64,000 bases of DNA, taken from IMG/VR virus record IMGVR_UViG_3300032300_000143; one strand, given 5' to 3'. Within the stretch, counting starts at the first letter, position 1, and each line of letters opens with the position of its first letter. Below are positions 1 to 64,000 of this stretch, piece after piece. The translations under genes were made by a program, and so were the position numbers. The notes beneath the pieces are model-generated. The model was not told where the DNA came from. It was given only the letters and a program-made list of their open reading frames with translations, and ran no database searches. Origin of the DNA: an uncultured virus (IMG/VR IMGVR_UViG_3300032300_000143) (Duplodnaviria > Heunggongvirae > Uroviricota > Caudoviricetes).

Positions 1-84
1 CTCCACCTGCTGCTCCATCTGCTGCTCCACCTGCTGCTCCACCTGCTGCTCCACCTGCTGCTCCACCTGCTGCTCCACCTGCTG
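1..84. repeat. 12-bp tandem repeat (CTCCACCTGCTG) x7 encoding AAGG repeats
   Basis: Seven consecutive units, one with a C>T change; truncated by the window edge. Confidence 0.95.
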
Positions 85-292
85 CTGGTGCATCACCAGC
101 AGCACCTACAGTAGCTTTACCTGCTTGGAATCCTTTTTTCACTGCTGAGCCTAGCCCGGCAACACCACCGGCCACTGCTCCGACACCTTTGGCCAAAGTA
201 CCTACACCTCTGCCTACAGCAGACCCAATCTTATTTAAAAGAGGACCTTCATCGAGTTGATGTGATTCAATTAATATTTCTTGTATTCTCAT
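1..292 (-). CDS. Gly/Ala-rich probable virion (head-internal) protein, runs off the window start
   Basis: Not in the ORF track. ATG at 292 reads MRIQEILIESHQLDEGPLLNKIGSAVGRGVGTLAKGVGAVAGG...AAGGAAGG, open to base 1; it starts 1 nt after the upstream stop. Confidence 0.8.
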   Translation of the reverse strand, partial: MRIQEILIESHQLDEGPLLNKIGSAVGRGVGTLAKGVGAVAGGVAGLGSAVKKGFQAGKATVGAAGDAPAAGGAAGGAAGGAAGGAAGGAADGAAGG

Positions 293-293
293 A

Positions 294-1772
294 TCATGCT
301 TTTCCTAGTTGTTTGGTAAGATGTTGTATCATGCGTTGTCTATCTTTAGTATTTAACTGCATAATTGACTTTTTAATTTCTGCATAACCGCCGGTTGCGG
401 CAGCTGGATTTTCCGCTGGGCTTGTGGTGTCTAGTTTCATATCAGTATAAACTTTGTTAACAATGTCATCTGATATTTCCATACTGGTTAAAAACTTTTT
501 TAATTCTTCGGAATCTGTTGGTGAACCGTCTAGTTTCCATCCGGCCAATAATTTTTCATAGGTAACTTTGTTAGTGATGTTCTGTCCAACACGGCTGATA
601 CCTTTACCTACTGCTGCTGCACCTTTTTTAATCCAATCCATAGGACCTTCATTTAGCTGTTCCGTAGTTGAAATTTTCTTTAATAATAGATAAACCTGAC
701 CTTCGCTTAATGGGCGAGTCTGCACATAATAACTTTCTTTCTTTTCAGATCCAGTTGACGCTGCTACCGCACCTTGAGCTCCTGCTTGAAGTCCTTGTTT
801 AGCGGTGTTAATAAATTGTAATAGACTATCGTTGTCTTTAGCTGCTTTCCATGCACCGTCTACCATATCCTGCATGTCTGCCATATAATCTTTACTGCGA
901 ACTATGTCAGCAACCATTTTTAACTGATCAAATCCTTCAACGGCTCCATCTCCACCGCCTTTAACTAGATTCATTGCTGCTCGAATAGCACTGGCTTCTT
1001 CTGGTTTAACAAGAGCATTAAATCCTTGAGTAGTCTGTGTCCACTCCATCCCTGGAGCTTTAATAGTTTTAGTTGCATCCCAGCTGATGTTTTCTAAGCC
1101 GGCATCACCTGATCCAAATGGTATAGCCTGTTCACGGAATCCTGCCATCCAGTTACCTAGCATCTCAAATGCTTTACCAGATAGGAAACCAAATGCTGCT
1201 GTTTTGACACCTTTGCCGATAGCAGTAGAAAGTTTTTCACCTTTGATCAGTTCAGCTGCACCTCGCAACACTTGACCAGCTATGGCGCCGCCAACTGGTC
1301 CACCTGCTAGGGATGCTAGTGCAGTTAGTACACCGATAACCGCTGCGCTTTTGCCTGGATTTTCTTTCATCCAAATGCCTAGATTTGAAATGCCGTCTAA
1401 GAGTTTTGAATCAGGAAATTTTTTATTAATGTCATTCTTGAGTTTTTCAAACTTTTGATCTGCCATTTTAACAGGAGTTGTGTTCTGCAGCCACTTACCA
1501 ACATTATTAATAGTATCGTTGACCTGCTTAACACCATCTACACCAAGTCCTGCAAGGGTTCTATTATCGCCGCCTGCAACAGCAGCTTGCTCAACATTTT
1601 TAAAGATTCCTTTAACTTGATCAGCTGTCAGACTAGCTTCAATTAACGGCACGAGTTCATTGTAGACGCCTTCTACAATAACTCTCTGACTTTCAGTTAA
1701 CCCGTCACAGCTTTCACGAAGTAACCTACGACCTTCATGAATGTGGAATTCCATTAATGTTGCTATTCTCAT
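294..1772 (-). CDS. Hypothetical late protein, possible head-internal/ejection protein (492 aa)
   Basis: Long ORF behind an AATAAATA late-promoter motif; glycine-zipper-like hydrophobic segment AAVIGVLTALASLAGGPVGGAIAG; several L/I-x-E motifs. Confidence 0.6.
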   Translation of the reverse strand: MRIATLMEFHIHEGRRLLRESCDGLTESQRVIVEGVYNELVPLIEASLTADQVKGIFKNVEQAAVAGGDNRTLAGLGVDGVKQVNDTINNVGKWLQNTTPVKMADQKFEKLKNDINKKFPDSKLLDGISNLGIWMKENPGKSAAVIGVLTALASLAGGPVGGAIAGQVLRGAAELIKGEKLSTAIGKGVKTAAFGFLSGKAFEMLGNWMAGFREQAIPFGSGDAGLENISWDATKTIKAPGMEWTQTTQGFNALVKPEEASAIRAAMNLVKGGGDGAVEGFDQLKMVADIVRSKDYMADMQDMVDGAWKAAKDNDSLLQFINTAKQGLQAGAQGAVAASTGSEKKESYYVQTRPLSEGQVYLLLKKISTTEQLNEGPMDWIKKGAAAVGKGISRVGQNITNKVTYEKLLAGWKLDGSPTDSEELKKFLTSMEISDDIVNKVYTDMKLDTTSPAENPAAATGGYAEIKKSIMQLNTKDRQRMIQHLTKQLGKA

Positions 1773-1794
1773 TTCATATCCAAGACTTATTTGT

Positions 1795-1802
1795 TATTTA
1801 TT
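1795..1802 (-). promoter_or_regulatory. T4-type late promoter (AATAAATA)
   Basis: Near match to the T4 late consensus TATAAATA, 22 nt upstream of the ATG at 1772. Confidence 0.6.
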
Positions 1803-2323
1803 ACAGCTATGAGCTAAAGCTCATATTCGTTTTCGCTTAACGCTCAACGAATTTCTTTTCTCTTAACATTGATTATACTAAGTGCAAAGCACTTTAAATA
1901 TTATCTAGATTGTTCAGTCACACTTAGCCCTTGCGGGCTAAAAAAATGAACATTATCTGAGTTGCACAATGGTCACTTAGCGTTACAGCATTACTAAGGC
2001 GGTCGTCCGGTACCTTTAGCTGCGTCTTAATACGACGGCGGGTCTGCAAATATACGCTAACATACTTACAGCCGTGGGCTCTTCACCCTCTTTTAGCCTT
2101 GATTAACACTTTCTTGTACAGTAAACCGGTTCCGTAGGCATATCCGATCATGGTCCTGTTAAGGATACTACTGTTACAACCCCTCTACCAAGTAGGGAAT
2201 TCCGTTGACTGCGATCCGAGATCCAGCTTTAAGGGCACTCTAACAACGCCGGTGCGGGCTTATTTGGCAGTTTGTTGCCTAGATTTATTGAGCCTAAGTA
2301 TGCCTAGCGGCAGTGTGTGATTG
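1803..2323 (-). ncRNA. Candidate large structured ncRNA, or structured DNA element/origin
   Basis: ~520 nt with no ORF in the track, GC-richer than the flanks, with many hairpins (1808-1825, 1880-1894, 1924-1941 with a GCAA loop on the minus strand), G-U-containing stems on the minus strand, a loop-tail pseudoknot candidate and an 8-bp long-range pairing. Confidence 0.55.
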
Positions 2324-2758
2324 TTAGATTTTGGGTTTTTTGAGGATATGTGAGCCGTGAACTCGAACCTGTATGTGACCGTTGTACCAGTCAGTTGATT
2401 CTAGAACTTTGTGTTTGAATTGTTCTCTTGCCTCAATGTAGCTGCATTCTGATTTGTTTTTGCAGTAGAATAGAATTTCTCTAGTGAAGTTTTCTTTGCC
2501 TAAGGCCTGTACGTCTGCTGTTAGCGAATCGCTAGAACCATAATAGTCCTTCCAATCGCTTTCAATTTTGCCTCTAATCTTTTTTTTCTTCTTTTTGCCG
2601 TTCTTCAAAGTTACTGTTTTATAAGTGGTCTTTGCAAATTTAGCTAGTTTTTTGCCTATGTATCTTCGCCCAGAGATGACATTTGTAATAAGATATACGA
2701 ATCCGATATACTCTTCTGATATTTCATCAACAATTTTTTTCTTATACAACCATGTCAT
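2324..2758 (-). CDS. Small GIY-YIG family endonuclease
   Basis: GFVYLITN...RRYIGKK (GIY-YIG variant), YYGSS, NFTREIL, and conserved E (YIEAREQ) and N (WYNG); basic KKKKKK insert. Confidence 0.85.
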   Translation of the reverse strand: MTWLYKKKIVDEISEEYIGFVYLITNVISGRRYIGKKLAKFAKTTYKTVTLKNGKKKKKKIRGKIESDWKDYYGSSDSLTADVQALGKENFTREILFYCKNKSECSYIEAREQFKHKVLESTDWYNGHIQVRVHGSHILKKPKI

Positions 2759-2988
2759 CCCTTATGTATCTTAGGGGGCCTTCCTACCATGCCTTTTCTG
2801 GCTTGTTTTCGTATTTCTCGTTTTTCTTGTATTTCTACTCGTCGTATACTTGCCTGATCTCTAATTTCTGATAATGCGTTTCTTGCCTTAATGCCTGCTT
2901 CGTCTGAATTTTTATATTCAAAACGATCCTGCCATTTGAAATATTCCTGAAAGGCCCGGATCATTTTGTCATGCGCTTCTGTGGTCAA
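2755..2988 (-). CDS. Small basic protein, Hc1 (histone H1-like) N-terminal-like
   Basis: AGIKARNALSEIRDQASIRRVEIQEKR resembles the Hc1-family helix pattern; basic C-terminal tail; overlapping start/stop coupling. Confidence 0.45.
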   Translation of the reverse strand: MTTEAHDKMIRAFQEYFKWQDRFEYKNSDEAGIKARNALSEIRDQASIRRVEIQEKREIRKQARKGMVGRPPKIHKG

Positions 2989-4763
2989 GCAACAATCTCC
3001 ACATCGTTGCTATAGCTGGTGAATCCGTTCTCTTTGATAACTTTGAGCACGTGATTAACACGACTGGTTAGATCATCTCTATGCGAGATTAGGAAAACAT
3101 TCTTGTTACGTTCGCGAGTCATCTTCTTTAAGACTGCAATACTTGATTCAACTCCGCTGGCATCCATACCTGAATCTACAAGTTCGTCAATAAACAATAG
3201 ATTAATGGCCTGATATAAGTTTTCCCAAACATCACGGAACGCCCACGACAATGATAAAATCAATCTGTTGCGTTCTCCACGGCTTAGATTGTCAAAGTCT
3301 AGATCTTGTCCTAACTGTGTGATGATCACAGTAAGATCGTTTTGAAACTCTACAGTGTGCGGTAAACCAATCTTGTCTAGATAATAGGTCAATCGTTGAT
3401 TGAGATAGGCCAAGTTTTGATCAATTATACGTTTACGAATAAAACTGTCTTTGTTGGTCAGTAACTTGTGCAAAAATTCTTGATGATCTTTGATTCTAAT
3501 TATCTCATTAAGATTGTCATAGTCAATGACCTGAACTGCGGTGTGTTTTAATTCTTCAATCTGTTCAAGATAGGGATTGGTTTCGCCTGCTTTGATCTCT
3601 ATGTCACGTTCGAATCCGCTGAGTGTATTTTTGTGATTTAACGCCTGTTCTAGATTGTCGTAGATCACTGCGGGCATTTCACCTAGTTCACCTAACTCTT
3701 TAACAGCATCAGTATGTTCTAACAATTGTGTATTAGTTGCTAATGCCTGCAAAGCAGTTTCTTGCAGATCTTTGCGTTTCTTTTCTAATAACGCTACCTG
3801 TTTGTCATCGTGAAAACCTTGTCCGCAGCTATGACAGGTATGATTTTCTAAACTAGCAATATCTGCTTTAAGTTTATCCATCTCTTTGATTTCTCTAGCT
3901 TCGTCTAGCTCGCACCGTTTGATCCAACCGGTAAGATCGTTGATAGTCTTACGTTTCGTGTTGTAGACATCTAATGCTCTATGTGCGGCAATTTCTTGAT
4001 CGATATCTATGTCTAGAAGCTTTTCAATGGCTCTAGCAAGATTAGTGATGCTGGTTTCATTTTGCTCTTCCCACATCTTTTGTTTACGTTCTAGCGACTC
4101 TATGCTTTGTTGTATGCGGTCGTTGGATATTTTTATAGTTTCGATCTTGGTATTTTCTGTAACTATGGAATCCTTGCTAATCTTGATTAATTCTTTAAGA
4201 GCTTCGGCTTTTTCGCTCAATAAGGTAATACCCAGTAGCTGTTCAATGATGGCTCGTTGATCAGCAGCCTTCATCGACAGAAACGGTTCTGTGTAAGTGT
4301 TTAAGGCCACAAGATGTTTAAACATGTCATGAGTCATACCAAATACATCTTCGATGGATTTTTGTGTTTCTCTACTGTCGCCTTGACTTTCGTCTTGATC
4401 TAGATTTTCTTGTTCTCGTCCATTAACAGTAAACTTTAGAACATTGGGCTTACGACCTCTTTCTATGTGATAATCAACGCCGTCTTTTTCAAAACTCATT
4501 GTAACCAACATGCCTTTTCCGTTGATTTTGTTTACAAGATTATCTTTCTTGATGTTGGTTAGTGCATTACCGTAGATAGCATAACTGAGACCGTTGATAA
4601 TTGTAGTTTTACCTGTACCGTTACGAGCACCGCTGTCGTCACCACCGAGGTCAAGGTTCTCGCCTAGTACCAAAGTCAATTGTCCGCGATCAAAATCAAT
4701 GGCCTGTGTTTGTGCGCCCACACTCATGAAATTGCGAACGGTTAAATTCTTAATCTTAATCAT
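2985..4763 (-). CDS. gp46: Recombination endonuclease ATPase subunit (gp46/Rad50/SbcC-like)
   Basis: Walker A GARNGTGKTT, coiled coil with Zn-hook CHSC, signature LSRGE, Walker B LLFIDE, H-loop ISH. Confidence 0.95.
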   Translation of the reverse strand: MIKIKNLTVRNFMSVGAQTQAIDFDRGQLTLVLGENLDLGGDDSGARNGTGKTTIINGLSYAIYGNALTNIKKDNLVNKINGKGMLVTMSFEKDGVDYHIERGRKPNVLKFTVNGREQENLDQDESQGDSRETQKSIEDVFGMTHDMFKHLVALNTYTEPFLSMKAADQRAIIEQLLGITLLSEKAEALKELIKISKDSIVTENTKIETIKISNDRIQQSIESLERKQKMWEEQNETSITNLARAIEKLLDIDIDQEIAAHRALDVYNTKRKTINDLTGWIKRCELDEAREIKEMDKLKADIASLENHTCHSCGQGFHDDKQVALLEKKRKDLQETALQALATNTQLLEHTDAVKELGELGEMPAVIYDNLEQALNHKNTLSGFERDIEIKAGETNPYLEQIEELKHTAVQVIDYDNLNEIIRIKDHQEFLHKLLTNKDSFIRKRIIDQNLAYLNQRLTYYLDKIGLPHTVEFQNDLTVIITQLGQDLDFDNLSRGERNRLILSLSWAFRDVWENLYQAINLLFIDELVDSGMDASGVESSIAVLKKMTRERNKNVFLISHRDDLTSRVNHVLKVIKENGFTSYSNDVEIVA

Positions 4764-5770
4764 AGGTTGTTATATATCTCCAACAGCATGTTCTTTTCAA
4801 AGGTATCACTGTCAATGGCATTTATTTGATTCATTACAATAGTGTCTACGCTTTCAAAGTTAATGTCAATGGGCGTTGAGTTAGCATCAACTTCAACTTT
4901 TTCCGGAATCAACATGAGTTCGCGCAGTTTGTATTGCGACACAAATGTTTCTTTAATAAAATTGGCTTCTTCAAAACTAATAGGCAAGTCAATAGTAACA
5001 CGACAATGCATACGTTCTCGTAGCAATTGATTTGGCTTGTCAATAATTTGACTCAATTTATATGTTCTAAAGGTAGGCTGATCAGGCCAAGACTTAAACT
5101 CGGGTAAGCCGCCCCACTCTAAGATCATCATACCGCGATCATCGTCACCGGCATCTGCATAGTTGTGTGGAAAAGCATTGCCGATGTAATGTATATTCTT
5201 GTTGTTTTGTCTTTTATGAAAGTGTCCTGTGAATACGTACTCTTGGTTGACAAAGTGCCCGGATTGAATTGTGCCATGATCAGGCATCTGCACCATGGCG
5301 TTCATATAGAAGCTAGGAAGCTCTAAGTGTCCAAACAGATATCTACTTTTAATATTAGGAATATCTCTCCATTCATCAGCAACCAACCAGGGTATAATAG
5401 TAACATCGCCCTCTGTAAGACGCTCTCTGATAGGAATAATGTTAGGAAATAGTCGCATAAACTCGACGGAGTTGATTTCGCGTTTGTCCTTGTAGAACAG
5501 GTCGTGATTGCCTAGAATGAAATAGACCTTTTCAAATGACTGACTCAACTTTTCCAAATTACTAACAGTATAGTTCATGGTACTAACGTCTGTAGTACTG
5601 CGATTGTGATGCCAGTCACCTAGAAAGATAGCAGTTTCACAACTCTGTGCTCGAGCAGTATCACAAAACCAAGAAACGAAATCTTCGCAGTCTTGATTGT
5701 GTGTGCGACTACCGCTTTTAAGTCCAAAATGTATATCAGTAAAACAAGCAACTTTTTTAAATAGATTCAT
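4760..5770 (-). CDS. gp47: Recombination endonuclease nuclease subunit (gp47/Mre11/SbcD-like)
   Basis: Metallophosphoesterase motifs DIHFG, GDWHH, GNHD, GHFH; adjacent to gp46. Confidence 0.95.
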   Translation of the reverse strand: MNLFKKVACFTDIHFGLKSGSRTHNQDCEDFVSWFCDTARAQSCETAIFLGDWHHNRSTTDVSTMNYTVSNLEKLSQSFEKVYFILGNHDLFYKDKREINSVEFMRLFPNIIPIRERLTEGDVTIIPWLVADEWRDIPNIKSRYLFGHLELPSFYMNAMVQMPDHGTIQSGHFVNQEYVFTGHFHKRQNNKNIHYIGNAFPHNYADAGDDDRGMMILEWGGLPEFKSWPDQPTFRTYKLSQIIDKPNQLLRERMHCRVTIDLPISFEEANFIKETFVSQYKLRELMLIPEKVEVDANSTPIDINFESVDTIVMNQINAIDSDTFEKNMLLEIYNNL

Positions 5771-5776
5771 ATCTTT

Positions 5777-5805
5777 ATTTTACACTAATTTCAAACAAAG
5801 GTCAA
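5777..5805 (-). promoter_or_regulatory. Sigma70-type promoter for gp47, probably giving a leaderless mRNA
   Basis: TTGACC-17 nt-TAAAAT; the ATG follows 6 nt after the -10 box. Confidence 0.6.
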
Positions 5806-6659
5806 TCCCAATCACTACCATCCACTGAACTGGTACTTACAGCACCACTGACTCCGTTTCCGCTATTCTGTCGAGTCCACGATGGATTCATTCCGTTCAT
5901 TTCTAAAATATCATCTCGGATATTTTGATTGCGTTTTTCTATGTTGATGATCCTAACAAACGAGTTAGTAACGGCGGCAGTATAATAAGCAAAAGGATTG
6001 TCCGATTTACTCTCATCAAACTGTAAACCAATTTGAGTAAGTTGTAAAATTGCCTGTCCTCGCATTTCATCATTGTAAGTATATCCTCTAACGTTTCCAC
6101 GAGTTGCATATCGTTCACAGAGTTTGATAAACATTCTAGCTAGATTGTTAGTCATTTGCCCGTGTTCTTTGTTAAAAACCCCATTGAGTAAGCCACCTTT
6201 CCAATGACTTTTTCCCACACAAATCAAGTTGTCGTTGTCATCGAACTTCCAGTGTTGGAACGGAGGAAAATTTACTTTGTCATGACTGTCAGCGGTATTT
6301 TTCAAAGTTTTTTTACGACCAGGTGCTAGAGGAATATGATCAAAGGTCATTACACGAAATACCAAATCCTGTTTTTGTACCTTGCGATAGTCTACTTCAA
6401 ATTCTTTAATAGATATTTTCTTACCACCAGCAATCACTGCTGCCTCGTGGTTCTGTTTGGCCATTTTTACAGCTCTGTTCCTTTTTGCTTCAGCTATAGT
6501 TCTCACATTGATTTTTGCAAGATTAGCAACAATAAGATCGTATTCGCTGTATTCGGGTAGAGTAAAACTACAGAAGGTATTTTTACTAAGATGTATTTCT
6601 CGAAGCAAATCCTTGTTGGTAAGGTATTTGATCTTGGGCGGCTGGGCAATGATAGTCAT
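5802..6659 (-). CDS. gp55: Late-transcription sigma factor (gp55-like)
   Basis: YLTNKDLLREI N-terminus, N(V)RGYTYNDEM, FDESKSDNPFAYYT motif; position next to gp47/gp46 as in T4-like phages. Confidence 0.85.
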   Translation of the reverse strand: MTIIAQPPKIKYLTNKDLLREIHLSKNTFCSFTLPEYSEYDLIVANLAKINVRTIAEAKRNRAVKMAKQNHEAAVIAGGKKISIKEFEVDYRKVQKQDLVFRVMTFDHIPLAPGRKKTLKNTADSHDKVNFPPFQHWKFDDNDNLICVGKSHWKGGLLNGVFNKEHGQMTNNLARMFIKLCERYATRGNVRGYTYNDEMRGQAILQLTQIGLQFDESKSDNPFAYYTAAVTNSFVRIINIEKRNQNIRDDILEMNGMNPSWTRQNSGNGVSGAVSTSSVDGSDWD

Positions 6660-6703
6660 TAAATGTTATTCCTTTTAGTAATATAATAGCACATTTTACA
6701 AAG

Positions 6704-6711
6704 AATAAATA
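6704..6711 (+). promoter_or_regulatory. Late promoter (AATAAATA) heading the baseplate operon
   Basis: Motif 19 nt upstream of the ATG at 6731. Confidence 0.65.
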
Positions 6712-6730
6712 GACAAAACGGATATTAATT

Positions 6731-7759
6731 ATGCCATTGTCTATAAACCCTATTACAAATCTAGCATCAAACATCGGCAGTAGTCTTGGTAATCTAGCCA
6801 ATGCTGCAAATCAGTCCGCTGGCAATTTCAGTATGCCTAATACAAATCTTGCCAAACAAAGTCTAGATGCCACTGTCAACAGGCTAAGTGGCGGTTTTGG
6901 CAGCAGTTTAAATGGCATTACTGGATCTATAAACTCAGCTAGTGTTAGTAATTTATCCGGAACTGTGCAAAATTTTGCACAAAACGGTTTAACATCATTG
7001 TCCGGCGCAGCCGGCAGTTTTGCCACAGCCGGAAAGAGTGTTATTGACAATATTGCATCAGGGGGTAGTGTTGCTGGATTGGCTACTGGATTATTAAACG
7101 GTGCAGGACAACAAACTGCTGCCGCATTGGCAAGTATAGGACTTGATTTGATCAGTGCCGCTAGAGCAAAAAACATTCCCAGTACAGCTACTCTAGCATT
7201 AGGTGAACAAGCTTCTGTAGTACAAGTATATCCCAGTAACGAAGGTGATTGGCGTGTAAGAATTGACTCAATGTTTGGCGAAATTATTTTTCCAACAACT
7301 CCTACATTTAGCCTATCAACCAAAGCAAACTATAACAATCAAGAGCTGGTTCATGCAAATTTTCCTCATCCTGTTTATAAAAACAGCACTTCGGATGATA
7401 TTTCGATCAGTGGAGAATTTCCAGTCGAGACTCTAGAAGATGCTCAAGATTGGTTGCGTACTATTGCCCTAGGCCGCGGCCTTACTAAAATGTTTTATGG
7501 GAACAGTTCTCCGCAAGGAAATCCTCCACCTATTTGTACACTATCTGGATACGGTGCAGTATTAAAATATATTCCTGTTGTGATAAAATCTTTTCAGGTT
7601 GATTTTAAAGATGATGTTCACTATATACAAGCAGCCGGCGCATCCATCCCTAGAATAAGTACCATACAAATTACCTGTATGCCTGTGTACAGTAAAAGTA
7701 GTCAAAGAGGATTTGATCTTGAAGCGTATGTTAACAACGGCGGCAATATTCCTTTCTAA
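6731..7759 (+). CDS. Baseplate/tail-tube initiator-like structural protein
   Basis: Low-complexity Ser/Gly/Ala N-terminus; C-terminal tube-like domain (IIFPTTP, GNPPPICTLSGYG, PVVIKSF); first gene of the baseplate cluster. Confidence 0.55.
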   Translation: MPLSINPITNLASNIGSSLGNLANAANQSAGNFSMPNTNLAKQSLDATVNRLSGGFGSSLNGITGSINSASVSNLSGTVQNFAQNGLTSLSGAAGSFATAGKSVIDNIASGGSVAGLATGLLNGAGQQTAAALASIGLDLISAARAKNIPSTATLALGEQASVVQVYPSNEGDWRVRIDSMFGEIIFPTTPTFSLSTKANYNNQELVHANFPHPVYKNSTSDDISISGEFPVETLEDAQDWLRTIALGRGLTKMFYGNSSPQGNPPPICTLSGYGAVLKYIPVVIKSFQVDFKDDVHYIQAAGASIPRISTIQITCMPVYSKSSQRGFDLEAYVNNGGNIPF

Positions 7760-7762
7760 TAT

Positions 7763-8074
7763 ATGGCAATTTATAAAAAAACTAGTCCTTGGTACATAAC
7801 CAAACAAAATACACTTTACTTGGAATTATTGACTCTAAGAACAATTCCAACTTCTGATGATGATTTTAAATACGTCATTGAAAATCAATACAGACATCGT
7901 CCGGATCTATTGGCATTTGACCTTTATCAAGATGCAAAATTATGGTGGGTGTTTGCACAAAGAAACAGATCGATACTAAAAGATCCTATCTACGATTTTT
8001 CTCCCGGCACTACAATTTTTTGTCCAGCTAAAGCCAATATCAATGCTGCCTTATCAACCACTGCTGGAAGTTAA
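7763..8074 (+). CDS. Baseplate wedge protein, gp53/LysM-like
   Basis: RPDLLAFDLYQDAKLWWVFAQRN matches the gp53/LysM-type pattern. Confidence 0.75.
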   Translation: MAIYKKTSPWYITKQNTLYLELLTLRTIPTSDDDFKYVIENQYRHRPDLLAFDLYQDAKLWWVFAQRNRSILKDPIYDFSPGTTIFCPAKANINAALSTTAGS

Positions 8075-8076
8075 TC

Positions 8077-9978
8077 ATGGCACTACCTAATATCTTAGAA
8101 CAATTTGTCACCTATAATTGTTTGTTTACTTTTTCCTGCGCTAGTCCAGCACAGCTAAATTCTCAATCTTATCGCAGCGGCCCATTGCCAAATGTCATTG
8201 TATCGAGTGCAGGCGGCGATGGCGGCGCAAGAGTACAAACGGCCTATGGTGCTCCTGAATACTATATTGACAATGTTTCCATAACAAATTTTGTAGTGCC
8301 TACTAATGGCACAGGATCGGGACCTTGGTCAAAACTTGAATTTGAACTATTTGAACCTTACAGTATGGGACTGTTTCTTCAGAGCTGTCAGGCAGCCGCG
8401 GTGAATTCTGGATACAAGAGTTATCTTGATAATGCTGCCTATGTGTTGAGACTAGAATTTGTAGGTTGGACCGGCCCCGGATCTAGTATGACTGTAGGCC
8501 CGTTTAATTGGTTGGTAAAACTAATGAATGCAAATTTCACAGTTAATGAAGCTGGTAGTACCTACAAGGTAGAATGCTTCCCTTATAATCATGTGGCACT
8601 ATCTCAACAGATGAACAAAGTTTTTAACGACGTAAAACTTGTAGGCAAAAACAGCAACGAAGTACTGGTAGATCATCCTGAATTCAGTCTGGTAGCTTTT
8701 TTAAATAAGAGAGAAGATCAACTAAAGAAAGATAATAAAAAAACCTATGTGGACAGGTACAATATAGAATTCGTAGGAGACAATCCCTATGGTCGCGGCC
8801 CCGGTAATGATTTAGAGTTTACACCGGAAAGCCAAGGCGGAACTGAAAAACCCAAACGTGCAGGAGACATCTACGACGAATCCAGTGGAAAAATTATTAG
8901 AGGAAAAATGTCTATTAATCCCAAAGAAAAGTCTCTACAATTTAGTCAAGATACCAGTATCACAAATATCATTGATCAAGTTGTTCTCAGCACCAAAGAA
9001 GCTAGAGATCGAGCAACCAAGGAAGATCTAATTGACAGCCAAGGTAGAGTAACTTGGTGGAAAACCAATGTCGATGTAAAACTATTAGAATTTGATCCCA
9101 AACTTAAGGATTTTGCTAAAGATATAACTTTTAGAGTGCAGCCTTATAAAATACATCACAGTGCTTACTTGTCGCCAGAAGCCACAAGTAAAGGAATAGC
9201 CGCCTGTAAAAGTGCCGCACAAAAAGAATACAACTATATATACACAGGCCTAAACACAGATATCATTAAATTCAACATTGAAATAAAAAACATGTTGTTC
9301 ACAGCTATCGATCCCAACAAGGTTGAAGACTCAGGGGGTGTTGCCAATAATTCTACAAATACATCTGTGCCTGGTCCTACTATGACCAGTAAACAGGCTG
9401 ACGGAGCTACAGGTCCCTCAGTGGGAGGAAATGCTGCCTCTGCAAAATTCGATATGGCCACAGGAAATATTCCGTTTAAAGGCGGATCAGGTCAAACCAG
9501 CACCGAACAAAAAATCGCCAATGAATTTTATATGGCCTATCTCAACAGTGTGGGAAATCAAATAAATCTAGATTTAGAAATTTTAGGCGATCCCTATTTC
9601 CTCCCTGAAGTTGGATACAGTAATTTTCACAGTGACAGTGACGATCAAGTTACTGAAAATGGAACCATGAATCACGAAGCCACTGATATTTGGGTGGTAG
9701 TAAATTTTAGAACTCCCGCAGATCCAGATGCCGGAGGAGCAGCTGCCGCTAATCCCGGCGGCTATTATTTTCCTGAAGATCAAAGTCCCAGTCCGTTTAG
9801 TGGATTATTTAAGGTCACAAAAGCAGAAGCCAGATTTAAAGGCAATTTATTCACACAGGTAATAGCAGGTTTTAGAATACCTGCTCAAGATCAAAGCGGC
9901 AGCGGAGATGTGTTCCCAACAAAAACAGATAAACCAGAACCAGATTCTGGCACATACCTAAATAACCCAGGCGAATAA
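8077..9978 (+). CDS. Baseplate hub-like protein (gp27/late control D-like)
   Basis: Lies between gp53-like and gp5-like genes; C-terminal LEILGDPYF and FSGLFKVTKAEARF..FTQ typical of hub proteins. Confidence 0.6.
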   Translation: MALPNILEQFVTYNCLFTFSCASPAQLNSQSYRSGPLPNVIVSSAGGDGGARVQTAYGAPEYYIDNVSITNFVVPTNGTGSGPWSKLEFELFEPYSMGLFLQSCQAAAVNSGYKSYLDNAAYVLRLEFVGWTGPGSSMTVGPFNWLVKLMNANFTVNEAGSTYKVECFPYNHVALSQQMNKVFNDVKLVGKNSNEVLVDHPEFSLVAFLNKREDQLKKDNKKTYVDRYNIEFVGDNPYGRGPGNDLEFTPESQGGTEKPKRAGDIYDESSGKIIRGKMSINPKEKSLQFSQDTSITNIIDQVVLSTKEARDRATKEDLIDSQGRVTWWKTNVDVKLLEFDPKLKDFAKDITFRVQPYKIHHSAYLSPEATSKGIAACKSAAQKEYNYIYTGLNTDIIKFNIEIKNMLFTAIDPNKVEDSGGVANNSTNTSVPGPTMTSKQADGATGPSVGGNAASAKFDMATGNIPFKGGSGQTSTEQKIANEFYMAYLNSVGNQINLDLEILGDPYFLPEVGYSNFHSDSDDQVTENGTMNHEATDIWVVVNFRTPADPDAGGAAAANPGGYYFPEDQSPSPFSGLFKVTKAEARFKGNLFTQVIAGFRIPAQDQSGSGDVFPTKTDKPEPDSGTYLNNPGE

Positions 9979-9979
9979 T

Positions 9980-11632
9980 ATGATTGAAAAAAGAGAAGAC
10001 CAACGGGAAAATTCACAAGGTAGTCTCACCGGCGCTCCTTATTTGGCTAAAATTATAGGCCATGCAGATCTGTTGTTTCAAGGCGGTCTTGAAGTTGTGC
10101 TTATTAGAGATTCTGGAAATCAGGTGGGTAATGAAAGTCAAACCTATTTTGTAAAATACGCCAGTCCTTTCTATGGATGTACACCTTTTGAGTTTACTGG
10201 ACAAAATGTCACAGCTGATGATTCTCAAATGAGCTATGGATTCTGGGGCGTGCCTCCTGACACTGGCGTAACTGGCATTGTGCTGTTTATAGACGGAAAA
10301 CCAGATCAGGGATATTGGGTGGCAAATGTCCAAGATAAATTTCAAAATCACATGGTACCTGCTATCGGTGGAACCACAGTATACGAAACAGATGAAGACT
10401 ACCAGCAGGAAGAACATCCGCTGCCAGTAGTCGAACATAATAGAAAAGCCAACGAAGGCGACAAGAATTTAGAAATTGATAAAATACCTAGAGCTGTACA
10501 TCCTATTGCTAGACGATTTAAAATTCAGGGATTAACCAGGGATGAAGTAAGAGGAACCAGCACTTCTACGTCAAGACGAGATGTGCCAAACATGGTGTTC
10601 GGGATGAGCAGTCCTGGACCTGTAGATAGAAACGGCAAGAAAAAGTTTTTGGGAAATAGAGAAAGTCCTACTCCGACTCCAGTCCCAGTTCAAAGACTTG
10701 GCGGAACACATTTTGTCATGGATGACGGTGATGACAGATACTACAGAGAAACTAAACCCACTGACGGAGCCCCAACCTATGTAAAAAATCCCGAAGGACT
10801 GAAAGATATTCCCTACAACGAACATTTTAGAATTAGAACTAGAACAGGACACCAGTTGTTATTTCATAATTCTGAAGATTTGATTTATATCGGAAACAGT
10901 AGAGGCACAGCTTGGATTGAATTTACCAGCGACGGTAAAATTGATATCTATGCCGAGGACAGTATTAATATCAGAACCAAACAAGATTTTAATTTTGTTG
11001 CTGACAGGGATATTAATATAGAAGCAGGACGTAATTTTAATCTCAAAGTAAACGGAGAAATGCACACTCACGTTCTTAAAGATCATATTTTAATTGTAGA
11101 TGAAAATGAAAAAATTCATATTAAAAAAGACGTTGATATAACCTATGATAAGACTTTTCAGCATAAAATTAAAGAGGACGTGAACATCCAGTTTGATTCA
11201 AAGTATCTTCATAAAGTGGGCAGCGATTATGACTTCAATGCAGGCGGACACATTTATATGACCAGTGGAAGCAGTAATGAGACAAATGCCGGTGGCGGTA
11301 TCATAGAAACTGCTCCAGTAATACATATGAATGGTCCAGGTGCAGCCATAGCCGCAATGGCTTCCGAAGCTGAATTACCAAAAATATTAAAAACACACAG
11401 CCTTCCTGATCTTCCATCGCCCAACGAAGATGATGTAGACAAAACAGTCATAGTAAGAAGAATGCCCACAGCTGAACCGTATCCCTTCCACGAAAATTTA
11501 GACGCTACAAAAGTCAAACCAGATCTAACAGATCGAGACGTTGACGGCCGTTACGAAGGCGAAAGTACCAGTATGCGAACACCACCCGGTGATTGGCGCA
11601 AATACAAAAAACCAAGCGATACTCCTTTCTAA
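9980..11632 (+). CDS. Baseplate central spike (gp5/VgrG-like), no lysozyme domain evident
   Basis: OB-fold-type SYGFWGVPPDTG..IVLF, RTRTGHQLLF, and beta-helix-like 8-residue periodic repeats in the C-terminal half. Confidence 0.75.
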   Translation: MIEKREDQRENSQGSLTGAPYLAKIIGHADLLFQGGLEVVLIRDSGNQVGNESQTYFVKYASPFYGCTPFEFTGQNVTADDSQMSYGFWGVPPDTGVTGIVLFIDGKPDQGYWVANVQDKFQNHMVPAIGGTTVYETDEDYQQEEHPLPVVEHNRKANEGDKNLEIDKIPRAVHPIARRFKIQGLTRDEVRGTSTSTSRRDVPNMVFGMSSPGPVDRNGKKKFLGNRESPTPTPVPVQRLGGTHFVMDDGDDRYYRETKPTDGAPTYVKNPEGLKDIPYNEHFRIRTRTGHQLLFHNSEDLIYIGNSRGTAWIEFTSDGKIDIYAEDSINIRTKQDFNFVADRDINIEAGRNFNLKVNGEMHTHVLKDHILIVDENEKIHIKKDVDITYDKTFQHKIKEDVNIQFDSKYLHKVGSDYDFNAGGHIYMTSGSSNETNAGGGIIETAPVIHMNGPGAAIAAMASEAELPKILKTHSLPDLPSPNEDDVDKTVIVRRMPTAEPYPFHENLDATKVKPDLTDRDVDGRYEGESTSMRTPPGDWRKYKKPSDTPF

Positions 11633-11643
11633 GGAAATAAATT

Positions 11644-12078
11644 ATGGCAAAAATATACACCAACAAAGTTATTGCAAAAAACAAAGCTAGTATAGGAAAC
11701 GCCAATGCCGGCAACTTTCGATACAGAGGATTTAGCTCTAAAGAATTCAAACGAAACTACAAGTTATATGATGCGGAATTGATCAAACAAGATCTCATCA
11801 ATCATTTCTATATTAGAAAGGGTGAAAAACTAGAAAATCCTAAATTTGGAACAATTATCTGGGATACACTTTTTGAAAATTTTACCCCAGAAATAAAAGC
11901 AGCAATTGCCAAAGATGTTGAAGAAATTATTAATTTTGACAAACGTGTAAAAGTAAATTCTGTGTCTATAGATAGCACACAACAAGGTATACGTATAGAA
12001 GCAGAAATAGTGATACTACCATTTGATATCACCGATACATTAAGTATAACTTTTGATAGAGATAACTCGATAACATAA
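11644..12078 (+). CDS. gp25: Baseplate wedge subunit gp25-like
   Basis: LIKQDLINHFYIRKGEKLENPKFGTIIWDTLFE...DKRV is the GPW/gp25 pattern. Confidence 0.9.
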   Translation: MAKIYTNKVIAKNKASIGNANAGNFRYRGFSSKEFKRNYKLYDAELIKQDLINHFYIRKGEKLENPKFGTIIWDTLFENFTPEIKAAIAKDVEEIINFDKRVKVNSVSIDSTQQGIRIEAEIVILPFDITDTLSITFDRDNSIT

Positions 12079-12098
12079 AATGCGCATTTTATTTTTAC

Positions 12099-12106
12099 AA
12101 TAAATA
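12099..12106 (+). promoter_or_regulatory. Late promoter (AATAAATA)
   Basis: 18 nt upstream of the gp6-like ATG. Confidence 0.6.
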
Positions 12107-12124
12107 TCAGTATAGGGAAAGAAA

Positions 12125-15100
12125 ATGACAACTACGTCTCGACAGAATAATTTAATTTTAAACCAGGACTGGAAAAGAATTTATCAGACCTTTAAAAATG
12201 CTGACTTTAAAAGCTATGATTTTGAAAATCTGCGTAGAGTTATTATTACCTATCTTCGTGAAAATTACCCAGAAGATTTCAACGATTACATCGAAAGTTC
12301 GGAATATCTAGCACTGATAGATGCAGTAGCATTTTTAGGACAAAGTCTAGCCTTCCGTACAGATCTAGCCAGTAGAGAAAACTTTTTAGAACTAGCTGAG
12401 ACTAAAGAATCTGTGCTGAGACTATCACGCCTGATCTCTTATAACAGCAGAAGAAATATTCCTGCACAAGGATTAATTAAATTTGACACAGTGTCTACCA
12501 CAGAAGGTGTACTAGACAGCAATAACAAGAATCTTGCCAGTCAAACAATTATCTGGAATGATCCCACTAATTCGAATTGGCTAGAGCAATTTATTCTAGT
12601 TATGAATTCTGCAATGGCAGACAACACCGAATTTGGTCGTAGCCAAGGTACAGATACAATTCAAGGCATTGATTCACAGCAGTATAGATTTAGATCTAAT
12701 TTTACGGATGTGCCAATTTTTAACTTTGAAAAAATAGTAGCCAGTAGAAAGATGCCGTTTGAACTGGTAAGTACCAGCTTTATCGGCGCAGAAGATTATT
12801 ATGAAGAACCTCCTATTCCGGGCAGTCAGTTAGGATTTATCTATAGACAAGACGGCAAAGGCAGTGCTAGTGCTAACACTGGATTCTTTATGCTGTTGAA
12901 ACAGGGCAGTCTAGAATTAACTGATTTCAGCGTTGATGTTCCTACCACCAATGAAGTGGTGTCTGTTGACATTACAGGAATAAATGATTCTGACGTTTGG
13001 TTGTTTGCCACAAATTCAGACGGCACACAGGCATCTGAATGGACCAAAGTCAGCAGCATCACAGGCAGCAATATTGCCTATAACAGTATCAATTCAAACA
13101 TAAGAAACATCTATAGTGTGATTACCAAAGAAGATGACAAAATTGATTTGGTGTTTGCAGATGGTACTTACGGCAACTTGCCCCAAGGAGCTTTCAAGGC
13201 ATACTATAGAGTCAGCAACGGTCTAAGCTACACAGTTAGTCCTGCTGAAATGCGAGCAATTAATATCTCTGTGCCTTATATAAACAAAGCAGGCGTAAGA
13301 CACGATTTATTGATCAGTTGCAGTTTGAAATATACCATTAGCACAGCAACAGCTTCAGAAGACATCGACAGCATTAAAGCTCGTGCTCCTGCAATTTACT
13401 ATACACAGAATCGAATGATTACCGGAGAAGATTATAATCTAGCCCCGTTGTCTAGCAGTCAAGATATTTTAAAAGTCAAAGCCATTAACCGAACCAGCAG
13501 TGGCATCAGTAGAAATTTTGATGTAATTGATGCTAGCGGAAAATATTCAAGTGTAAATGTTTTTGCCGATGACGGTGTGATATACAAAGAACAAACAGAA
13601 AGAACAGAATCTTTCAAGTATACCAACAGAATCGATATTATAAATTACATTAAAAACAACATAGAACCCTTATTAACCAACACAGATGTTTATAATTTTT
13701 ATCTAACAAATTTTACAAAAATACAATTTACAGATGCAAATACACTTTGGACACAAACCACCAATGATGTAAATTCATCCACTGGCTATTTTGTCAACAA
13801 CATAGATCAGTCATTGTTCAAGGTTGGTACATATACCACAAACTCCTTGAAATATGTGTTTGCCGGAGCACTGATTAAATTTGAACCTCCAGCTGGCAAG
13901 GCTTTTAAAAAGGGTACAATTGTTAACGTCAGTGCAACAGATGTAGAACAGACAGATAGGATTTGGACCAAAGTTGTTAAAATCACAGGCGATGGCACCA
14001 ATGCCGGCCGAGGAGCACTTGCCAATGGACTTGGTCCTATAGTGTTTAATGATGTTGTACCTACAGGAGCAATAGCAACACGCATTGTTCCTAGATTCAT
14101 CAACAATCTGCCAATTGCGCTGGAAAATGAAATGACCAATCTCATCAGTTTAAATGTGAATTTTGGTCTAAGATATGAGTCTATAGAAAGTTCTTGGAAA
14201 ATTATTACATCGGCAAATATTGATTTATTAAATGATTTCAGTCTAGGTCGTGCCGGTGACACTACCAACAGCAATCTAGACACTGCTTGGATTGTGGCGT
14301 TTGTTAGACAAGCAGACAGTTATAATGTGAGAATTAGAGGACTAGATTATATTTTTAGAAGTCTAGAACAGAACAGATTTTATTTTGATGTAAATCAAAA
14401 AACTTTTGATAGAAAAACCGGTAAAACAGTCAAAGATAAAGTTAATATTCTTGGTATAAATCCCGATAACGGTTTGATAAATGCTTTGAAAAATGATAAA
14501 ACTTTTGAGGTCAGCGATGTAATCAAATTTGAAGATGGTTATCAAAGTGCTAATGAAATAAAACTATCATTTGCTGACAGCGACGATGATGGCGTTATTG
14601 ATAATCCTGATTCGTTCGAACAGATAGTTGGTCAAGATCTAGATCTAAAATACTTGTTTTTCTATAAAACAACAGATGCTTCTGGATACACAACATATTC
14701 CTATGTTGATAACATCAATGATACTATTCTGATTAGACAAACTGAAAGCAATATTATTATTTCTGATTATGTCAACGGACAATTAATTTATTTTTATGCC
14801 AGTAATGAAAATAGAATAAAGCGTGTTGATTTGAGCACCAACACCTTGATAATTGAATCTGATTACAAAGCAGTGATCGGTCGCGCTGATCTCAAATTTC
14901 AATATATTCACAATGCCAACATTGATCGAAGAATAGATCCCAGTGTAAGTAATATCATGGATATTTTTCTTTTAACAAGAACCTACGATACTGAATTTAG
15001 AAAATATATATCAGGAGCTATCCCTCAACCTGAAATTCCAACTAGTGACGCATTGAGAATAGCATTTGGTAAACAGTTGAATCTAATTAAATCCATCAGC

Positions 15101-15526
15101 GATGAATTAATCTATCACCCTGTAAATTACAAAATTTTATTCGGTAGCACAGCTGATCCTAAACTACAGGCACAATTTAAAGTAGTCAAAAATCCATCTA
15201 AAACAATCAACGACAATGACCTAAAGGTGAGAATAGTCTCGGCTATTAATAGTTTCTTTGATATTAATAATTGGGATTTTGGAGACAGATTTTATCTAGG
15301 TGAATTAATTACATACATTACCAACGAAGTTGCTCCGGATGTTAGTAATCTTGTGATTGTACCTAGACAACCAGACCAAACATTTGGTAGCCTATTTGAA
15401 ATACAAAGTCAACCAGAAGAAATTTTTATTAGCGGCGCCACAGTAGACGATATCGTAATTGTTACAGCAATTACCGCGGTTGAAATACGTGCAGAAGTAG
15501 CAGCTATAGTAAACTCAACACAATAA
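12125..15526 (+). CDS. gp6: Baseplate wedge subunit gp6-like (1133 aa)
   Basis: DFENLR...FNDYIESS, ENFLELAE, FADGTYG, EDIDSIKARAP..YYTQNRMITGEDY; follows gp25. Confidence 0.88.
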   Translation: MTTTSRQNNLILNQDWKRIYQTFKNADFKSYDFENLRRVIITYLRENYPEDFNDYIESSEYLALIDAVAFLGQSLAFRTDLASRENFLELAETKESVLRLSRLISYNSRRNIPAQGLIKFDTVSTTEGVLDSNNKNLASQTIIWNDPTNSNWLEQFILVMNSAMADNTEFGRSQGTDTIQGIDSQQYRFRSNFTDVPIFNFEKIVASRKMPFELVSTSFIGAEDYYEEPPIPGSQLGFIYRQDGKGSASANTGFFMLLKQGSLELTDFSVDVPTTNEVVSVDITGINDSDVWLFATNSDGTQASEWTKVSSITGSNIAYNSINSNIRNIYSVITKEDDKIDLVFADGTYGNLPQGAFKAYYRVSNGLSYTVSPAEMRAINISVPYINKAGVRHDLLISCSLKYTISTATASEDIDSIKARAPAIYYTQNRMITGEDYNLAPLSSSQDILKVKAINRTSSGISRNFDVIDASGKYSSVNVFADDGVIYKEQTERTESFKYTNRIDIINYIKNNIEPLLTNTDVYNFYLTNFTKIQFTDANTLWTQTTNDVNSSTGYFVNNIDQSLFKVGTYTTNSLKYVFAGALIKFEPPAGKAFKKGTIVNVSATDVEQTDRIWTKVVKITGDGTNAGRGALANGLGPIVFNDVVPTGAIATRIVPRFINNLPIALENEMTNLISLNVNFGLRYESIESSWKIITSANIDLLNDFSLGRAGDTTNSNLDTAWIVAFVRQADSYNVRIRGLDYIFRSLEQNRFYFDVNQKTFDRKTGKTVKDKVNILGINPDNGLINALKNDKTFEVSDVIKFEDGYQSANEIKLSFADSDDDGVIDNPDSFEQIVGQDLDLKYLFFYKTTDASGYTTYSYVDNINDTILIRQTESNIIISDYVNGQLIYFYASNENRIKRVDLSTNTLIIESDYKAVIGRADLKFQYIHNANIDRRIDPSVSNIMDIFLLTRTYDTEFRKYISGAIPQPEIPTSDALRIAFGKQLNLIKSISDELIYHPVNYKILFGSTADPKLQAQFKVVKNPSKTINDNDLKVRIVSAINSFFDINNWDFGDRFYLGELITYITNEVAPDVSNLVIVPRQPDQTFGSLFEIQSQPEEIFISGATVDDIVIVTAITAVEIRAEVAAIVNSTQ

Positions 15527-15530
15527 GATT

Positions 15531-18500
15531 ATGGCAAAAGATATTTTCCCTCAAAGTCAGTTACCAATTCGCAGAACTGTAGAACTTCTACCAGAAGTCT
15601 TTCAAACTGAAACCAATGCAAAATTTATGTCTGCAGTTGTTGATCCGTTGGTTCAACCTGGTACATTATCTAAAACAGTTGGCTACGTAGGTCGTAGATA
15701 TGGTAAGACTTATAATGGTTCGGATGTATATCTGGACACAGATGCTACTCTTAGAAGCAGATACCAGTTAGAACCTGGTGTCACAGTCAAAGAAAAAGAC
15801 AAAGTAGAAAATTTTTATGATTATATTGATTTTAAAAATCAATTGAAATTTTTTGGTAACAATCTAGAAAGAGATGATTTAATCACAGATCAGGATCATT
15901 ATTCTTGGACTCCTCCGATTGATTGGGACAAGTTTGTAAATTTTAGAGAATATTATTGGGTACCAGATGGTCCTCCACCTGTCACCGTATTTGGTCAACG
16001 GCAATCTATAATCAGCACATATAGAGTAAGATTAGGAGTAGGGTCATCATGGGTATTCTTTCCAGACGGTCTGTCGTTGAATCCTACTCTCACATTATAT
16101 AGAGGACAAACATATAAGTTTCAAGTTAATGCACCAGGCGAGGGTTTTGTTATTAAAACTGCCTATGATACTGGGTCATTGGTTTACAAACCTTATCTAC
16201 CATACCAACAGGGTCAATTTGCTGTATTCAATAATAAATTATGGAAAGCCAAAACTTTTATCGCTGTGACTGATGGAAGCACCATAGATGAAAATAGTCA
16301 AGATTGGGAATATGTTGAAGCAGCTAGTCAGGGCACCGCATTAGACTATAATACAGGAATTACCGGCCAAGGTGCAACTAATGGCACATTGACTTTTACT
16401 GTACCGTTTGACGCACCCGATGTGTTGTTTTATCAAAGCGCCACAGACATTAATAGATTTGGCAGATTCCTCATTGCGGACATTGAATCAAATACTAAAA
16501 TTGATATCACTAATGAAGTTATTGGTAAAACTACATATGTTAGCAGTAACGGTATTACATTTACTAACGGTATGAAAGTTAGATTTTCTGGGTTAGTAAC
16601 ACCTACAAAATATTCAGCAGACACTTGGATAATAGAAGGTGTTGGAGAATCTATTAAATTAATAAGATTTCAAGATTTGTCTCCTCCGACTCTTAGTACA
16701 TCGAGTTTAGAAGTGTTGTTTGACGACGGCGGATTTGACACAGAGCCTTTTGATGATGCAGCTACATACCCAGAATCAAAAGACTATATTACAATTAACA
16801 GAGCCAGCCAAGATTCAAATCCTTGGAGCAGATACAACAGATGGTTTCACAGATCAGTTCTAGAACAAGCACACAGCTTCAACGATAACGAGTTTGATTT
16901 GGTCGAAACAGCTCGAGCCAAGAGACCTATTATTGAATTTTCTTCAAATCTGCAGTTATTCAATCACGGTAGTCTAGCAAAAACTCCGGTTGATTTTATT
17001 GATACTTTTACTACCGATGTATTTTCAACCATAGAAGGCAGTCTCGGTTATAACATCGACGGCGAAGAATTATTCAATGGTGCTAGATTATTAGTTACAG
17101 CGGATACTGATACATTGGCCAACAATAGAATTTACACAGTAAATTTTATAACTCATAATAATCGCAGACAAATTAATTTAGTAGAAACTACTGATGCAAA
17201 TTCTACTATCGGTGACGGAGTGTTTGTTAGACGAGGTCTTCTAAACAAAGGAATAATGTACCACTTTAACGGTACATCTTGGGTGCCTAGTCAAAAGAAA
17301 ACCGCAGTAAATCAGAGTCCGTTATTTGATGTATTTGACGATAATGGTGTCAGTTACGGAGACATGGATACATATCCTGTTAGCAGTTTCTTAGGAACTA
17401 AACTAGTAAGCTATAAAGTTGGAAACAGTATTGTTGATAACGAATTAGGATTTAGTCTAAGTTATCTTAATATCAATAATGTAGGAGATATTGAATTTAA
17501 TTTTGACTGGGATATAGATTCATTTGATTATCATTCCAGTAAAGAAGTATTTTTTAAAACTATAAGACAGGGGTATTATAAATTTACCAATACAGGAAGT
17601 TATGCTAACGGATGGCTTAAGTCTGATCGAACATATTTACAGCCAGTAATTTACAGCACCACAGTTACTGAATCTTCAACACGCATTGTTAGTGATGGAA
17701 TCAAATGGACAGATGTTCAAGATGATGAAATTTCTAAAATTTTAATCTACATAAATGGAATAAAATATTCTGGAAACTACACTAGAAATCAGAATATTTT
17801 TACGTTTCCTAACAGTCTTAAAATAAATGACATTGTTACCGTTAAGGTTTTTGCAGATGCAGATCCTCATCTAGGATATTATGAGATTCCAGTAGGGCTT
17901 GAAAAAAATCCTTTAAACGGCGAAGTAAAAACATTTACTCTAGGACAGGCTGTTGACCATGTTTCAACAGCAATAGACCTATTTGATCAATTTAGTGGGT
18001 CATATCCGGGATTAAGTAATCTAAGAGATATTACCGGTTATCAAAATCTTTCAAGAAGATTTTTAAAACACTCAGGAATTACACCCACAGCAATAATGTT
18101 AATGTGCGACAAGCACGTAAACATTATTAAATCTATTCAGCACGCAAAAAAATCTTACACAGAATTTAAAAATAATTTTATTAAATTTGCCGAAACTGCC
18201 ACATACAATCTAGATCCTGTTGGATTTGTTGATGAAATATTGGCTATTATGTCTAAAGTTAAAACGCAAAAAGATGCGTTTGCAGATTCTGATATGGTGG
18301 GCAGCGGCGCCTACAATCTCAAAGAATATGTTGTAGAAGACACAGAAATTACAACTTTTGCACTGAATACAAAATTTAACTTAACGCAACTTAGCAGAAC
18401 AGCAGTTTATATCTATATAAACAATATACAGTTGATTCACGGTATTGATTATACATTTAATGATACGTTTGGATTTGTAAGTGTTTCCAAAGCACTAACA

Positions 18501-21500
18501 GAAGGAGATATTATTCAAATAAAAGAATATGTTTCTTCAAGTTTCTGTTTCATTCCGCCAACCCCTTCAAAATTGGGTTTATATAAAACCTACACACCGT
18601 CTTTGTTTTTAGATGATACCTACGTGACTCCTATTAATGTCATCCAAGGTCACGATGGCAGTATCACAGTAGCCTACGGTGATTTTAGAGATGATGTATT
18701 ATTAGAATTAGAAAAACGCATCTACAACAACATTAAGCAAGAATATACAGAAGAATTGTTCAGCCAAGATAATATTCTTGGAGGATACTACGGATCATCT
18801 ACATACACTAAACAAGAATTAGACAGCGTGATTAGTTCTGAATTTCTAAGATGGTTTTCTGAAACAAATGTAGATTATTTAACTAACACCTTTTTTGACA
18901 GTGAAGATTCTTTCACCTATACCTATTCAAATATGGGAGACCCAACCGGACAGCTAAATTTACCTGGATGGTGGAGAGGAGTTTATACTTGGTTATACGA
19001 CACTGATAGACCACATCGTTGTCCTTGGGAAATGTTGGGATTCAGCCAACAACCTAGTTGGTGGGAAGACCAATACGGGTCAGCCCCATATACAAGTAAT
19101 AATTTGCTATTGTGGGAAGATCTATCTGGCGGCATAATTCGCCAAGGATCTCGTGCAGGAATTTATGATAGATATAAAAGAGCTACATTACTAAATCATA
19201 TCCCTGTAGACGGAGACGGCAACCTGTTAAGTCCATTTGAATCTGGATCGGCTACTAATTTTGTTTTATACAACAACAAAGGCACATTTAAATTTGGAGA
19301 TCTAGCTCCGGTAGAATACGCTTGGCGTAGTAGCAGCGATTATCCATTTGTTATTATGTTGGCTCTATGTCTAATGAGACCTTATGAATTTATTATTGAA
19401 ACTCTTGATAAATCTAGAATTAAGGTTAACAAAATTGGACAGACGGTTAATAAAAATACAAATTTATTTTTCAAGAATACAGACATTATTATTCCAACAT
19501 CTGGAGGCAATCAAACTTCCGGCCTTGTAAATTATGTTGTAGATTATTTGAGATCAAGGGGACTGACCGAATCAGTACTACAAAAGAAAATAGACAATTT
19601 AGATGTTAATTTGTCTACTAGATTAAGTGGATTTGTAGATCAAAGTCAACAAAAATATATTTTAGACAGTAAGAATCCTAGCGCCAGTACCAGCAATATT
19701 TTTCTTCCTCAAGAAAATTATGACATTAATTTTAATATCAGCTCACCAATTTCTAGCCCAAGTTACAGTGCATTGGTAATTGAAAAATTAGCCAGCGGAT
19801 TTAAACTGTTTGGTTATGACATTAGTGAACCTTACTTTAGATATTTTGAAGCTGTTAAGAGCTCTAATGATCCTTTAATATCAGTTGGCGGCGTAAGTGA
19901 AAATTTTATCGACTGGGAAGCCAACAAGATTTTTGGTAATGGAACAATAATTAGGGTAGCTGATATTTTTTACAGATGTATTAAATCACACACAAGTGGC
20001 ATAGAATTTGACGCACAGTTTTGGCAAAGAATAGCAAAATTACCGTTGGTAGGTGCAGTAGAAGTTTTTAGAAGAAGAACAGTAAACAGCGCCGCAGTAA
20101 AAGAATTACCTTACGGCACAGTATTTGCATCCCTGCAAGACATAGCAGACTTCATTGTTGGCTATGATGCATATCTACAATCTCAGGGATTTGAATTCAC
20201 CGGCTACGACGGAAATCTAGAATCAGCTAAAGATTGGATAACATCAATAAAAGAATTACTATTTTGGTCAAAACACAAATGGGCCGAAAGTTCATTGATT
20301 ACATTAAGTCCTGCAGCTGCAAAAATAGAATTAAACATTAATATTGGAGTTGCTGACAACCTGCTTGATAGCTTTTATGATTATAATATTTTAAAAGTTG
20401 ATGGAACTATTTTGCCTGTAGAATTTATAAATGTCAACAGAGAGTTTAAAAAAATAACAGTGGATGTTGTTAACGACTCCGACGGCATATACTTCTTTAG
20501 ATGTTATTTTGTTTTAAAAGAACATGTAACAATTTTTGATGATCGCACAGTGTTCAATGATGTTATCTATGACAAACCAACCGGCTATCGTCAAGAGCGT
20601 ATCAAGAGTCGCGGATTCCGCACAGTAGACTGGGACGGTGATTATACTAGCCCTGGATTCTTGTTTGACAACGTTAATATACAGATTTGGCAACCTTTTA
20701 CTGATTATAAACTAGGTGACATTGTCAATTACAAATCTTACAATTGGACTAGTCTAGTAAATCAACAAGGATCAGACCAATTCAAAGACAGCAATTGGAC
20801 TAAATTAGATACAACTCCTGCTAAAGGATTGATCAGCAATTTTGATGTTAGAGTCAGCCAGTTTGAAGATTATTACAACGTGGATGCTGACGGTGCAGGT
20901 GCTAGCCAGCGTGAGCTAGCAAGACACCTCATAGGATATCAAACTAGAGAATATTTGCAGAATCTTGCAGAAGATAATGTCACACAATTTAAATTGTATC
21001 AAGGATTTATCAGAGAAAAAGGCACAGCTAACGCTGTGGTCAAAGTTTTTGACAAGCTCAGCAGAATCACTGCCGACAGCATTGTGCTAGATGAAGAATG
21101 GGCATTTAATGTTGGTAGATTGGGAGGTCTAGATCAACTTAATGAAATAGAATTTGAAATTGTTAAAGACAATCTGTTGGTAAATCCACAGGCCATAGTT
21201 GTTACAAATGGACCAATTGATAAAAATTCATTAGACAAATATCTTAGAGTAAATCAAACTAACTTCACTAGATCTCTATTGCCGTACAGCGTTGACATCA
21301 ATCCGTTGACCGAGTATCAAGGAATTACAAGAAATGCCGGATATGTTAAAACAGATCAAATAGAATTATTTGTAAAATCAAGAGAAGAAATACTATCACT
21401 AGATATTTCATCTTTGATTGAAAATTCTCACATATGGGTCACTTTCGATAACGCATCTTGGACAGTGTTGAGATTTAATCTCAACACAGCCCTAACAATT

Positions 21501-24500
21501 GAAGATATTGTCAAAAATTCCACTACAAACATAGTCACTGTAACTACGAGTCAAAAACACGGACTTACTGTGGATGAAATTGTAGGTATAAAAGACATTA
21601 TAAATTTTACCGGATTTTATAAAGTTGTAGCAGTTACTGATTATACCTTTGGCGTTCAAGACGGCCCCGGCCCCGTGCCAGCTGCTCCAGATATCAGTTC
21701 CATACAATACAACATATATCTGTTGACTCAATCTCGATTTAATTCTTATCAGGATGTTGGAGATCAAACAGCTTCCTTGTTAAAGCAAGGATCAAAATTA
21801 TGGATAGACAACGCCGATGCAACTGTGGGCAATTGGGAGGTTGTTGAAAAACAAAGACTGTACGCTGAAAAAATTATAACTAATTTTGGAGCCACAGATC
21901 CTAGAAATACAGGAAGAGCTGTAGTATATGCTGCCAATCTCAATCAAGTCATCACAGGTATACCTTCTGCCAACTCCGTAATGGTTTACTCAGAAACTGC
22001 TACGGGATTATCTGTAAAAGAAATACTACAGCCAGAAACCGGATTTGCAAATACACTAGCAAATAGCTTTGGTGATGCTATTGCTATTAGTCCCGATAAC
22101 GTTTGGTTGGCAGTAGGAGCTCCCTTGGCTTCCGGTGTGCCTAGTAGATTCAAAGGAATCTATGAGGACACTTATTCCTATATTGCAGGCGACATAGTGT
22201 TGCAAAATGGAAAATTATGGGAAGCCACTAACGATCAACAACCTGGCGATGGTAGTACCAACACTCTCAACACATTGTCTGCAAATTTTAGAAATGAAGA
22301 TTGGAAACTTGTTGATATAGTCTATGCCAACGCATCAGGATCTCTAGGACCAGTAAATCAAGGTTTAGTGATTCTGTACAAACGAAAAAATAATGCATGG
22401 GAATTGCAACATACAATTCTTAGTCCCCGAATTGAAGCAAATGAAAAATTTGGATCCAGTATATCTATTGGAGTTTCTGGAGCAAATTACTACATGTCGA
22501 TCTCTGCTCCGGGATCTCTCAATAATCTAGGCAGGGTATATCTTTACAAATACACAGGTACAACAGCAGGATCAACTACACAGATTCTTACATTTAATGG
22601 TACTAGTGCTGTAAATTATGTAGTGAATACAATTACATTTTCAAGAAATCATAATTATATTACCGGTCAACTTGTAAGATATCTCAATGGCACATATGCC
22701 GGAGATGATAAATCTGCAGCAACATCACCACCGCCACCTGAAGATTACACTATTTTGTATGTAATAAGAATTACAGATACTGTCATACAATTAGCAACTT
22801 CGGTAGTAAACTCTACAACCGGAACAGAAATTGACCTCAAAGATTTTGGTATAGATGATTCAAGTTCTCATACTTTAATCAGTACAGCAACTGTTGGTTG
22901 GAAACAAATGGGAGATCCTGAATATCGAGGATTGTATACCAACAGTGCTAGTGCCATTTACAGTCAAGGATCTAAAGTTTGGTATGAAGGAAAAATATAT
23001 CAGGCACTAGAAGACACCTACGGTGATGGAACATCGCTTGATTTATCTACCAGTAATTCTTGGCAAGTGTTAGATGAGTCTGTAACTGAAGTTTCGCTGC
23101 CATCAAACATTGCTTTAATCGACAGCGGAAATATTGTTCCAATTTTTCAAGACAGTTCTACAGCTATTCTAGGATCAGTGTATCCGTTGGTTGCTGCCGG
23201 CAGTTTTAAAGTAGGTGAAATATACAGAATTGAATATTACGGAACTACAAATTTTGAAATTATAGGTAGTAATCCTGCAGCCGGCGACGGCCTAACATTC
23301 AAAGCTACTGGAGTTGGTTCTGGTACAGGCACAGCCAGATGGATATCCTATCAGTTTGCAGAATTAATTAAAGCTGGCGATATGTTTGGTCAAAGCCAAG
23401 CCATGAGTCGAGATGGTGGTATTTTGGTAGTTGGAGCCCCTGAAAGTGACGGAGTATACATTGCTAACTACAAAGGTTCATGGACAAATTATCAAACATA
23501 TTACGAAGATGATGTAGTAAAGTATTCTGGAAATTATTATAGATTAGTTGATTATAATCCTATTACAGGCGGCGAAGCAGATTCGTCTGAAGATTCTACT
23601 TATATAACAACTAGTAAAAATGATGTTCCTACAAGCAGCAGTCCTCAAGGCCCTTGGACTCTTGTTAGTTCTGAAATTTCTCTTCCTTCTGGAAAGATTT
23701 TTATCTACAAAAGAAATGCCAGCGACGTCTACGAACTAGCTCAAACAATTACTGCCGGTTCTCTAACTGAAATTAGTGATGTGTCAACTATTGACAATCT
23801 AAATACTGGAGACAAATTTGGAACAGCAGTAGACATTGACTATAATGGAACTACAATTATTGCCAGTAGTCCACTAGCAGATGTAAAATCTTCTGATCAA
23901 GGGGCAGTGTTTGTGTTTAAGTCAGCACAATTGGATAATATTTCTTATAGATTAAAACAAAGATTAATCAGCCACGAAAATTATGTCAATGAATATTTTG
24001 GTTCTGCTATTAGTATAAGCCCTGCAACAGAAAAAATAGTTGTTGGCGCCACTAATGCCAGTTTCAATCTGTTTACAATATATGATCAAGGTTCTACATC
24101 GTTTGATAATACAAACACTACATTTAGTTCCGACGAAGGTAACACAGGACAGGTCTATGTATTTGAAAGAAAAGATCAAACTTATCATTTAACAGAAAAA
24201 TTATATGTACCAGATCTCCAAGACTGGGAATCATTTGGTTCTAGTGTAGACTGTATTGGCTCTGTAATAGCTGTGGGATCTCCTACCTATCGTGATACTG
24301 TGTATAGAATAGGTGTTAATTTCACAACCACTATTCTATTAGGTGCTAGCGGAAACAACGCACTTACAGTAGACGTAGTAATACAAAGCGGAGTTATTGT
24401 ATCTGCTATAGCTAAGGATTCTGGAGCTGGATATACTGTCAGTGACATAGACGATGCTACTGATGCTATTGAAATCAACGGATCTGCAGACAAGGCTCGT

Positions 24501-27500
24501 ATTAAAGTACAGACAATGTCAGGTGGTACTATAACTAGTTTGTTTGTAGTTTACGGAGGCAGTGGATACACCGGCAGTGCAGAAGTCATTGAAACTGGCC
24601 AGGTTAGATTGTTTACTAAAGACACAACTAAAAATCCGTGGAACACTATTGCCTCTAGACAAGATCTAACTGATATAGAATTGTTTAAAAATATTTCAAT
24701 GTACGATAATGAAAACAATGTAAAAATTTCAGACATTGAAATAGTTGATCATTACAAATTAAAAATACTAGGCGCAGCCGAACAAGAATTAAAGTTTAAA
24801 ACTCTGTATGATCCTGCCACATATACCAACGGCACTGATCAACAAGAAGTTGATGAATCTCAGGCCTGGTTTGAAAAACATGTCGGAGAACTATGGTGGG
24901 ACCTAAGCACAGCCAAATGGTTGCTGTATGAACAAGGAGATATTTCTTATCGAATCGGTAACTGGAATCAATTGGCCTACGGTGCAAGCATTGATGTGTA
25001 TGAATGGGTAGAATCAAAATATTTGCCTAGCAGATGGACTGTATTGGCAGATACAACCGAAGGTCTTGCACAAGGAATTTCAGGCCAGCCGTTATACCCA
25101 GATAATACAGTGTATTCTGTAAAGATTTTAACTAATCCTTCAACAGGCGAAACTACAGATACAAAATATTATTATTGGGTCAAGAATAAAAATATAGTAC
25201 CAAAAAATGTTCCAGGCAGAAGAATTACGGCTTCGGATGTAAAGAGTTATATTGAAAACCCAATAGGCACAGGACAGCCTATACTGTCTCCGATAGCCGC
25301 TGATACACTATTAGCTTTCAATTTTGAATCTTTGATTTCTTCAAATACCGCGTTGATTAATATTCAATATAGAAAAAATCTAAAAGCCTTAAATGCTATT
25401 CACAATGAATATCAGTTGTTGACTGAAGGCGTTGTAGACAGTCTTCCAACAGAAACTCTAGAAGCCAAATGGATAGACAGTTTAGTAGGGTACGATCTTG
25501 CTGGTAGTATAGTACCGGACGCTGGTATACCTATTAAGCAAAGATACGGTATAAGTTTTAGACCTCGTCAGGCAATGTTCAAAGATAGATTTGCTATTTT
25601 AAAAACAGTAATTACCAATATTAACTCAGTATTAAAAACTCGAGCGTTTTCCGATACTTTAAATTTTATCAACCTCGGATCAGTTGATCCAGAACCGGCT
25701 AGTGTATTAAATCAGTACGATGTACGTGTAGACACACTTACTGATCTTGCAGAAGTGGGAACAACAAGGGTAAAAAAAGCTGTATTAAGAGCCAATATTG
25801 TTGACGGAGAAATTGATACTATTGATATTGTTGATTCAGGATTTGGCTACAGGAATGCTCCATTCGTTAATATTGAAGGAAACGGACAAGGAGCCACAGC
25901 ACAAGTAACTATTGACAGTCAAGGCAGAATAAATTCTGCTACTGTATTGTCCAAAGGTCGCCGTTACACAGCTGCCGTAGCAGAAATAAGATATTTTTCT
26001 GTTCTAGTGGCTCAAGATAGTTCAATCAACAATTACTGGAGTATCTATTCCTGGGACGATATAAGAAAAACTTTCTTTAGGTCTAAGTCTCAGGCTTTTA
26101 ATACTAACAACTATTGGGAATATATTGATTGGTGGCAAGACGGGTACGGAGTGACTTCTAGAATAGTTAAAGAAATTACCGACCTTTATCAAGAATCTGC
26201 AATATCTGTCAACGTAGGAGACCTAATACGTATTCAAGAATTTGCTAATGGCGGTTGGGCAGTTTTAGAAAAAACTGAATCTACTCAAGGTAATATTTTA
26301 GATAATTATATTCTTGTTGGCAGAAAAAATGGTACCATTAATTTAATAATTGACGATCTAGTTTCTGTACAAAATATAGGATATGACAATGCCATTTCTT
26401 TTGATGCTAATGTTTATGATATAAATCCTACACAAGAACTGCGTAACATTTTAAAAGCAACTAAGGAAGATATTTTTATTGAAGACCTTAGAGTGGAATG
26501 GAACAAATTATTCTTTACCAGTATTCGATATGCGTTTGTAGAACAACCATACATTGATTGGGCTTTTAAGACCAGTTTCTTAAACGCCACTCATAATGTT
26601 GGAGATTTAGAGCAAAAAATAAATTATAAAAATGATAATTTAGAAAATTTCCAAGAATACATAGAAGAAATTAAACCCTATAGAACCACAATTAGAGAAT
26701 ATATTTCCAAGTACACAGATAGAGATACTTCGTATTCGGGAACTACCGACTTTGATTTACCTCCAGTGTATTCGACTCAAGATGGAAAAATATTACCAAT
26801 TGGATCAAACAGCGACAGATTTAGTAACTATCCCTGGAAGTGGTGGAATGACAATAACGGATACGTTGTTACTGAAATTATGGTGTCTAACGGCGGCGCT
26901 GATTACACAGAAGTTCCTAGTGTAATAATTGAAGGCAACGGTATCGGAGCAACAGCCCAGGCATTTGTAGCCAATGGCAGTGTTGTAGCTGTAAAGGTTC
27001 TAAACAAAGGTCAAGGTTATAAACAGGCGCCTATTATTAGACTAGTTGGCGGCAACGGAACCAGTCAAAGCATTGCCAAAGCTGTGGCCATAATTGGCGA
27101 AACCGCGGTAAGAACATTTGACCTTACTGTAAAATTTGATAGAATTGCCAAGCAAGGAATATACCAAACGTTTACCAAATCTGAAATTTTTACAGCCACA
27201 GGAGTTTCTGCAGTTTTTCAATTGCAATATGCTCCTAATAGAGACAAGAGCAAGATTTCAATAACTAAAAATAATCAAATTGTATTGAACAGTGAATATA
27301 CAATCACATTGTATACTTCCACAACGGATACATATAGCTTGATCAAAGGCAAATTAATTTTCAATATAACTCCAGCTCTAGGTGATGTGATAGAAATAAA
27401 CTATGAAAAGAATGTAGAATTATTTGATAGCATAAACAGAATCGAAAACTATTATGCACCTACTGAAGGAATGCGTGGCAATGAACTGGCACAATTAATG

Positions 27501-30209
27501 ACTGGTATCGACTTTGGCGGTGTACAAATTCAAGGAACAACTTTTGATGTTACTGGCGGTTGGGATGCTCTTCCATGGTTTACTGACAGTTGGGACAGTG
27601 TGGAATCAAATAGTGATTTTTATTACGTGGCCGACGGAAGTACTGTTGCGGTAACATTGCCATTTATTCCTGCGGCAGGAGAACAGATTTCTGTATATTG
27701 GAAACCTTCGGGCACAAGAATACCCGGCGATATACAGACACTCGGCGGCCCAGCAGATCCTCCCATAAATCCACAGGTTATTATAGAATCAGGAATCACT
27801 GCTCCTAAAACAATTAGGGTAGATGATCCTAACTGGATTCAAAATTGGGACAGTTCAAATGCCACTAATCCCAACGCACAAATGCCCACATTTGTAGGGG
27901 ATGGATCTACTAGAGTAGTTGAAATCGGTCAATATATCAGTGTAGAACCAGGCGATACATTGATCTTCCGCAAGTTAGACAGTGACGGATCAGTAACTAT
28001 TACTGATGTAAATCTTTTAGATACTAAATTAAGTGGTGGATCATTGTCAAATATCGGTGGTGCGTATCAAACAGCCAACGGTCTCACTGCCGAAGAAATT
28101 GTCATAGACGGTGATAAATTCATTAGTCCGGATCAAGTTCCGGCACCTGAAGAAAACATTCCTGGTCAAGTGTTAGAAAGTGTAAGCATCAAAGTGTTCC
28201 ATACCTATCCTCAAGGATCTGCCTTGATACAAAATACTATTGTATATTCAGATGGTGTAAAATTTAGATATGCTATAGGTATTGATATATTAGAAAATAA
28301 TTCAGTGATTGTTTATATTAACAAAATTAAACAAGAACTTTATCAGGATTATACTATAGATTACGAAACCAACGAGGTAGTATTTAACTATGTACCAATC
28401 AGTACCGCTGTAATTGAAATACTGGCATTTGGCCTAGGCGGTGTAAATTTACTAGACTATCAAGAATTTGTTGCAGACGGCATAACCACATTGTTTTTAA
28501 CCAAAGCAATTTTCAGTCAAACTGCATCAATATTGGTCACAGTCAACGGTGATGCTATTGATACTGGATTTTTAGACAGTGCTGATTTTACAGATACTCC
28601 AAATAAAACGTTGGTACAGTTTGGTATCGCTCCAGTGATCAACAGTGTAATCAAGGTAGTATGCTTAGGCCCTGGCTTAGATACAGACTCAACAGGACAG
28701 AGTATAATTAGAGTTAATAATCAAACTATAGTCTACGACGGGTCAACTACTAGATTTGTAGTAGATAAATTTGTTAATTTGTCCAGAGCATCGGCTATAT
28801 CTAATCTACTTGTAAACATCAATGGACAACAAGTCAACGGTCCTGATACTGTGCTAACAGTCTACGACGGAACTAACAATCAAATTACTATTGGAGTAGA
28901 TCCAATAAGATTCCCAGGCTCAATAACTTATCCTGATATTCAAGTTTTTGTAAACAACAACCCAACAATTCAGGTAGTAGATTATACACTCAATTCTGGA
29001 TCTAATATTATCACTGTGCGGCCAGACATTTTGGATATAGGTGATGTTATTAGAATTGTTGTCACAGCATTTGCAGATTATCAAATAGACAGTGATGAAA
29101 TTGTTTTTACAGATGCAATCATGGCCACCTTGGAAAACAACGATGACAGCACTACAAAAGATATAATTGAAATTGTTTGGTTTAGTGAATATCCTAGTAT
29201 GGATATTGTAGCTGATCAATTTTCGGGAGGAAAAGTTCAATATCAACTTTCTAGAACTCCTATAAATTCTAGTTATGTATGGGTCTATATAAATGGAGTA
29301 AGACAAACACAGGATCGTGATTTTAGTGTATCTCTGCCAAGAGGAGTAGTATATCTAAATGTTGTAACAACTACCGAAGATGATGTAAAAATTGTTGAAT
29401 TTGGCAATGACATTTATAAATTTCCTAGTGCATATGAAATTTATAAAGATATGTTGAACATATATCATTTTAAACGCTATAGTAGAAATGATGTTAAGTT
29501 AGCAGTAGCATTGAATTATTACGATCAAAGCATCACAGTGATTAACGGTGATCAATTATATGATCCAACTGATCGACCAGTGTCGGGTATTGTATACATC
29601 AATAATGAAAGAATAGAATATTTGCAAAAGTCTGGAAATGTACTTACACAACTTCGTAGAGGAAGTTTAGGAACTGCTATTGCGGCAATTCACGCAGAGG
29701 GTAGTTTTGTAACAGACAGCGGTCCCTTAGAAACTATTCCGTATAATGAAACACAACACCGATTGGATTTTGTCAGCGACGGCAGCACACTATTAGTTGG
29801 TCCTTTGGATTTTGTTCCTGCACAAGGAACTAGAAGTTCATGGTTCCGAGGAATTGACATTGTAACAGGTGGTCCCAATATTCCGTTGACTTACGGAGCG
29901 TGCGATCAACTAGAAATATTTGTAGCCGGCACTAGATTACGTAAAAATCCTGTTGATGTATTCGATGAAGATCTAGGACCTAACGGCAGCAAAGAAATAG
30001 AAGCAGAATTCAGTGTGGACGGAACAAGTCCTTACGTAAGGATAACTAAAGCAATACCAGCAGGTACACGCATCACTGTAATAAGAAAAACAGGAAGAAC
30101 TTGGTATGATCGAGGTATTACAACAGCATCAGCCGGAAAAACTCTACAGAAAAATGACACCGCGATCAGCAATTTTATTTTACAAAAGACAACGATCATA
30201 CCAGAATAA
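15531..30209 (+). CDS. Giant baseplate wedge/receptor-binding structural protein (4892 aa; gp7 position)
   Basis: Uninterrupted 14.7-kb ORF after gp6; FG-GAP-like repeats, CBM5/12-like motifs and G-x-GY beta repeats. Confidence 0.75.
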   Translation: MAKDIFPQSQLPIRRTVELLPEVFQTETNAKFMSAVVDPLVQPGTLSKTVGYVGRRYGKTYNGSDVYLDTDATLRSRYQLEPGVTVKEKDKVENFYDYIDFKNQLKFFGNNLERDDLITDQDHYSWTPPIDWDKFVNFREYYWVPDGPPPVTVFGQRQSIISTYRVRLGVGSSWVFFPDGLSLNPTLTLYRGQTYKFQVNAPGEGFVIKTAYDTGSLVYKPYLPYQQGQFAVFNNKLWKAKTFIAVTDGSTIDENSQDWEYVEAASQGTALDYNTGITGQGATNGTLTFTVPFDAPDVLFYQSATDINRFGRFLIADIESNTKIDITNEVIGKTTYVSSNGITFTNGMKVRFSGLVTPTKYSADTWIIEGVGESIKLIRFQDLSPPTLSTSSLEVLFDDGGFDTEPFDDAATYPESKDYITINRASQDSNPWSRYNRWFHRSVLEQAHSFNDNEFDLVETARAKRPIIEFSSNLQLFNHGSLAKTPVDFIDTFTTDVFSTIEGSLGYNIDGEELFNGARLLVTADTDTLANNRIYTVNFITHNNRRQINLVETTDANSTIGDGVFVRRGLLNKGIMYHFNGTSWVPSQKKTAVNQSPLFDVFDDNGVSYGDMDTYPVSSFLGTKLVSYKVGNSIVDNELGFSLSYLNINNVGDIEFNFDWDIDSFDYHSSKEVFFKTIRQGYYKFTNTGSYANGWLKSDRTYLQPVIYSTTVTESSTRIVSDGIKWTDVQDDEISKILIYINGIKYSGNYTRNQNIFTFPNSLKINDIVTVKVFADADPHLGYYEIPVGLEKNPLNGEVKTFTLGQAVDHVSTAIDLFDQFSGSYPGLSNLRDITGYQNLSRRFLKHSGITPTAIMLMCDKHVNIIKSIQHAKKSYTEFKNNFIKFAETATYNLDPVGFVDEILAIMSKVKTQKDAFADSDMVGSGAYNLKEYVVEDTEITTFALNTKFNLTQLSRTAVYIYINNIQLIHGIDYTFNDTFGFVSVSKALTEGDIIQIKEYVSSSFCFIPPTPSKLGLYKTYTPSLFLDDTYVTPINVIQGHDGSITVAYGDFRDDVLLELEKRIYNNIKQEYTEELFSQDNILGGYYGSSTYTKQELDSVISSEFLRWFSETNVDYLTNTFFDSEDSFTYTYSNMGDPTGQLNLPGWWRGVYTWLYDTDRPHRCPWEMLGFSQQPSWWEDQYGSAPYTSNNLLLWEDLSGGIIRQGSRAGIYDRYKRATLLNHIPVDGDGNLLSPFESGSATNFVLYNNKGTFKFGDLAPVEYAWRSSSDYPFVIMLALCLMRPYEFIIETLDKSRIKVNKIGQTVNKNTNLFFKNTDIIIPTSGGNQTSGLVNYVVDYLRSRGLTESVLQKKIDNLDVNLSTRLSGFVDQSQQKYILDSKNPSASTSNIFLPQENYDINFNISSPISSPSYSALVIEKLASGFKLFGYDISEPYFRYFEAVKSSNDPLISVGGVSENFIDWEANKIFGNGTIIRVADIFYRCIKSHTSGIEFDAQFWQRIAKLPLVGAVEVFRRRTVNSAAVKELPYGTVFASLQDIADFIVGYDAYLQSQGFEFTGYDGNLESAKDWITSIKELLFWSKHKWAESSLITLSPAAAKIELNINIGVADNLLDSFYDYNILKVDGTILPVEFINVNREFKKITVDVVNDSDGIYFFRCYFVLKEHVTIFDDRTVFNDVIYDKPTGYRQERIKSRGFRTVDWDGDYTSPGFLFDNVNIQIWQPFTDYKLGDIVNYKSYNWTSLVNQQGSDQFKDSNWTKLDTTPAKGLISNFDVRVSQFEDYYNVDADGAGASQRELARHLIGYQTREYLQNLAEDNVTQFKLYQGFIREKGTANAVVKVFDKLSRITADSIVLDEEWAFNVGRLGGLDQLNEIEFEIVKDNLLVNPQAIVVTNGPIDKNSLDKYLRVNQTNFTRSLLPYSVDINPLTEYQGITRNAGYVKTDQIELFVKSREEILSLDISSLIENSHIWVTFDNASWTVLRFNLNTALTIEDIVKNSTTNIVTVTTSQKHGLTVDEIVGIKDIINFTGFYKVVAVTDYTFGVQDGPGPVPAAPDISSIQYNIYLLTQSRFNSYQDVGDQTASLLKQGSKLWIDNADATVGNWEVVEKQRLYAEKIITNFGATDPRNTGRAVVYAANLNQVITGIPSANSVMVYSETATGLSVKEILQPETGFANTLANSFGDAIAISPDNVWLAVGAPLASGVPSRFKGIYEDTYSYIAGDIVLQNGKLWEATNDQQPGDGSTNTLNTLSANFRNEDWKLVDIVYANASGSLGPVNQGLVILYKRKNNAWELQHTILSPRIEANEKFGSSISIGVSGANYYMSISAPGSLNNLGRVYLYKYTGTTAGSTTQILTFNGTSAVNYVVNTITFSRNHNYITGQLVRYLNGTYAGDDKSAATSPPPPEDYTILYVIRITDTVIQLATSVVNSTTGTEIDLKDFGIDDSSSHTLISTATVGWKQMGDPEYRGLYTNSASAIYSQGSKVWYEGKIYQALEDTYGDGTSLDLSTSNSWQVLDESVTEVSLPSNIALIDSGNIVPIFQDSSTAILGSVYPLVAAGSFKVGEIYRIEYYGTTNFEIIGSNPAAGDGLTFKATGVGSGTGTARWISYQFAELIKAGDMFGQSQAMSRDGGILVVGAPESDGVYIANYKGSWTNYQTYYEDDVVKYSGNYYRLVDYNPITGGEADSSEDSTYITTSKNDVPTSSSPQGPWTLVSSEISLPSGKIFIYKRNASDVYELAQTITAGSLTEISDVSTIDNLNTGDKFGTAVDIDYNGTTIIASSPLADVKSSDQGAVFVFKSAQLDNISYRLKQRLISHENYVNEYFGSAISISPATEKIVVGATNASFNLFTIYDQGSTSFDNTNTTFSSDEGNTGQVYVFERKDQTYHLTEKLYVPDLQDWESFGSSVDCIGSVIAVGSPTYRDTVYRIGVNFTTTILLGASGNNALTVDVVIQSGVIVSAIAKDSGAGYTVSDIDDATDAIEINGSADKARIKVQTMSGGTITSLFVVYGGSGYTGSAEVIETGQVRLFTKDTTKNPWNTIASRQDLTDIELFKNISMYDNENNVKISDIEIVDHYKLKILGAAEQELKFKTLYDPATYTNGTDQQEVDESQAWFEKHVGELWWDLSTAKWLLYEQGDISYRIGNWNQLAYGASIDVYEWVESKYLPSRWTVLADTTEGLAQGISGQPLYPDNTVYSVKILTNPSTGETTDTKYYYWVKNKNIVPKNVPGRRITASDVKSYIENPIGTGQPILSPIAADTLLAFNFESLISSNTALINIQYRKNLKALNAIHNEYQLLTEGVVDSLPTETLEAKWIDSLVGYDLAGSIVPDAGIPIKQRYGISFRPRQAMFKDRFAILKTVITNINSVLKTRAFSDTLNFINLGSVDPEPASVLNQYDVRVDTLTDLAEVGTTRVKKAVLRANIVDGEIDTIDIVDSGFGYRNAPFVNIEGNGQGATAQVTIDSQGRINSATVLSKGRRYTAAVAEIRYFSVLVAQDSSINNYWSIYSWDDIRKTFFRSKSQAFNTNNYWEYIDWWQDGYGVTSRIVKEITDLYQESAISVNVGDLIRIQEFANGGWAVLEKTESTQGNILDNYILVGRKNGTINLIIDDLVSVQNIGYDNAISFDANVYDINPTQELRNILKATKEDIFIEDLRVEWNKLFFTSIRYAFVEQPYIDWAFKTSFLNATHNVGDLEQKINYKNDNLENFQEYIEEIKPYRTTIREYISKYTDRDTSYSGTTDFDLPPVYSTQDGKILPIGSNSDRFSNYPWKWWNDNNGYVVTEIMVSNGGADYTEVPSVIIEGNGIGATAQAFVANGSVVAVKVLNKGQGYKQAPIIRLVGGNGTSQSIAKAVAIIGETAVRTFDLTVKFDRIAKQGIYQTFTKSEIFTATGVSAVFQLQYAPNRDKSKISITKNNQIVLNSEYTITLYTSTTDTYSLIKGKLIFNITPALGDVIEINYEKNVELFDSINRIENYYAPTEGMRGNELAQLMTGIDFGGVQIQGTTFDVTGGWDALPWFTDSWDSVESNSDFYYVADGSTVAVTLPFIPAAGEQISVYWKPSGTRIPGDIQTLGGPADPPINPQVIIESGITAPKTIRVDDPNWIQNWDSSNATNPNAQMPTFVGDGSTRVVEIGQYISVEPGDTLIFRKLDSDGSVTITDVNLLDTKLSGGSLSNIGGAYQTANGLTAEEIVIDGDKFISPDQVPAPEENIPGQVLESVSIKVFHTYPQGSALIQNTIVYSDGVKFRYAIGIDILENNSVIVYINKIKQELYQDYTIDYETNEVVFNYVPISTAVIEILAFGLGGVNLLDYQEFVADGITTLFLTKAIFSQTASILVTVNGDAIDTGFLDSADFTDTPNKTLVQFGIAPVINSVIKVVCLGPGLDTDSTGQSIIRVNNQTIVYDGSTTRFVVDKFVNLSRASAISNLLVNINGQQVNGPDTVLTVYDGTNNQITIGVDPIRFPGSITYPDIQVFVNNNPTIQVVDYTLNSGSNIITVRPDILDIGDVIRIVVTAFADYQIDSDEIVFTDAIMATLENNDDSTTKDIIEIVWFSEYPSMDIVADQFSGGKVQYQLSRTPINSSYVWVYINGVRQTQDRDFSVSLPRGVVYLNVVTTTEDDVKIVEFGNDIYKFPSAYEIYKDMLNIYHFKRYSRNDVKLAVALNYYDQSITVINGDQLYDPTDRPVSGIVYINNERIEYLQKSGNVLTQLRRGSLGTAIAAIHAEGSFVTDSGPLETIPYNETQHRLDFVSDGSTLLVGPLDFVPAQGTRSSWFRGIDIVTGGPNIPLTYGACDQLEIFVAGTRLRKNPVDVFDEDLGPNGSKEIEAEFSVDGTSPYVRITKAIPAGTRITVIRKTGRTWYDRGITTASAGKTLQKNDTAISNFILQKTTIIPE

Positions 30210-30212
30210 ATA
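30205..30212 (+). promoter_or_regulatory. Late promoter (AATAAATA) overlapping the stop of the giant gene
   Basis: Motif match upstream of the next structural gene. Confidence 0.55.
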
Positions 30213-30216
30213 CACT

Positions 30217-30879
30217 ATGAATAATAATTTCAACGAGCTTAATATGCCCAACGAACAAAAACAACCAGAAAAAACACCTAACGAAAGTGGTGGATTCCAC
30301 GTTGAGGGACACATAAAAATATTTGATCCTGAAACTGGAGAAGTATTTCAAGATAAACGAAATGCCATCCATTATGAAAATATGAGTGTTGCCATGGTTA
30401 ACAGTCTTAGTAATCAAGGCCAAGGATGGATTTATCAAATGGTTTTTGGCAACGGTGGAACCACAGTAGACCCAACTGGACTGATTAGTTATCTAACACC
30501 AAACACTGTAGGAGTTAATACCAGTCTGTATAATCAAACCTATGCCAAAGTAGTGGACAAAAATGCCACAGAAAATACAGATCCTATCAGGAATAAAATG
30601 GAAATTAGACACATAAGTGGAGCCACTTACAGTGATATTATTATTAGTTGTTTGTTAGATTATGGTGAACCAGACGGACAGGATGCATTTGACAACAGTC
30701 AAGATATGAGTGGCAATTTTGTTTTCGATGAACTGGGTTTGAGATCTTACAGCGACAGCGGCACCGGCAAATTATTAACTCACGTTATTTTTCACCCTGT
30801 TCAAAAGTCTCTGAATAGGTTGTTGCAGGTTGATTATACAATCCGTGTTCAGAGCTTAACTGGATTCACAGAGGTGTAA
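30217..30879 (+). CDS. Virion structural protein (baseplate/fibre attachment)
   Basis: GHIKIFD..NAIH..FDELGL..LLTHVIFHPVQKSLNR; start reassigned from 30106, which overlaps the giant gene, to ATG 30217 (alternative 30244). Confidence 0.65.
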   Translation: MNNNFNELNMPNEQKQPEKTPNESGGFHVEGHIKIFDPETGEVFQDKRNAIHYENMSVAMVNSLSNQGQGWIYQMVFGNGGTTVDPTGLISYLTPNTVGVNTSLYNQTYAKVVDKNATENTDPIRNKMEIRHISGATYSDIIISCLLDYGEPDGQDAFDNSQDMSGNFVFDELGLRSYSDSGTGKLLTHVIFHPVQKSLNRLLQVDYTIRVQSLTGFTEV

Positions 30880-30882
30880 TAA

Positions 30883-32964
30883 ATGCCATACATTGTAAAT
30901 TTTACCGATAACGAAAATAAGACACCGATCACAGTCTACGATAACACCTCAAACACAGATACCAGTTTGACATTCCCAGGAAGAAATGTCACTGGGTATG
31001 GTCAAACCATTGGTCAGAATTTTCTAGCTCTGTTAGAAAATTTTGCAGGCCCTGCACAACCAGTCAACCCTATTGAAGGACAGTTGTGGTTCGATACCAA
31101 CACAAGAACACTACAAATCTTCGATGGTGTTAGTTGGAAAGCAGCCAGCGACATTCAAAAAAGTGTTGTAGCTCCTTCTGTTGAACAAAGCAAAGTTGGT
31201 GAACTTTGGGTGGATACTGTAAATCAACAATTATATGTTTTTTCAGGTACAGACTGGATTTTAGTTGGACCTAACTTTTCAACAGGACTGTTAAGTGGCC
31301 CGTTAGTTGAGCAGATTATAGATACCAATAACGCTACCAAAGTAGTTTTAACTTTTTATGTAGAAGATAAACCGGTTGTAATCATCAGCAAAGATAGTTT
31401 TACCCCAAAAAATTCTATCACAGGATTTCTTGCAATTAGATCAGGAGTGAACATATCAGCTACAACTGATCTTGGACTAGGAGGATTTGCTCCCAAGCTG
31501 TACGGAACAGCTACATCGGCAGATGGATTAAATGTCAGTGGTGTAGTAATTGACAGTGGTAAATTTCTTAGATCGGATATTACCAATACTACTGAATTTG
31601 GATTGAACATAAGAAATAATTCAGGGATTAATATTGGAGTAGATAGCTCATTTAATCTTTCTAACTCGGCCACTGCTGCTAAAATTTATAATTCTTCAGC
31701 AGGCAGCAGTATTGATATTCAATTAAACTCTGACGGTATACCTAACACAGTATTAAGAGTAATCGATAATAAAATTGGAGTGAATAATCTCAGTCCACAG
31801 GAATCATTAGACATTACTGGCAACACCAGAATGAGTGGAAACCTAATTGTTGACAGCACAGTGGCTACCACCAATCTTAGCAATGGCTCAATTAGAACTG
31901 CTGGAGGACTAGCAGTAACTAAAAATGCATTGATCGGCACAACTTTAGAAGTAGTTGGAACTACTACTACAAGAAATATTGATCCAGCATTGAATGATAC
32001 TTTTGAATTTGGAAGTGTTACTAAGCGTTGGAAAACAATTAGAGCACAGACTATTATTGCAGAAACTGTAGAAGGAGTACTAGGAGGAGATATTAGCGGT
32101 AATGCTGTAACTGCCACTAGTTTACAAAATACTACATCATTCTCTATCACAGGGGATATAGCGTCAACCGCCCCAGTAACCTTTAACGGTAGCACTGGCG
32201 GTTATACAAAAACATTTAATACAACACTTTCTTCGTCTATCATCAGTAGTAAAGCAGAGCCCATTCCTAACAGATCTAAAACAGATGATTTTGTTTTGGT
32301 TTTTAGATCAAGTACCAGCGGACTACTTAAACAGTCTAGAGATACATTTATAGCTGATCTAGGATTACCAATCGGTGCTATTTTGCCTTATGCAGGTTCC
32401 AGTGCTCCTTATGGATTTTTGTTCTGTGACGGCGGCGAAGTAGAAAGAGGCAAATTTTCTGATTTATACGATATCATTGGTACAACCTACAACGGTGGCG
32501 ATCCGTTAGTTGGCGTTAATACTTTTAGAATTCCCGATCTAAGAGGTAGATTTGCGTTAGGAAGAGATAACATGGACAACGGTATCACAGTGCCCAACAG
32601 CACTGGCGGATATGTAGAAGGTGGTGGCGGTATAGTAGGAAGAGTATCTGGAACTGAACCTCAAAATATTGGCCAGTCTAGCGGCGCATCAACTCAAACA
32701 CTATTGGTTAGAAATCTTCCAGACCATGAACACGATATGGTAGGAAGTACTGGCGGCCAATATGCTGCTGTAAAATTAGATACTGCTTTGCCAACTGATT
32801 TTGGAGCATTTTTAGATGCAGGCCCAACTGCTGCAGGTAGATTTAATTATCTTCCTAATTCGGGAGGTATCAAAACCAATAGTCCGTTAAGTGACGCATT
32901 TTCGTTAATGAATCCGTTCCTAACTATAAACTACATTATTAGGTCAGGACCACCTGCATTCTAA
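30883..32964 (+). CDS. Tail fibre protein with tail-collar domain
   Basis: Shared fibre N-terminus (GRNVTGYGQ..QNFLALLENFA); collar motif PIGAILPYAG..P.GFLFCDG...FRIPDLRGRF; C-terminal MNPFLTINYIIR. Confidence 0.85.
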   Translation: MPYIVNFTDNENKTPITVYDNTSNTDTSLTFPGRNVTGYGQTIGQNFLALLENFAGPAQPVNPIEGQLWFDTNTRTLQIFDGVSWKAASDIQKSVVAPSVEQSKVGELWVDTVNQQLYVFSGTDWILVGPNFSTGLLSGPLVEQIIDTNNATKVVLTFYVEDKPVVIISKDSFTPKNSITGFLAIRSGVNISATTDLGLGGFAPKLYGTATSADGLNVSGVVIDSGKFLRSDITNTTEFGLNIRNNSGINIGVDSSFNLSNSATAAKIYNSSAGSSIDIQLNSDGIPNTVLRVIDNKIGVNNLSPQESLDITGNTRMSGNLIVDSTVATTNLSNGSIRTAGGLAVTKNALIGTTLEVVGTTTTRNIDPALNDTFEFGSVTKRWKTIRAQTIIAETVEGVLGGDISGNAVTATSLQNTTSFSITGDIASTAPVTFNGSTGGYTKTFNTTLSSSIISSKAEPIPNRSKTDDFVLVFRSSTSGLLKQSRDTFIADLGLPIGAILPYAGSSAPYGFLFCDGGEVERGKFSDLYDIIGTTYNGGDPLVGVNTFRIPDLRGRFALGRDNMDNGITVPNSTGGYVEGGGGIVGRVSGTEPQNIGQSSGASTQTLLVRNLPDHEHDMVGSTGGQYAAVKLDTALPTDFGAFLDAGPTAAGRFNYLPNSGGIKTNSPLSDAFSLMNPFLTINYIIRSGPPAF

Positions 32965-32974
32965 AGGATAAAAA

Positions 32975-34801
32975 ATGGCGTATTCGATTAATAAAACAGA
33001 CGGAACACTATTAGCTACTGTGGCTGACGGTCAAGTTGATGACTTAACAACTGATATTACCTTAATAGGAAAAAATTACAGTGGCTTTGGTGAATCGTTA
33101 AATGAAAATTTTATAAAACTTTTAGAAAATTTTGCAAGCACCAGTAGACCCGAGAATCCAATTAGAGGTCAGATATGGTTTGATGCCAGTGAAGCAAAAT
33201 TAAAAGTTTACACCGGTACAGGATTTGTTCCAGTAAGCTCGGCTAGTATTTCAAATTCTCAGCCAGCACAACCGGGTGCTGGTGATTTATGGTTTAACAA
33301 TATCAGCAAACAACTATACTTTTATGACGGTTTTAGTTTTATATTACTTGGACCTGCTTATTCTCAGGCACAAGGACTTAGTGGATTTAAAGTTGAAACT
33401 ATTTTAGATTCTTTAAATGCATCCCGTGTTGTAACCTATCTATATAACAATGGAATTTTGTTAGGAATATTTGCTAAAGACACATTTACACCTAAATTAA
33501 ACATTGAAGGTTTTAGTGGAAGTATTGTTCCCGGATTTAATGCTGGAACACTAGCAGGCATAAAATTTAATGTCACGGCAACTAACGCAGATCGACTTGA
33601 TAATATTACTGCGTCTCTTTATGCCCGTCGAGATCAAGCAAACAATTTTGCAGAACCGTTAATTATTACCAACAACAGCGGACTTAATGTAGGAGTTGGT
33701 ACCGAGGGAGCATTCAACGTTGCTGCTGGCAATGTAAGATTATACAACACAGCTTCAAATAAAAATCTTAGTTTTGCTGTACAAAAAGGAGTTGTAAGCG
33801 AAACAGCAGTTAACATTATTTCACCAACTCGAGAAATAAAAATTTATGACGGATTCACAGACAGTTTAACCACAGTGGGTGGTAGTCTTACAGTGGTAGG
33901 CGATCTTGTGGTTCAAGGAAACACAACCACTATCAATACTAATGTACTTACTATCGAAGACAAAAATATTGTGCTAGCTGCCACAGGTGACAGTTCAGCA
34001 GGAACTGATGTAAATGCAGACGGTGGTGGTATCATACTGCGAGGAACTACAGATCACGAATTTTTGTGGAACGGTCCTCAAACTGCGTGGGATAGCACTG
34101 AACATATCAATCTAACGGCAGGTAAAGCATATAAGATTAATGGTAACACTGTCATAAATGCATCGGAATGTTTTTCAAGTTCTTTTCCTAATTTGAATAA
34201 TGTAGGAACCTTGTTGAATTTGTCAGTAGACAACATTTTTATAGACAATCAAAGAATATCAACTATAAGTTCTCTAGATCTAGAGCTAGCACCAGATGGC
34301 ACTGGAAATATTGTACTAATTGGTTCACCTTTGCTGACAGGACTAGTTACTACTAATCAAAATTCACCAATACAAACCACTGAAAATACTGGATCAATTG
34401 GCACTGCATTAGGTGCTACTGAATTATCCGAAGCCACAAACAAGAAATATGTGTTGAATGTGGTAAGAACTCGATCACTAGTATTCAGTATAGATGTATC
34501 AGATTTTCCAACTGACGGTGATATTGCTATAATTTTAACAAGTTTGGCTCCTGTAAACGAATACGAAAACGGCACATTAGCTAGAATTTTGTGTACAAGA
34601 CTGTCAAATATCAGTTCCACTGCTACCACAAGTCTTGGAGCCCCATCTACTGCTGAATTTGTTACTCCAACAGGTACTGCATTTGCTATAACAAATCAAA
34701 CAATTGTAAGTCCTATTACCGTTGGTGCGCAACCTATCAGTGTTTTTAGAACTGTTAAAACTTTTATACTACAGGCAGGTGTCTGGACATTTAGCTCTTA
34801 A
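32975..34801 (+). CDS. Tail fibre paralog
   Basis: Same N-terminal module (GKNYSGFGESLNENFIKLLENFA); GDLVVQGNTTTINT..IEDKNI fibre motif. Confidence 0.75.
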   Translation: MAYSINKTDGTLLATVADGQVDDLTTDITLIGKNYSGFGESLNENFIKLLENFASTSRPENPIRGQIWFDASEAKLKVYTGTGFVPVSSASISNSQPAQPGAGDLWFNNISKQLYFYDGFSFILLGPAYSQAQGLSGFKVETILDSLNASRVVTYLYNNGILLGIFAKDTFTPKLNIEGFSGSIVPGFNAGTLAGIKFNVTATNADRLDNITASLYARRDQANNFAEPLIITNNSGLNVGVGTEGAFNVAAGNVRLYNTASNKNLSFAVQKGVVSETAVNIISPTREIKIYDGFTDSLTTVGGSLTVVGDLVVQGNTTTINTNVLTIEDKNIVLAATGDSSAGTDVNADGGGIILRGTTDHEFLWNGPQTAWDSTEHINLTAGKAYKINGNTVINASECFSSSFPNLNNVGTLLNLSVDNIFIDNQRISTISSLDLELAPDGTGNIVLIGSPLLTGLVTTNQNSPIQTTENTGSIGTALGATELSEATNKKYVLNVVRTRSLVFSIDVSDFPTDGDIAIILTSLAPVNEYENGTLARILCTRLSNISSTATTSLGAPSTAEFVTPTGTAFAITNQTIVSPITVGAQPISVFRTVKTFILQAGVWTFSS

Positions 34802-34809
34802 GTTAAATA
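34802..34809 (+). promoter_or_regulatory. Late promoter variant (GTTAAATA)
   Basis: Intergenic, just upstream of the AAGGAG RBS. Confidence 0.45.
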
Positions 34810-34825
34810 CATAAGGAGCGAATCA

Positions 34826-36637
34826 ATGCCATACATTATAAACAAATATAGCGGATCAGAACTTGTTGTTCTTCAAGACGGAACTTTAGATACTTCTACA
34901 AGTATTGGTTTACTTGGCAGAAATTATGTGGGCTACGGTGAAGTACAGAATGAAAATTTTCTATTTCTTTTAGAAAATTTTGCAGGGACTAACCCTCCAT
35001 CCCGTCCATTAGAAGGTCAAACCTGGTACGACAGTGTCAATAACAAATTAAATACCTATGATGGAATCAATTGGGTGCCGGTGGGAGCTGCTACAGCCTT
35101 AGAAACTGCACCTTCCGGACCAACTGAGGGTGCTTTTTGGTATAAAATCTCAACCAAACAATTGTATGTTTACTCCAATATATCAGGATGGACGCTTGTG
35201 GGACCTGAGGGAGTATCTGGCTTTGGTGAAACAAGAATCAAAGCAGCAATTTTAAGAGATTCTATCAACGTCAATCATGCAGTGTTATTGGTATTGGTCA
35301 ATGATGAAGTATTGTCCATACACAGTCCAGATACTTTTACAATCAATGCTTTAGATGCTATTATTGGTTTTAATGAGTTACAAAAAGGTATTACACTATC
35401 AACAAATACAGTGATCAATGGTAATCTTTTAGGCAATTCGTCCACTGCCACTAGATTACAAAACGGAAGATTTATCAACAGTGCTTACTTTGATGGTAAT
35501 AATGATATTACTATTACTGCCAATACTTCTGCTATTCTTACTAGAGGCACATATTTAACAGGCAGCAATTTTAACGGCAGTGCTGCTGCTACCTGGGCAG
35601 TAGATGCATCGTCGGCAAACTCCATAGGAAAGATAGTAGCTAGAGACAGCACTGGTAGTTTTGCCGGCGGGACGATTACAGCCGATCAATTTATAGGCCC
35701 GTTGTCGGGCAATGTCACGGCAATATCTGGTACCAGTACATTTTACAATCTTGTAGCCAACAACATACAAGGGTTTACATTCAACGGACTTGCAGCTCAG
35801 GCCAGCACGTTAACTCCCGGAAGAGCCATTAACGGTGTGCAGTTTAACGGATCGCAAGACGTCACAGTCACAGCCGCAGCCGGCACCTTGAGTGGAGCAA
35901 CATTGGCTTCTGGAGTAGTGAATTCTTCATTGACCTCAGTGGGAACATTGGCAGGTGTCTCAGTTACGGATACAGGAGCAACCATAGGAGATGCAGGAGA
36001 AATACATTTGTTTATAAATGGAAACGCTCCTACTCTAGCTATTACTAACGGCCTAGGTCTTACAATCACTATCAATGATGCGTTTCAAACCGGCGATGAA
36101 GCAAGTTTTGAATTTATCAGCAGTTCAGTGGCTCTAGCGAACGGCGGCACATCAGATCCTACTTTTGTAGGAGATGCTAATAGTAAATGTAATATAGGAC
36201 TTCCTAGCAGAACATTCGGCAACGTATATGCAGATATTTTTAACGGTGTTGCCACTAGCGTACAGAATGCTGACTTGGCCGAAAATTATACAACAGATGC
36301 AGAATATGCCCCAGGTACAGTGCTGGAATTCGGTGGAGAATTTGAAGTTACACTGGCACAAGATGGTACCAATAGAGTGGCAGGAGTTGTCACTACAAAT
36401 CCTGCTTATTTAATGAACAGCAACTGTCAAGGAACATATGTGGCAGCTGTAGCTTTACAGGGAAGAACACCCTGTAAAGTTAGAGGACACGTAAGAAAGG
36501 GTGATATGTTGATTAGCGGAGGAAACGGGTTCGCTAGAACTACCCAAACTCCACAAATGGGCACTGTGATAGGCAAAGCACTTGGTGATTTCGATGGCAT
36601 AGAAGGCATAATCGAAGTTGCTGTGGGTAGATTATAA
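34826..36637 (+). CDS. Tail fibre paralog with C-terminal intramolecular chaperone (peptidase G2 IMC-like)
   Basis: Shared N-terminus; C-terminal ADLAENY..Y.PGTVL..GVVTTNPAYLMN..VALQGRTPCKV.G..KGD. Confidence 0.8.
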   Translation: MPYIINKYSGSELVVLQDGTLDTSTSIGLLGRNYVGYGEVQNENFLFLLENFAGTNPPSRPLEGQTWYDSVNNKLNTYDGINWVPVGAATALETAPSGPTEGAFWYKISTKQLYVYSNISGWTLVGPEGVSGFGETRIKAAILRDSINVNHAVLLVLVNDEVLSIHSPDTFTINALDAIIGFNELQKGITLSTNTVINGNLLGNSSTATRLQNGRFINSAYFDGNNDITITANTSAILTRGTYLTGSNFNGSAAATWAVDASSANSIGKIVARDSTGSFAGGTITADQFIGPLSGNVTAISGTSTFYNLVANNIQGFTFNGLAAQASTLTPGRAINGVQFNGSQDVTVTAAAGTLSGATLASGVVNSSLTSVGTLAGVSVTDTGATIGDAGEIHLFINGNAPTLAITNGLGLTITINDAFQTGDEASFEFISSSVALANGGTSDPTFVGDANSKCNIGLPSRTFGNVYADIFNGVATSVQNADLAENYTTDAEYAPGTVLEFGGEFEVTLAQDGTNRVAGVVTTNPAYLMNSNCQGTYVAAVALQGRTPCKVRGHVRKGDMLISGGNGFARTTQTPQMGTVIGKALGDFDGIEGIIEVAVGRL

Positions 36638-36649
36638 TAAATCTACTCA

Positions 36650-36657
36650 GATAAATA
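36650..36657 (+). promoter_or_regulatory. Late promoter (GATAAATA) in the loop of an RBS-sequestering hairpin
   Basis: Flanked by a perfect 9-bp inverted repeat at 36640-36648 / 36672-36680. Confidence 0.65.
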
Positions 36658-36681
36658 ATAGAATAATATTGGAGTAGATTG

Positions 36682-38430
36682 ATGGCATATCAAGTAGACA
36701 GATTTAATGGCACGTTTTTAGTCTCAGTAGAAGACGGTACCATTGATACCACTACTGATCTACGCTTCTTAGGTAAAAATTACGCAGGCTATGGCGAAGT
36801 ACAGAACGAAAATTTCTTACACCTTTTAGAGAATTTTGCCAATACTTCTGCTCCACCAAGAGCTGTGTTAGGTCAAGTTTGGTACGACAGCACAAACAAA
36901 AAGATTAAATTCTATGACGGATCTAGATTTAGAACAGCTGGCGGATCTGAAGTAAGTGCCACAGCACCTTCTGGTCTTGTAGCAGGAGATTTTTGGTTAG
37001 ACACTTCCACTGAGCAACTATATGTATCTAATGGTACATCTTTTGTGCTAGTAGGGCCTCAAATAGCAGAAGATCCTGGAGCCACTGCTGTAGAAGTAGT
37101 AGTGGTCAAAGATACTAGTAATGTAAATCACACAATTATCAAATTCACTGTTAGCAGCGACACACAATATATAATGAGTAAGACTGCATTTACATTAAGC
37201 CCTTCAGTGAATCCTATTACTGGTTTTAGTGAAATTAAGAAAGGTCTTACTTTAATTAATACTCCGTCTACCGGAGTGACCACAGATGATCATATTCATT
37301 GGGGCACAGCTTCTAATGCAGCTAAACTAGGAGGTTTTGCAGCCAGTGAATATCTTAGAAATACTAATGCACTGTTTCCAAATGGTGCAAAATTTTACGA
37401 TGTTGGTTACACTCTAGGCGACACTGATGATTTAAAAGTATTTGTTGAATCCGGTGATAGTCCGATAATTTCTAATCAATTAGGATCTTCTGGATCCCAA
37501 ACAATCACTGTGCGAATTGTGACATCTGGAGGCGACAGAGATTATGTATTTGGTGCAGATGCTATCTATCCGGCAGCAAACAATGCAAGAAATCTAGGAG
37601 CAACATCTGCAAGATGGGCCACAGTGTTTGCTACCACATTCAATGGAGCTCTTACAGGCAATGTCATTGGTAACGTAACTGGTAATGTCACTGGCAACGT
37701 GACTGGTGCAGTCAACGGATCTTTGACTGGTAATATAATTTCATCCACAGGAGTCACTGTATTAAATTCCGGCACCGGCGCCGGCACAGCAGTATATGTG
37801 GGATCAGTCAACGGAACTGCCAGCAACGCTTTGCAATTAAACAGTAAAATTCAAGATGTTACTGCCGCCGCTGATACTATTGCTCTTCGAGATGCTAGCG
37901 GTAATCTAGTAGCTAATCAATTCACAGGAACAGCTACCCAGGCAAACACATTGTTATGGAGCGGATCGTATAGAACAGCAGCTAGTACTTCGACAGCTAA
38001 CACCGTTGTAATTAGAGATGCAAGTTCTAACATTTATTGTAATGTTTTAAATGGAACTGCTACTTCAGCACAGTATGCCGACCTAGCAGAAAAATATCTA
38101 ACAGATCGAGAATACGACACCGGAACAGTGGTAGTTGTAGGCGGAGAAAAAGAAGTTACTGCTAGCACTTGGGGCAAGCGTGCGATTGGTGTAGTAAGTG
38201 CTAATCCTGCATTTATGATGAATCGAGATCTTGAAGGCGGTACATATATTGCTCTTAAAGGCAGAGTTCCGGTAAAGGTAATAGGATCAGTTAAAAAGGG
38301 AGACAATCTAATAGCAGCTAATGACGGTTGTGCTTCTGTGTCAGTTCATCATTCTAGTGAGGTATTTGCGGTTGCATTAGAATCTAATAGCAATATAGGT
38401 GTAAAACTTGTTGAAGCTGTAATATTGTAA
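36682..38430 (+). CDS. Tail fibre paralog with C-terminal intramolecular chaperone
   Basis: Shared N-terminus; GNVT repeats; YADLAEKY..GVVSANPAFMMN..ALKGRVPVKV; ATG 36682 has a GGAG RBS. Confidence 0.8.
   Translation: MAYQVDRFNGTFLVSVEDGTIDTTTDLRFLGKNYAGYGEVQNENFLHLLENFANTSAPPRAVLGQVWYDSTNKKIKFYDGSRFRTAGGSEVSATAPSGLVAGDFWLDTSTEQLYVSNGTSFVLVGPQIAEDPGATAVEVVVVKDTSNVNHTIIKFTVSSDTQYIMSKTAFTLSPSVNPITGFSEIKKGLTLINTPSTGVTTDDHIHWGTASNAAKLGGFAASEYLRNTNALFPNGAKFYDVGYTLGDTDDLKVFVESGDSPIISNQLGSSGSQTITVRIVTSGGDRDYVFGADAIYPAANNARNLGATSARWATVFATTFNGALTGNVIGNVTGNVTGNVTGAVNGSLTGNIISSTGVTVLNSGTGAGTAVYVGSVNGTASNALQLNSKIQDVTAAADTIALRDASGNLVANQFTGTATQANTLLWSGSYRTAASTSTANTVVIRDASSNIYCNVLNGTATSAQYADLAEKYLTDREYDTGTVVVVGGEKEVTASTWGKRAIGVVSANPAFMMNRDLEGGTYIALKGRVPVKVIGSVKKGDNLIAANDGCASVSVHHSSEVFAVALESNSNIGVKLVEAVIL
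37657..37737 (+). repeat. Degenerate 12-bp coding repeat (GNVT)n
   Basis: Encodes GNVIGNVTGNVTGNVTGAVNGSLTGNI. Confidence 0.7.
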
Positions 38431-38439
38431 GGATTTAAA

Positions 38440-39348
38440 ATGGCTGCAGGTACAGGGGTAATAATTGAAGCAGTAGACTATAATACCATAAGAACAAAAA
38501 TTATTGGCATTATGGGAACAGGAGCTGGACAATCTGGCTACGGTCAAACATTGTTGAGTTCTCCTGTGGCCTTTGGCAACACAGTGACAAAGGCACAATG
38601 GGACAATTTGAGATTTGACATATTCAATGCTAGACTTCATCAAGATGGACTATCACCAACCATTGTCAATGCAGTATCAGGGCAACCTGTACGATACGGG
38701 GCGGGGCATCCCAACAATCAATATAACACTCAAGCAGATACCGCAATTGCAAATAAATTTAACATAGGCACAGGCCAATTTGTTATTGAGTCAGCTACGT
38801 CAGCTACTCGAACTACAGCATGGAATTCCAGTCTTACAGCAACAGTGACAGTAACCTTTGCTACCGCTGATCAAGCTCGTCACTTTTTTAACAGCGGCAG
38901 CAAGATACGATGTTCGAGTTCTAGAACAGGCGGTACAGCAAGTCCACAAAATTCTTCATGGTCAAACATATTAGATACTGCTGGTACAGTGGCATTTGGC
39001 GGAAACACCTCAGTATTGAATTTTTATAATTTAACAAATAGTTACCAAACATTTTTTACTTTGAGCTCAAGTGCCCCGTATACAGCAAACCAATATAGAA
39101 TTGAAGTAGTATCAAATATAGCCGATAATACCTTAGGTGGTGCTACTACTTTAACTTTTAGAGTTACATATTCTGATACCTATACATACACTGGTACCGG
39201 CAGTCCGAGTATTCCAGATAATGTTGATGGCACATTGACTCTTACTGTAGATGAATTGAGAGCATCCGGTACATTACAACCGTTAGGTACCGGCCCATTT
39301 GTTATAACAAGACCTAGTTACTCCATATCTGGCATATCCGGCTCTTAA
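38440..39348 (+). CDS. Virion structural protein (paralog A)
   Basis: Ser/Thr-rich; paralogous to the next ORF (GYGQTL.SS, W..LR.DI.NAR.HQDG, FFNSG..IR). Confidence 0.65.
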   Translation: MAAGTGVIIEAVDYNTIRTKIIGIMGTGAGQSGYGQTLLSSPVAFGNTVTKAQWDNLRFDIFNARLHQDGLSPTIVNAVSGQPVRYGAGHPNNQYNTQADTAIANKFNIGTGQFVIESATSATRTTAWNSSLTATVTVTFATADQARHFFNSGSKIRCSSSRTGGTASPQNSSWSNILDTAGTVAFGGNTSVLNFYNLTNSYQTFFTLSSSAPYTANQYRIEVVSNIADNTLGGATTLTFRVTYSDTYTYTGTGSPSIPDNVDGTLTLTVDELRASGTLQPLGTGPFVITRPSYSISGISGS

Positions 39349-39354
39349 CCCCTG

Positions 39355-39362
39355 TATAAATA
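39355..39362 (+). promoter_or_regulatory. Late promoter TATAAATA
   Basis: Exact T4 late consensus in an intergenic gap. Confidence 0.75.
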
Positions 39363-39389
39363 GTCTTATGAAAAGGATTAAGGACTACA

Positions 39390-40304
39390 ATGGCGGTTAA
39401 TGATCTTATAAAGACCACAGACTACAATAATTTACGTGCTAACATAATTGATATTATTGGCAACGGTTCTGCTACCTATGGGTACGGTCAAACTCTACAA
39501 AGTTCAGCCAAAGTCAATCATGAAAAAATCAGTCAAAACGACTGGGATCTACTTAGATACGATATTGTTAATGCTCGAACACATCAAGATGGAGTAGCGC
39601 CAACAATTACTGATATTGATGAAGGCCAGATTCTTTCTTTTACCAATAATACACAGTACAGTGGTCTAATCACAACCGCTGTAGCAAATAGATTCAACAT
39701 AGGTTCGGGTAGATTTTTAACAGAAAGTGCAGTAAGTTCTACTAGATCTACACCATGGAATACTTTGATTGTATGCGAAATCACCGCAACTTTTGCTAAT
39801 GCCGATCTATGTCGTTGGTTTTTTAATAGTGGTGGACAGATTAGAATTCAATCTTCACGAACTGGAGGCACCAGTACTGCTCAAAATAATGATTGGTCTA
39901 ATTTAACTACCTCTGCTGGAATGCAGGTATTCGGCAGTCAAACACCATCTGCTGGATTTAGTCCAATGAACGGTCAAAATTTTTATAGATTAACTAATTC
40001 TTATCAAAATTTTTATACCTTATCTTCATCTGCTCCGTACTCGGCAAACAGTTACAATTTAGATGCCAAGTGTGATGTTGCAAATAATTCCGCCGGTACA
40101 GCTACCACTGTGTTTATTCGAGTTAGATTTGTCGATAACTATACTGATCCAGGACCACTTGGACCGCCGTTCACTGGCGATGACGTTGACGGAACACTAA
40201 CCGTCACAGTTACTGAAAAAAGAGCTACAGGATCTTTAGTTCCATCCGGAACTTTTACCATCACTAGACCTACGTATTCAATTACTGCAATCGGCGGAAC
40301 ATAA
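39390..40304 (+). CDS. Virion structural protein (paralog B)
   Basis: Colinear paralog of 38440-39348. Confidence 0.65.
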   Translation: MAVNDLIKTTDYNNLRANIIDIIGNGSATYGYGQTLQSSAKVNHEKISQNDWDLLRYDIVNARTHQDGVAPTITDIDEGQILSFTNNTQYSGLITTAVANRFNIGSGRFLTESAVSSTRSTPWNTLIVCEITATFANADLCRWFFNSGGQIRIQSSRTGGTSTAQNNDWSNLTTSAGMQVFGSQTPSAGFSPMNGQNFYRLTNSYQNFYTLSSSAPYSANSYNLDAKCDVANNSAGTATTVFIRVRFVDNYTDPGPLGPPFTGDDVDGTLTVTVTEKRATGSLVPSGTFTITRPTYSITAIGGT

Positions 40305-40326
40305 TTTTTCATCATTAAAAGCAGCA

Positions 40327-40334
40327 TATAAATA
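40327..40334 (+). promoter_or_regulatory. Late promoter TATAAATA heading the glycosyltransferase/radical SAM operon
   Basis: Exact consensus, overlapped by the inverted repeat AGCATAT/ATATGCT (40323-40341). Confidence 0.75.
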
Positions 40335-40360
40335 ATATGCTACTATAACTGAGGATGATT

Positions 40361-40711
40361 ATGGACGACCGTTTACAAACCGCATTGGATTTTTCCAAGT
40401 ATCGCCAAACACTTGCAATACAAAGAAAGCTTCTAAAAGAAAAATTACAAGCTAGATTAACATATGGCACCGCCGGTGGCATTTTTTATATTGATAGGTC
40501 TTTAATTTCTTTTGTACAACTATGTATCGACCAGGGAAGAGTTTCTAATATACCCTTAATTGATAGCAATGAAAATCCTGTTCTGATTGATGATCTAGTT
40601 GAATTTCGAGATGAAATTTTTGATAGATATTTCTCGGCTAGTTTTCAATATATGAGCGAATATGATGCTATTAAAAAAAGCAGAACGGTTGAAAAATTAG
40701 TAGATTTATGA
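40361..40711 (+). CDS. Hypothetical protein
   Basis: ATG 40361 with GAGGA RBS; coupled to the next gene by an ATGA overlap. Confidence 0.7.
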   Translation: MDDRLQTALDFSKYRQTLAIQRKLLKEKLQARLTYGTAGGIFYIDRSLISFVQLCIDQGRVSNIPLIDSNENPVLIDDLVEFRDEIFDRYFSASFQYMSEYDAIKKSRTVEKLVDL

Positions 40712-41565
40712 AAAGAGGAATATTAATATTTGCTCATAATAGTAGAGACGTTGATTATGCTTTAATGTCTTTGGTATCTGCAAAGTTTGCAAAAGCAAAT
40801 TTACAAGTCCCAGTATCTTTAGTAGTTGACAAATTTACTGTGGAATGGATGCAGACATCCAACATCTATGATCTTTCTCAAGAAATTTTTGATAAAATTA
40901 TAGAAATTGAAAAACCTGTTACTCAAAATATTCGTGTACTCACCGATGGATATACTTCAAAAACAGTTCCTTTTATAAATTCAAATAGGGCTTCAGTTTG
41001 GGATCTTACCCCATATGACCGAACACTATTAATAGATAGTGATTTTTTAATAATGTCTAATAGACTCGACGAGTATTGGGAAGTTAATTCAAGTGTAATG
41101 TTATCTTCATCTATGCAAGATGTTAGGGGAGATAGAAAAGGTATTTTGGATTCTTGGGTTTCTGAAGTTGGAATTCCGTTATATTGGGCAACCACAGTGA
41201 TGTTTACTAAAAACAATGAATCTAAAGTATTTTTTGATCTAGTAGATGTTATTCGCACAAATTATAATTATTTTGCAGATTTATTTAGATTTAATCCTAA
41301 ACAATACAGAAACGACATTGCTTTTAGCATAGCAAAACATATGCTAAATGGGTTTGAAAATAGAGGAGAAGATCTTCCTCCAATATTAACATTATTAGGT
41401 AACGACCTAATTCATTCTATTGACGAAAATCAATTGCGTGTTTATCTAAATGATAATCTGTCTGAAGACCACGTGGTCATTGCATCCATTAAAGACTTAG
41501 ATGTCCATGTAATGAATAAACAAAGCATAATTAGAAATGCAAAAGAATTTTTGGAGATACTATGA
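40708..41565 (+). CDS. GT-A fold glycosyltransferase (GT8-like)
   Basis: RGILIFA, WDLTPYDRTLLIDSDFL (DxD), RNDIAFSIA. Confidence 0.7.
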   Translation: MKRGILIFAHNSRDVDYALMSLVSAKFAKANLQVPVSLVVDKFTVEWMQTSNIYDLSQEIFDKIIEIEKPVTQNIRVLTDGYTSKTVPFINSNRASVWDLTPYDRTLLIDSDFLIMSNRLDEYWEVNSSVMLSSSMQDVRGDRKGILDSWVSEVGIPLYWATTVMFTKNNESKVFFDLVDVIRTNYNYFADLFRFNPKQYRNDIAFSIAKHMLNGFENRGEDLPPILTLLGNDLIHSIDENQLRVYLNDNLSEDHVVIASIKDLDVHVMNKQSIIRNAKEFLEIL

Positions 41566-42401
41566 CTTTTGGATATCTCATTGTAATTTCTAAAAACGAT
41601 TCTGTTGACTATTTGAAATTGGCCTATGCTCTAGCACTAAGCATTAAAAATACTCAACGAGAAGGATTTGATAACGTAGCATTAGTAACTGATAATATTG
41701 AGGACGTTAAAAAACTAAAAAGTTCTTGGGTATTTAATGAAATTATTGAATGGAATCAAGAAACTTTTTGGGACGGTCGAAGTTGGATGGATAAATTAAG
41801 CCCCTGGGATAATACTATATGCTTAGATGCAGACATGTTGTTTTTTAGAGACTACAGTCATTGGGCTGAATACTTTATTGAAAACTCTGAATTATATATT
41901 CCTAATAAGTCATATACCTATCGCGGAGAGCTTGTAAAAGATTCTTATTATAGAAAAACATTTGAACATAATAATCTTCCTAATTTATATTCTTTTTACA
42001 CATTTTTTAAAAAAGATTCTAAACTAGCTGAAGAATTCTTTTCACTAGGTAGATATATTTTAAAAAATCCTAACGAATTTAAAAATTTATTTCTAGAAAA
42101 TTATCCTCCAAAAGTTGTAGGTACAGACGAAGCATTTTCTCTAGCTGCAAAAATTTTGGACATTCAAGACGATATAAGTTATAATTTAGAATTTCCCAAA
42201 GTAGTTCATTTAAAACCAATGATACAAAATTGGCCTTGGCCTGCTGATAAAGTTTCTGATCATGTTGGATTTTATTTTGACCTTCAAGGCAAATTAAAAA
42301 TTGGAAATTATCAGCAACAGGATATTGTTCATTATAACGAAAAAAATTATGTAACCGACGAAATCATCGGAATTTTAGAGGAAATATTATGGAAGAAATA
42401 A
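41562..42401 (+). CDS. GT-A fold glycosyltransferase (GT8-like), paralog
   Basis: YLKLAYALALSIK, LSPWDNTICLDADML (DxD), GTDEAFSLA, VHLKP. Confidence 0.7.
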   Translation: MTFGYLIVISKNDSVDYLKLAYALALSIKNTQREGFDNVALVTDNIEDVKKLKSSWVFNEIIEWNQETFWDGRSWMDKLSPWDNTICLDADMLFFRDYSHWAEYFIENSELYIPNKSYTYRGELVKDSYYRKTFEHNNLPNLYSFYTFFKKDSKLAEEFFSLGRYILKNPNEFKNLFLENYPPKVVGTDEAFSLAAKILDIQDDISYNLEFPKVVHLKPMIQNWPWPADKVSDHVGFYFDLQGKLKIGNYQQQDIVHYNEKNYVTDEIIGILEEILWKK

Positions 42402-42979
42402 TTGATTTTGACAGTTGGTTACAGCAATATATTGCACCACAGGTAGAATACTGGGCAATTTTTGAACCTACTACCGGTGAAGTTACTGGAATTTATCCCG
42501 ACCTAGCCGCTAATGATAAACAATATAAAATAAAAATTGATAGAGATCTAGCAGAAGATATACATAATGGAATAGTTCAAATGAATTCTTGTTTTGTAGA
42601 CATGGATTCTGAAACAGTCGAAATTGTTACTAGGCAAAGTCTTACCAAAATTGACGATGTACTACATAGAGTAATTGATAAAAAATATGTACCTGATCAA
42701 AAAAATGATATTATTATTCAATATAATGAATTAGAAAATAAAATAATTTTTGTTTTACACAGTTTAAGTAAAAGTAGAAAAATTCAATGGGCCGGAAGTA
42801 CTGAAATGCAGTTTTTTATTACCGCTTACAACGATCCGCACAATCTTTATCAAACAATAGTTTTTCAACTAACAGATCTAGAACAAAGTTCTAAAGAATT
42901 TATCTATACAGATTCCCACAAACCATTTAGTATTTTTACAAGAAGAATATTAAAAAATTACGTTTTTGAAAAAATATGA
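42389..42979 (+). CDS. Hypothetical protein
   Basis: ORF overlapping both neighbours in the operon. Confidence 0.65.
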   Translation: MEEIIDFDSWLQQYIAPQVEYWAIFEPTTGEVTGIYPDLAANDKQYKIKIDRDLAEDIHNGIVQMNSCFVDMDSETVEIVTRQSLTKIDDVLHRVIDKKYVPDQKNDIIIQYNELENKIIFVLHSLSKSRKIQWAGSTEMQFFITAYNDPHNLYQTIVFQLTDLEQSSKEFIYTDSHKPFSIFTRRILKNYVFEKI

Positions 42980-43851
42980 AAACTGTAGAACTAGACATTG
43001 TATTTTTAAGCTATGATGAACCAAATGCAGATCTGCATTATGCAGACTTATGCAATAAAGTTCCTTGGGCTAAAAGAGTACACGGAATAAAGGGCAGTGA
43101 TGCCGCACACAAAGCCGCAGCAGAACTAAGTGAAACCGAATGGGTAATTACAGTTGATGCTGATAATATAGTAGATGTTAATTTTTTTAACTTAGATGTT
43201 AAAGAAGATCCTGCAATTGAAGTATATAGTTGGACTGCAAAAAATCGTATTAACGGATTATTGTATGGCAACGGCGGTCTAAAAATGTGGAAAAAAGACT
43301 TTATTTTAAATATGAAAAGTCACGAAGCTAGTGATAGTGATAGAGCCCAAGTGGATTTTTGTTGGGAATTGGGATATCAACAATTCAAAGATTGCTACAG
43401 TGAAACAGTAATCACAGGTAGTCCATTCCAAGCATGGAGAGCAGGATTCCGCGAAGGTGTTAAAATGACATTGCATGACGGAGTTCGAGTGCCCCCTCAA
43501 GACATTAAAGAACGAGTGTGGTGGCATAATTTACATAGGCTGCGTATGTGGTCAACTGTAGGTATGCACGAAGAAAACGGAGCATATGCAATCCTTGGCG
43601 CACGTATGGGAACATGGATGACCAACTGTACAGACTGGAATTATGTTGACGTAAGAGATTTTGAAATTTTAAAAAATATTTACGAACAAGATGTTAATCA
43701 TGGATCAATAGAAGATGACATAAAAGACTTAGGAATAAAAATTAAACATTCTTTAGGATTTGATTATCCATACTTTGATGCACAACACAGTAAGTATATG
43801 TTAGACATGTATACCGAATCTTTCCGTTTGTTTAAAACATATCATAGGTAA
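42976..43851 (+). CDS. GT-A fold glycosyltransferase-like protein (GT2-like)
   Basis: IVFLSYDEPNAD, RVHGIKG..AH, TVDADN (DxD), YGNGGLK, AWRAGFREGVK. Confidence 0.65.
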   Translation: MKTVELDIVFLSYDEPNADLHYADLCNKVPWAKRVHGIKGSDAAHKAAAELSETEWVITVDADNIVDVNFFNLDVKEDPAIEVYSWTAKNRINGLLYGNGGLKMWKKDFILNMKSHEASDSDRAQVDFCWELGYQQFKDCYSETVITGSPFQAWRAGFREGVKMTLHDGVRVPPQDIKERVWWHNLHRLRMWSTVGMHEENGAYAILGARMGTWMTNCTDWNYVDVRDFEILKNIYEQDVNHGSIEDDIKDLGIKIKHSLGFDYPYFDAQHSKYMLDMYTESFRLFKTYHR

Positions 43852-43855
43852 TATA

Positions 43856-44551
43856 GTGTTTGAAATATTTTTTATCAGTTATCAAGAACCCAATGCAGAC
43901 GAAAATTGGGCTAAATTAAAATCTAGATTTCCTATAGCTCAAAGAATTCATGGAGTTAAAGGAATTCACCAAGCTCATATAGCAGCAGCAAAACACTCAC
44001 TCACAAAAATGTTTTATGTTGTTGATGGAGACTCGGTAATTGCAGATGATTTTAATTTTAACTATGAAGTAAACAAATTAGAAAAAGAACATGTGCATGT
44101 ATGGTTTAGTCAAAATCCTGTTAATGGATTAGTCTACGGTTATGGCGGCGTAAAACTATTACCTAAGTTAGAAACAATTAATATGGACGTTACCTGTCCC
44201 GACATGACTACTAGTATATCTAAACACTTTAAAGCAATGCCGACGATATCTAATGTCACTGTATTTAACACTGATCCGTTTAATACTTGGAAGTCCGCAT
44301 TTCGAGAATGTGTTAAATTATCTAGTAGAACAATCGATAGACAACAAGATTCCGAAACCGATGAACGATTGAAAATATGGTGCTCTGTGGGGAATGATAA
44401 ACCATTTGGCGAATTTGCAATATTGGGAGCGTTAGCTGGTAGAAAATTTGGTTCAGATAATCGAAATATTTTAAAAGAACTTAAAAAAATTAACGATTTT
44501 GAATGGTTAAAGGAACAATATGAGCAACGAACAAAAGATATTTGTTCTTAA
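43856..44551 (+). CDS. GT-A fold glycosyltransferase-like protein, paralog
   Basis: IFFISYQEPNAD, RIHGVKGIHQAH, VVDGD, YGYGGVK, TWKSAFRECVK; GTG start. Confidence 0.65.
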   Translation: MFEIFFISYQEPNADENWAKLKSRFPIAQRIHGVKGIHQAHIAAAKHSLTKMFYVVDGDSVIADDFNFNYEVNKLEKEHVHVWFSQNPVNGLVYGYGGVKLLPKLETINMDVTCPDMTTSISKHFKAMPTISNVTVFNTDPFNTWKSAFRECVKLSSRTIDRQQDSETDERLKIWCSVGNDKPFGEFAILGALAGRKFGSDNRNILKELKKINDFEWLKEQYEQRTKDICS

Positions 44552-45893
44552 GGATAAAAGAGATAAAATAAATTTAGTTAGTCCTAGTTTCTGTACGGCC
44601 AAATGGTTACAGACTACTCTATACCTACAGAACGGATATAATCATAGTTGTCATCATCCTAGTCCCCATAAAATTCCTGTAGACGAAGTCTTAGCAAATC
44701 CAGCAGCATTACACAACAGTCAACACAAGAAAAAACAAAGAGAAATGATGTTGGCAGGCGAACGTCCTGCCGAATGCGACTATTGCTGGAAGATTGAAGA
44801 TTTAAATACTGAATATTTTTCTGATAGGCATTATAAGACAGCCGACTACTGGGCATGGGACAGAATCAATGAAATTGCAACAGGAGATCCCACAGCTAAC
44901 GTTTTTCCTAGTTATCTAGAAGTTAGCTTTTCCAATGCTTGTAATCTCAAATGCAGTTATTGCAGTCCAGAGATCAGTAGCAAATGGTTGGAAGAAATCA
45001 ACCAATACGGCCCGTATCCTATCGCCGAAAGTAATAATGATGTTAGTCGGTATAAGAGTATTGGTAGATATCCGTATGCACACAATGCCGACAATCCTTA
45101 TGTTGATGCATTTTGGAAATGGTTTCCTGAAGCATTACCTCATTTGCGAGTATTTCGAATTACTGGCGGCGAACCGTTGATGAGTAAAGATACATGGAGG
45201 GTACTAGAATATATTAGAAATAATCCACAGCCTAATTTAGAAATTGCAATAAACACAAACTTGTCAGTTGAAAATAAACTTATTGATCGATTTATTTCTG
45301 AAGTTAATTTAATAAAGCCTTTGGTTAAAAAGATAGACATATATACCAGCCTCGAAAGTATTGAACATCGTGCAGAATATTCTAGGTATGGATTAGATTA
45401 TGCTCGCTGGTCGCATAACATTCGACGTTGTTTATCTGAAACACAGTCAACAGTAGCAATAATGACCACTATTAATATATTAAGTGTATCTAATTTTACA
45501 GAGTTTATTAACATGGTTATGCAACTACGAAAAGATTACAATCCTAGTTGCGAATTTAATAGAGTACCAATTAGCATAAACTATCTCCGATGGCCTGCGC
45601 ATCTTAGTTCTACATTAATACCTTTGGAAATGAGGCAAAAATATGCTAAAGAAATTTTAGAAATTTCTAAAAGTTGGATAAAGTATCATAGTACAGAAAA
45701 ATTTGCTAGACTTTATTTAGAAGAATGGGATCAAATAAAAAGATTTTGTGATTATTTTATTACAGAATCTAGCGATTTAGAAAAAAGAAAAGATTTTGTC
45801 AAGTTTATTAACGAATATGATTGTAGGAGATCTACAAATTTTTCAACTACCTTTCCTGAATACGCAGAATTTTTAAAGGAATGGAATGCCTAA
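44520..45893 (+). CDS. Radical SAM enzyme with N-terminal SPASM/Twitch-like Cys motif
   Basis: CNLKCSYC, ITGGEP, INTN; N-terminal FCTAKW..SCHHP..ECDYCW. Confidence 0.9.
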   Translation: MSNEQKIFVLKDKRDKINLVSPSFCTAKWLQTTLYLQNGYNHSCHHPSPHKIPVDEVLANPAALHNSQHKKKQREMMLAGERPAECDYCWKIEDLNTEYFSDRHYKTADYWAWDRINEIATGDPTANVFPSYLEVSFSNACNLKCSYCSPEISSKWLEEINQYGPYPIAESNNDVSRYKSIGRYPYAHNADNPYVDAFWKWFPEALPHLRVFRITGGEPLMSKDTWRVLEYIRNNPQPNLEIAINTNLSVENKLIDRFISEVNLIKPLVKKIDIYTSLESIEHRAEYSRYGLDYARWSHNIRRCLSETQSTVAIMTTINILSVSNFTEFINMVMQLRKDYNPSCEFNRVPISINYLRWPAHLSSTLIPLEMRQKYAKEILEISKSWIKYHSTEKFARLYLEEWDQIKRFCDYFITESSDLEKRKDFVKFINEYDCRRSTNFSTTFPEYAEFLKEWNA

Positions 45894-47388
45894 GAAGTTA
45901 CACGAAACACTAGTTGATTATCAAAAAAGAGTAATTGATACCAAAAGTAAAAGTTTTTGTGCAGCCAAGTGGTTAAATGCCACAATATGGTTAGGCAGCG
46001 GATCAACAGCTAGTTGTCACCATCCACCCGCTCATAAAATTCCGTTAGAAGAAATTGTCATTGACGTCAGTGCCATCCACAACACTAAGCATAAGAAACT
46101 CATGCGTAAAATGATGTTAGAAGGCGAACGTCCTGCCGAATGTGAATATTGTTGGAAAATTGAAGATATTGGAAATGATAATGTCTCCGATAGAGTGTTT
46201 AAAACAATCATTTACGAGGATAGTGATATACAACAGATTTCTCAATTGCCTTGGGACTCCAATGTTAATCTTAAGACATTAGAAATTAGTTTTGATCGTG
46301 TGTGTAATCTTGCGTGTTCGTATTGTAATGCAAGTTTTTCTACTACCTGGGCTAAAGACATCAAGAACAATGGACCTTATCAAAATTTAATCAGCGACGG
46401 AAGCGGAGCATTTAAACAAGATGGATCTTGGGTAGAGCCTTATAAAACTAATGAGGAAAACCCGTATGTTCAAGCATTTTGGAAATGGTGGGAAAACGGT
46501 CTAAGCAAAGATTTGGACGAATTACGCATCACTGGTGGCGAGCCTTTAATGAGCGGTGACACTTGGAAACTTTTAGATTGGTTTGAAGCACAGCAATCTT
46601 CGATGCGATTTGCCCTCAACAGTAATCTTATTGCTAAAAAAGATATCATTGACAAACTTATTGATAAAACTAAAAATATCAAAGACTTTCATTTATATAC
46701 TAGTTGCGAAGCTGTAGGTGCTCAAGCTGAATATATTAGAGATGGATTAGATTATAATCTTTGGAAATCAAATTTAATTAGGATTGGCAAAGAAGGTAAT
46801 CTAAAAGGTTTGCATATTATGATGACTATTAATAGCCTTTGTCTGTTTAGTATTACTGATTTTTTAAATGAAGTCTATGAAATTAAAGAACAGGTTGGCG
46901 TTAAATCACCGCACGTAAGTTTAAATCTTTTAAGATTTCCTAGCTTTCAGAGTCCATTGGCATTGCCTGATCACATTAAGGATTATTGCCGTAAGAATTT
47001 AGAAGATTGGTATACCACCAATAAAAATAAACCGTTATGGACAGAATTTGAAAAAGCTAGTATAGAGCGGTTAATTGATTATTTAATTACAGTTGACGCC
47101 CCGCATAGACGTACAAGTAATAGAATTACGTTGTGGAGAGATTTTAAAACATTTTATAACGAGTATGATAGAAGAAGAAATAAATCGTTAACGGTATTTC
47201 CCAAAATTTTAACTGATTGGGTTAACCAACTACCAGACACTGTCGTCGAAGGTAAGACAGTACTTATAAACGGTGACAGTACCAATCAGTATACAAACGA
47301 TATTCAATTAAATGAACTTGCTAAGAAAGAAGGATGGATACTAAATCCTGACAATAAAAACATTCAAGATCCTCTAGCCAAATATTAA
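45886..47388 (+). CDS. Radical SAM enzyme, paralog
   Basis: CNLACSYC, ITGGEP, LNSN; N-terminal FCAAKW..SCHHP..ECEYCW. Confidence 0.9.
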   Translation: MPKKLHETLVDYQKRVIDTKSKSFCAAKWLNATIWLGSGSTASCHHPPAHKIPLEEIVIDVSAIHNTKHKKLMRKMMLEGERPAECEYCWKIEDIGNDNVSDRVFKTIIYEDSDIQQISQLPWDSNVNLKTLEISFDRVCNLACSYCNASFSTTWAKDIKNNGPYQNLISDGSGAFKQDGSWVEPYKTNEENPYVQAFWKWWENGLSKDLDELRITGGEPLMSGDTWKLLDWFEAQQSSMRFALNSNLIAKKDIIDKLIDKTKNIKDFHLYTSCEAVGAQAEYIRDGLDYNLWKSNLIRIGKEGNLKGLHIMMTINSLCLFSITDFLNEVYEIKEQVGVKSPHVSLNLLRFPSFQSPLALPDHIKDYCRKNLEDWYTTNKNKPLWTEFEKASIERLIDYLITVDAPHRRTSNRITLWRDFKTFYNEYDRRRNKSLTVFPKILTDWVNQLPDTVVEGKTVLINGDSTNQYTNDIQLNELAKKEGWILNPDNKNIQDPLAKY

Positions 47389-47396
47389 ATAATATT

Positions 47397-48185
47397 ATGA
47401 TTGATAAATTTAAAAAATTACACATAACTCTTGATAACATCTGTGAGCTGAATCATTTTGTCTATACTCATTCTACAAAAGAACATATGTTAGGAAAAGA
47501 GTATTCGACAGTGACTTTGCATGCTGAAGAACCGGGTGTTATAAACGATCCTTGGAAATATCAAATAAACAAATACGGATATCGAGGCAACAATTGGTCT
47601 TTCAGCAAAGATACTATTGTTTTTTTTGGATGTAGTGTTACGTTTGGAATCGGAGTAGAAAAAGATATAGCAACTGTGGTACAGGAGAATATAAAAACAG
47701 AATGTTACAATATCGGCCAACCTGGCGCATCAGCTATAAACATACTCAAGACGTTTATTAATTTTATTCAATATTGTCCTGTAAAAACAGCAATCATAAC
47801 GCTTCCTACAGTTGACCGAATTCATCGTCCAGAATTTAATAATAATTTTTCATCGTGGACTTATATAAATTTAATTCCTAATTGGATAAACTCGGCTAAC
47901 AAAAAATTACATCATCATGCCTATAGCTTTTTTAGTAATGATGCTTGTTTGGCATATCTATATGATTATATAAAAATGGCCGAACTAACAGCCAAAATAT
48001 TCAATGTTGAAATAATATGGTCTTCGTGGTCTGCAGAGACTTTAGATTTTTTAAATTCAATTGTTCACAATCAAAAAATCATACCAGTGGGAAATTTTAG
48101 TGTTGATAAGGGTAGAGACAATTTACATCCGGGACCTATTTTTGTAAAAAATTGGTCGGATATAATTATCAATAATTTACACTAA
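47397..48185 (+). CDS. SGNH/GDSL-like hydrolase or acyltransferase
   Basis: Block I FFGCSVTFG, block II NIGQPGAS, block V DNLHPG. Confidence 0.7.
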   Translation: MIDKFKKLHITLDNICELNHFVYTHSTKEHMLGKEYSTVTLHAEEPGVINDPWKYQINKYGYRGNNWSFSKDTIVFFGCSVTFGIGVEKDIATVVQENIKTECYNIGQPGASAINILKTFINFIQYCPVKTAIITLPTVDRIHRPEFNNNFSSWTYINLIPNWINSANKKLHHHAYSFFSNDACLAYLYDYIKMAELTAKIFNVEIIWSSWSAETLDFLNSIVHNQKIIPVGNFSVDKGRDNLHPGPIFVKNWSDIIINNLH

Positions 48186-48193
48186 CAAACTGT

Positions 48194-48499
48194 CTAAAGC
48201 AATTTGTTAGTTTTGTCAGTGATGTCTTGTTTTAGACGCTGAATGTCGATAGAAAAATCTACTTTGGTAATATCTTCTCTATATTCTTGAAATGTGTCTA
48301 ACAGTTTTTCAGCAACAATGTCATTAGTCGCATTATCCAGCTGTTCTTGAATATCGATTTCCCATATTCTACCATTGTTAAATTCTAACCGGACGCTTTT
48401 TAAATATGCTACTGGCATAGTATTCATATACATATCTTCAAAAACTTCCGGCCATTCCTTAATCAAATGAATGGGCGGCCTAAATAAATGCTTAGGCAC
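48194..48499 (-). CDS. Hypothetical protein
   Basis: Last gene of the minus-strand block, overlapping the upstream ORF. Confidence 0.65.
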   Translation of the reverse strand: MPKHLFRPPIHLIKEWPEVFEDMYMNTMPVAYLKSVRLEFNNGRIWEIDIQEQLDNATNDIVAEKLLDTFQEYREDITKVDFSIDIQRLKQDITDKTNKLL

Positions 48500-49100
48500 T
48501 TTCGGCTTCTTTGGCCTTTGCCGCTTTCTTTGCTGGAGGATCTAAATCGTCTGCTTGTTTCCGTAGCCTTGCTGCTTCTTTATACATGGCATCTGCTTGA
48601 CTTCTAAAATTACGAGCTATGTCGCGATCAGTAAGCACTTCGTTGGTTGAGGCAGCTGCACTAACAGTTTCTTGAACTGGTGTTGCAGTTTCTTTCTTAG
48701 CAGGAGCACCTTTAGTAAACGTATACAAATCATCTATTGCACAATTTTTTTGTTCTGCAATAAATGAATTTAATTCATGTAATGAAATTTCTGAATTTGG
48801 AGTAGGTGTCATGATAATAGTATCAGTGGCTACTTTTATTAAACGATTATCTGCCTGTAATGCCTGTAACATAGGGCGTCCGTCGGGGAATGGACGAGTG
48901 AAAAGGATTTCTCCAAATTCCCATGCATCCTGTGCAACATCTTGATCCACGAGATCAATAATTGCATTGTGATATTGATCTGGCAACGGAGATGTTTGTA
49001 CAACCAATGCCATATTTGACTCACCAGGCAACGTTCTAAAAACCACAAGAACTTTTGATCCTGTGTTTTTTATCTTACCTACGTGTTTGAGATTTTTCAT
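48492..49100 (-). CDS. Hypothetical protein
   Basis: Start reassigned to MKNLKHVG (AAGGA RBS). Confidence 0.75.
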   Translation of the reverse strand: MKNLKHVGKIKNTGSKVLVVFRTLPGESNMALVVQTSPLPDQYHNAIIDLVDQDVAQDAWEFGEILFTRPFPDGRPMLQALQADNRLIKVATDTIIMTPTPNSEISLHELNSFIAEQKNCAIDDLYTFTKGAPAKKETATPVQETVSAAASTNEVLTDRDIARNFRSQADAMYKEAARLRKQADDLDPPAKKAAKAKEAESA

Positions 49101-49101
49101 A

Positions 49102-49326
49102 TTATTCCTTTTTGGCTGCAACAGATTCTAGAAAGGTATTTAACTTATTGTAAGCCTTACCTACTGCTTCTAATTCTGCAGCTTTAAACGCACCTCGACT
49201 ACTAGCAACTTCTAAAATACTACGCAAGGAAGCTAGATCGCTGAGATTAAGTTCAGCACCGGCAGCACTTGGTGGTTGTTGAGTTTGTTCTTGTTCTGGT
49301 GATGATGTTGTTGCTTCTTGGTCCAT
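49102..49326 (-). CDS. Hypothetical protein
   Basis: Start MDQEA with AGGAG RBS; motif ASSRGAFKAAEL. Confidence 0.75.
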   Translation of the reverse strand: MDQEATTSSPEQEQTQQPPSAAGAELNLSDLASLRSILEVASSRGAFKAAELEAVGKAYNKLNTFLESVAAKKE

Positions 49327-49598
49327 TAGTTTCTCCTTAGATATGGGCATGCTAACATAAAATATGTCAGTTCTTTATGATCTTCAAACCCCGCAAACAT
49401 TGCGGATTTCAATTTGCTATCGTTTTCTATACTTGAAAGTTTTACGACAGCATATCTACCTTTTAATTTGATTCGAATCCAGTTTTCAATTTCGTCTGTA
49501 AAAAAATCTATTTCTTCGAGTTTAATTTTTCCAAAATGTGGAGGCATTACTCGAAGTGATCTTTTCTTTAAAATGTCTAAAGGATTATATTCGATCAT
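49326..49598 (-). CDS. Hypothetical protein
   Basis: Start MIEYNPL just downstream of a TATAAATA motif. Confidence 0.65.
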   Translation of the reverse strand: MIEYNPLDILKKRSLRVMPPHFGKIKLEEIDFFTDEIENWIRIKLKGRYAVVKLSSIENDSKLKSAMFAGFEDHKELTYFMLACPYLRRN

Positions 49599-49606
49599 TG
49601 TAAAAA

Positions 49607-49614
49607 TATTTATA
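49607..49614 (-). promoter_or_regulatory. Late promoter TATAAATA
   Basis: Exact consensus in an intergenic gap. Confidence 0.65.
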
Positions 49615-49631
49615 GATAACAAATAATTTGA

Positions 49632-50024
49632 TCAGGATTCTTGGCTAAGCCTTTGATGCATTGCTTTGGCATAACCCATTTTTCTTACATCTCCTGAAAA
49701 CAAGTACAGTTCAAAGGCAGATTTTTCTCTTAAAACAACAATATGTTTTTTAGTTAAATGATACGGCGATTCGATAAATTGATCTAACCAAACTAGTATT
49801 TGTGGAGTTATACTAATTTCTTTCAGTATTTCAACTTTATATGTTTTGATTTGAGAATAAGTTTCTACAAATTCTAGTCCTTGGTCTGTGAGTCTTAGAC
49901 CGCCACAGTCTTTATCTCTGACATTTTGCCACCAGGTATTACGAAATTTTTTTATGATATTCTCGTCAAAGGGTTGACCAGCAGCTTTGAGGAATACCGA
50001 AGTATAGGTATCCTTTAAATCCAT
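49632..50024 (-). CDS. Hypothetical protein
   Basis: Tightly packed ORF (GLRLTDQG motif). Confidence 0.7.
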   Translation of the reverse strand: MDLKDTYTSVFLKAAGQPFDENIIKKFRNTWWQNVRDKDCGGLRLTDQGLEFVETYSQIKTYKVEILKEISITPQILVWLDQFIESPYHLTKKHIVVLREKSAFELYLFSGDVRKMGYAKAMHQRLSQES

Positions 50025-50309
50025 TTAGTCTACTCGTTCTCCGGCATTTAATTTAAACACTGCAAAGTCTGTGGTCTTAAACAACTTGTTTAGTTTCTTG
50101 GCTAAATTTCTTGCGTGTCCGGGATTACTAAAACTGACTTTTTTGTACTTTGGACCAGGATAACTGGATACCATACTACCACTTTTTAAGTTAAAAGGTT
50201 GATCTTTGTAAAACACAGCCCAAATGGCGTCACTGTTGAGAATTTGCTCAACTTTGTATGTTTCCTTGTCAGTGTATTCGAGAATAACTTTGGGTTTAGG
50301 TCGACTCAT
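50025..50309 (-). CDS. Hypothetical protein
   Basis: MSRPKPKVILE..GPKYKKVSFSNPGHA; preceded by a CATAAATA motif. Confidence 0.75.
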   Translation of the reverse strand: MSRPKPKVILEYTDKETYKVEQILNSDAIWAVFYKDQPFNLKSGSMVSSYPGPKYKKVSFSNPGHARNLAKKLNKLFKTTDFAVFKLNAGERVD

Positions 50310-50348
50310 ATCTATACGTGTTATTATAAAGCACGTATATATTTATGT

Positions 50349-50600
50349 CTAACTAAAGTTGCCACCGTCAAATTTAACATTAATGTTGGTTGTAGATTCG
50401 CGTATTTCTACCAGCATTGCGTGTATTTCCTGAACAGTTTTTCCTAATTTAGCAGTCATTACAGCTAATTCTTGGGTAAGCTCTCTTGCTTCTTGGATAC
50501 TCATACGAATATCTTTTTGTTGACTTCTTTCAGCAACTGCTATGCGCTGAATAAGTCTTTCGACGCCTGGCAAAGTATTTGGAACGTTATTTTGAGACAT
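50349..50600 (-). CDS. Hypothetical coiled-coil protein
   Basis: Packed ORF in the operon. Confidence 0.65.
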   Translation of the reverse strand: MSQNNVPNTLPGVERLIQRIAVAERSQQKDIRMSIQEARELTQELAVMTAKLGKTVQEIHAMLVEIRESTTNINVKFDGGNFS

Positions 50601-51063
50601 TAGCTAATACCTGTTTCATTTCAATTTCAGATTGAAACGGACCTTGGTACTCGTATCTTTGTAAGGTTATCAATTTAGGACAAAAACTTTTTACCCATCC
50701 TTTATCAAAACGTATCACATAAAAGCCTGCACAGTACAAACTCTTGCTATCACCGCTTTTTGTAAACAATGGCAACTTTCTTTTTATATCATACATTGAA
50801 TTATGCGGCTCGGCACTTGTGGCATAACCGTGAACTTCGTTAGGTAATGCATTGTTGGCTTCTTTGATAATCTTAGCTACAAAGAAATTTTTACCAAATT
50901 GTCTAGTAAGGCTTTCTTTTGTGTCGTAGATTTTTACACCCAATTCATTACTCATGACGAATCTATCATCTTCGTTTTTTCTTAGGGTGGCAAATTTTGT
51001 TCCGTCTTTTTCTACAATCCAGAATTTGTTTTCTATAATTGGTTTAGCGTGTAAGTCTGTCAT
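50587..51063 (-). CDS. Hypothetical protein
   Basis: Start reassigned to MTDLHAK (GGGAG RBS). Confidence 0.7.
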   Translation of the reverse strand: MTDLHAKPIIENKFWIVEKDGTKFATLRKNEDDRFVMSNELGVKIYDTKESLTRQFGKNFFVAKIIKEANNALPNEVHGYATSAEPHNSMYDIKRKLPLFTKSGDSKSLYCAGFYVIRFDKGWVKSFCPKLITLQRYEYQGPFQSEIEMKQVLANVSK

Positions 51064-51106
51064 AGTGTTCTCCCAGCAGTCATTGGTTTTTGATTGACAA
51101 GTATCT

Positions 51107-52114
51107 TCATACTGACAAAGTTTTAATTTCATTTAAATATCTTGCATTTAGTGGCTCGGCATAGGCCTGTGCCTGATCGGCAATCTTTTTAAGATCATAA
51201 AGATTGCAAAATTTCATTAATCTGATACCAACCTGACTAATATTTTTATTAGCAGTTGTTGCTATTGAAATAGTTTCTGTAATGATATTTTTAATTTCAT
51301 CAGGTTGGGCAGAGAGATCGATTAAAATACGATTGCGTTCATAATCATCTAGCACACGATGTTCTTTACCTTCGTGGTCGGTCCAACGCTGCAACATGAG
51401 ATTGTTCCACGAGTAGCCTTTTGAGTCTCGGTCACCGTAGGCCTCACGGAGACCAACCTTATTCTTTGTGCCTTTTTCCCGTACTCCCGGATATGCAGAG
51501 AATACATTGTCTGAGGTATCGCCTCGCATACACTTCTCAAACAGTAACCACTGGGGGTCCGGAATGGCTTTTGGTTCTTGAGTTTTTTTATCAATAACTC
51601 TCTTACCTTTTGCATCAAAAATACCTTCGTGTGTAATAGTAGTTTCCATAACACCGTTAAATTGACGTACATTAGGTGCAATCAATTGTACAAAGTCTGT
51701 ATCGGTCGAAATAATAACATGGTCGTCGTTTGGATGACTCTGTATCCATCCAGCAATAAGATCATCTGCTTCTAGGCGTGAATGTTGTAGTACTGTGCAG
51801 TTTGTCTTTTCTGTTACAAACTCTTTGAATGTATCAAATGCTTCCCAAAACACTTTCTCTTCTTCTGCTTCACGTTCTGTATGTGCGGCACGACTAGCGG
51901 CTCTTTGTGCCTTGTAAGGCTTATAATGATCTTTACGCCAGCTACGTCCCTCGAGGCAGAACACCACATGACTGCCGCCAAAGTCTTGCCAAGCCTTTTT
52001 AATACTGTTTAGTGTAATATGAAAAGCCATACCTAGTTTGATATCAGCGTCACCGTTGATAACGTGTCTTGCACGAAAAAAAGTGTTTGCAGTATCAACT
52101 AAAATATATGTCAT
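51107..52114 (-). CDS. rnh: 5'-3' exonuclease / T4 RNase H-like flap nuclease
   Basis: ILVDTAN, SWRK..Y..YKAQR, EADDLIA, ISTDTDFVQL, GDTSDNV. Confidence 0.92.
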   Translation of the reverse strand: MTYILVDTANTFFRARHVINGDADIKLGMAFHITLNSIKKAWQDFGGSHVVFCLEGRSWRKDHYKPYKAQRAASRAAHTEREAEEEKVFWEAFDTFKEFVTEKTNCTVLQHSRLEADDLIAGWIQSHPNDDHVIISTDTDFVQLIAPNVRQFNGVMETTITHEGIFDAKGKRVIDKKTQEPKAIPDPQWLLFEKCMRGDTSDNVFSAYPGVREKGTKNKVGLREAYGDRDSKGYSWNNLMLQRWTDHEGKEHRVLDDYERNRILIDLSAQPDEIKNIITETISIATTANKNISQVGIRLMKFCNLYDLKKIADQAQAYAEPLNARYLNEIKTLSV

Positions 52115-52554
52115 AGATTCTTTTTTCTAACTTGATTAATGTCAATAACACCAGTGTTTACAGCGCCGCCAAAATCACCGTCAACTACTACATTAGCACA
52201 CAGTTCACGGAACCAGCGGTCTACGATTTCTTCGTCTTTGTCACCGTCAAAACCATATCCCTCTTGCTTTAATTTTAACACAAAATGTTCGTTCCAGTCA
52301 AGCTCAAAAAAGCCATTACGTATGTTATCTTTGTTAATATGTGTATTAAGAACACCTACCCAAGGTTCTTTTAATTTGGTTGCACGAGCTTTTGGTGATA
52401 GTTTAGCAGTTTCTTCTGCTTCTATAGCACGTTCTGCAGACGCAACTGCGTCTTTGGCAATTTTTGTTGATTCTTCTGCTAGTTTTACTGCGGCCTCAGT
52501 TTCTGCTTTAAGTTTATCAATGCCAAATAATTTTTCTATAAATCGTCTCATCAT
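52111..52554 (-). CDS. Hypothetical protein
   Basis: ATGA overlap with the queE stop; GFFELDWN motif. Confidence 0.7.
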   Translation of the reverse strand: MMRRFIEKLFGIDKLKAETEAAVKLAEESTKIAKDAVASAERAIEAEETAKLSPKARATKLKEPWVGVLNTHINKDNIRNGFFELDWNEHFVLKLKQEGYGFDGDKDEEIVDRWFRELCANVVVDGDFGGAVNTGVIDINQVRKKNL

Positions 52555-53417
52555 GTACCCCATTCATTTTTAAACAATGGCACTTGCAATCTATCACTAT
52601 ACCGCCATCCACGCTTCATGGCCGCTAGTGCTACGTTCTTTGCATTAAGTGTATAAACACTTTCTACACCACCAACTGGCATCAAGTAAACGTGACCTTT
52701 AAATCCTGCACTACGAAACGCACCTACAGCACATTCGGCATCTACAATGTCTTGTTCTGTAGCAATAACAAATTTTAAATAAGCTGTGCCATACTCTTCA
52801 TACTCACATACAATCTCGGGACAAATTGCTTCCTCCCACTTTTCTCCGCTACACGGCAATTTAGCACTTACTGAAAATGTAATCTCACGCCAAACGTCTT
52901 GATCATGATGACTTTTCCAAGTATGCAAATAAGAGGCAAATTCTGGAGTCAGTTTTTGAGTACCGTTTGTTTCAAAAGTGATTTCTCTAAGCCTGTGCAT
53001 ACTATCATGCTCTAGTAAATCAGGATAAGCACGTTGCCAACCTAGCAAAGGCTCACCGCCTGTAATAACTAGATGCTCATCTTCCCAACGCTTGTGCGGA
53101 AGTATTTCCATAATACGATTTACAATAGCGTTACTTTCTAACATTGGACTTAAATCTTTAAACTCAGGCATCCAACTTGCGTAACTGTCGCACCCTGTAC
53201 TTACTAGAGGTAAGTCTTCATATTTTGTAAACGGTGTAACCAATGAATGCGTGGCTGCAATACCAGCAGCCTCCATACTCAATTCACCACGAGGCATGCC
53301 AAAGCCAGCACATTTAAAGTTGCAACCAAATGTGCGTAGAAACACAGAAGGAACACCCATATAGCGTCCTTCACCTTGTATGCTGTAGAACAGCTCTGCA
53401 ATTTTAATCTTGCTCAT
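52551..53417 (-). CDS. queE: 7-carboxy-7-deazaguanine synthase (radical SAM)
   Basis: ELFYSIQGEG, FLRTFGCNFKC...GCDS, VITGGEP, ETNGT, YSDRLQV. Confidence 0.9.
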   Translation of the reverse strand: MSKIKIAELFYSIQGEGRYMGVPSVFLRTFGCNFKCAGFGMPRGELSMEAAGIAATHSLVTPFTKYEDLPLVSTGCDSYASWMPEFKDLSPMLESNAIVNRIMEILPHKRWEDEHLVITGGEPLLGWQRAYPDLLEHDSMHRLREITFETNGTQKLTPEFASYLHTWKSHHDQDVWREITFSVSAKLPCSGEKWEEAICPEIVCEYEEYGTAYLKFVIATEQDIVDAECAVGAFRSAGFKGHVYLMPVGGVESVYTLNAKNVALAAMKRGWRYSDRLQVPLFKNEWGT

Positions 53418-53701
53418 AATTTAATTTCACTTTCAAATATATTTGACCATTTTTTTAATTTAGCAATTTTGTTACCTGCTGCAATGATCAATTCTTCTTT
53501 GTCTACTAGATTGTGATCAATACAAAGGTTAATCATGGCCTGTAAATCTCCTAGCTCTTCTGCTAGATGTTGTCTGTTAGTAAGTGGCTTACCGGGTTTG
53601 ACATTATCTAATCCAAATCTACTTATCTTGCTAATAGCAACAATTACTTCTGCACATTCTTCTTGAGTAATGTCTAGAATTTCTTTTTCTTTATTATTCA
53701 T
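53414..53701 (-). CDS. MazG-like nucleotide pyrophosphohydrolase
   Basis: QEECAEVI..ISK..RFG..LAEELGDL; start reassigned to ATG 53701. Confidence 0.8.
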   Translation of the reverse strand: MNNKEKEILDITQEECAEVIVAISKISRFGLDNVKPGKPLTNRQHLAEELGDLQAMINLCIDHNLVDKEELIIAAGNKIAKLKKWSNIFESEIKL

Positions 53702-53707
53702 ATTACT

Positions 53708-53736
53708 ATTATACACTCTTTTTTGTTAAAGACCAA
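53708..53736 (-). promoter_or_regulatory. Sigma70-type promoter, probably leaderless, for mazG-queE-rnh
   Basis: TTGGTC-17 nt-TATAAT; ATG 6 nt downstream. Confidence 0.55.
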
Positions 53737-53873
53737 GAACCATCTTGGTTATCTTTCCAAACTAACTCATCACCTTCTTTCCAGCCTGTTTCTTTGAGCA
53801 TATCTTCGGGAAAGGGCAATATCAAGTCACCTGTTTCGGGGTCGTCTTGTAGTTCAACTGTCCAATTTTTCAA
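53709..53873 (-). CDS. AbrB/MazE-like small DNA-binding protein
   Basis: TTG start with AGGAG RBS; GDLILPFPEDMLKETGWKEGDELVW. Confidence 0.7.
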   Translation of the reverse strand: MKNWTVELQDDPETGDLILPFPEDMLKETGWKEGDELVWKDNQDGSWSLTKKSV

Positions 53874-54366
53874 TGTTAACTCCTGATTTTTTAAGAAACT
53901 CGATTCCCGAATCATCTCTATAGTTTTCACCATAGTAGACACCATTTATGCCAGACTGATATATAAGTTTAGCACATTCAATACAAGGGGCATGAGTAAT
54001 AAAAATATCAGCCCCAAGTCCACTGTCATTAGACTTTGCCAGTTTTGCAATAGCATTTGATTCAGCATGAAGTACTTCTGGTTTGGTTTTTAACCCGTAT
54101 CTGTATTCTTCTTCTGCATCTTCGTTATATTCAGTATAGGGATATAGTGCATCAAATTCTTCCGGACTGATCCATCCACCTGCTCCTGTATCGTAGACTC
54201 GGTCTTCACAGTCGTTATCCCAACCTGCCGGCATACCATTATAGCCAATAGAGATAATTCTATCATCTTTGACTACGATAGCACCAACGTGAAGTCTTTT
54301 AGCATGACTAAGTTCTGCGAACACCTTTGCGGTTTTCATATAGGTTTGTTTGAACTTTTCCTTCAT
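53854..54366 (-). CDS. dCMP deaminase
   Basis: VGAIVV..IISIGYNG, HAESNAI, PCIECAK. Confidence 0.92.
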   Translation of the reverse strand: MKEKFKQTYMKTAKVFAELSHAKRLHVGAIVVKDDRIISIGYNGMPAGWDNDCEDRVYDTGAGGWISPEEFDALYPYTEYNEDAEEEYRYGLKTKPEVLHAESNAIAKLAKSNDSGLGADIFITHAPCIECAKLIYQSGINGVYYGENYRDDSGIEFLKKSGVNIEKLDS

Positions 54367-54547
54367 TTTCTTTCTTCCATTCTTGTTGCTTGAGTTCTCG
54401 ACATTGTTTCCTTACTTCCATGGGAATGTCAGGATGCCATTCAGCCATACCGCAGTCGTATACTTTATATTCGGGCATCGGTGTTAGACTGAGTATCAAT
54501 ATCCACAACAGAAATCCTACCGCAAATCCCACTAGGTATTTTATCAT
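54308..54547 (-). CDS. Small membrane-anchored protein
   Basis: N-terminal hydrophobic helix; YDC..AEWHPD.P..V...CR. Confidence 0.6.
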   Translation of the reverse strand: MIKYLVGFAVGFLLWILILSLTPMPEYKVYDCGMAEWHPDIPMEVRKQCRELKQQEWKKENEGKVQTNLYENRKGVRRT

Positions 54548-54738
54548 AGTCTATCACTTAGTAATAGATTACACATTAATGCATCTTGTTCTGTTTTAAA
54601 AAAGAATTTCATATAGTCTGCAGAAACTTCAGTAGTATATCGATTACCCGGTAATCCAAAATGTTCGATAACCATGGCACAACTTTCGTTCCACCATTTA
54701 TTTTCTTGTGAGTTCCATGTTAAATTAATCACGTGCAT
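54544..54738 (-). CDS. Hypothetical protein
   Basis: WNESCAMVIEHFGLPG.RY; packed ORF, start uncertain. Confidence 0.6.
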   Translation of the reverse strand: MHVINLTWNSQENKWWNESCAMVIEHFGLPGNRYTTEVSADYMKFFFKTEQDALMCNLLLSDRL

Positions 54739-54916
54739 TTGATAAATCTCTATCAAATCTATGTATAAAACTTTCTTCTAGACACGAATACTCATGATTA
54801 TCACTAACACGCATATAATGCACCCAAGTTTTATTTTCTATATCAACTACATTAATGACTCGAAAAGTTTCAAAGTCGCTGCCACGCCATTTTTCACCCA
54901 TATTAACTTTTTGCAT
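54725..54916 (-). CDS. Hypothetical protein
   Basis: Packed ORF; start at MQKV inferred. Confidence 0.55.
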   Translation of the reverse strand: MQKVNMGEKWRGSDFETFRVINVVDIENKTWVHYMRVSDNHEYSCLEESFIHRFDRDLSNARD

Positions 54917-55370
54917 TTTTAGCCCTTTCAGATAGATATGTTTCATTATGAATCCACCTGTTATTTACTAAAAATCCCCATTCACGTTTCTGAGGACCGG
55001 GCATAAACAATGTCCATGCAGTTACGCTAGGATCAAGCTCAATACGATGATAAGAGTAAGCCCTACATATACGAAAATGGCCGGGTCCTCGCCATTTACA
55101 TATCTCACCAAATTTACGACCCTTTTCGTCAAATTGAGGAATCCATTCATAATAACCGCCTTTGAGTATTAGTGTTGCATATGGCCAAGGATGATCATGA
55201 ACATCGTCTGGATCTGATTTAAGAAACTTGTGAATAAACACATTAAACGGAAAACAATCTCTATCTTTTAGAAAGACATAATATCTTTCAAGATATGGTT
55301 GATCGTTTACACGATCCATTATGATTCTTTTACGTTCTATTCGTTCTAAAAAATCTAGGAACCATTTCAT
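54903..55370 (-). CDS. Cupin-fold protein
   Basis: HDHPW..LILKGGYYE..YHRIEL..WTLF..GP..REWGF. Confidence 0.75.
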   Translation of the reverse strand: MKWFLDFLERIERKRIIMDRVNDQPYLERYYVFLKDRDCFPFNVFIHKFLKSDPDDVHDHPWPYATLILKGGYYEWIPQFDEKGRKFGEICKWRGPGHFRICRAYSYHRIELDPSVTAWTLFMPGPQKREWGFLVNNRWIHNETYLSERAKNAKS

Positions 55371-55582
55371 TTGCAGGTCTCCAGAAACTCATTCAGTCTA
55401 TGCACAGCCTCGTTGAAATCTATGGCCCAGACCTTGGCTTCGAGTATTCCTTCGGCAATATGTATATCAAAAGGAACTACGCCATTCAATCTAAAGTTTT
55501 CAGGAACTTCGGTAGTGACAACGAACTCAGTCAAGTTCTTTGCTCTAAAGATTAGATTATTAGCCATATCAACTGAATTCAT
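55367..55582 (-). CDS. Hypothetical protein
   Basis: Coupled ORF with AAGGA RBS. Confidence 0.65.
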   Translation of the reverse strand: MNSVDMANNLIFRAKNLTEFVVTTEVPENFRLNGVVPFDIHIAEGILEAKVWAIDFNEAVHRLNEFLETCK

Positions 55583-55583
55583 A

Positions 55584-55697
55584 TTACATTTCCTTAATAT
55601 AATATTTTGAGGCAGGATAGCGTTCTTGTAACCATTCTAACAAGCCCTCTTCAACTGGCAAGCGAACGCTATCAAACTTGTTAGTAATGTATCTCAT
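55584..55697 (-). CDS. 37-aa small ORF (MRYITNKFDSVRLPVEEGLLEWLQERYPASKYYIKEM)
   Basis: Below the track cutoff; ATGA overlap with the folE stop; exactly fills the gap to the next gene. Confidence 0.6.
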   Translation of the reverse strand: MRYITNKFDSVRLPVEEGLLEWLQERYPASKYYIKEM

Positions 55698-56443
55698 CGT
55701 GGTGCAAACTCTTGTTGCAGTTTGATGTTATCAAAGAATTCTTTCTTTGTATGTGGATCGGTATTAAATGCGCCCTTAAGTACTGTAGTCTGTGTTAGAC
55801 TAGAGTGTGCCATAATGCCACGATTCTCACAGCAGCCGTGTACTGCTTGTACATAGACTGCTACGTTTTCTGATTCAGTTGCTTTTGCAATTTCGCGGGC
55901 AATGTCATTACAGAGTTCTTCTTGTAACGTACCACGACGAGCACACCACTGAGCAATACGAGTGTACTTGCTAAGGCCAATGAGCTTTTGAGCGGCAATA
56001 ATCCCGATATAAGCAACGCCACTGACAGGTTGGTGATGATGACTGCATATACTGCGAAGCTCACTACGTACCACAAGCATTCCTTCGTATCGGTCGTCGC
56101 TGTCGTTTGGAAATGCTGTTGCGTTTGGTGCTGGTTCATATCTTCCTGCCATTACTTCATTAAAATACATTTTAGCAAGCCTACGGGCTGTGCCTTTACT
56201 ATTTGGGTCGTTTTCACGATCAATAAGCAAGCTATCTAACACTTGCTCAAATGCAGGAGTTGCTTCATCAATTAGTCGTTCTATGTCGCCTTCGTGTAGA
56301 TAATCGCTGATGTTATCACCTGCCCAGAAACGTTTGCCTTCACGTTTCATTTTAAAGCGAATGTGATCACCGAGGTATGCTTCTTGATAGCCGCCATCGC
56401 CTGCCATTACGTCTAGGCCTGTTTCTTGTTTTCTTAATTTCAA
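55694..56443 (-). CDS. folE: GTP cyclohydrolase I
   Basis: TARRLAKMY, SICSHHHQP, GLSKYTR, LQEEL, HGCCENRG; TTG start with GGAG RBS. Confidence 0.95.
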   Translation of the reverse strand: MKLRKQETGLDVMAGDGGYQEAYLGDHIRFKMKREGKRFWAGDNISDYLHEGDIERLIDEATPAFEQVLDSLLIDRENDPNSKGTARRLAKMYFNEVMAGRYEPAPNATAFPNDSDDRYEGMLVVRSELRSICSHHHQPVSGVAYIGIIAAQKLIGLSKYTRIAQWCARRGTLQEELCNDIAREIAKATESENVAVYVQAVHGCCENRGIMAHSSLTQTTVLKGAFNTDPHTKKEFFDNIKLQQEFAPR

Positions 56444-56450
56444 TTAATTT

Positions 56451-56476
56451 CTCCGAGTTAATGTCGTGGATGACAT
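56451..56476 (-). promoter_or_regulatory. Candidate pseudoknot riboswitch/translational operator in the folE 5' UTR
   Basis: AUGUC-AUCCAC-GACAU-UAACUC-GGAG: the loop UCC can pair with GGA of the RBS. Confidence 0.4.
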
Positions 56477-56482
56477 AAGTTA

Positions 56483-57580
56483 TTATTTTAACATCTCTAA
56501 TAGTTTATTGCAACTAAAGAACTGTTCTGTTAATGTATCTACTTGTTTATTTAGGCTAGGTAAGAATTTTTCGTAATTATTCATATATTGAATAATTTTA
56601 GCACAAACTTCTGGTCTATGTGCTTCATAAGAAGCATAGCTTTCAGTCCATTCACTAGGATACTTAAAAGTATCAAACGCCATCTCACTATAACTTAGTC
56701 TATCGGGCACCATTGGTATAGCATCTACCACAGCACCTTCATACCAACTGATACCAAGAGTTTCTTGTAAGTTAGCACTGAATACTAATTTGGCTTCGCC
56801 TAACAAATTATGATATTCATTCTTTGTTAGTTGTTGATCTTGACAAACAACAAATTCGTATTGTGGAAGATGTTCTTTTAAGTCACGGAAAATTTCAACT
56901 TGTTTTTCTGGAGCGATACGATGCGGGAATAAGATAAGATCACGCTTGGGCATACCTTTGTACATTGCTAAGGTATCCTGCATATACTCCATAGGCCATC
57001 CGGTGCGTACAATCCTTGGCTCTTCACCTTTTAGTATTTCGTCAAGATGTTCACTAAACCAAGGATTTTCTGTAGGATAATCATTTAACAGATTAGCATA
57101 AAACATTGTAATATGAAAATCTGTAGCAAAGTAGTTGTGATCAAATGCGTGAAAGAAACTCTTTTCAGCGTTTCTAACCCAAGGCTTGTTGCCAACTAAG
57201 CGACCCAAAAAGTCTTGTGGATCATAACTACCGGCATGCCATAAGCCGTGAGTTACTACTGGAATGCCCAGCAACTCACTCATGTACTTTAAGTTTATAA
57301 TGCCCGGATGCCAAGCGTCAGTAAAAATAAAGTGGTCGCCGGGATGAACGGCTCCGTTACAAAATAAGCGACCCATCTGTTCAATCTGACTAGCCTTGTA
57401 TATATTAGTGCCACCAAAGTTAAGAAATGCTCCTGGAGTGGTAGCACTAGGTATGTCCATAGGACCAGAGATAACTTGAACATTGTGTCCTGCTTTTCGT
57501 AAAAGTGCAGGTACATGGGCCTTCCATTGACCTGTGTACCTAGTTTCAACTGATTCTAAATCAACGAGAAAAATTGTCAT
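56483..57580 (-). CDS. GT-B fold glycosyltransferase (GT4-like)
   Basis: Start reassigned to MTIFLVDLE; FPHRIAPEKQ and NLQETLGISWYEG (ExxGxxxxE), PDRLSYSEM. Confidence 0.8.
   Translation of the reverse strand: MTIFLVDLESVETRYTGQWKAHVPALLRKAGHNVQVISGPMDIPSATTPGAFLNFGGTNIYKASQIEQMGRLFCNGAVHPGDHFIFTDAWHPGIINLKYMSELLGIPVVTHGLWHAGSYDPQDFLGRLVGNKPWVRNAEKSFFHAFDHNYFATDFHITMFYANLLNDYPTENPWFSEHLDEILKGEEPRIVRTGWPMEYMQDTLAMYKGMPKRDLILFPHRIAPEKQVEIFRDLKEHLPQYEFVVCQDQQLTKNEYHNLLGEAKLVFSANLQETLGISWYEGAVVDAIPMVPDRLSYSEMAFDTFKYPSEWTESYASYEAHRPEVCAKIIQYMNNYEKFLPSLNKQVDTLTEQFFSCNKLLEMLK
56485..56513 (-). promoter_or_regulatory. Sigma70-type promoter for folE
   Basis: TTGCAA-17 nt-TAAAAT with an extended -10 TGn. 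Confidence 0.65.
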
Positions 57581-57815
57581 TGCGCTGACGATAGTTGTTG
57601 TTACCACTGCGATTATACTCACCTCGCGGCTTACGTGGGCGTGTGCTGTGATAATAGTTGTTCCAAATTTGACTATCTCTATTGTAGAGATTAGCCTCAT
57701 TAAAATCACACAGTTCAAAGCGACAGAAGTCTTTAAACTTTTCTAGATCATCAAAAATCTTAACGATGTCTGGACGATTTTCGAAATAGTTAATGTCGCG
57801 ATAATTCTTAGCCAT
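57561..57815 (-). CDS. Hypothetical protein
   Basis: IFDDLEKFKDFCRFE; basic tail; AGGA RBS. Confidence 0.65.
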   Translation of the reverse strand: MAKNYRDINYFENRPDIVKIFDDLEKFKDFCRFELCDFNEANLYNRDSQIWNNYYHSTRPRKPRGEYNRSGNNNYRQRNDNFSR

Positions 57816-57829
57816 TTTAGTTTTTCCTA

Positions 57830-58219
57830 TTAATACTTAATAAATGAACCATTTTCTCCGTCTTCGGAGACTTCAATCCAAATCTCACGATTGGGATACT
57901 TTTTGCTAATGACGTCATACAAATCTCCTGACATCATCTCACAACTCTTAAAGTCTAAACTTAGTGTAGCATCTTTATAAAGATTTAGCAACCATCGTTT
58001 AAACTGAATAAACTCAATATCGCGATCGTCGTGTGTAACACCAATCCAAACTTTAAAGTGAAAGATATGACGATGCGGATAACCTAAAAAACTCACATCA
58101 TATTCATCACCTGTAGCAAGTGCTTTATCTGTGAGAGCGGCTGGATACTTGTGCATACCTTCTTTCTGGAAGGTAACCCAGATCATCTTGTTAGGGCGAT
58201 GGTCTTGACGGATAATCAT
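57830..58219 (-). CDS. queD: QueD-like 6-carboxytetrahydropterin synthase (T-fold)
   Basis: H..P, HRHIFHFKV, DRDIEF, SCEM, IEVSEDGENG; context with folE/queE. Confidence 0.65.
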   Translation of the reverse strand: MIIRQDHRPNKMIWVTFQKEGMHKYPAALTDKALATGDEYDVSFLGYPHRHIFHFKVWIGVTHDDRDIEFIQFKRWLLNLYKDATLSLDFKSCEMMSGDLYDVISKKYPNREIWIEVSEDGENGSFIKY

Positions 58220-58443
58220 ACTGATAACAATCCTTTAGCAAATGTTTGAATTTCTTCCCTAGTCATATGGAAATTATAGGTACTGACAGAATCTACATCA
58301 CCTTTATCGTTAAGGCATTCTTGAATAACATCAACAGCCATTAATCCTTTAGGACTTACAGCTTCCCAAGATTCTACACGCACTCTAAATGCAGCATCTT
58401 CTTTAACTGTAAACTTTTTTACTTTTAAACTTTCTTGTTTCAT
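58216..58443 (-). CDS. Hypothetical protein
   Basis: ATGA-coupled ORF. Confidence 0.65.
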   Translation of the reverse strand: MKQESLKVKKFTVKEDAAFRVRVESWEAVSPKGLMAVDVIQECLNDKGDVDSVSTYNFHMTREEIQTFAKGLLSV

Positions 58444-58841
58444 CTCAAACTCTCCATAGTGATAATTTTTGCTAACTCTTCTCCAAGTTCTTTGTTGTCA
58501 GTAACCACATGTAGACTGTGTTTATGTTCGTCCTTTTGACGATCGTACTTGGTAGTTTCAATGATAGTTCCACCACTAGCACTATATATGTTTAGTCTAA
58601 ATCCCTGTGATTGAATCTCCGGACCTTCGCTGTCAGATGTAGAGGCATACAGGCTATCGTCATTAGTCTCGTCATCATTCATTAGCCAGTTGCGAATTCG
58701 TTGTTTAAGTGTTAATTTCATAATTTTATTTTCTATACATGGTTTCGAGGTCCGACGCAATAACGTAGATTTTCTACTCATTGATCGTTGTAATCGATTA
58801 ACGGACCTTGCCGTCGATGCTACTGCGTATCCACCACTCAT
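58440..58841 (-). CDS. Hypothetical protein
   Basis: ATGA-coupled ORF; ASGGTIIET motif; start uncertain. Confidence 0.65.
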   Translation of the reverse strand: MSGGYAVASTARSVNRLQRSMSRKSTLLRRTSKPCIENKIMKLTLKQRIRNWLMNDDETNDDSLYASTSDSEGPEIQSQGFRLNIYSASGGTIIETTKYDRQKDEHKHSLHVVTDNKELGEELAKIITMESLR

Positions 58842-59365
58842 TTGATAATCTCATCTTTGCCATATTGATCCCAACTAGTAAACTTATTTCTATCTAGTAG
58901 GTCGTGGAGGTTATGACACCACACTCCTGGATTAGTTGCTTTGAAATCTTTATCGTCAATCTTTATTGTAGCATTATAACCCAGCTGTTGTAAATAGGGC
59001 AGTTTAACCGAAATCTGCGGAATGAACTGTTGCTTTTCCACAAGCCCACTTTCTAATAGACCCTCGATCTCACTGACATCTAGATCCAATGTACACCAGT
59101 AGCCCTGTTCTAAACAGAAATAGATCATGTCTTCCCACATACGCCAATTTTCTGTGTCGTTAACACCATTAGTTTTAAAACTTTGATTAGCGCCAAAGTA
59201 GATATGTGTGCAATCATTGTTCTGGGCCATTGTAGTAATAATCTGATCGTCGTGAACACCGACTACAAATAGAGTTTTCTTTCCGTATGCAGGAGTCTTT
59301 TCGATCTCAATGCCAGTAAAAAATGTAATGTTGGTAGCAACACCGTCTGTATAATCACGCTTCAT
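58838..59365 (-). CDS. Hypothetical protein within the deazaguanine cluster
   Basis: FFTGIEIEKTPAYG..TLFVVG, HIYFGANQSF, KIDD.DF..TNPGVWCH. Confidence 0.7.
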   Translation of the reverse strand: MKRDYTDGVATNITFFTGIEIEKTPAYGKKTLFVVGVHDDQIITTMAQNNDCTHIYFGANQSFKTNGVNDTENWRMWEDMIYFCLEQGYWCTLDLDVSEIEGLLESGLVEKQQFIPQISVKLPYLQQLGYNATIKIDDKDFKATNPGVWCHNLHDLLDRNKFTSWDQYGKDEIIK

Positions 59366-59795
59366 TTTTAAAACTTTCTGATTTCATTTCTTGTGTACTT
59401 TTACGTTCTTGATGTTCTGCTTCGTGAGCATCGCATAGTGTGCGGATCCAGCCACCGTTTCTGCGTGTGCCAATAGCGCCACATTCTTCGCAGGCAATAT
59501 CGGCCCACGACTCTGCCATACGAACCATTCCACTGATTTCATCGTCACCGCCATCGTAGTAGAACCGCAAGCCACCAAACTTTTCTTTGATCTGTGCCAC
59601 AGTGACCTGCGGAATAGGACAGCATTGTTTCTCTTTCCAATCAATGTGATGTTGTATGTTGGAACACAACTTTTCAAGAATAGGAAACCATCCTTTACCT
59701 ACAGCAAAGCCGCCATACTTGCCGCCAAACATCTTTGGAAAACGTTCTTCCATCTGTTTAGCAAAGGCATCATACTTTGCATATTCGTCACTCAT
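59355..59795 (-). CDS. Phage protein with Zn-ribbon-like C-terminus
   Basis: QIKEKFGGLRFYY, CEECG..GWIRTLCDAH; TAATG overlap. Confidence 0.75.
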   Translation of the reverse strand: MSDEYAKYDAFAKQMEERFPKMFGGKYGGFAVGKGWFPILEKLCSNIQHHIDWKEKQCCPIPQVTVAQIKEKFGGLRFYYDGGDDEISGMVRMAESWADIACEECGAIGTRRNGGWIRTLCDAHEAEHQERKSTQEMKSESFKNEA

Positions 59796-59983
59796 TACCA
59801 AGTACTCACGTCAGTATTATCAACTTTAACTTCCTTACCCAACAGTTCGAACTGAACTGTTGTAGTAGGTCCAATTCCACTAGAGTGATCCTCAACAATT
59901 TCAAATTGAGAGACTTCTGGAAAACGCTGGGCAATATCTGCCAAGGTTTTAATTTGAGTCTGTGTTAGTGTATATTTTTTCAT
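59795..59983 (-). CDS. Hypothetical protein
   Basis: SSGIG motif; coupled ORF. Confidence 0.65.
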   Translation of the reverse strand: MKKYTLTQTQIKTLADIAQRFPEVSQFEIVEDHSSGIGPTTTVQFELLGKEVKVDNTDVSTW

Positions 59984-60189
59984 CGTTCGTCATCAAAGTC
60001 GACAGTTTCGTGATCGTGTTCCCATTGTTTACGTCTTAGTATAGCAAGTTCGTCTCTTAAAAGCAACCTTTGTTTCTTCAATTCTTGCATTTTAATATCT
60101 TCAAACAGCCCATTCTTTTCCAAAGTATCGATTTTTTGGTCTAATACTCTATGAGATTCTTCTAAATGTTTAATTCTGTTTTCGTACAT
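59980..60189 (-). CDS. YdcH/DUF465-like coiled-coil protein
   Basis: HRVLDQKI..LKKQRLLLRDEL. Confidence 0.7.
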   Translation of the reverse strand: MYENRIKHLEESHRVLDQKIDTLEKNGLFEDIKMQELKKQRLLLRDELAILRRKQWEHDHETVDFDDER

Positions 60190-60191
60190 AG

Positions 60192-61829
60192 TTACTCCTT
60201 ATTGATATCTTCCTCTAACGAACGTAAATTATCGTCGTCTTGTTGATCAAACAACGGCAACCCGTCTGGACCAATTCTTACAGGCGCTAAATCTTCAATA
60301 GTGTATAAAGAGTTAAACACGTTGTCTGCAGGACCTCCCTGTAGTCTAGCACCTTCTAGACTCTTTAAGAATAATTGTGCAGAGTCAATCATATCAAATG
60401 CTTCTGCTTTATTCTTAGTGTTGAATAATTCTTCAATGAATGTAGAAAAATATAATATTTTGTTTGGAACCCAATCGCTATATTCTTTTTCTTTTTTACC
60501 CTCAACACCTTTTATTCTCCAATCTGGTTTGAACCGTTCACATTCAATGTCCATTAATTGCTGAGCACGTTGTACAGCAACAATATGACATTCAACATTG
60601 TGTCCCATCATTAGTGCGTAACTAAAACTATCCCACGATGTTTTGTTTGGAATTTTACCCAGTTTGTTAAGTCTTGGAACTGTGTGATAGTGTTCTGTGT
60701 TTAAATGATTAAACTTAACATTTCCAAGTTCTGCATCTGTCTTACGAACACCGTAGTCATAATATGCAATGTCGCCCATTGTTAGTCGACTTGCAAACTC
60801 GCTTTCAAACGGAAAAGGAATGTCGTGTCGTCCTGACAGGCCTTTGTTATCGGGAGCCTTATCCATAATAACACTCCAACGCTTGTTGGTATGCTGTGCG
60901 TTTGTGTACACCAGTCCGTGAGCAGTAGCAATAAACGGGCTTGCACAGTCGAAGCTGATTGTAAGATTGGGATTAATGTGTTTACGAATCTGCCTTTGAA
61001 TCAGCGTCAAGTAGCAACTCCAATCTAATTGTGCAGTACCCAAGAAGTGAATCCAGTCTTTGCCATCTAGCATACCTTCTTCACGCATTGTCATTAGGCG
61101 TTTTAGTGTAATAGGCATCTTACACATATTAGCACCACCAAATGCCCAACCTTCTGCTTCCTTGCCGGCATACTTGCCTTTAGGATCACTAAACTCTACA
61201 ACACCTCGATACCATTTTTCAGCAGTATCCCAGTCACCACCTTGTAATACATTAAGCCATTTAGTCTGACCTAAACGATTCTGCAAGAAGTAATCATTGT
61301 TAAAGCGAGTCTTGTCTAGACAGTCTTCAAAGGTTTTTAAACCAGTCTTTGGACTATGAATATGATCACAGGCCCATGTAGGAACGTCTAACATCATTGA
61401 CCAATCAGCAGTTAACTCTAACCATTCAAGAATCTTTTTGCGAGTTTTATTAGCTTCGGCACCTTCGAAGTTTAACCAATCAAACTTAAGAACACCTTTA
61501 CCAATCTGATAACCACCGGAGTCGCCTAAGATCATTGTATTAGGCCGATCACGTTGCTGAATCATAGACTCTTGATCCATTGACTTTTCTAAATCAAGTT
61601 GTGCGTGACCTGCAGAATACAACGCATACTTATAGGTAAAATAGCCTTGTTCTGGATTTAAAAAGTTCATACCTTCAATGCCGCGATCAAATCCTGCAGG
61701 AATTCGTTCTTTAGAAACAAATTCTTCTAGGCGTTGTTTAGCAATGTATGTAGAATAAAAAGAACTAATAGCTGGCAAATACACAGCATAGTCTTTTTGT
61801 AAAGGGGTTAGGTTAACCGGTGCTTTCAT
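60192..61829 (-). CDS. dpdA: tRNA-guanine transglycosylase-fold protein, probable DNA 7-deazaguanine insertase (DpdA-like)
   Basis: GDSGGYQ, MMLDVP, NVLQG, GWAFGG, IHFLG and SFDCASP match TGT/DpdA catalytic motifs; sits beside the clamp and polymerase, near folE/queD/queE. Start reassigned to MKAPV. Confidence 0.75.
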   Translation of the reverse strand: MKAPVNLTPLQKDYAVYLPAISSFYSTYIAKQRLEEFVSKERIPAGFDRGIEGMNFLNPEQGYFTYKYALYSAGHAQLDLEKSMDQESMIQQRDRPNTMILGDSGGYQIGKGVLKFDWLNFEGAEANKTRKKILEWLELTADWSMMLDVPTWACDHIHSPKTGLKTFEDCLDKTRFNNDYFLQNRLGQTKWLNVLQGGDWDTAEKWYRGVVEFSDPKGKYAGKEAEGWAFGGANMCKMPITLKRLMTMREEGMLDGKDWIHFLGTAQLDWSCYLTLIQRQIRKHINPNLTISFDCASPFIATAHGLVYTNAQHTNKRWSVIMDKAPDNKGLSGRHDIPFPFESEFASRLTMGDIAYYDYGVRKTDAELGNVKFNHLNTEHYHTVPRLNKLGKIPNKTSWDSFSYALMMGHNVECHIVAVQRAQQLMDIECERFKPDWRIKGVEGKKEKEYSDWVPNKILYFSTFIEELFNTKNKAEAFDMIDSAQLFLKSLEGARLQGGPADNVFNSLYTIEDLAPVRIGPDGLPLFDQQDDDNLRSLEEDINKE

Positions 61830-61830
61830 A

Positions 61831-62568
61831 TTAGGCCGCTTGTGCTGGAATGATATATTTGTAAGTAGCAAGTCCGCTATCTAAAGTAATCTGAATGGCA
61901 CCTTCATTACTCAACGACATCTTGGTGTTGTTAACATCTGCAATCTTAAGGATGCTCAAGATTGGCATAACAGGCCAAGTCCAACCGCGATCCAATTTAC
62001 CAGTTACACCCATTGCAAAAATAAATTCACCACCGTGTGTACTAGCATCACCGAATATGAATTTTAATTTATCACCATCAGTTTTTGCCAAGAATGTTGG
62101 ATGTTCGTTGTTAGCACCTGCTTGAAAGTTGAAACGTTGTACAGCACTAACTGTTGGTTCAATTTCTACATCCCACTTAACGCCACGAAATTTGACAGTC
62201 TTCATCTTTTCGTTGATGATTTCTGTATTCATGAAACGATAGTCGTTCTTGAAGTCTCCGTCTTTGTTTTCAAAGTGTAAGCCTGTTGGAATTGTTTCGC
62301 CATTACGATCAGCAGTAGTAATACTAATCTTAGCATTTTCTTTGTACTCAGCACCGTCTAACAAATATTTCAATTTGTTTAGTTGCGGCATACCAAATAC
62401 ACCCATCATATCCGGGTATGGTGCAGTAGTTTCAGCTTCCATAATCACTGAACGGTCATCGGCCATTGAATTGATTACAGTTTTATTTTGATCACCAGTG
62501 ACTTTAACTGTGGTCAAGAAGCCTAGGTTCTGTGTGTGCGATACGATATCTTGTAAAATGTCTTTCAT
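61831..62568 (-). CDS. gp45: DNA polymerase sliding clamp (gp45/PCNA-like)
   Basis: 245 aa, immediately downstream of the polymerase; clamp-like termini (SMADDRSVIM, LDSGLATYKYIIPA). Confidence 0.65.
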   Translation of the reverse strand: MKDILQDIVSHTQNLGFLTTVKVTGDQNKTVINSMADDRSVIMEAETTAPYPDMMGVFGMPQLNKLKYLLDGAEYKENAKISITTADRNGETIPTGLHFENKDGDFKNDYRFMNTEIINEKMKTVKFRGVKWDVEIEPTVSAVQRFNFQAGANNEHPTFLAKTDGDKLKFIFGDASTHGGEFIFAMGVTGKLDRGWTWPVMPILSILKIADVNNTKMSLSNEGAIQITLDSGLATYKYIIPAQAA

Positions 62569-62591
62569 TGAAAGTTCTCCTGTATATTAAG

Positions 62592-62620
62592 ATTATATTT
62601 AGATCTAGAGTAAAAAGCAA
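62592..62620 (-). promoter_or_regulatory. Sigma70-type promoter for the clamp-dpdA operon
   Basis: TTGCTT-17 nt-TATAAT, followed by an AGGAG RBS. Confidence 0.65.
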
Positions 62621-62627
62621 CCGCAAT

Positions 62628-64000
62628 TTACTCAAAGTCAAACAATTTTGCGAATGTATTATCACTGCGAGTTGAACTGATGTCCCATTCCAAGACGCCA
62701 ATCAAATTTTCTAACTTTTCATCGATAACTGCATTTTCCATTTCAGCATCGTTGAAAGGCAAATCCTTAAACCATTGAGGTAGTCTAAGTTCATCTACCG
62801 GGTAGGCTACTGAGGTATACCCCATAGGATTATCTTTGACCTTACAGACAATTACTTTGGCACCGTCTGTAATAGCCATTGAATATTTGTCATCCATCAT
62901 ACGTTTTAGTGTATTCCAATTGAGACTAGCTCGAACGTGTCCCGGCATATTGGCCTTGCCGGCTTTCTTTTCTTTGTCGCGATATTCACTAATGTTGTTA
63001 GCACGTTTTGGACTACCCTTCTCCCATCCTGGGCGAGTCTTGAACTCGGTGCGAAAATTAGTAATATATTCTAACACTTCTTCTTTTCCCGCGCCATTAA
63101 GTACTTTGGTAAGTACTTCGCTGAGAAAATCTTGAATTACAACAGGGGTATCGGATCTTTTTAGATCAAGTCCCATTGCTTTGATTTTGCCAGGAGCACC
63201 CCCAGTGTCTGCTCTTTTTCCTTCTTTGTCATAATAAAGGACTGCATATCGCTTCTTGGTAATGAATAGTCCTTTGGAAGCAACAATCTCGCGACCTGCT
63301 TTGATGACTTCTCCCCTACTTTTTGGGCAGTGAAATGCATCTTGCATAAACTTTGGGAAGGTTCCATTAACAGTTTCTCCTATAGTATCGTAAAGTTCAA
63401 CAACTGATTCCTTACTCCAAGGAATAGCCCCTTTCTCAATGTCCTTCTTCAACGTAGCATACGCTGAGAAGTAACAAGAGTCTGTGTCACCGTAGATGAT
63501 CGCTTTGCCAATATGATCATTATCTCCGGTAATAATTTCATTTACTTTACCTGCCATATGACGAGCAATGGCACGACCTGTTAGTGTAGTTGATTGTCCA
63601 ATACGGTTGTCAAAGAATCTGCAACCAGGATTAAGAATAGCACCATACAAACTGTTCAAATTAATCTTTTTGACTAACTGACGTTTGTCCCAGTATTCTT
63701 CTTCAATCTTATTACCGGCTGCAATACAATCTTTTAGTTTGGCCTGCATTTCTTTACGTTCAGCGTACCAACGTTTTAACAAGCCGGGAATGATACCTTC
63801 TTTCTCATAGGTAAAGATTGTGCCGTTAGCACTAAGCATCCAAGGCTGATTGCTTTCAAAGATTAGATCATAGGCCTGAGCAGCACTAAGTGTATCTACT
63901 CCGCCATCTTCCCAGTCGATAGTAATTTCTCGACCAACATTTCGTTCTAATACCGCGGCATATTCCAATGAACCAAATATACCTTCCCAAGCGGATGCAA
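62628..64000 (-). CDS. gp43: Family B DNA polymerase (gp43-like), C-terminal part; 5' end lies outside the window
   Basis: KKINLNSLYG (motif B), YGDTDS (motif C), KKRYA, GLDLKRSDTP; the frame stays open to 64000. Confidence 0.96.
   Translation of the reverse strand, partial: ASAWEGIFGSLEYAAVLERNVGREITIDWEDGGVDTLSAAQAYDLIFESNQPWMLSANGTIFTYEKEGIIPGLLKRWYAERKEMQAKLKDCIAAGNKIEEEYWDKRQLVKKINLNSLYGAILNPGCRFFDNRIGQSTTLTGRAIARHMAGKVNEIITGDNDHIGKAIIYGDTDSCYFSAYATLKKDIEKGAIPWSKESVVELYDTIGETVNGTFPKFMQDAFHCPKSRGEVIKAGREIVASKGLFITKKRYAVLYYDKEGKRADTGGAPGKIKAMGLDLKRSDTPVVIQDFLSEVLTKVLNGAGKEEVLEYITNFRTEFKTRPGWEKGSPKRANNISEYRDKEKKAGKANMPGHVRASLNWNTLKRMMDDKYSMAITDGAKVIVCKVKDNPMGYTSVAYPVDELRLPQWFKDLPFNDAEMENAVIDEKLENLIGVLEWDISSTRSDNTFAKLFDFE

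Follow-up and report, generated by a model that had tools for sequence, protein, structure and literature searches.

A modular RNA of about 450 nt that contains the Polynucleobacter-1 motif and lies behind a nuclease gene in uncultured freshwater T4-like phages

The omega RNAs of IscB/TnpB and HEARO are characterized by a feature set that comprises the nuclease fold, a guide and transposon ends. Phage T4 segB is a free-standing homing endonuclease gene located in a tRNA cluster. Features of 3'-UTR-derived small RNAs, CsrB/RsmZ sponges and guanidine-II mini-ykkC serve below as analogies. The large RNAs GOLLD and ROOL form RNA-only multimers, as stated in 10.1101/2024.12.08.627333. For the Polynucleobacter-1 motif, a table in Weinberg et al. 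2010 (PMC2864571) gives the rating "cis-reg: likely" and places the motif in fresh water and in Burkholderiales. We compared these systems with a locus of an uncultured virus (IMG/VR IMGVR_UViG_3300032300_000143). The window, that is, the whole stretch of DNA that was analysed, comprised 64,000 nt; a gap position p corresponds to window position 2324 - p on the minus strand. A sequence-only reading of this DNA had proposed an ornate structured element of about 520 nt directly behind a GIY-YIG nuclease gene, as a possible RNA partner or guide of the nuclease. The surroundings of the element were as follows.

2755..2988, minus strand: small conserved 77-aa ORF, flanked by gp46 and the nuclease gene; its stop codon overlaps the start of the latter
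2324..2758, minus strand: GIY-YIG nuclease gene, 144 aa, catalytic domain only (PF19835 SegE_GIY-YIG, 1.5e-32)
2261..2323, minus strand: lineage-specific non-conserved spacer of low conservation, holding the 5' arm of a claimed long-range pairing
294..1772, minus strand: downstream gene of 492 aa, outside the element; 37-79% identity or absent in relatives

The gap at 1773-2323 was the largest non-coding stretch of the window, as had been claimed: even with spurious ORFs of at least 50 aa counted as coding, 377 nt of it were left, versus 177 nt for the next largest. A coding role of the gap was rejected, with a 41-aa ORF intact in 1 of 64 relatives and a 56-aa ORF in 1 of 37. Folding of the single sequence gave z = -1.94, and 4 of 100 shuffles folded equally well. 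Such folding carries little weight by itself, and it is covariation that makes the case. The minus strand at 1809-2260 is a conserved structured RNA of about 450 nt, supported by covariation and containing at least two pseudoknots, and its fold is real at the RNA level or at the single-strand level. A function at the RNA level is favoured over one of displaced single-stranded DNA, short of proof because the displaced strand would show the same covariation. Covariation counts in relatives supported the helices of module B, pseudoknot 1 and the main hairpins of module C. Assignment to the same strand as the nuclease, made from G-U pairs, also stood: one pair was G-U in 57 of 64 sequences and another was U-G in 43 of 64. 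The length of about 520 nt had to be reduced, the first 60 nt or so past the stop codon being of low conservation. This spacer contained a small hairpin (2266-2279) and the 5' arm of the proposed 8-bp pairing between 2299-2306 and 2135-2142, which is present in the window but was not conserved; the 5' arm was missing in 50 of 64 relatives, and changes in the remaining ones were uncompensated. Neither a tRNA nor a tmRNA was found in the element, and an Rfam search at E up to 10 over window positions 1600-3000 gave no group I intron, GOLLD, ROOL or HEARO match. An identity with cow-rumen-2 was rejected as noise (19.1 bits, E 1.3), and 0 of 20 other family members matched it at E up to 1.

The 5' part of the RNA corresponded to a catalogued motif.

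2114..2260, minus strand: module A, Polynucleobacter-1 RNA motif (Rfam RF01718), 75.6 bits, E 3e-14

The Rfam gathering cut-off for RF01718 is 37 bits, and the match was full-length, covering model positions 1-141 and restricted to 2114-2260 (147 nt). The earlier statement that the element matched no known RNA was thus wrong for this part and right for modules B and C; module A is already catalogued, and modules B and C are uncatalogued. The ACAGUA/UACUGU and GAUCGG/CCGGUU stems, which had been seen in the single sequence, are helices of the RF01718 model and covary. Blind mutual information recovered the pairs 152-204, 153-203, 154-202, 178-197, 179-196, 180-195, 71-87 and 99-114 (gap positions) in this module.

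In 3 of 151 Burkholderiales genomes, RF01718 was detected with neither module B nor module C, and a bacterial copy (L449) was located 368 nt upstream of an ORF on the same strand. A cis-regulatory leader or riboswitch of the downstream gene, as first guessed for Polynucleobacter-1 (PMC2864571), would agree with that copy, with the rating in the table cited above and with the aptamer-like appearance of the invariant core of module B. However, the leader position was seen only in this bacterial copy, whereas the phage copies follow a stop codon, which the RNA abuts, and are succeeded by modules B and C. In the phages, moreover, the downstream gene is variable or convergent (the 492-aa gene was replaced by convergent genes at other loci), and a late-promoter-like box lies between it and the RNA. 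We therefore consider a leader function of the phage RNA very improbable.

The central part of the RNA formed a domain that had not been described in Rfam.

1969..2104, minus strand: module B, new double-pseudoknot domain; model R1 133.5 bits, sole copy in the window
2044..2071, minus strand: hairpin with an 11-bp stem; its loop (2055-2060) pairs with 1977-1982 to give pseudoknot 1 (covariation, mutual information)
1998..2014, minus strand: near-invariant core GGUACCGGAYRACCGCC (invariant columns)

In a structure-blind MAFFT alignment of 65 relatives, 85.3% of the cells of module B were paired, versus 31-45% in slid controls, and 376 cells showed double changes, versus 61-86 in the controls; 0 of 500 shuffles reached the observed covariation. 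No Rfam family matched the module. The 11-bp stem, noticed earlier with its three G-U pairs, was confirmed: two-sided changes occurred in 10 of its 11 pairs, and 90.9% of its cells were paired in the 65 relatives. The pseudoknot predicted between UUAGCG (2055-2060) and CGCUAA (1977-1982) also held, with 6 of 6 pairs changed on both sides, and was recovered by blind mutual information in the pairs 264-347, 267-344, 268-343 and 269-342 (gap positions). Support was likewise obtained for the CAGC..CUAAAGG/CCUUAG..GCUG pairing, which corresponds to helices 7 and 8 of the covariation count. Blind mutual information revealed a second pseudoknot, in which the YR of the core (2004-2005) and its flanks (2002-2006) pair with 2032-2036. 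The pair 290-320 (gap positions) was UA in 32 sequences and CG in 31, and the pair 291-319 was GC in 36, AU in 19 and GU in 8. The core of module B includes the self-complementary GGUACC, which we note only as a lead toward multimers.

The 3' part of the RNA carried two copies of a short sequence, embedded among hairpins.

about 1809-1988, minus strand: module C, new, with two copies of the 7-mer RSAURAW
1952..1958, minus strand: twin 7-mer copy 1, AGAUAAU here, after an invariant CUC (comparison of relatives)
1924..1941, minus strand: GNRA-capped hairpin between the twin 7-mers, 98.9% of cells paired
1900..1906, minus strand: twin 7-mer copy 2, AGAUAAU here, after an invariant UCU (comparison of relatives)
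1880..1894, minus strand: hairpin after copy 2 with a GCUUCGC-type loop conserved in most relatives, 6 of 6 pairs changed on both sides
1825-1852, minus strand: predicted 3' hairpin stem with a conserved GAGCG...GCGAA motif (column conservation)
1809-1824, minus strand: predicted terminal hairpin (conservation and mutual information)

The twin 7-mers varied between phages, though within one element they were identical to each other in 131 of 132, 120 of 120 and 185 of 186 elements; only 8 of 111 chance matches to the twin pattern in bacterial genomes were identical in this way. Each 7-mer has 4 two-state positions, and 14 of the 16 possible variants were seen. The triplets that precede the two copies were CUC and UCU in 186 of 186 elements. 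Because these triplets stay different, simple copying of one repeat onto the other is argued against. The covariation of identity reached beyond the 7-mers, to positions 348/403, 351/406, 360/412 and 361/413. A total of 57 changes of the 7-mer state were inferred on the tree, and these may largely represent recombination between a few old alleles. Among the hairpins of module C, the GNRA hairpin proposed in the sequence-only reading was well supported (98.9% of cells paired, with two-sided changes in 3 pairs), but the UGUUCA/UGAACA stem said to enclose it was weak (54.9% paired). The stems that place the 7-mers in loops had moderate support, with 78.6% and 72.7% of cells paired, and mutual-information pairs from 494-509 to 498-505 (gap positions) were found in the 3' hairpin region (1809..1852).

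Searches for a complement or a third copy of the 7-mer inside the element, in the 1.5-kb flanks of 230 loci, in the 64-kb window and, by eye, in two whole contigs gave neither, and no target that matches the 7-mer came to light in the flanks, the window or the two contigs. The element's own variant was not enriched in the flanks, and inspection of the two contigs by eye showed it not to be clearly commoner than other variants. A role of the 7-mer as a genome-wide promoter or target was rejected: YYYAGATAAT occurred 10 times in the window, versus 2.3 expected, but the 8 extra sites were intragenic, each with at least two mismatches to the longer repeat. Another two 10-mers that match each other, found in contig G159, were also discarded; this pair lay in a coding region and did not match model R2. 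Covariation of the 7-mer with the small ORF and the GIY-YIG protein tracked overall relatedness, and no coupling could be separated from phylogeny.

The genome-specific direct repeats, together with a conserved A-rich tract (1852-1864) and the location of the element between recombination genes and late genes, might instead belong to a replication origin or a cis-acting site at the DNA level, whose transcript would prime replication or form an R-loop and whose repeats would act like iterons for a phage-specific initiator. The covariation itself is blind to the difference between RNA and a displaced DNA strand. On the other hand, the many G-U pairs and the GNRA-type loops favour RNA, and the spacing of the repeats ranged from 47 to 60 nt according to the size of the hairpin between them and showed no helical phasing. 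GC skew followed gene orientation only and gave no origin signal, and no initiator gene was identified. A DNA-level or primer element is, on this evidence, decidedly unlikely.

The RNA was found in hundreds of uncultured freshwater T4-like phages. Of 80 protein-selected loci, 73 had module B behind the nuclease gene, and 4 of the remaining 7 had too little downstream DNA. Among 20 loci selected by their twin loops, 10 had module A and a strong module B (73 bits or more), 4 had a weak module B and 6 had neither. Module C is the part that stays constant across the family, and module A with a strong module B is present in half of the sampled family; in the other half, module A was undetected and module B was weak or undetected. 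At two loci (L072 and L076), module C stood behind an unrelated 5' part. A blastn search of the gap against 50,697 phage records returned nothing, and model R2 gave nothing significant in 5 cultured phage genomes. In a literature search on GIY-YIG, phage structured RNA and covariation, none of the matches listed dealt with this element. Fragments of it may figure in the set of 8,495 candidate viral RNAs (29-151 nt) of PMC10690425.

In many relatives, the RNA started right at the stop codon that precedes it or no more than a few bases away. Because the RNA abuts this codon, there is no room for a promoter; sigma-70-type sites occurred at chance level (4 found, 3.7 expected), and a late-promoter-like ATAAAT preceded module A in only 13 of 114 loci. 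The RNA is probably co-transcribed with the nuclease gene, as had been supposed, since it abuts the stop codon and contigs of RNA libraries bridge the junction between gene and RNA. Such contigs, obtained from 4 RNA libraries of 4 studies, spanned the junction in 4 of 4 runs (DNA carry-over is possible). In some runs no contig covered parts of modules B and C, which does not indicate absence. On its 3' side, the element was bounded in this lineage by a box before the downstream gene.

1795..1803, minus strand: promoter-like box UAAUAAAUA before the downstream gene (conserved columns 521-529)

We take the resemblance of UAAUAAAUA to the T4 late promoter TATAAATA as a candidate likeness. An element that begins at a stop codon, lies at the end of a transcription unit and terminates in hairpins could be a passive structure that does no more than stabilize, terminate or insulate the upstream mRNA. 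However, protection needs far less than about 450 nt with two pseudoknots, unpaired cores that do not vary and twin sites that are allele-specific, and no intrinsic terminator was found on the minus strand of the element. A purely passive role thus appears hardly credible.

In the GIY-YIG protein, the domain spanned residues 3-129 of 144, which agrees with the earlier remark that a DNA-binding tail is lacking. A GIY...YIG motif, YYGS, REIL, EA.EQF and YNG were conserved in 156 distinct homologues. The poly-Lys run, previously regarded as an insert peculiar to this protein, proved to be a feature of the family. A PDB sequence search with the nuclease gave nothing significant (best E 0.32). The 77-aa ORF matched no Pfam or PHROG family, and its homologues were located at the same place in relatives. 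Within the same genomes, identical residues were encoded by the same codon at a frequency of 0.70-0.86 in the GIY-YIG gene versus 0.49-0.56 in gp46. The peak of DNA identity fell on the 3' half of the nuclease gene; across the RNA, identity was mosaic. Intact GIY-YIG motifs (156 homologues) and a similarity between genomes greater than that of gp46 are features of homing genes; a DNA-binding domain was not found, there being no domain beyond the catalytic one. The lack of such a domain is unusual for a homing endonuclease.

The linkage between nuclease and RNA was analysed in 72 twin-loop-selected loci with at least 1100 nt of upstream sequence. A GIY-YIG gene was present in 64 of them, adjacent to the RNA in 57, further upstream in 6 and downstream of the RNA in 1 (L207). 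In 6 of the 72 loci, and additionally in L137 and L228, the slot was occupied by an unrelated PD-(D/E)XK nuclease, which PHROGs names as a Holliday-junction-resolvase-like family. No nuclease was found within 1.6 kb in 2 of the 72 loci, and another ORF intervened between GIY-YIG and RNA in at least 6; an empty nuclease slot in the gp46 context was seen in none of the 72. A nuclease gene of one family or the other was therefore near the RNA in 70 of 72 loci. Conversely, GIY-YIG homologues in other contexts lacked the RNA, both in L062 and in all 5 of the cultured phages that were examined. With the nuclease occurring without the RNA and the RNA without a nuclease (2 of 72), the obligate co-occurrence of omega-RNA-type systems was not observed. 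GIY-YIG proteins that were 97% identical adjoined different 7-mers, and only 46% of the pairs at 85-95% identity shared a 7-mer. The variable segments of the RNA were the twin 7-mers alone, and the target searches for them covered the 1.5-kb flanks, the window and two contigs. The PD-(D/E)XK replacement, the intervening ORFs, the RNA-less homologues and the unmatched 7-mers all spoke against the idea that the RNA is the guide or partner of the GIY-YIG protein.

A broader form of this idea stays alive because a nuclease of either family persists beside the RNA in 70 of 72 loci. The RNA would then be the functional partner of the upstream nuclease of either family, providing a guide or address through its 7-mers, or marking its own locus, for instance by way of an R-loop, so that a structure-specific cut there could set off homing or recombination-dependent replication near the end-processing genes 46 and 47. 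The retention in 70 of 72 loci, together with L207, in which both genes are kept adjacent in another context and in reversed order, is more than loose synteny needs. The start of the RNA at the nuclease stop codon, the absence of a separate DNA-binding domain from both nuclease types, the resolvase-like name of the second type and the allele specificity of the 7-mers are also consistent with a nuclease-RNA system. Against it stand the RNA-less homologues, the intervening ORFs and the loci without a nearby nuclease, the different 7-mers beside nearly identical proteins, the 7-mer complement not found within 1.5 kb in 230 loci, and the absence of a long variable guide, the variation being limited to 4 two-state positions. 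We judge a functional nuclease-RNA partnership to be rather unlikely, while granting it a distinct chance.

The explanation that we favour, and regard as reasonably likely, is that the RNA of about 450 nt at 1809-2260 on the minus strand is a modular 3' extension of the gp47-gp46-small ORF-nuclease operon of freshwater T4-like phages, that it acts on its own, and that the nuclease is a replaceable neighbour. The RNA would be made by read-through from the nuclease gene. The neighbouring nuclease would be horizontally exchanged and not an obligate partner, and could be either a free-standing homing-type gene that settled beside a highly conserved RNA gene or a housekeeping nuclease under non-orthologous replacement. 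The twin 7-mers probably lie exposed in short hairpin loops or next to them, where they may be read by one common trans-acting partner that occurs twice, such as a protein dimer or a complementary nucleic acid present in two copies. Because this presumed partner would differ from phage to phage, the 7-mers may constitute an allele-specific address. A more speculative extension, which we consider unlikely, is that the RNA and an interchangeable nuclease form a device that marks the locus on its own gene, the 7-mers telling self from a co-infecting relative and the cut starting homing or recombination-dependent replication beside genes for end processing; or that the RNA works by itself as a tag for self-recognition, with a dimeric partner as its reader.

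If the favoured explanation is correct, Polynucleobacter-1, an orphan motif since 2010, becomes one module of a larger and abundant phage RNA, and the RNA that bears it gains two further uncatalogued domains and a defined genomic setting. The twin 7-mers are unusual in that the two sites change together and remain identical while their flanking triplets differ, which points to a partner that sets specificity, and they offer a direct experimental handle. The locus also calls for caution, in that a compact nuclease gene and an ornate RNA side by side do not in themselves make an RNA-guided system.

Compared with the omega RNAs of IscB/TnpB and with HEARO, the locus shares a structured RNA directly beside a compact nuclease gene; it differs in that the nuclease has a GIY-YIG or PD-(D/E)XK fold, that co-occurrence is non-obligate, that a long variable guide and transposon ends are absent and that no HEARO match was obtained in Rfam. 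The likeness to segB-type genes of T4 lies in a GIY-YIG gene beside a conserved structured-RNA gene, in a slot shared with an unrelated nuclease, and in nuclease DNA that is more similar between phages than its flanks, as for homing genes. Unlike segB-type genes, the present protein has no DNA-binding domain and occurs in 64 of 72 loci, and its distribution is hence non-sporadic. GOLLD and ROOL are likewise large, phage-borne RNAs with multiple pseudoknots and conserved unpaired cores, whereas the present RNA is smaller, modular and probably co-transcribed behind an operon, and matched neither in Rfam at E up to 10. By analogy, 3'-UTR-derived small RNAs also begin at the end of a coding region, and CsrB/RsmZ sponges and guanidine-II mini-ykkC also present two equivalent sites, which may suggest a two-fold partner here; the present RNA is much larger than any of these, and a CsrA-type GGA is found in only some of the 7-mer variants. 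The Polynucleobacter-1 motif shares the habitat, and its whole model is matched by module A of the phage RNA. It is nevertheless missing from half of the phage family (present in 10 of 20 loci) and stands alone in bacterial genomes, and its catalogued form of 141 nt represents only the 5' third of the RNA of about 450 nt described here.

The genes around the 551-nt gap of this uncultured T4-like phage, and the paired motif described below, are arranged in the window as follows.

Features of the locus
5802–6659, minus strand, late sigma factor gene
4760–5770, minus strand, gp47
2985–4763, minus strand, gp46
2755–2988, minus strand, 77-aa ORF
2324–2758, minus strand, GIY-YIG gene (144 aa)
1773–2323, non-coding gap of 551 nt after the GIY-YIG gene
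1952–1958 and 1900–1906, minus strand, two copies of a 7-mer, RSAURAW
294–1772, minus strand, 492-aa gene after the gap

The late sigma factor homologue (285 aa) matched the profile phrog_12791 (286 positions) over most of its length, and its match to the shorter late-sigma profile phrog_234 was limited to C-terminal residues 163–265. The 77-aa protein was conserved, always between gp46 and the nuclease gene, and matched no Pfam or PHROG family; its C-terminal tail is basic and contains a GRP motif, and the protein is a candidate for binding nucleic acids. At the window start, an ORF running off the edge (2–292, minus strand) had a Gly/Ala-rich C-terminal tail encoded by tandem CTGCTCCAC-type repeats, and a giant single ORF of 4892 aa occupied 15531–30209 on the plus strand.

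No other non-coding stretch in the window was as long as this gap, as had been noted from the sequence alone; of the two small ORFs inside it, one was intact in just 1 of 64 relatives and the other in just 1 of 37. Among 80 viral loci, sampled with the GIY-YIG protein as query out of at least 447, the sequence following the gene was conserved from approximately gap position 64 to 530 (gap position p corresponds to window position 2324 − p, minus strand), and the first 60 nt were not conserved. In many relatives the RNA started at, or a few bases from, the upstream stop codon. We divided this RNA of approximately 450 nt (1809–2260) into modules A (2114–2260), B (1969–2104), and C (approximately 1809–1988). 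A covariance model of module B, which had one match in the window, located this module in 73 of the 80 loci, downstream of the GIY-YIG gene and sharing its strand. Four of the seven loci without it had less than 200 nt of DNA left after the gene; two others (L072 and L076) had a different 5′ part ahead of module C, and in L062 the GIY-YIG gene lay in another context with no RNA.

The structures were tested on structure-blind MAFFT alignments of 65 (module B) and 64 (module C) sequences. The module B model, consisting of five helices and two pseudoknots, was paired in 85.3% of cells, compared with 31–45% when the partners were slid, and had 376 double-change cells against 61–86 in the slid controls; none of 500 shuffles reached this covariation. 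The 11-bp stem of the sequence-only reading held in this alignment, as did the pseudoknot between its loop and CGCUAA, for which both partners had changed in all six pairs. A second pseudoknot, GUCGU (gap 288–292) with ACGAC (gap 318–322), surfaced by blind mutual information and was confirmed: one of its pairs was UA in 32 sequences and CG in 31, with GC (36), AU (19), and GU (8) at the neighboring pair. G-U pairs were frequent, and the fold was therefore placed on the strand of the nuclease, as previously proposed. In module C, the GNRA hairpin was 98.9% paired, the hairpin following it showed double changes in all six pairs, and the UGUUCA/UGAACA stem proposed to enclose the GNRA hairpin was weak (54.9%); a proposed 8-bp long-range pairing was not conserved. 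Single-sequence folding of the window's own RNA was unremarkable (z = −1.94). The 17-nt core of module B, GGUACCGGAYRACCGCC, was near-invariant, and it opens with a self-complementary hexamer, GGUACC (2009–2014, minus strand), which could pair between two RNA molecules.

Module C contained two similar units, each ending in YYY followed by the 7-mer RSAURAW. Of 132 unique elements, 131 had two identical 7-mers, and a pattern scan of viral contigs in which both were free to differ returned 120 loci, all with identical copies, in 14 variants. Overall, 185 of 186 distinct elements followed this striking identity rule between two sites; the sole exception, L034 (GGAUGAU and AGAUGAU), may be an intermediate state. 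The same pattern returned 120 loci from bacterial genomes, 17 of them with identical copies; going by their flanks, approximately nine of these were true elements, carried on short, phage-like contigs within metagenome bins, and the chance matches were identical in 8 of 111 cases, near the expected 1 in 16. The triplets preceding the 7-mers were CUC and UCU in all 186 elements, so the identity is not accounted for by one repeat simply having been copied onto the other. The identity covariation reached four further position pairs. When mapped on a tree built from the flanking sequence, the 7-mer state changed at least 57 times, and many of these changes could be recombination between old alleles. 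No third copy or complement of the 7-mers turned up inside the element, in the 1.5 kb flanking it on each side across 230 loci, or in the 64-kb window or two whole contigs. Relatedness of the 77-aa protein followed the 7-mer allele no more closely than expected from phylogeny. We suggest that both 7-mers would be read by one shared partner, present twice and varying from phage to phage; since nearly every combination of the four two-state positions was represented, we lean toward a nucleic acid rather than a protein.

The RNA had been read as a partner or guide of the GIY-YIG nuclease. Among 72 loci selected by the paired 7-mers and having at least 1100 nt upstream, the GIY-YIG gene ended within 450 nt upstream of the RNA in 57, was further upstream with another ORF between in 6, followed the RNA in a different context in 1, and was absent in 8. 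In the locus with reversed order (L207:1601–2203), the GIY-YIG gene lay approximately 110 nt after the RNA. Six of the eight loci without the gene, as well as L137 and L228, carried a PD-(D/E)XK nuclease instead (PF24608, 5.6e-30, for L137; the others 41–55% identical to the L137 protein), and the remaining two (L242 and L251) were true elements in other contexts. Unrelated ORFs of 257–341 aa separated the GIY-YIG gene from the RNA in L094, L101, L145, L149, L110, L248, and L249. GIY-YIG homologues were found in 487 cultured-phage records; in the five phages examined from among them (Melnitz, P-HM2, phiN3, ACP17, and C48C1), the gene was elsewhere, with neither a large gap nor module C. In the close group, DNA identity of the GIY-YIG gene peaked above both flanks, and identical residues used the same codon at 0.70–0.86, compared with 0.49–0.56 for gp46; this excess had almost gone in distant relatives, indicating recent exchange and not standing constraint. 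GIY-YIG proteins 97% identical to each other adjoined different 7-mers. The replacement by PD-(D/E)XK, the inserted ORFs, the homologues without RNA, and the differing 7-mers did not support the guide reading; the evidence agrees with a conserved RNA gene whose neighboring nuclease gene is replaceable and moves horizontally, and disagrees with an obligate pairing of RNA and nuclease. Some nuclease was nevertheless kept beside the RNA in 70 of the 72 loci, which leaves a functional link between the two conceivable, if improbable.

Six lake or fresh-water RNA libraries contained part of the stretch. In the four examined more closely, from four studies, contigs covered the nuclease gene and the RNA; several bridged the junction between them (2301–2659, 2301–2662, 2234–2358, and 2175–2502), and one 372-nt contig spanned 1784–2158. 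Such contigs report presence in RNA libraries but neither the strand nor the ends nor the level of a transcript, and they may stem from carried-over DNA.

RF01718 (Polynucleobacter-1), the sole Rfam family matched in the whole window, coincided at full length with module A (2114–2260, minus strand; 75.6 bits, where the cut-off is 37). The earlier failure to recognize a known RNA was thus mistaken for these 147 nt. Elsewhere in 1600–3000 Rfam gave nothing except a weak cow-rumen-2 hit (E 1.3) that recurred in none of 20 other family members. Among 20 loci selected solely on the paired 7-mers, RF01718 and a strong module B occurred together in 10, a weak module B in 4 more, and neither in 6, with no other Rfam family in any. 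Of 151 Burkholderiales genomes, 3 carried RF01718 alone; one such copy (L449, G054:C4:72577–72717), in a 1.9-Mb genome, adjoined an integrase (tyrosine-recombinase) fragment and was followed 368 nt downstream by a 224-aa ORF. The co-occurrence in 10 of 20 loci and the solitary Burkholderiales copies indicated a constant core, module C, with modules A and B exchangeable. In L072 (3427–3750) and L076, modules A and B were replaced by an unrelated stretch of approximately 320 nt with no Rfam hit, and module C carried a further 7-mer variant, again the same in both copies; alternative 5′ modules of this kind may occur in about half of the family. Weinberg et al. (2010; PMC2864571) reported Polynucleobacter-1 from fresh-water metagenomes and a single Polynucleobacter genome; there it has 16 representatives and is graded "RNA: likely, cis-regulatory: likely", without a known function. 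The RNA described here is real, large, and modular, and extends this orphan motif.
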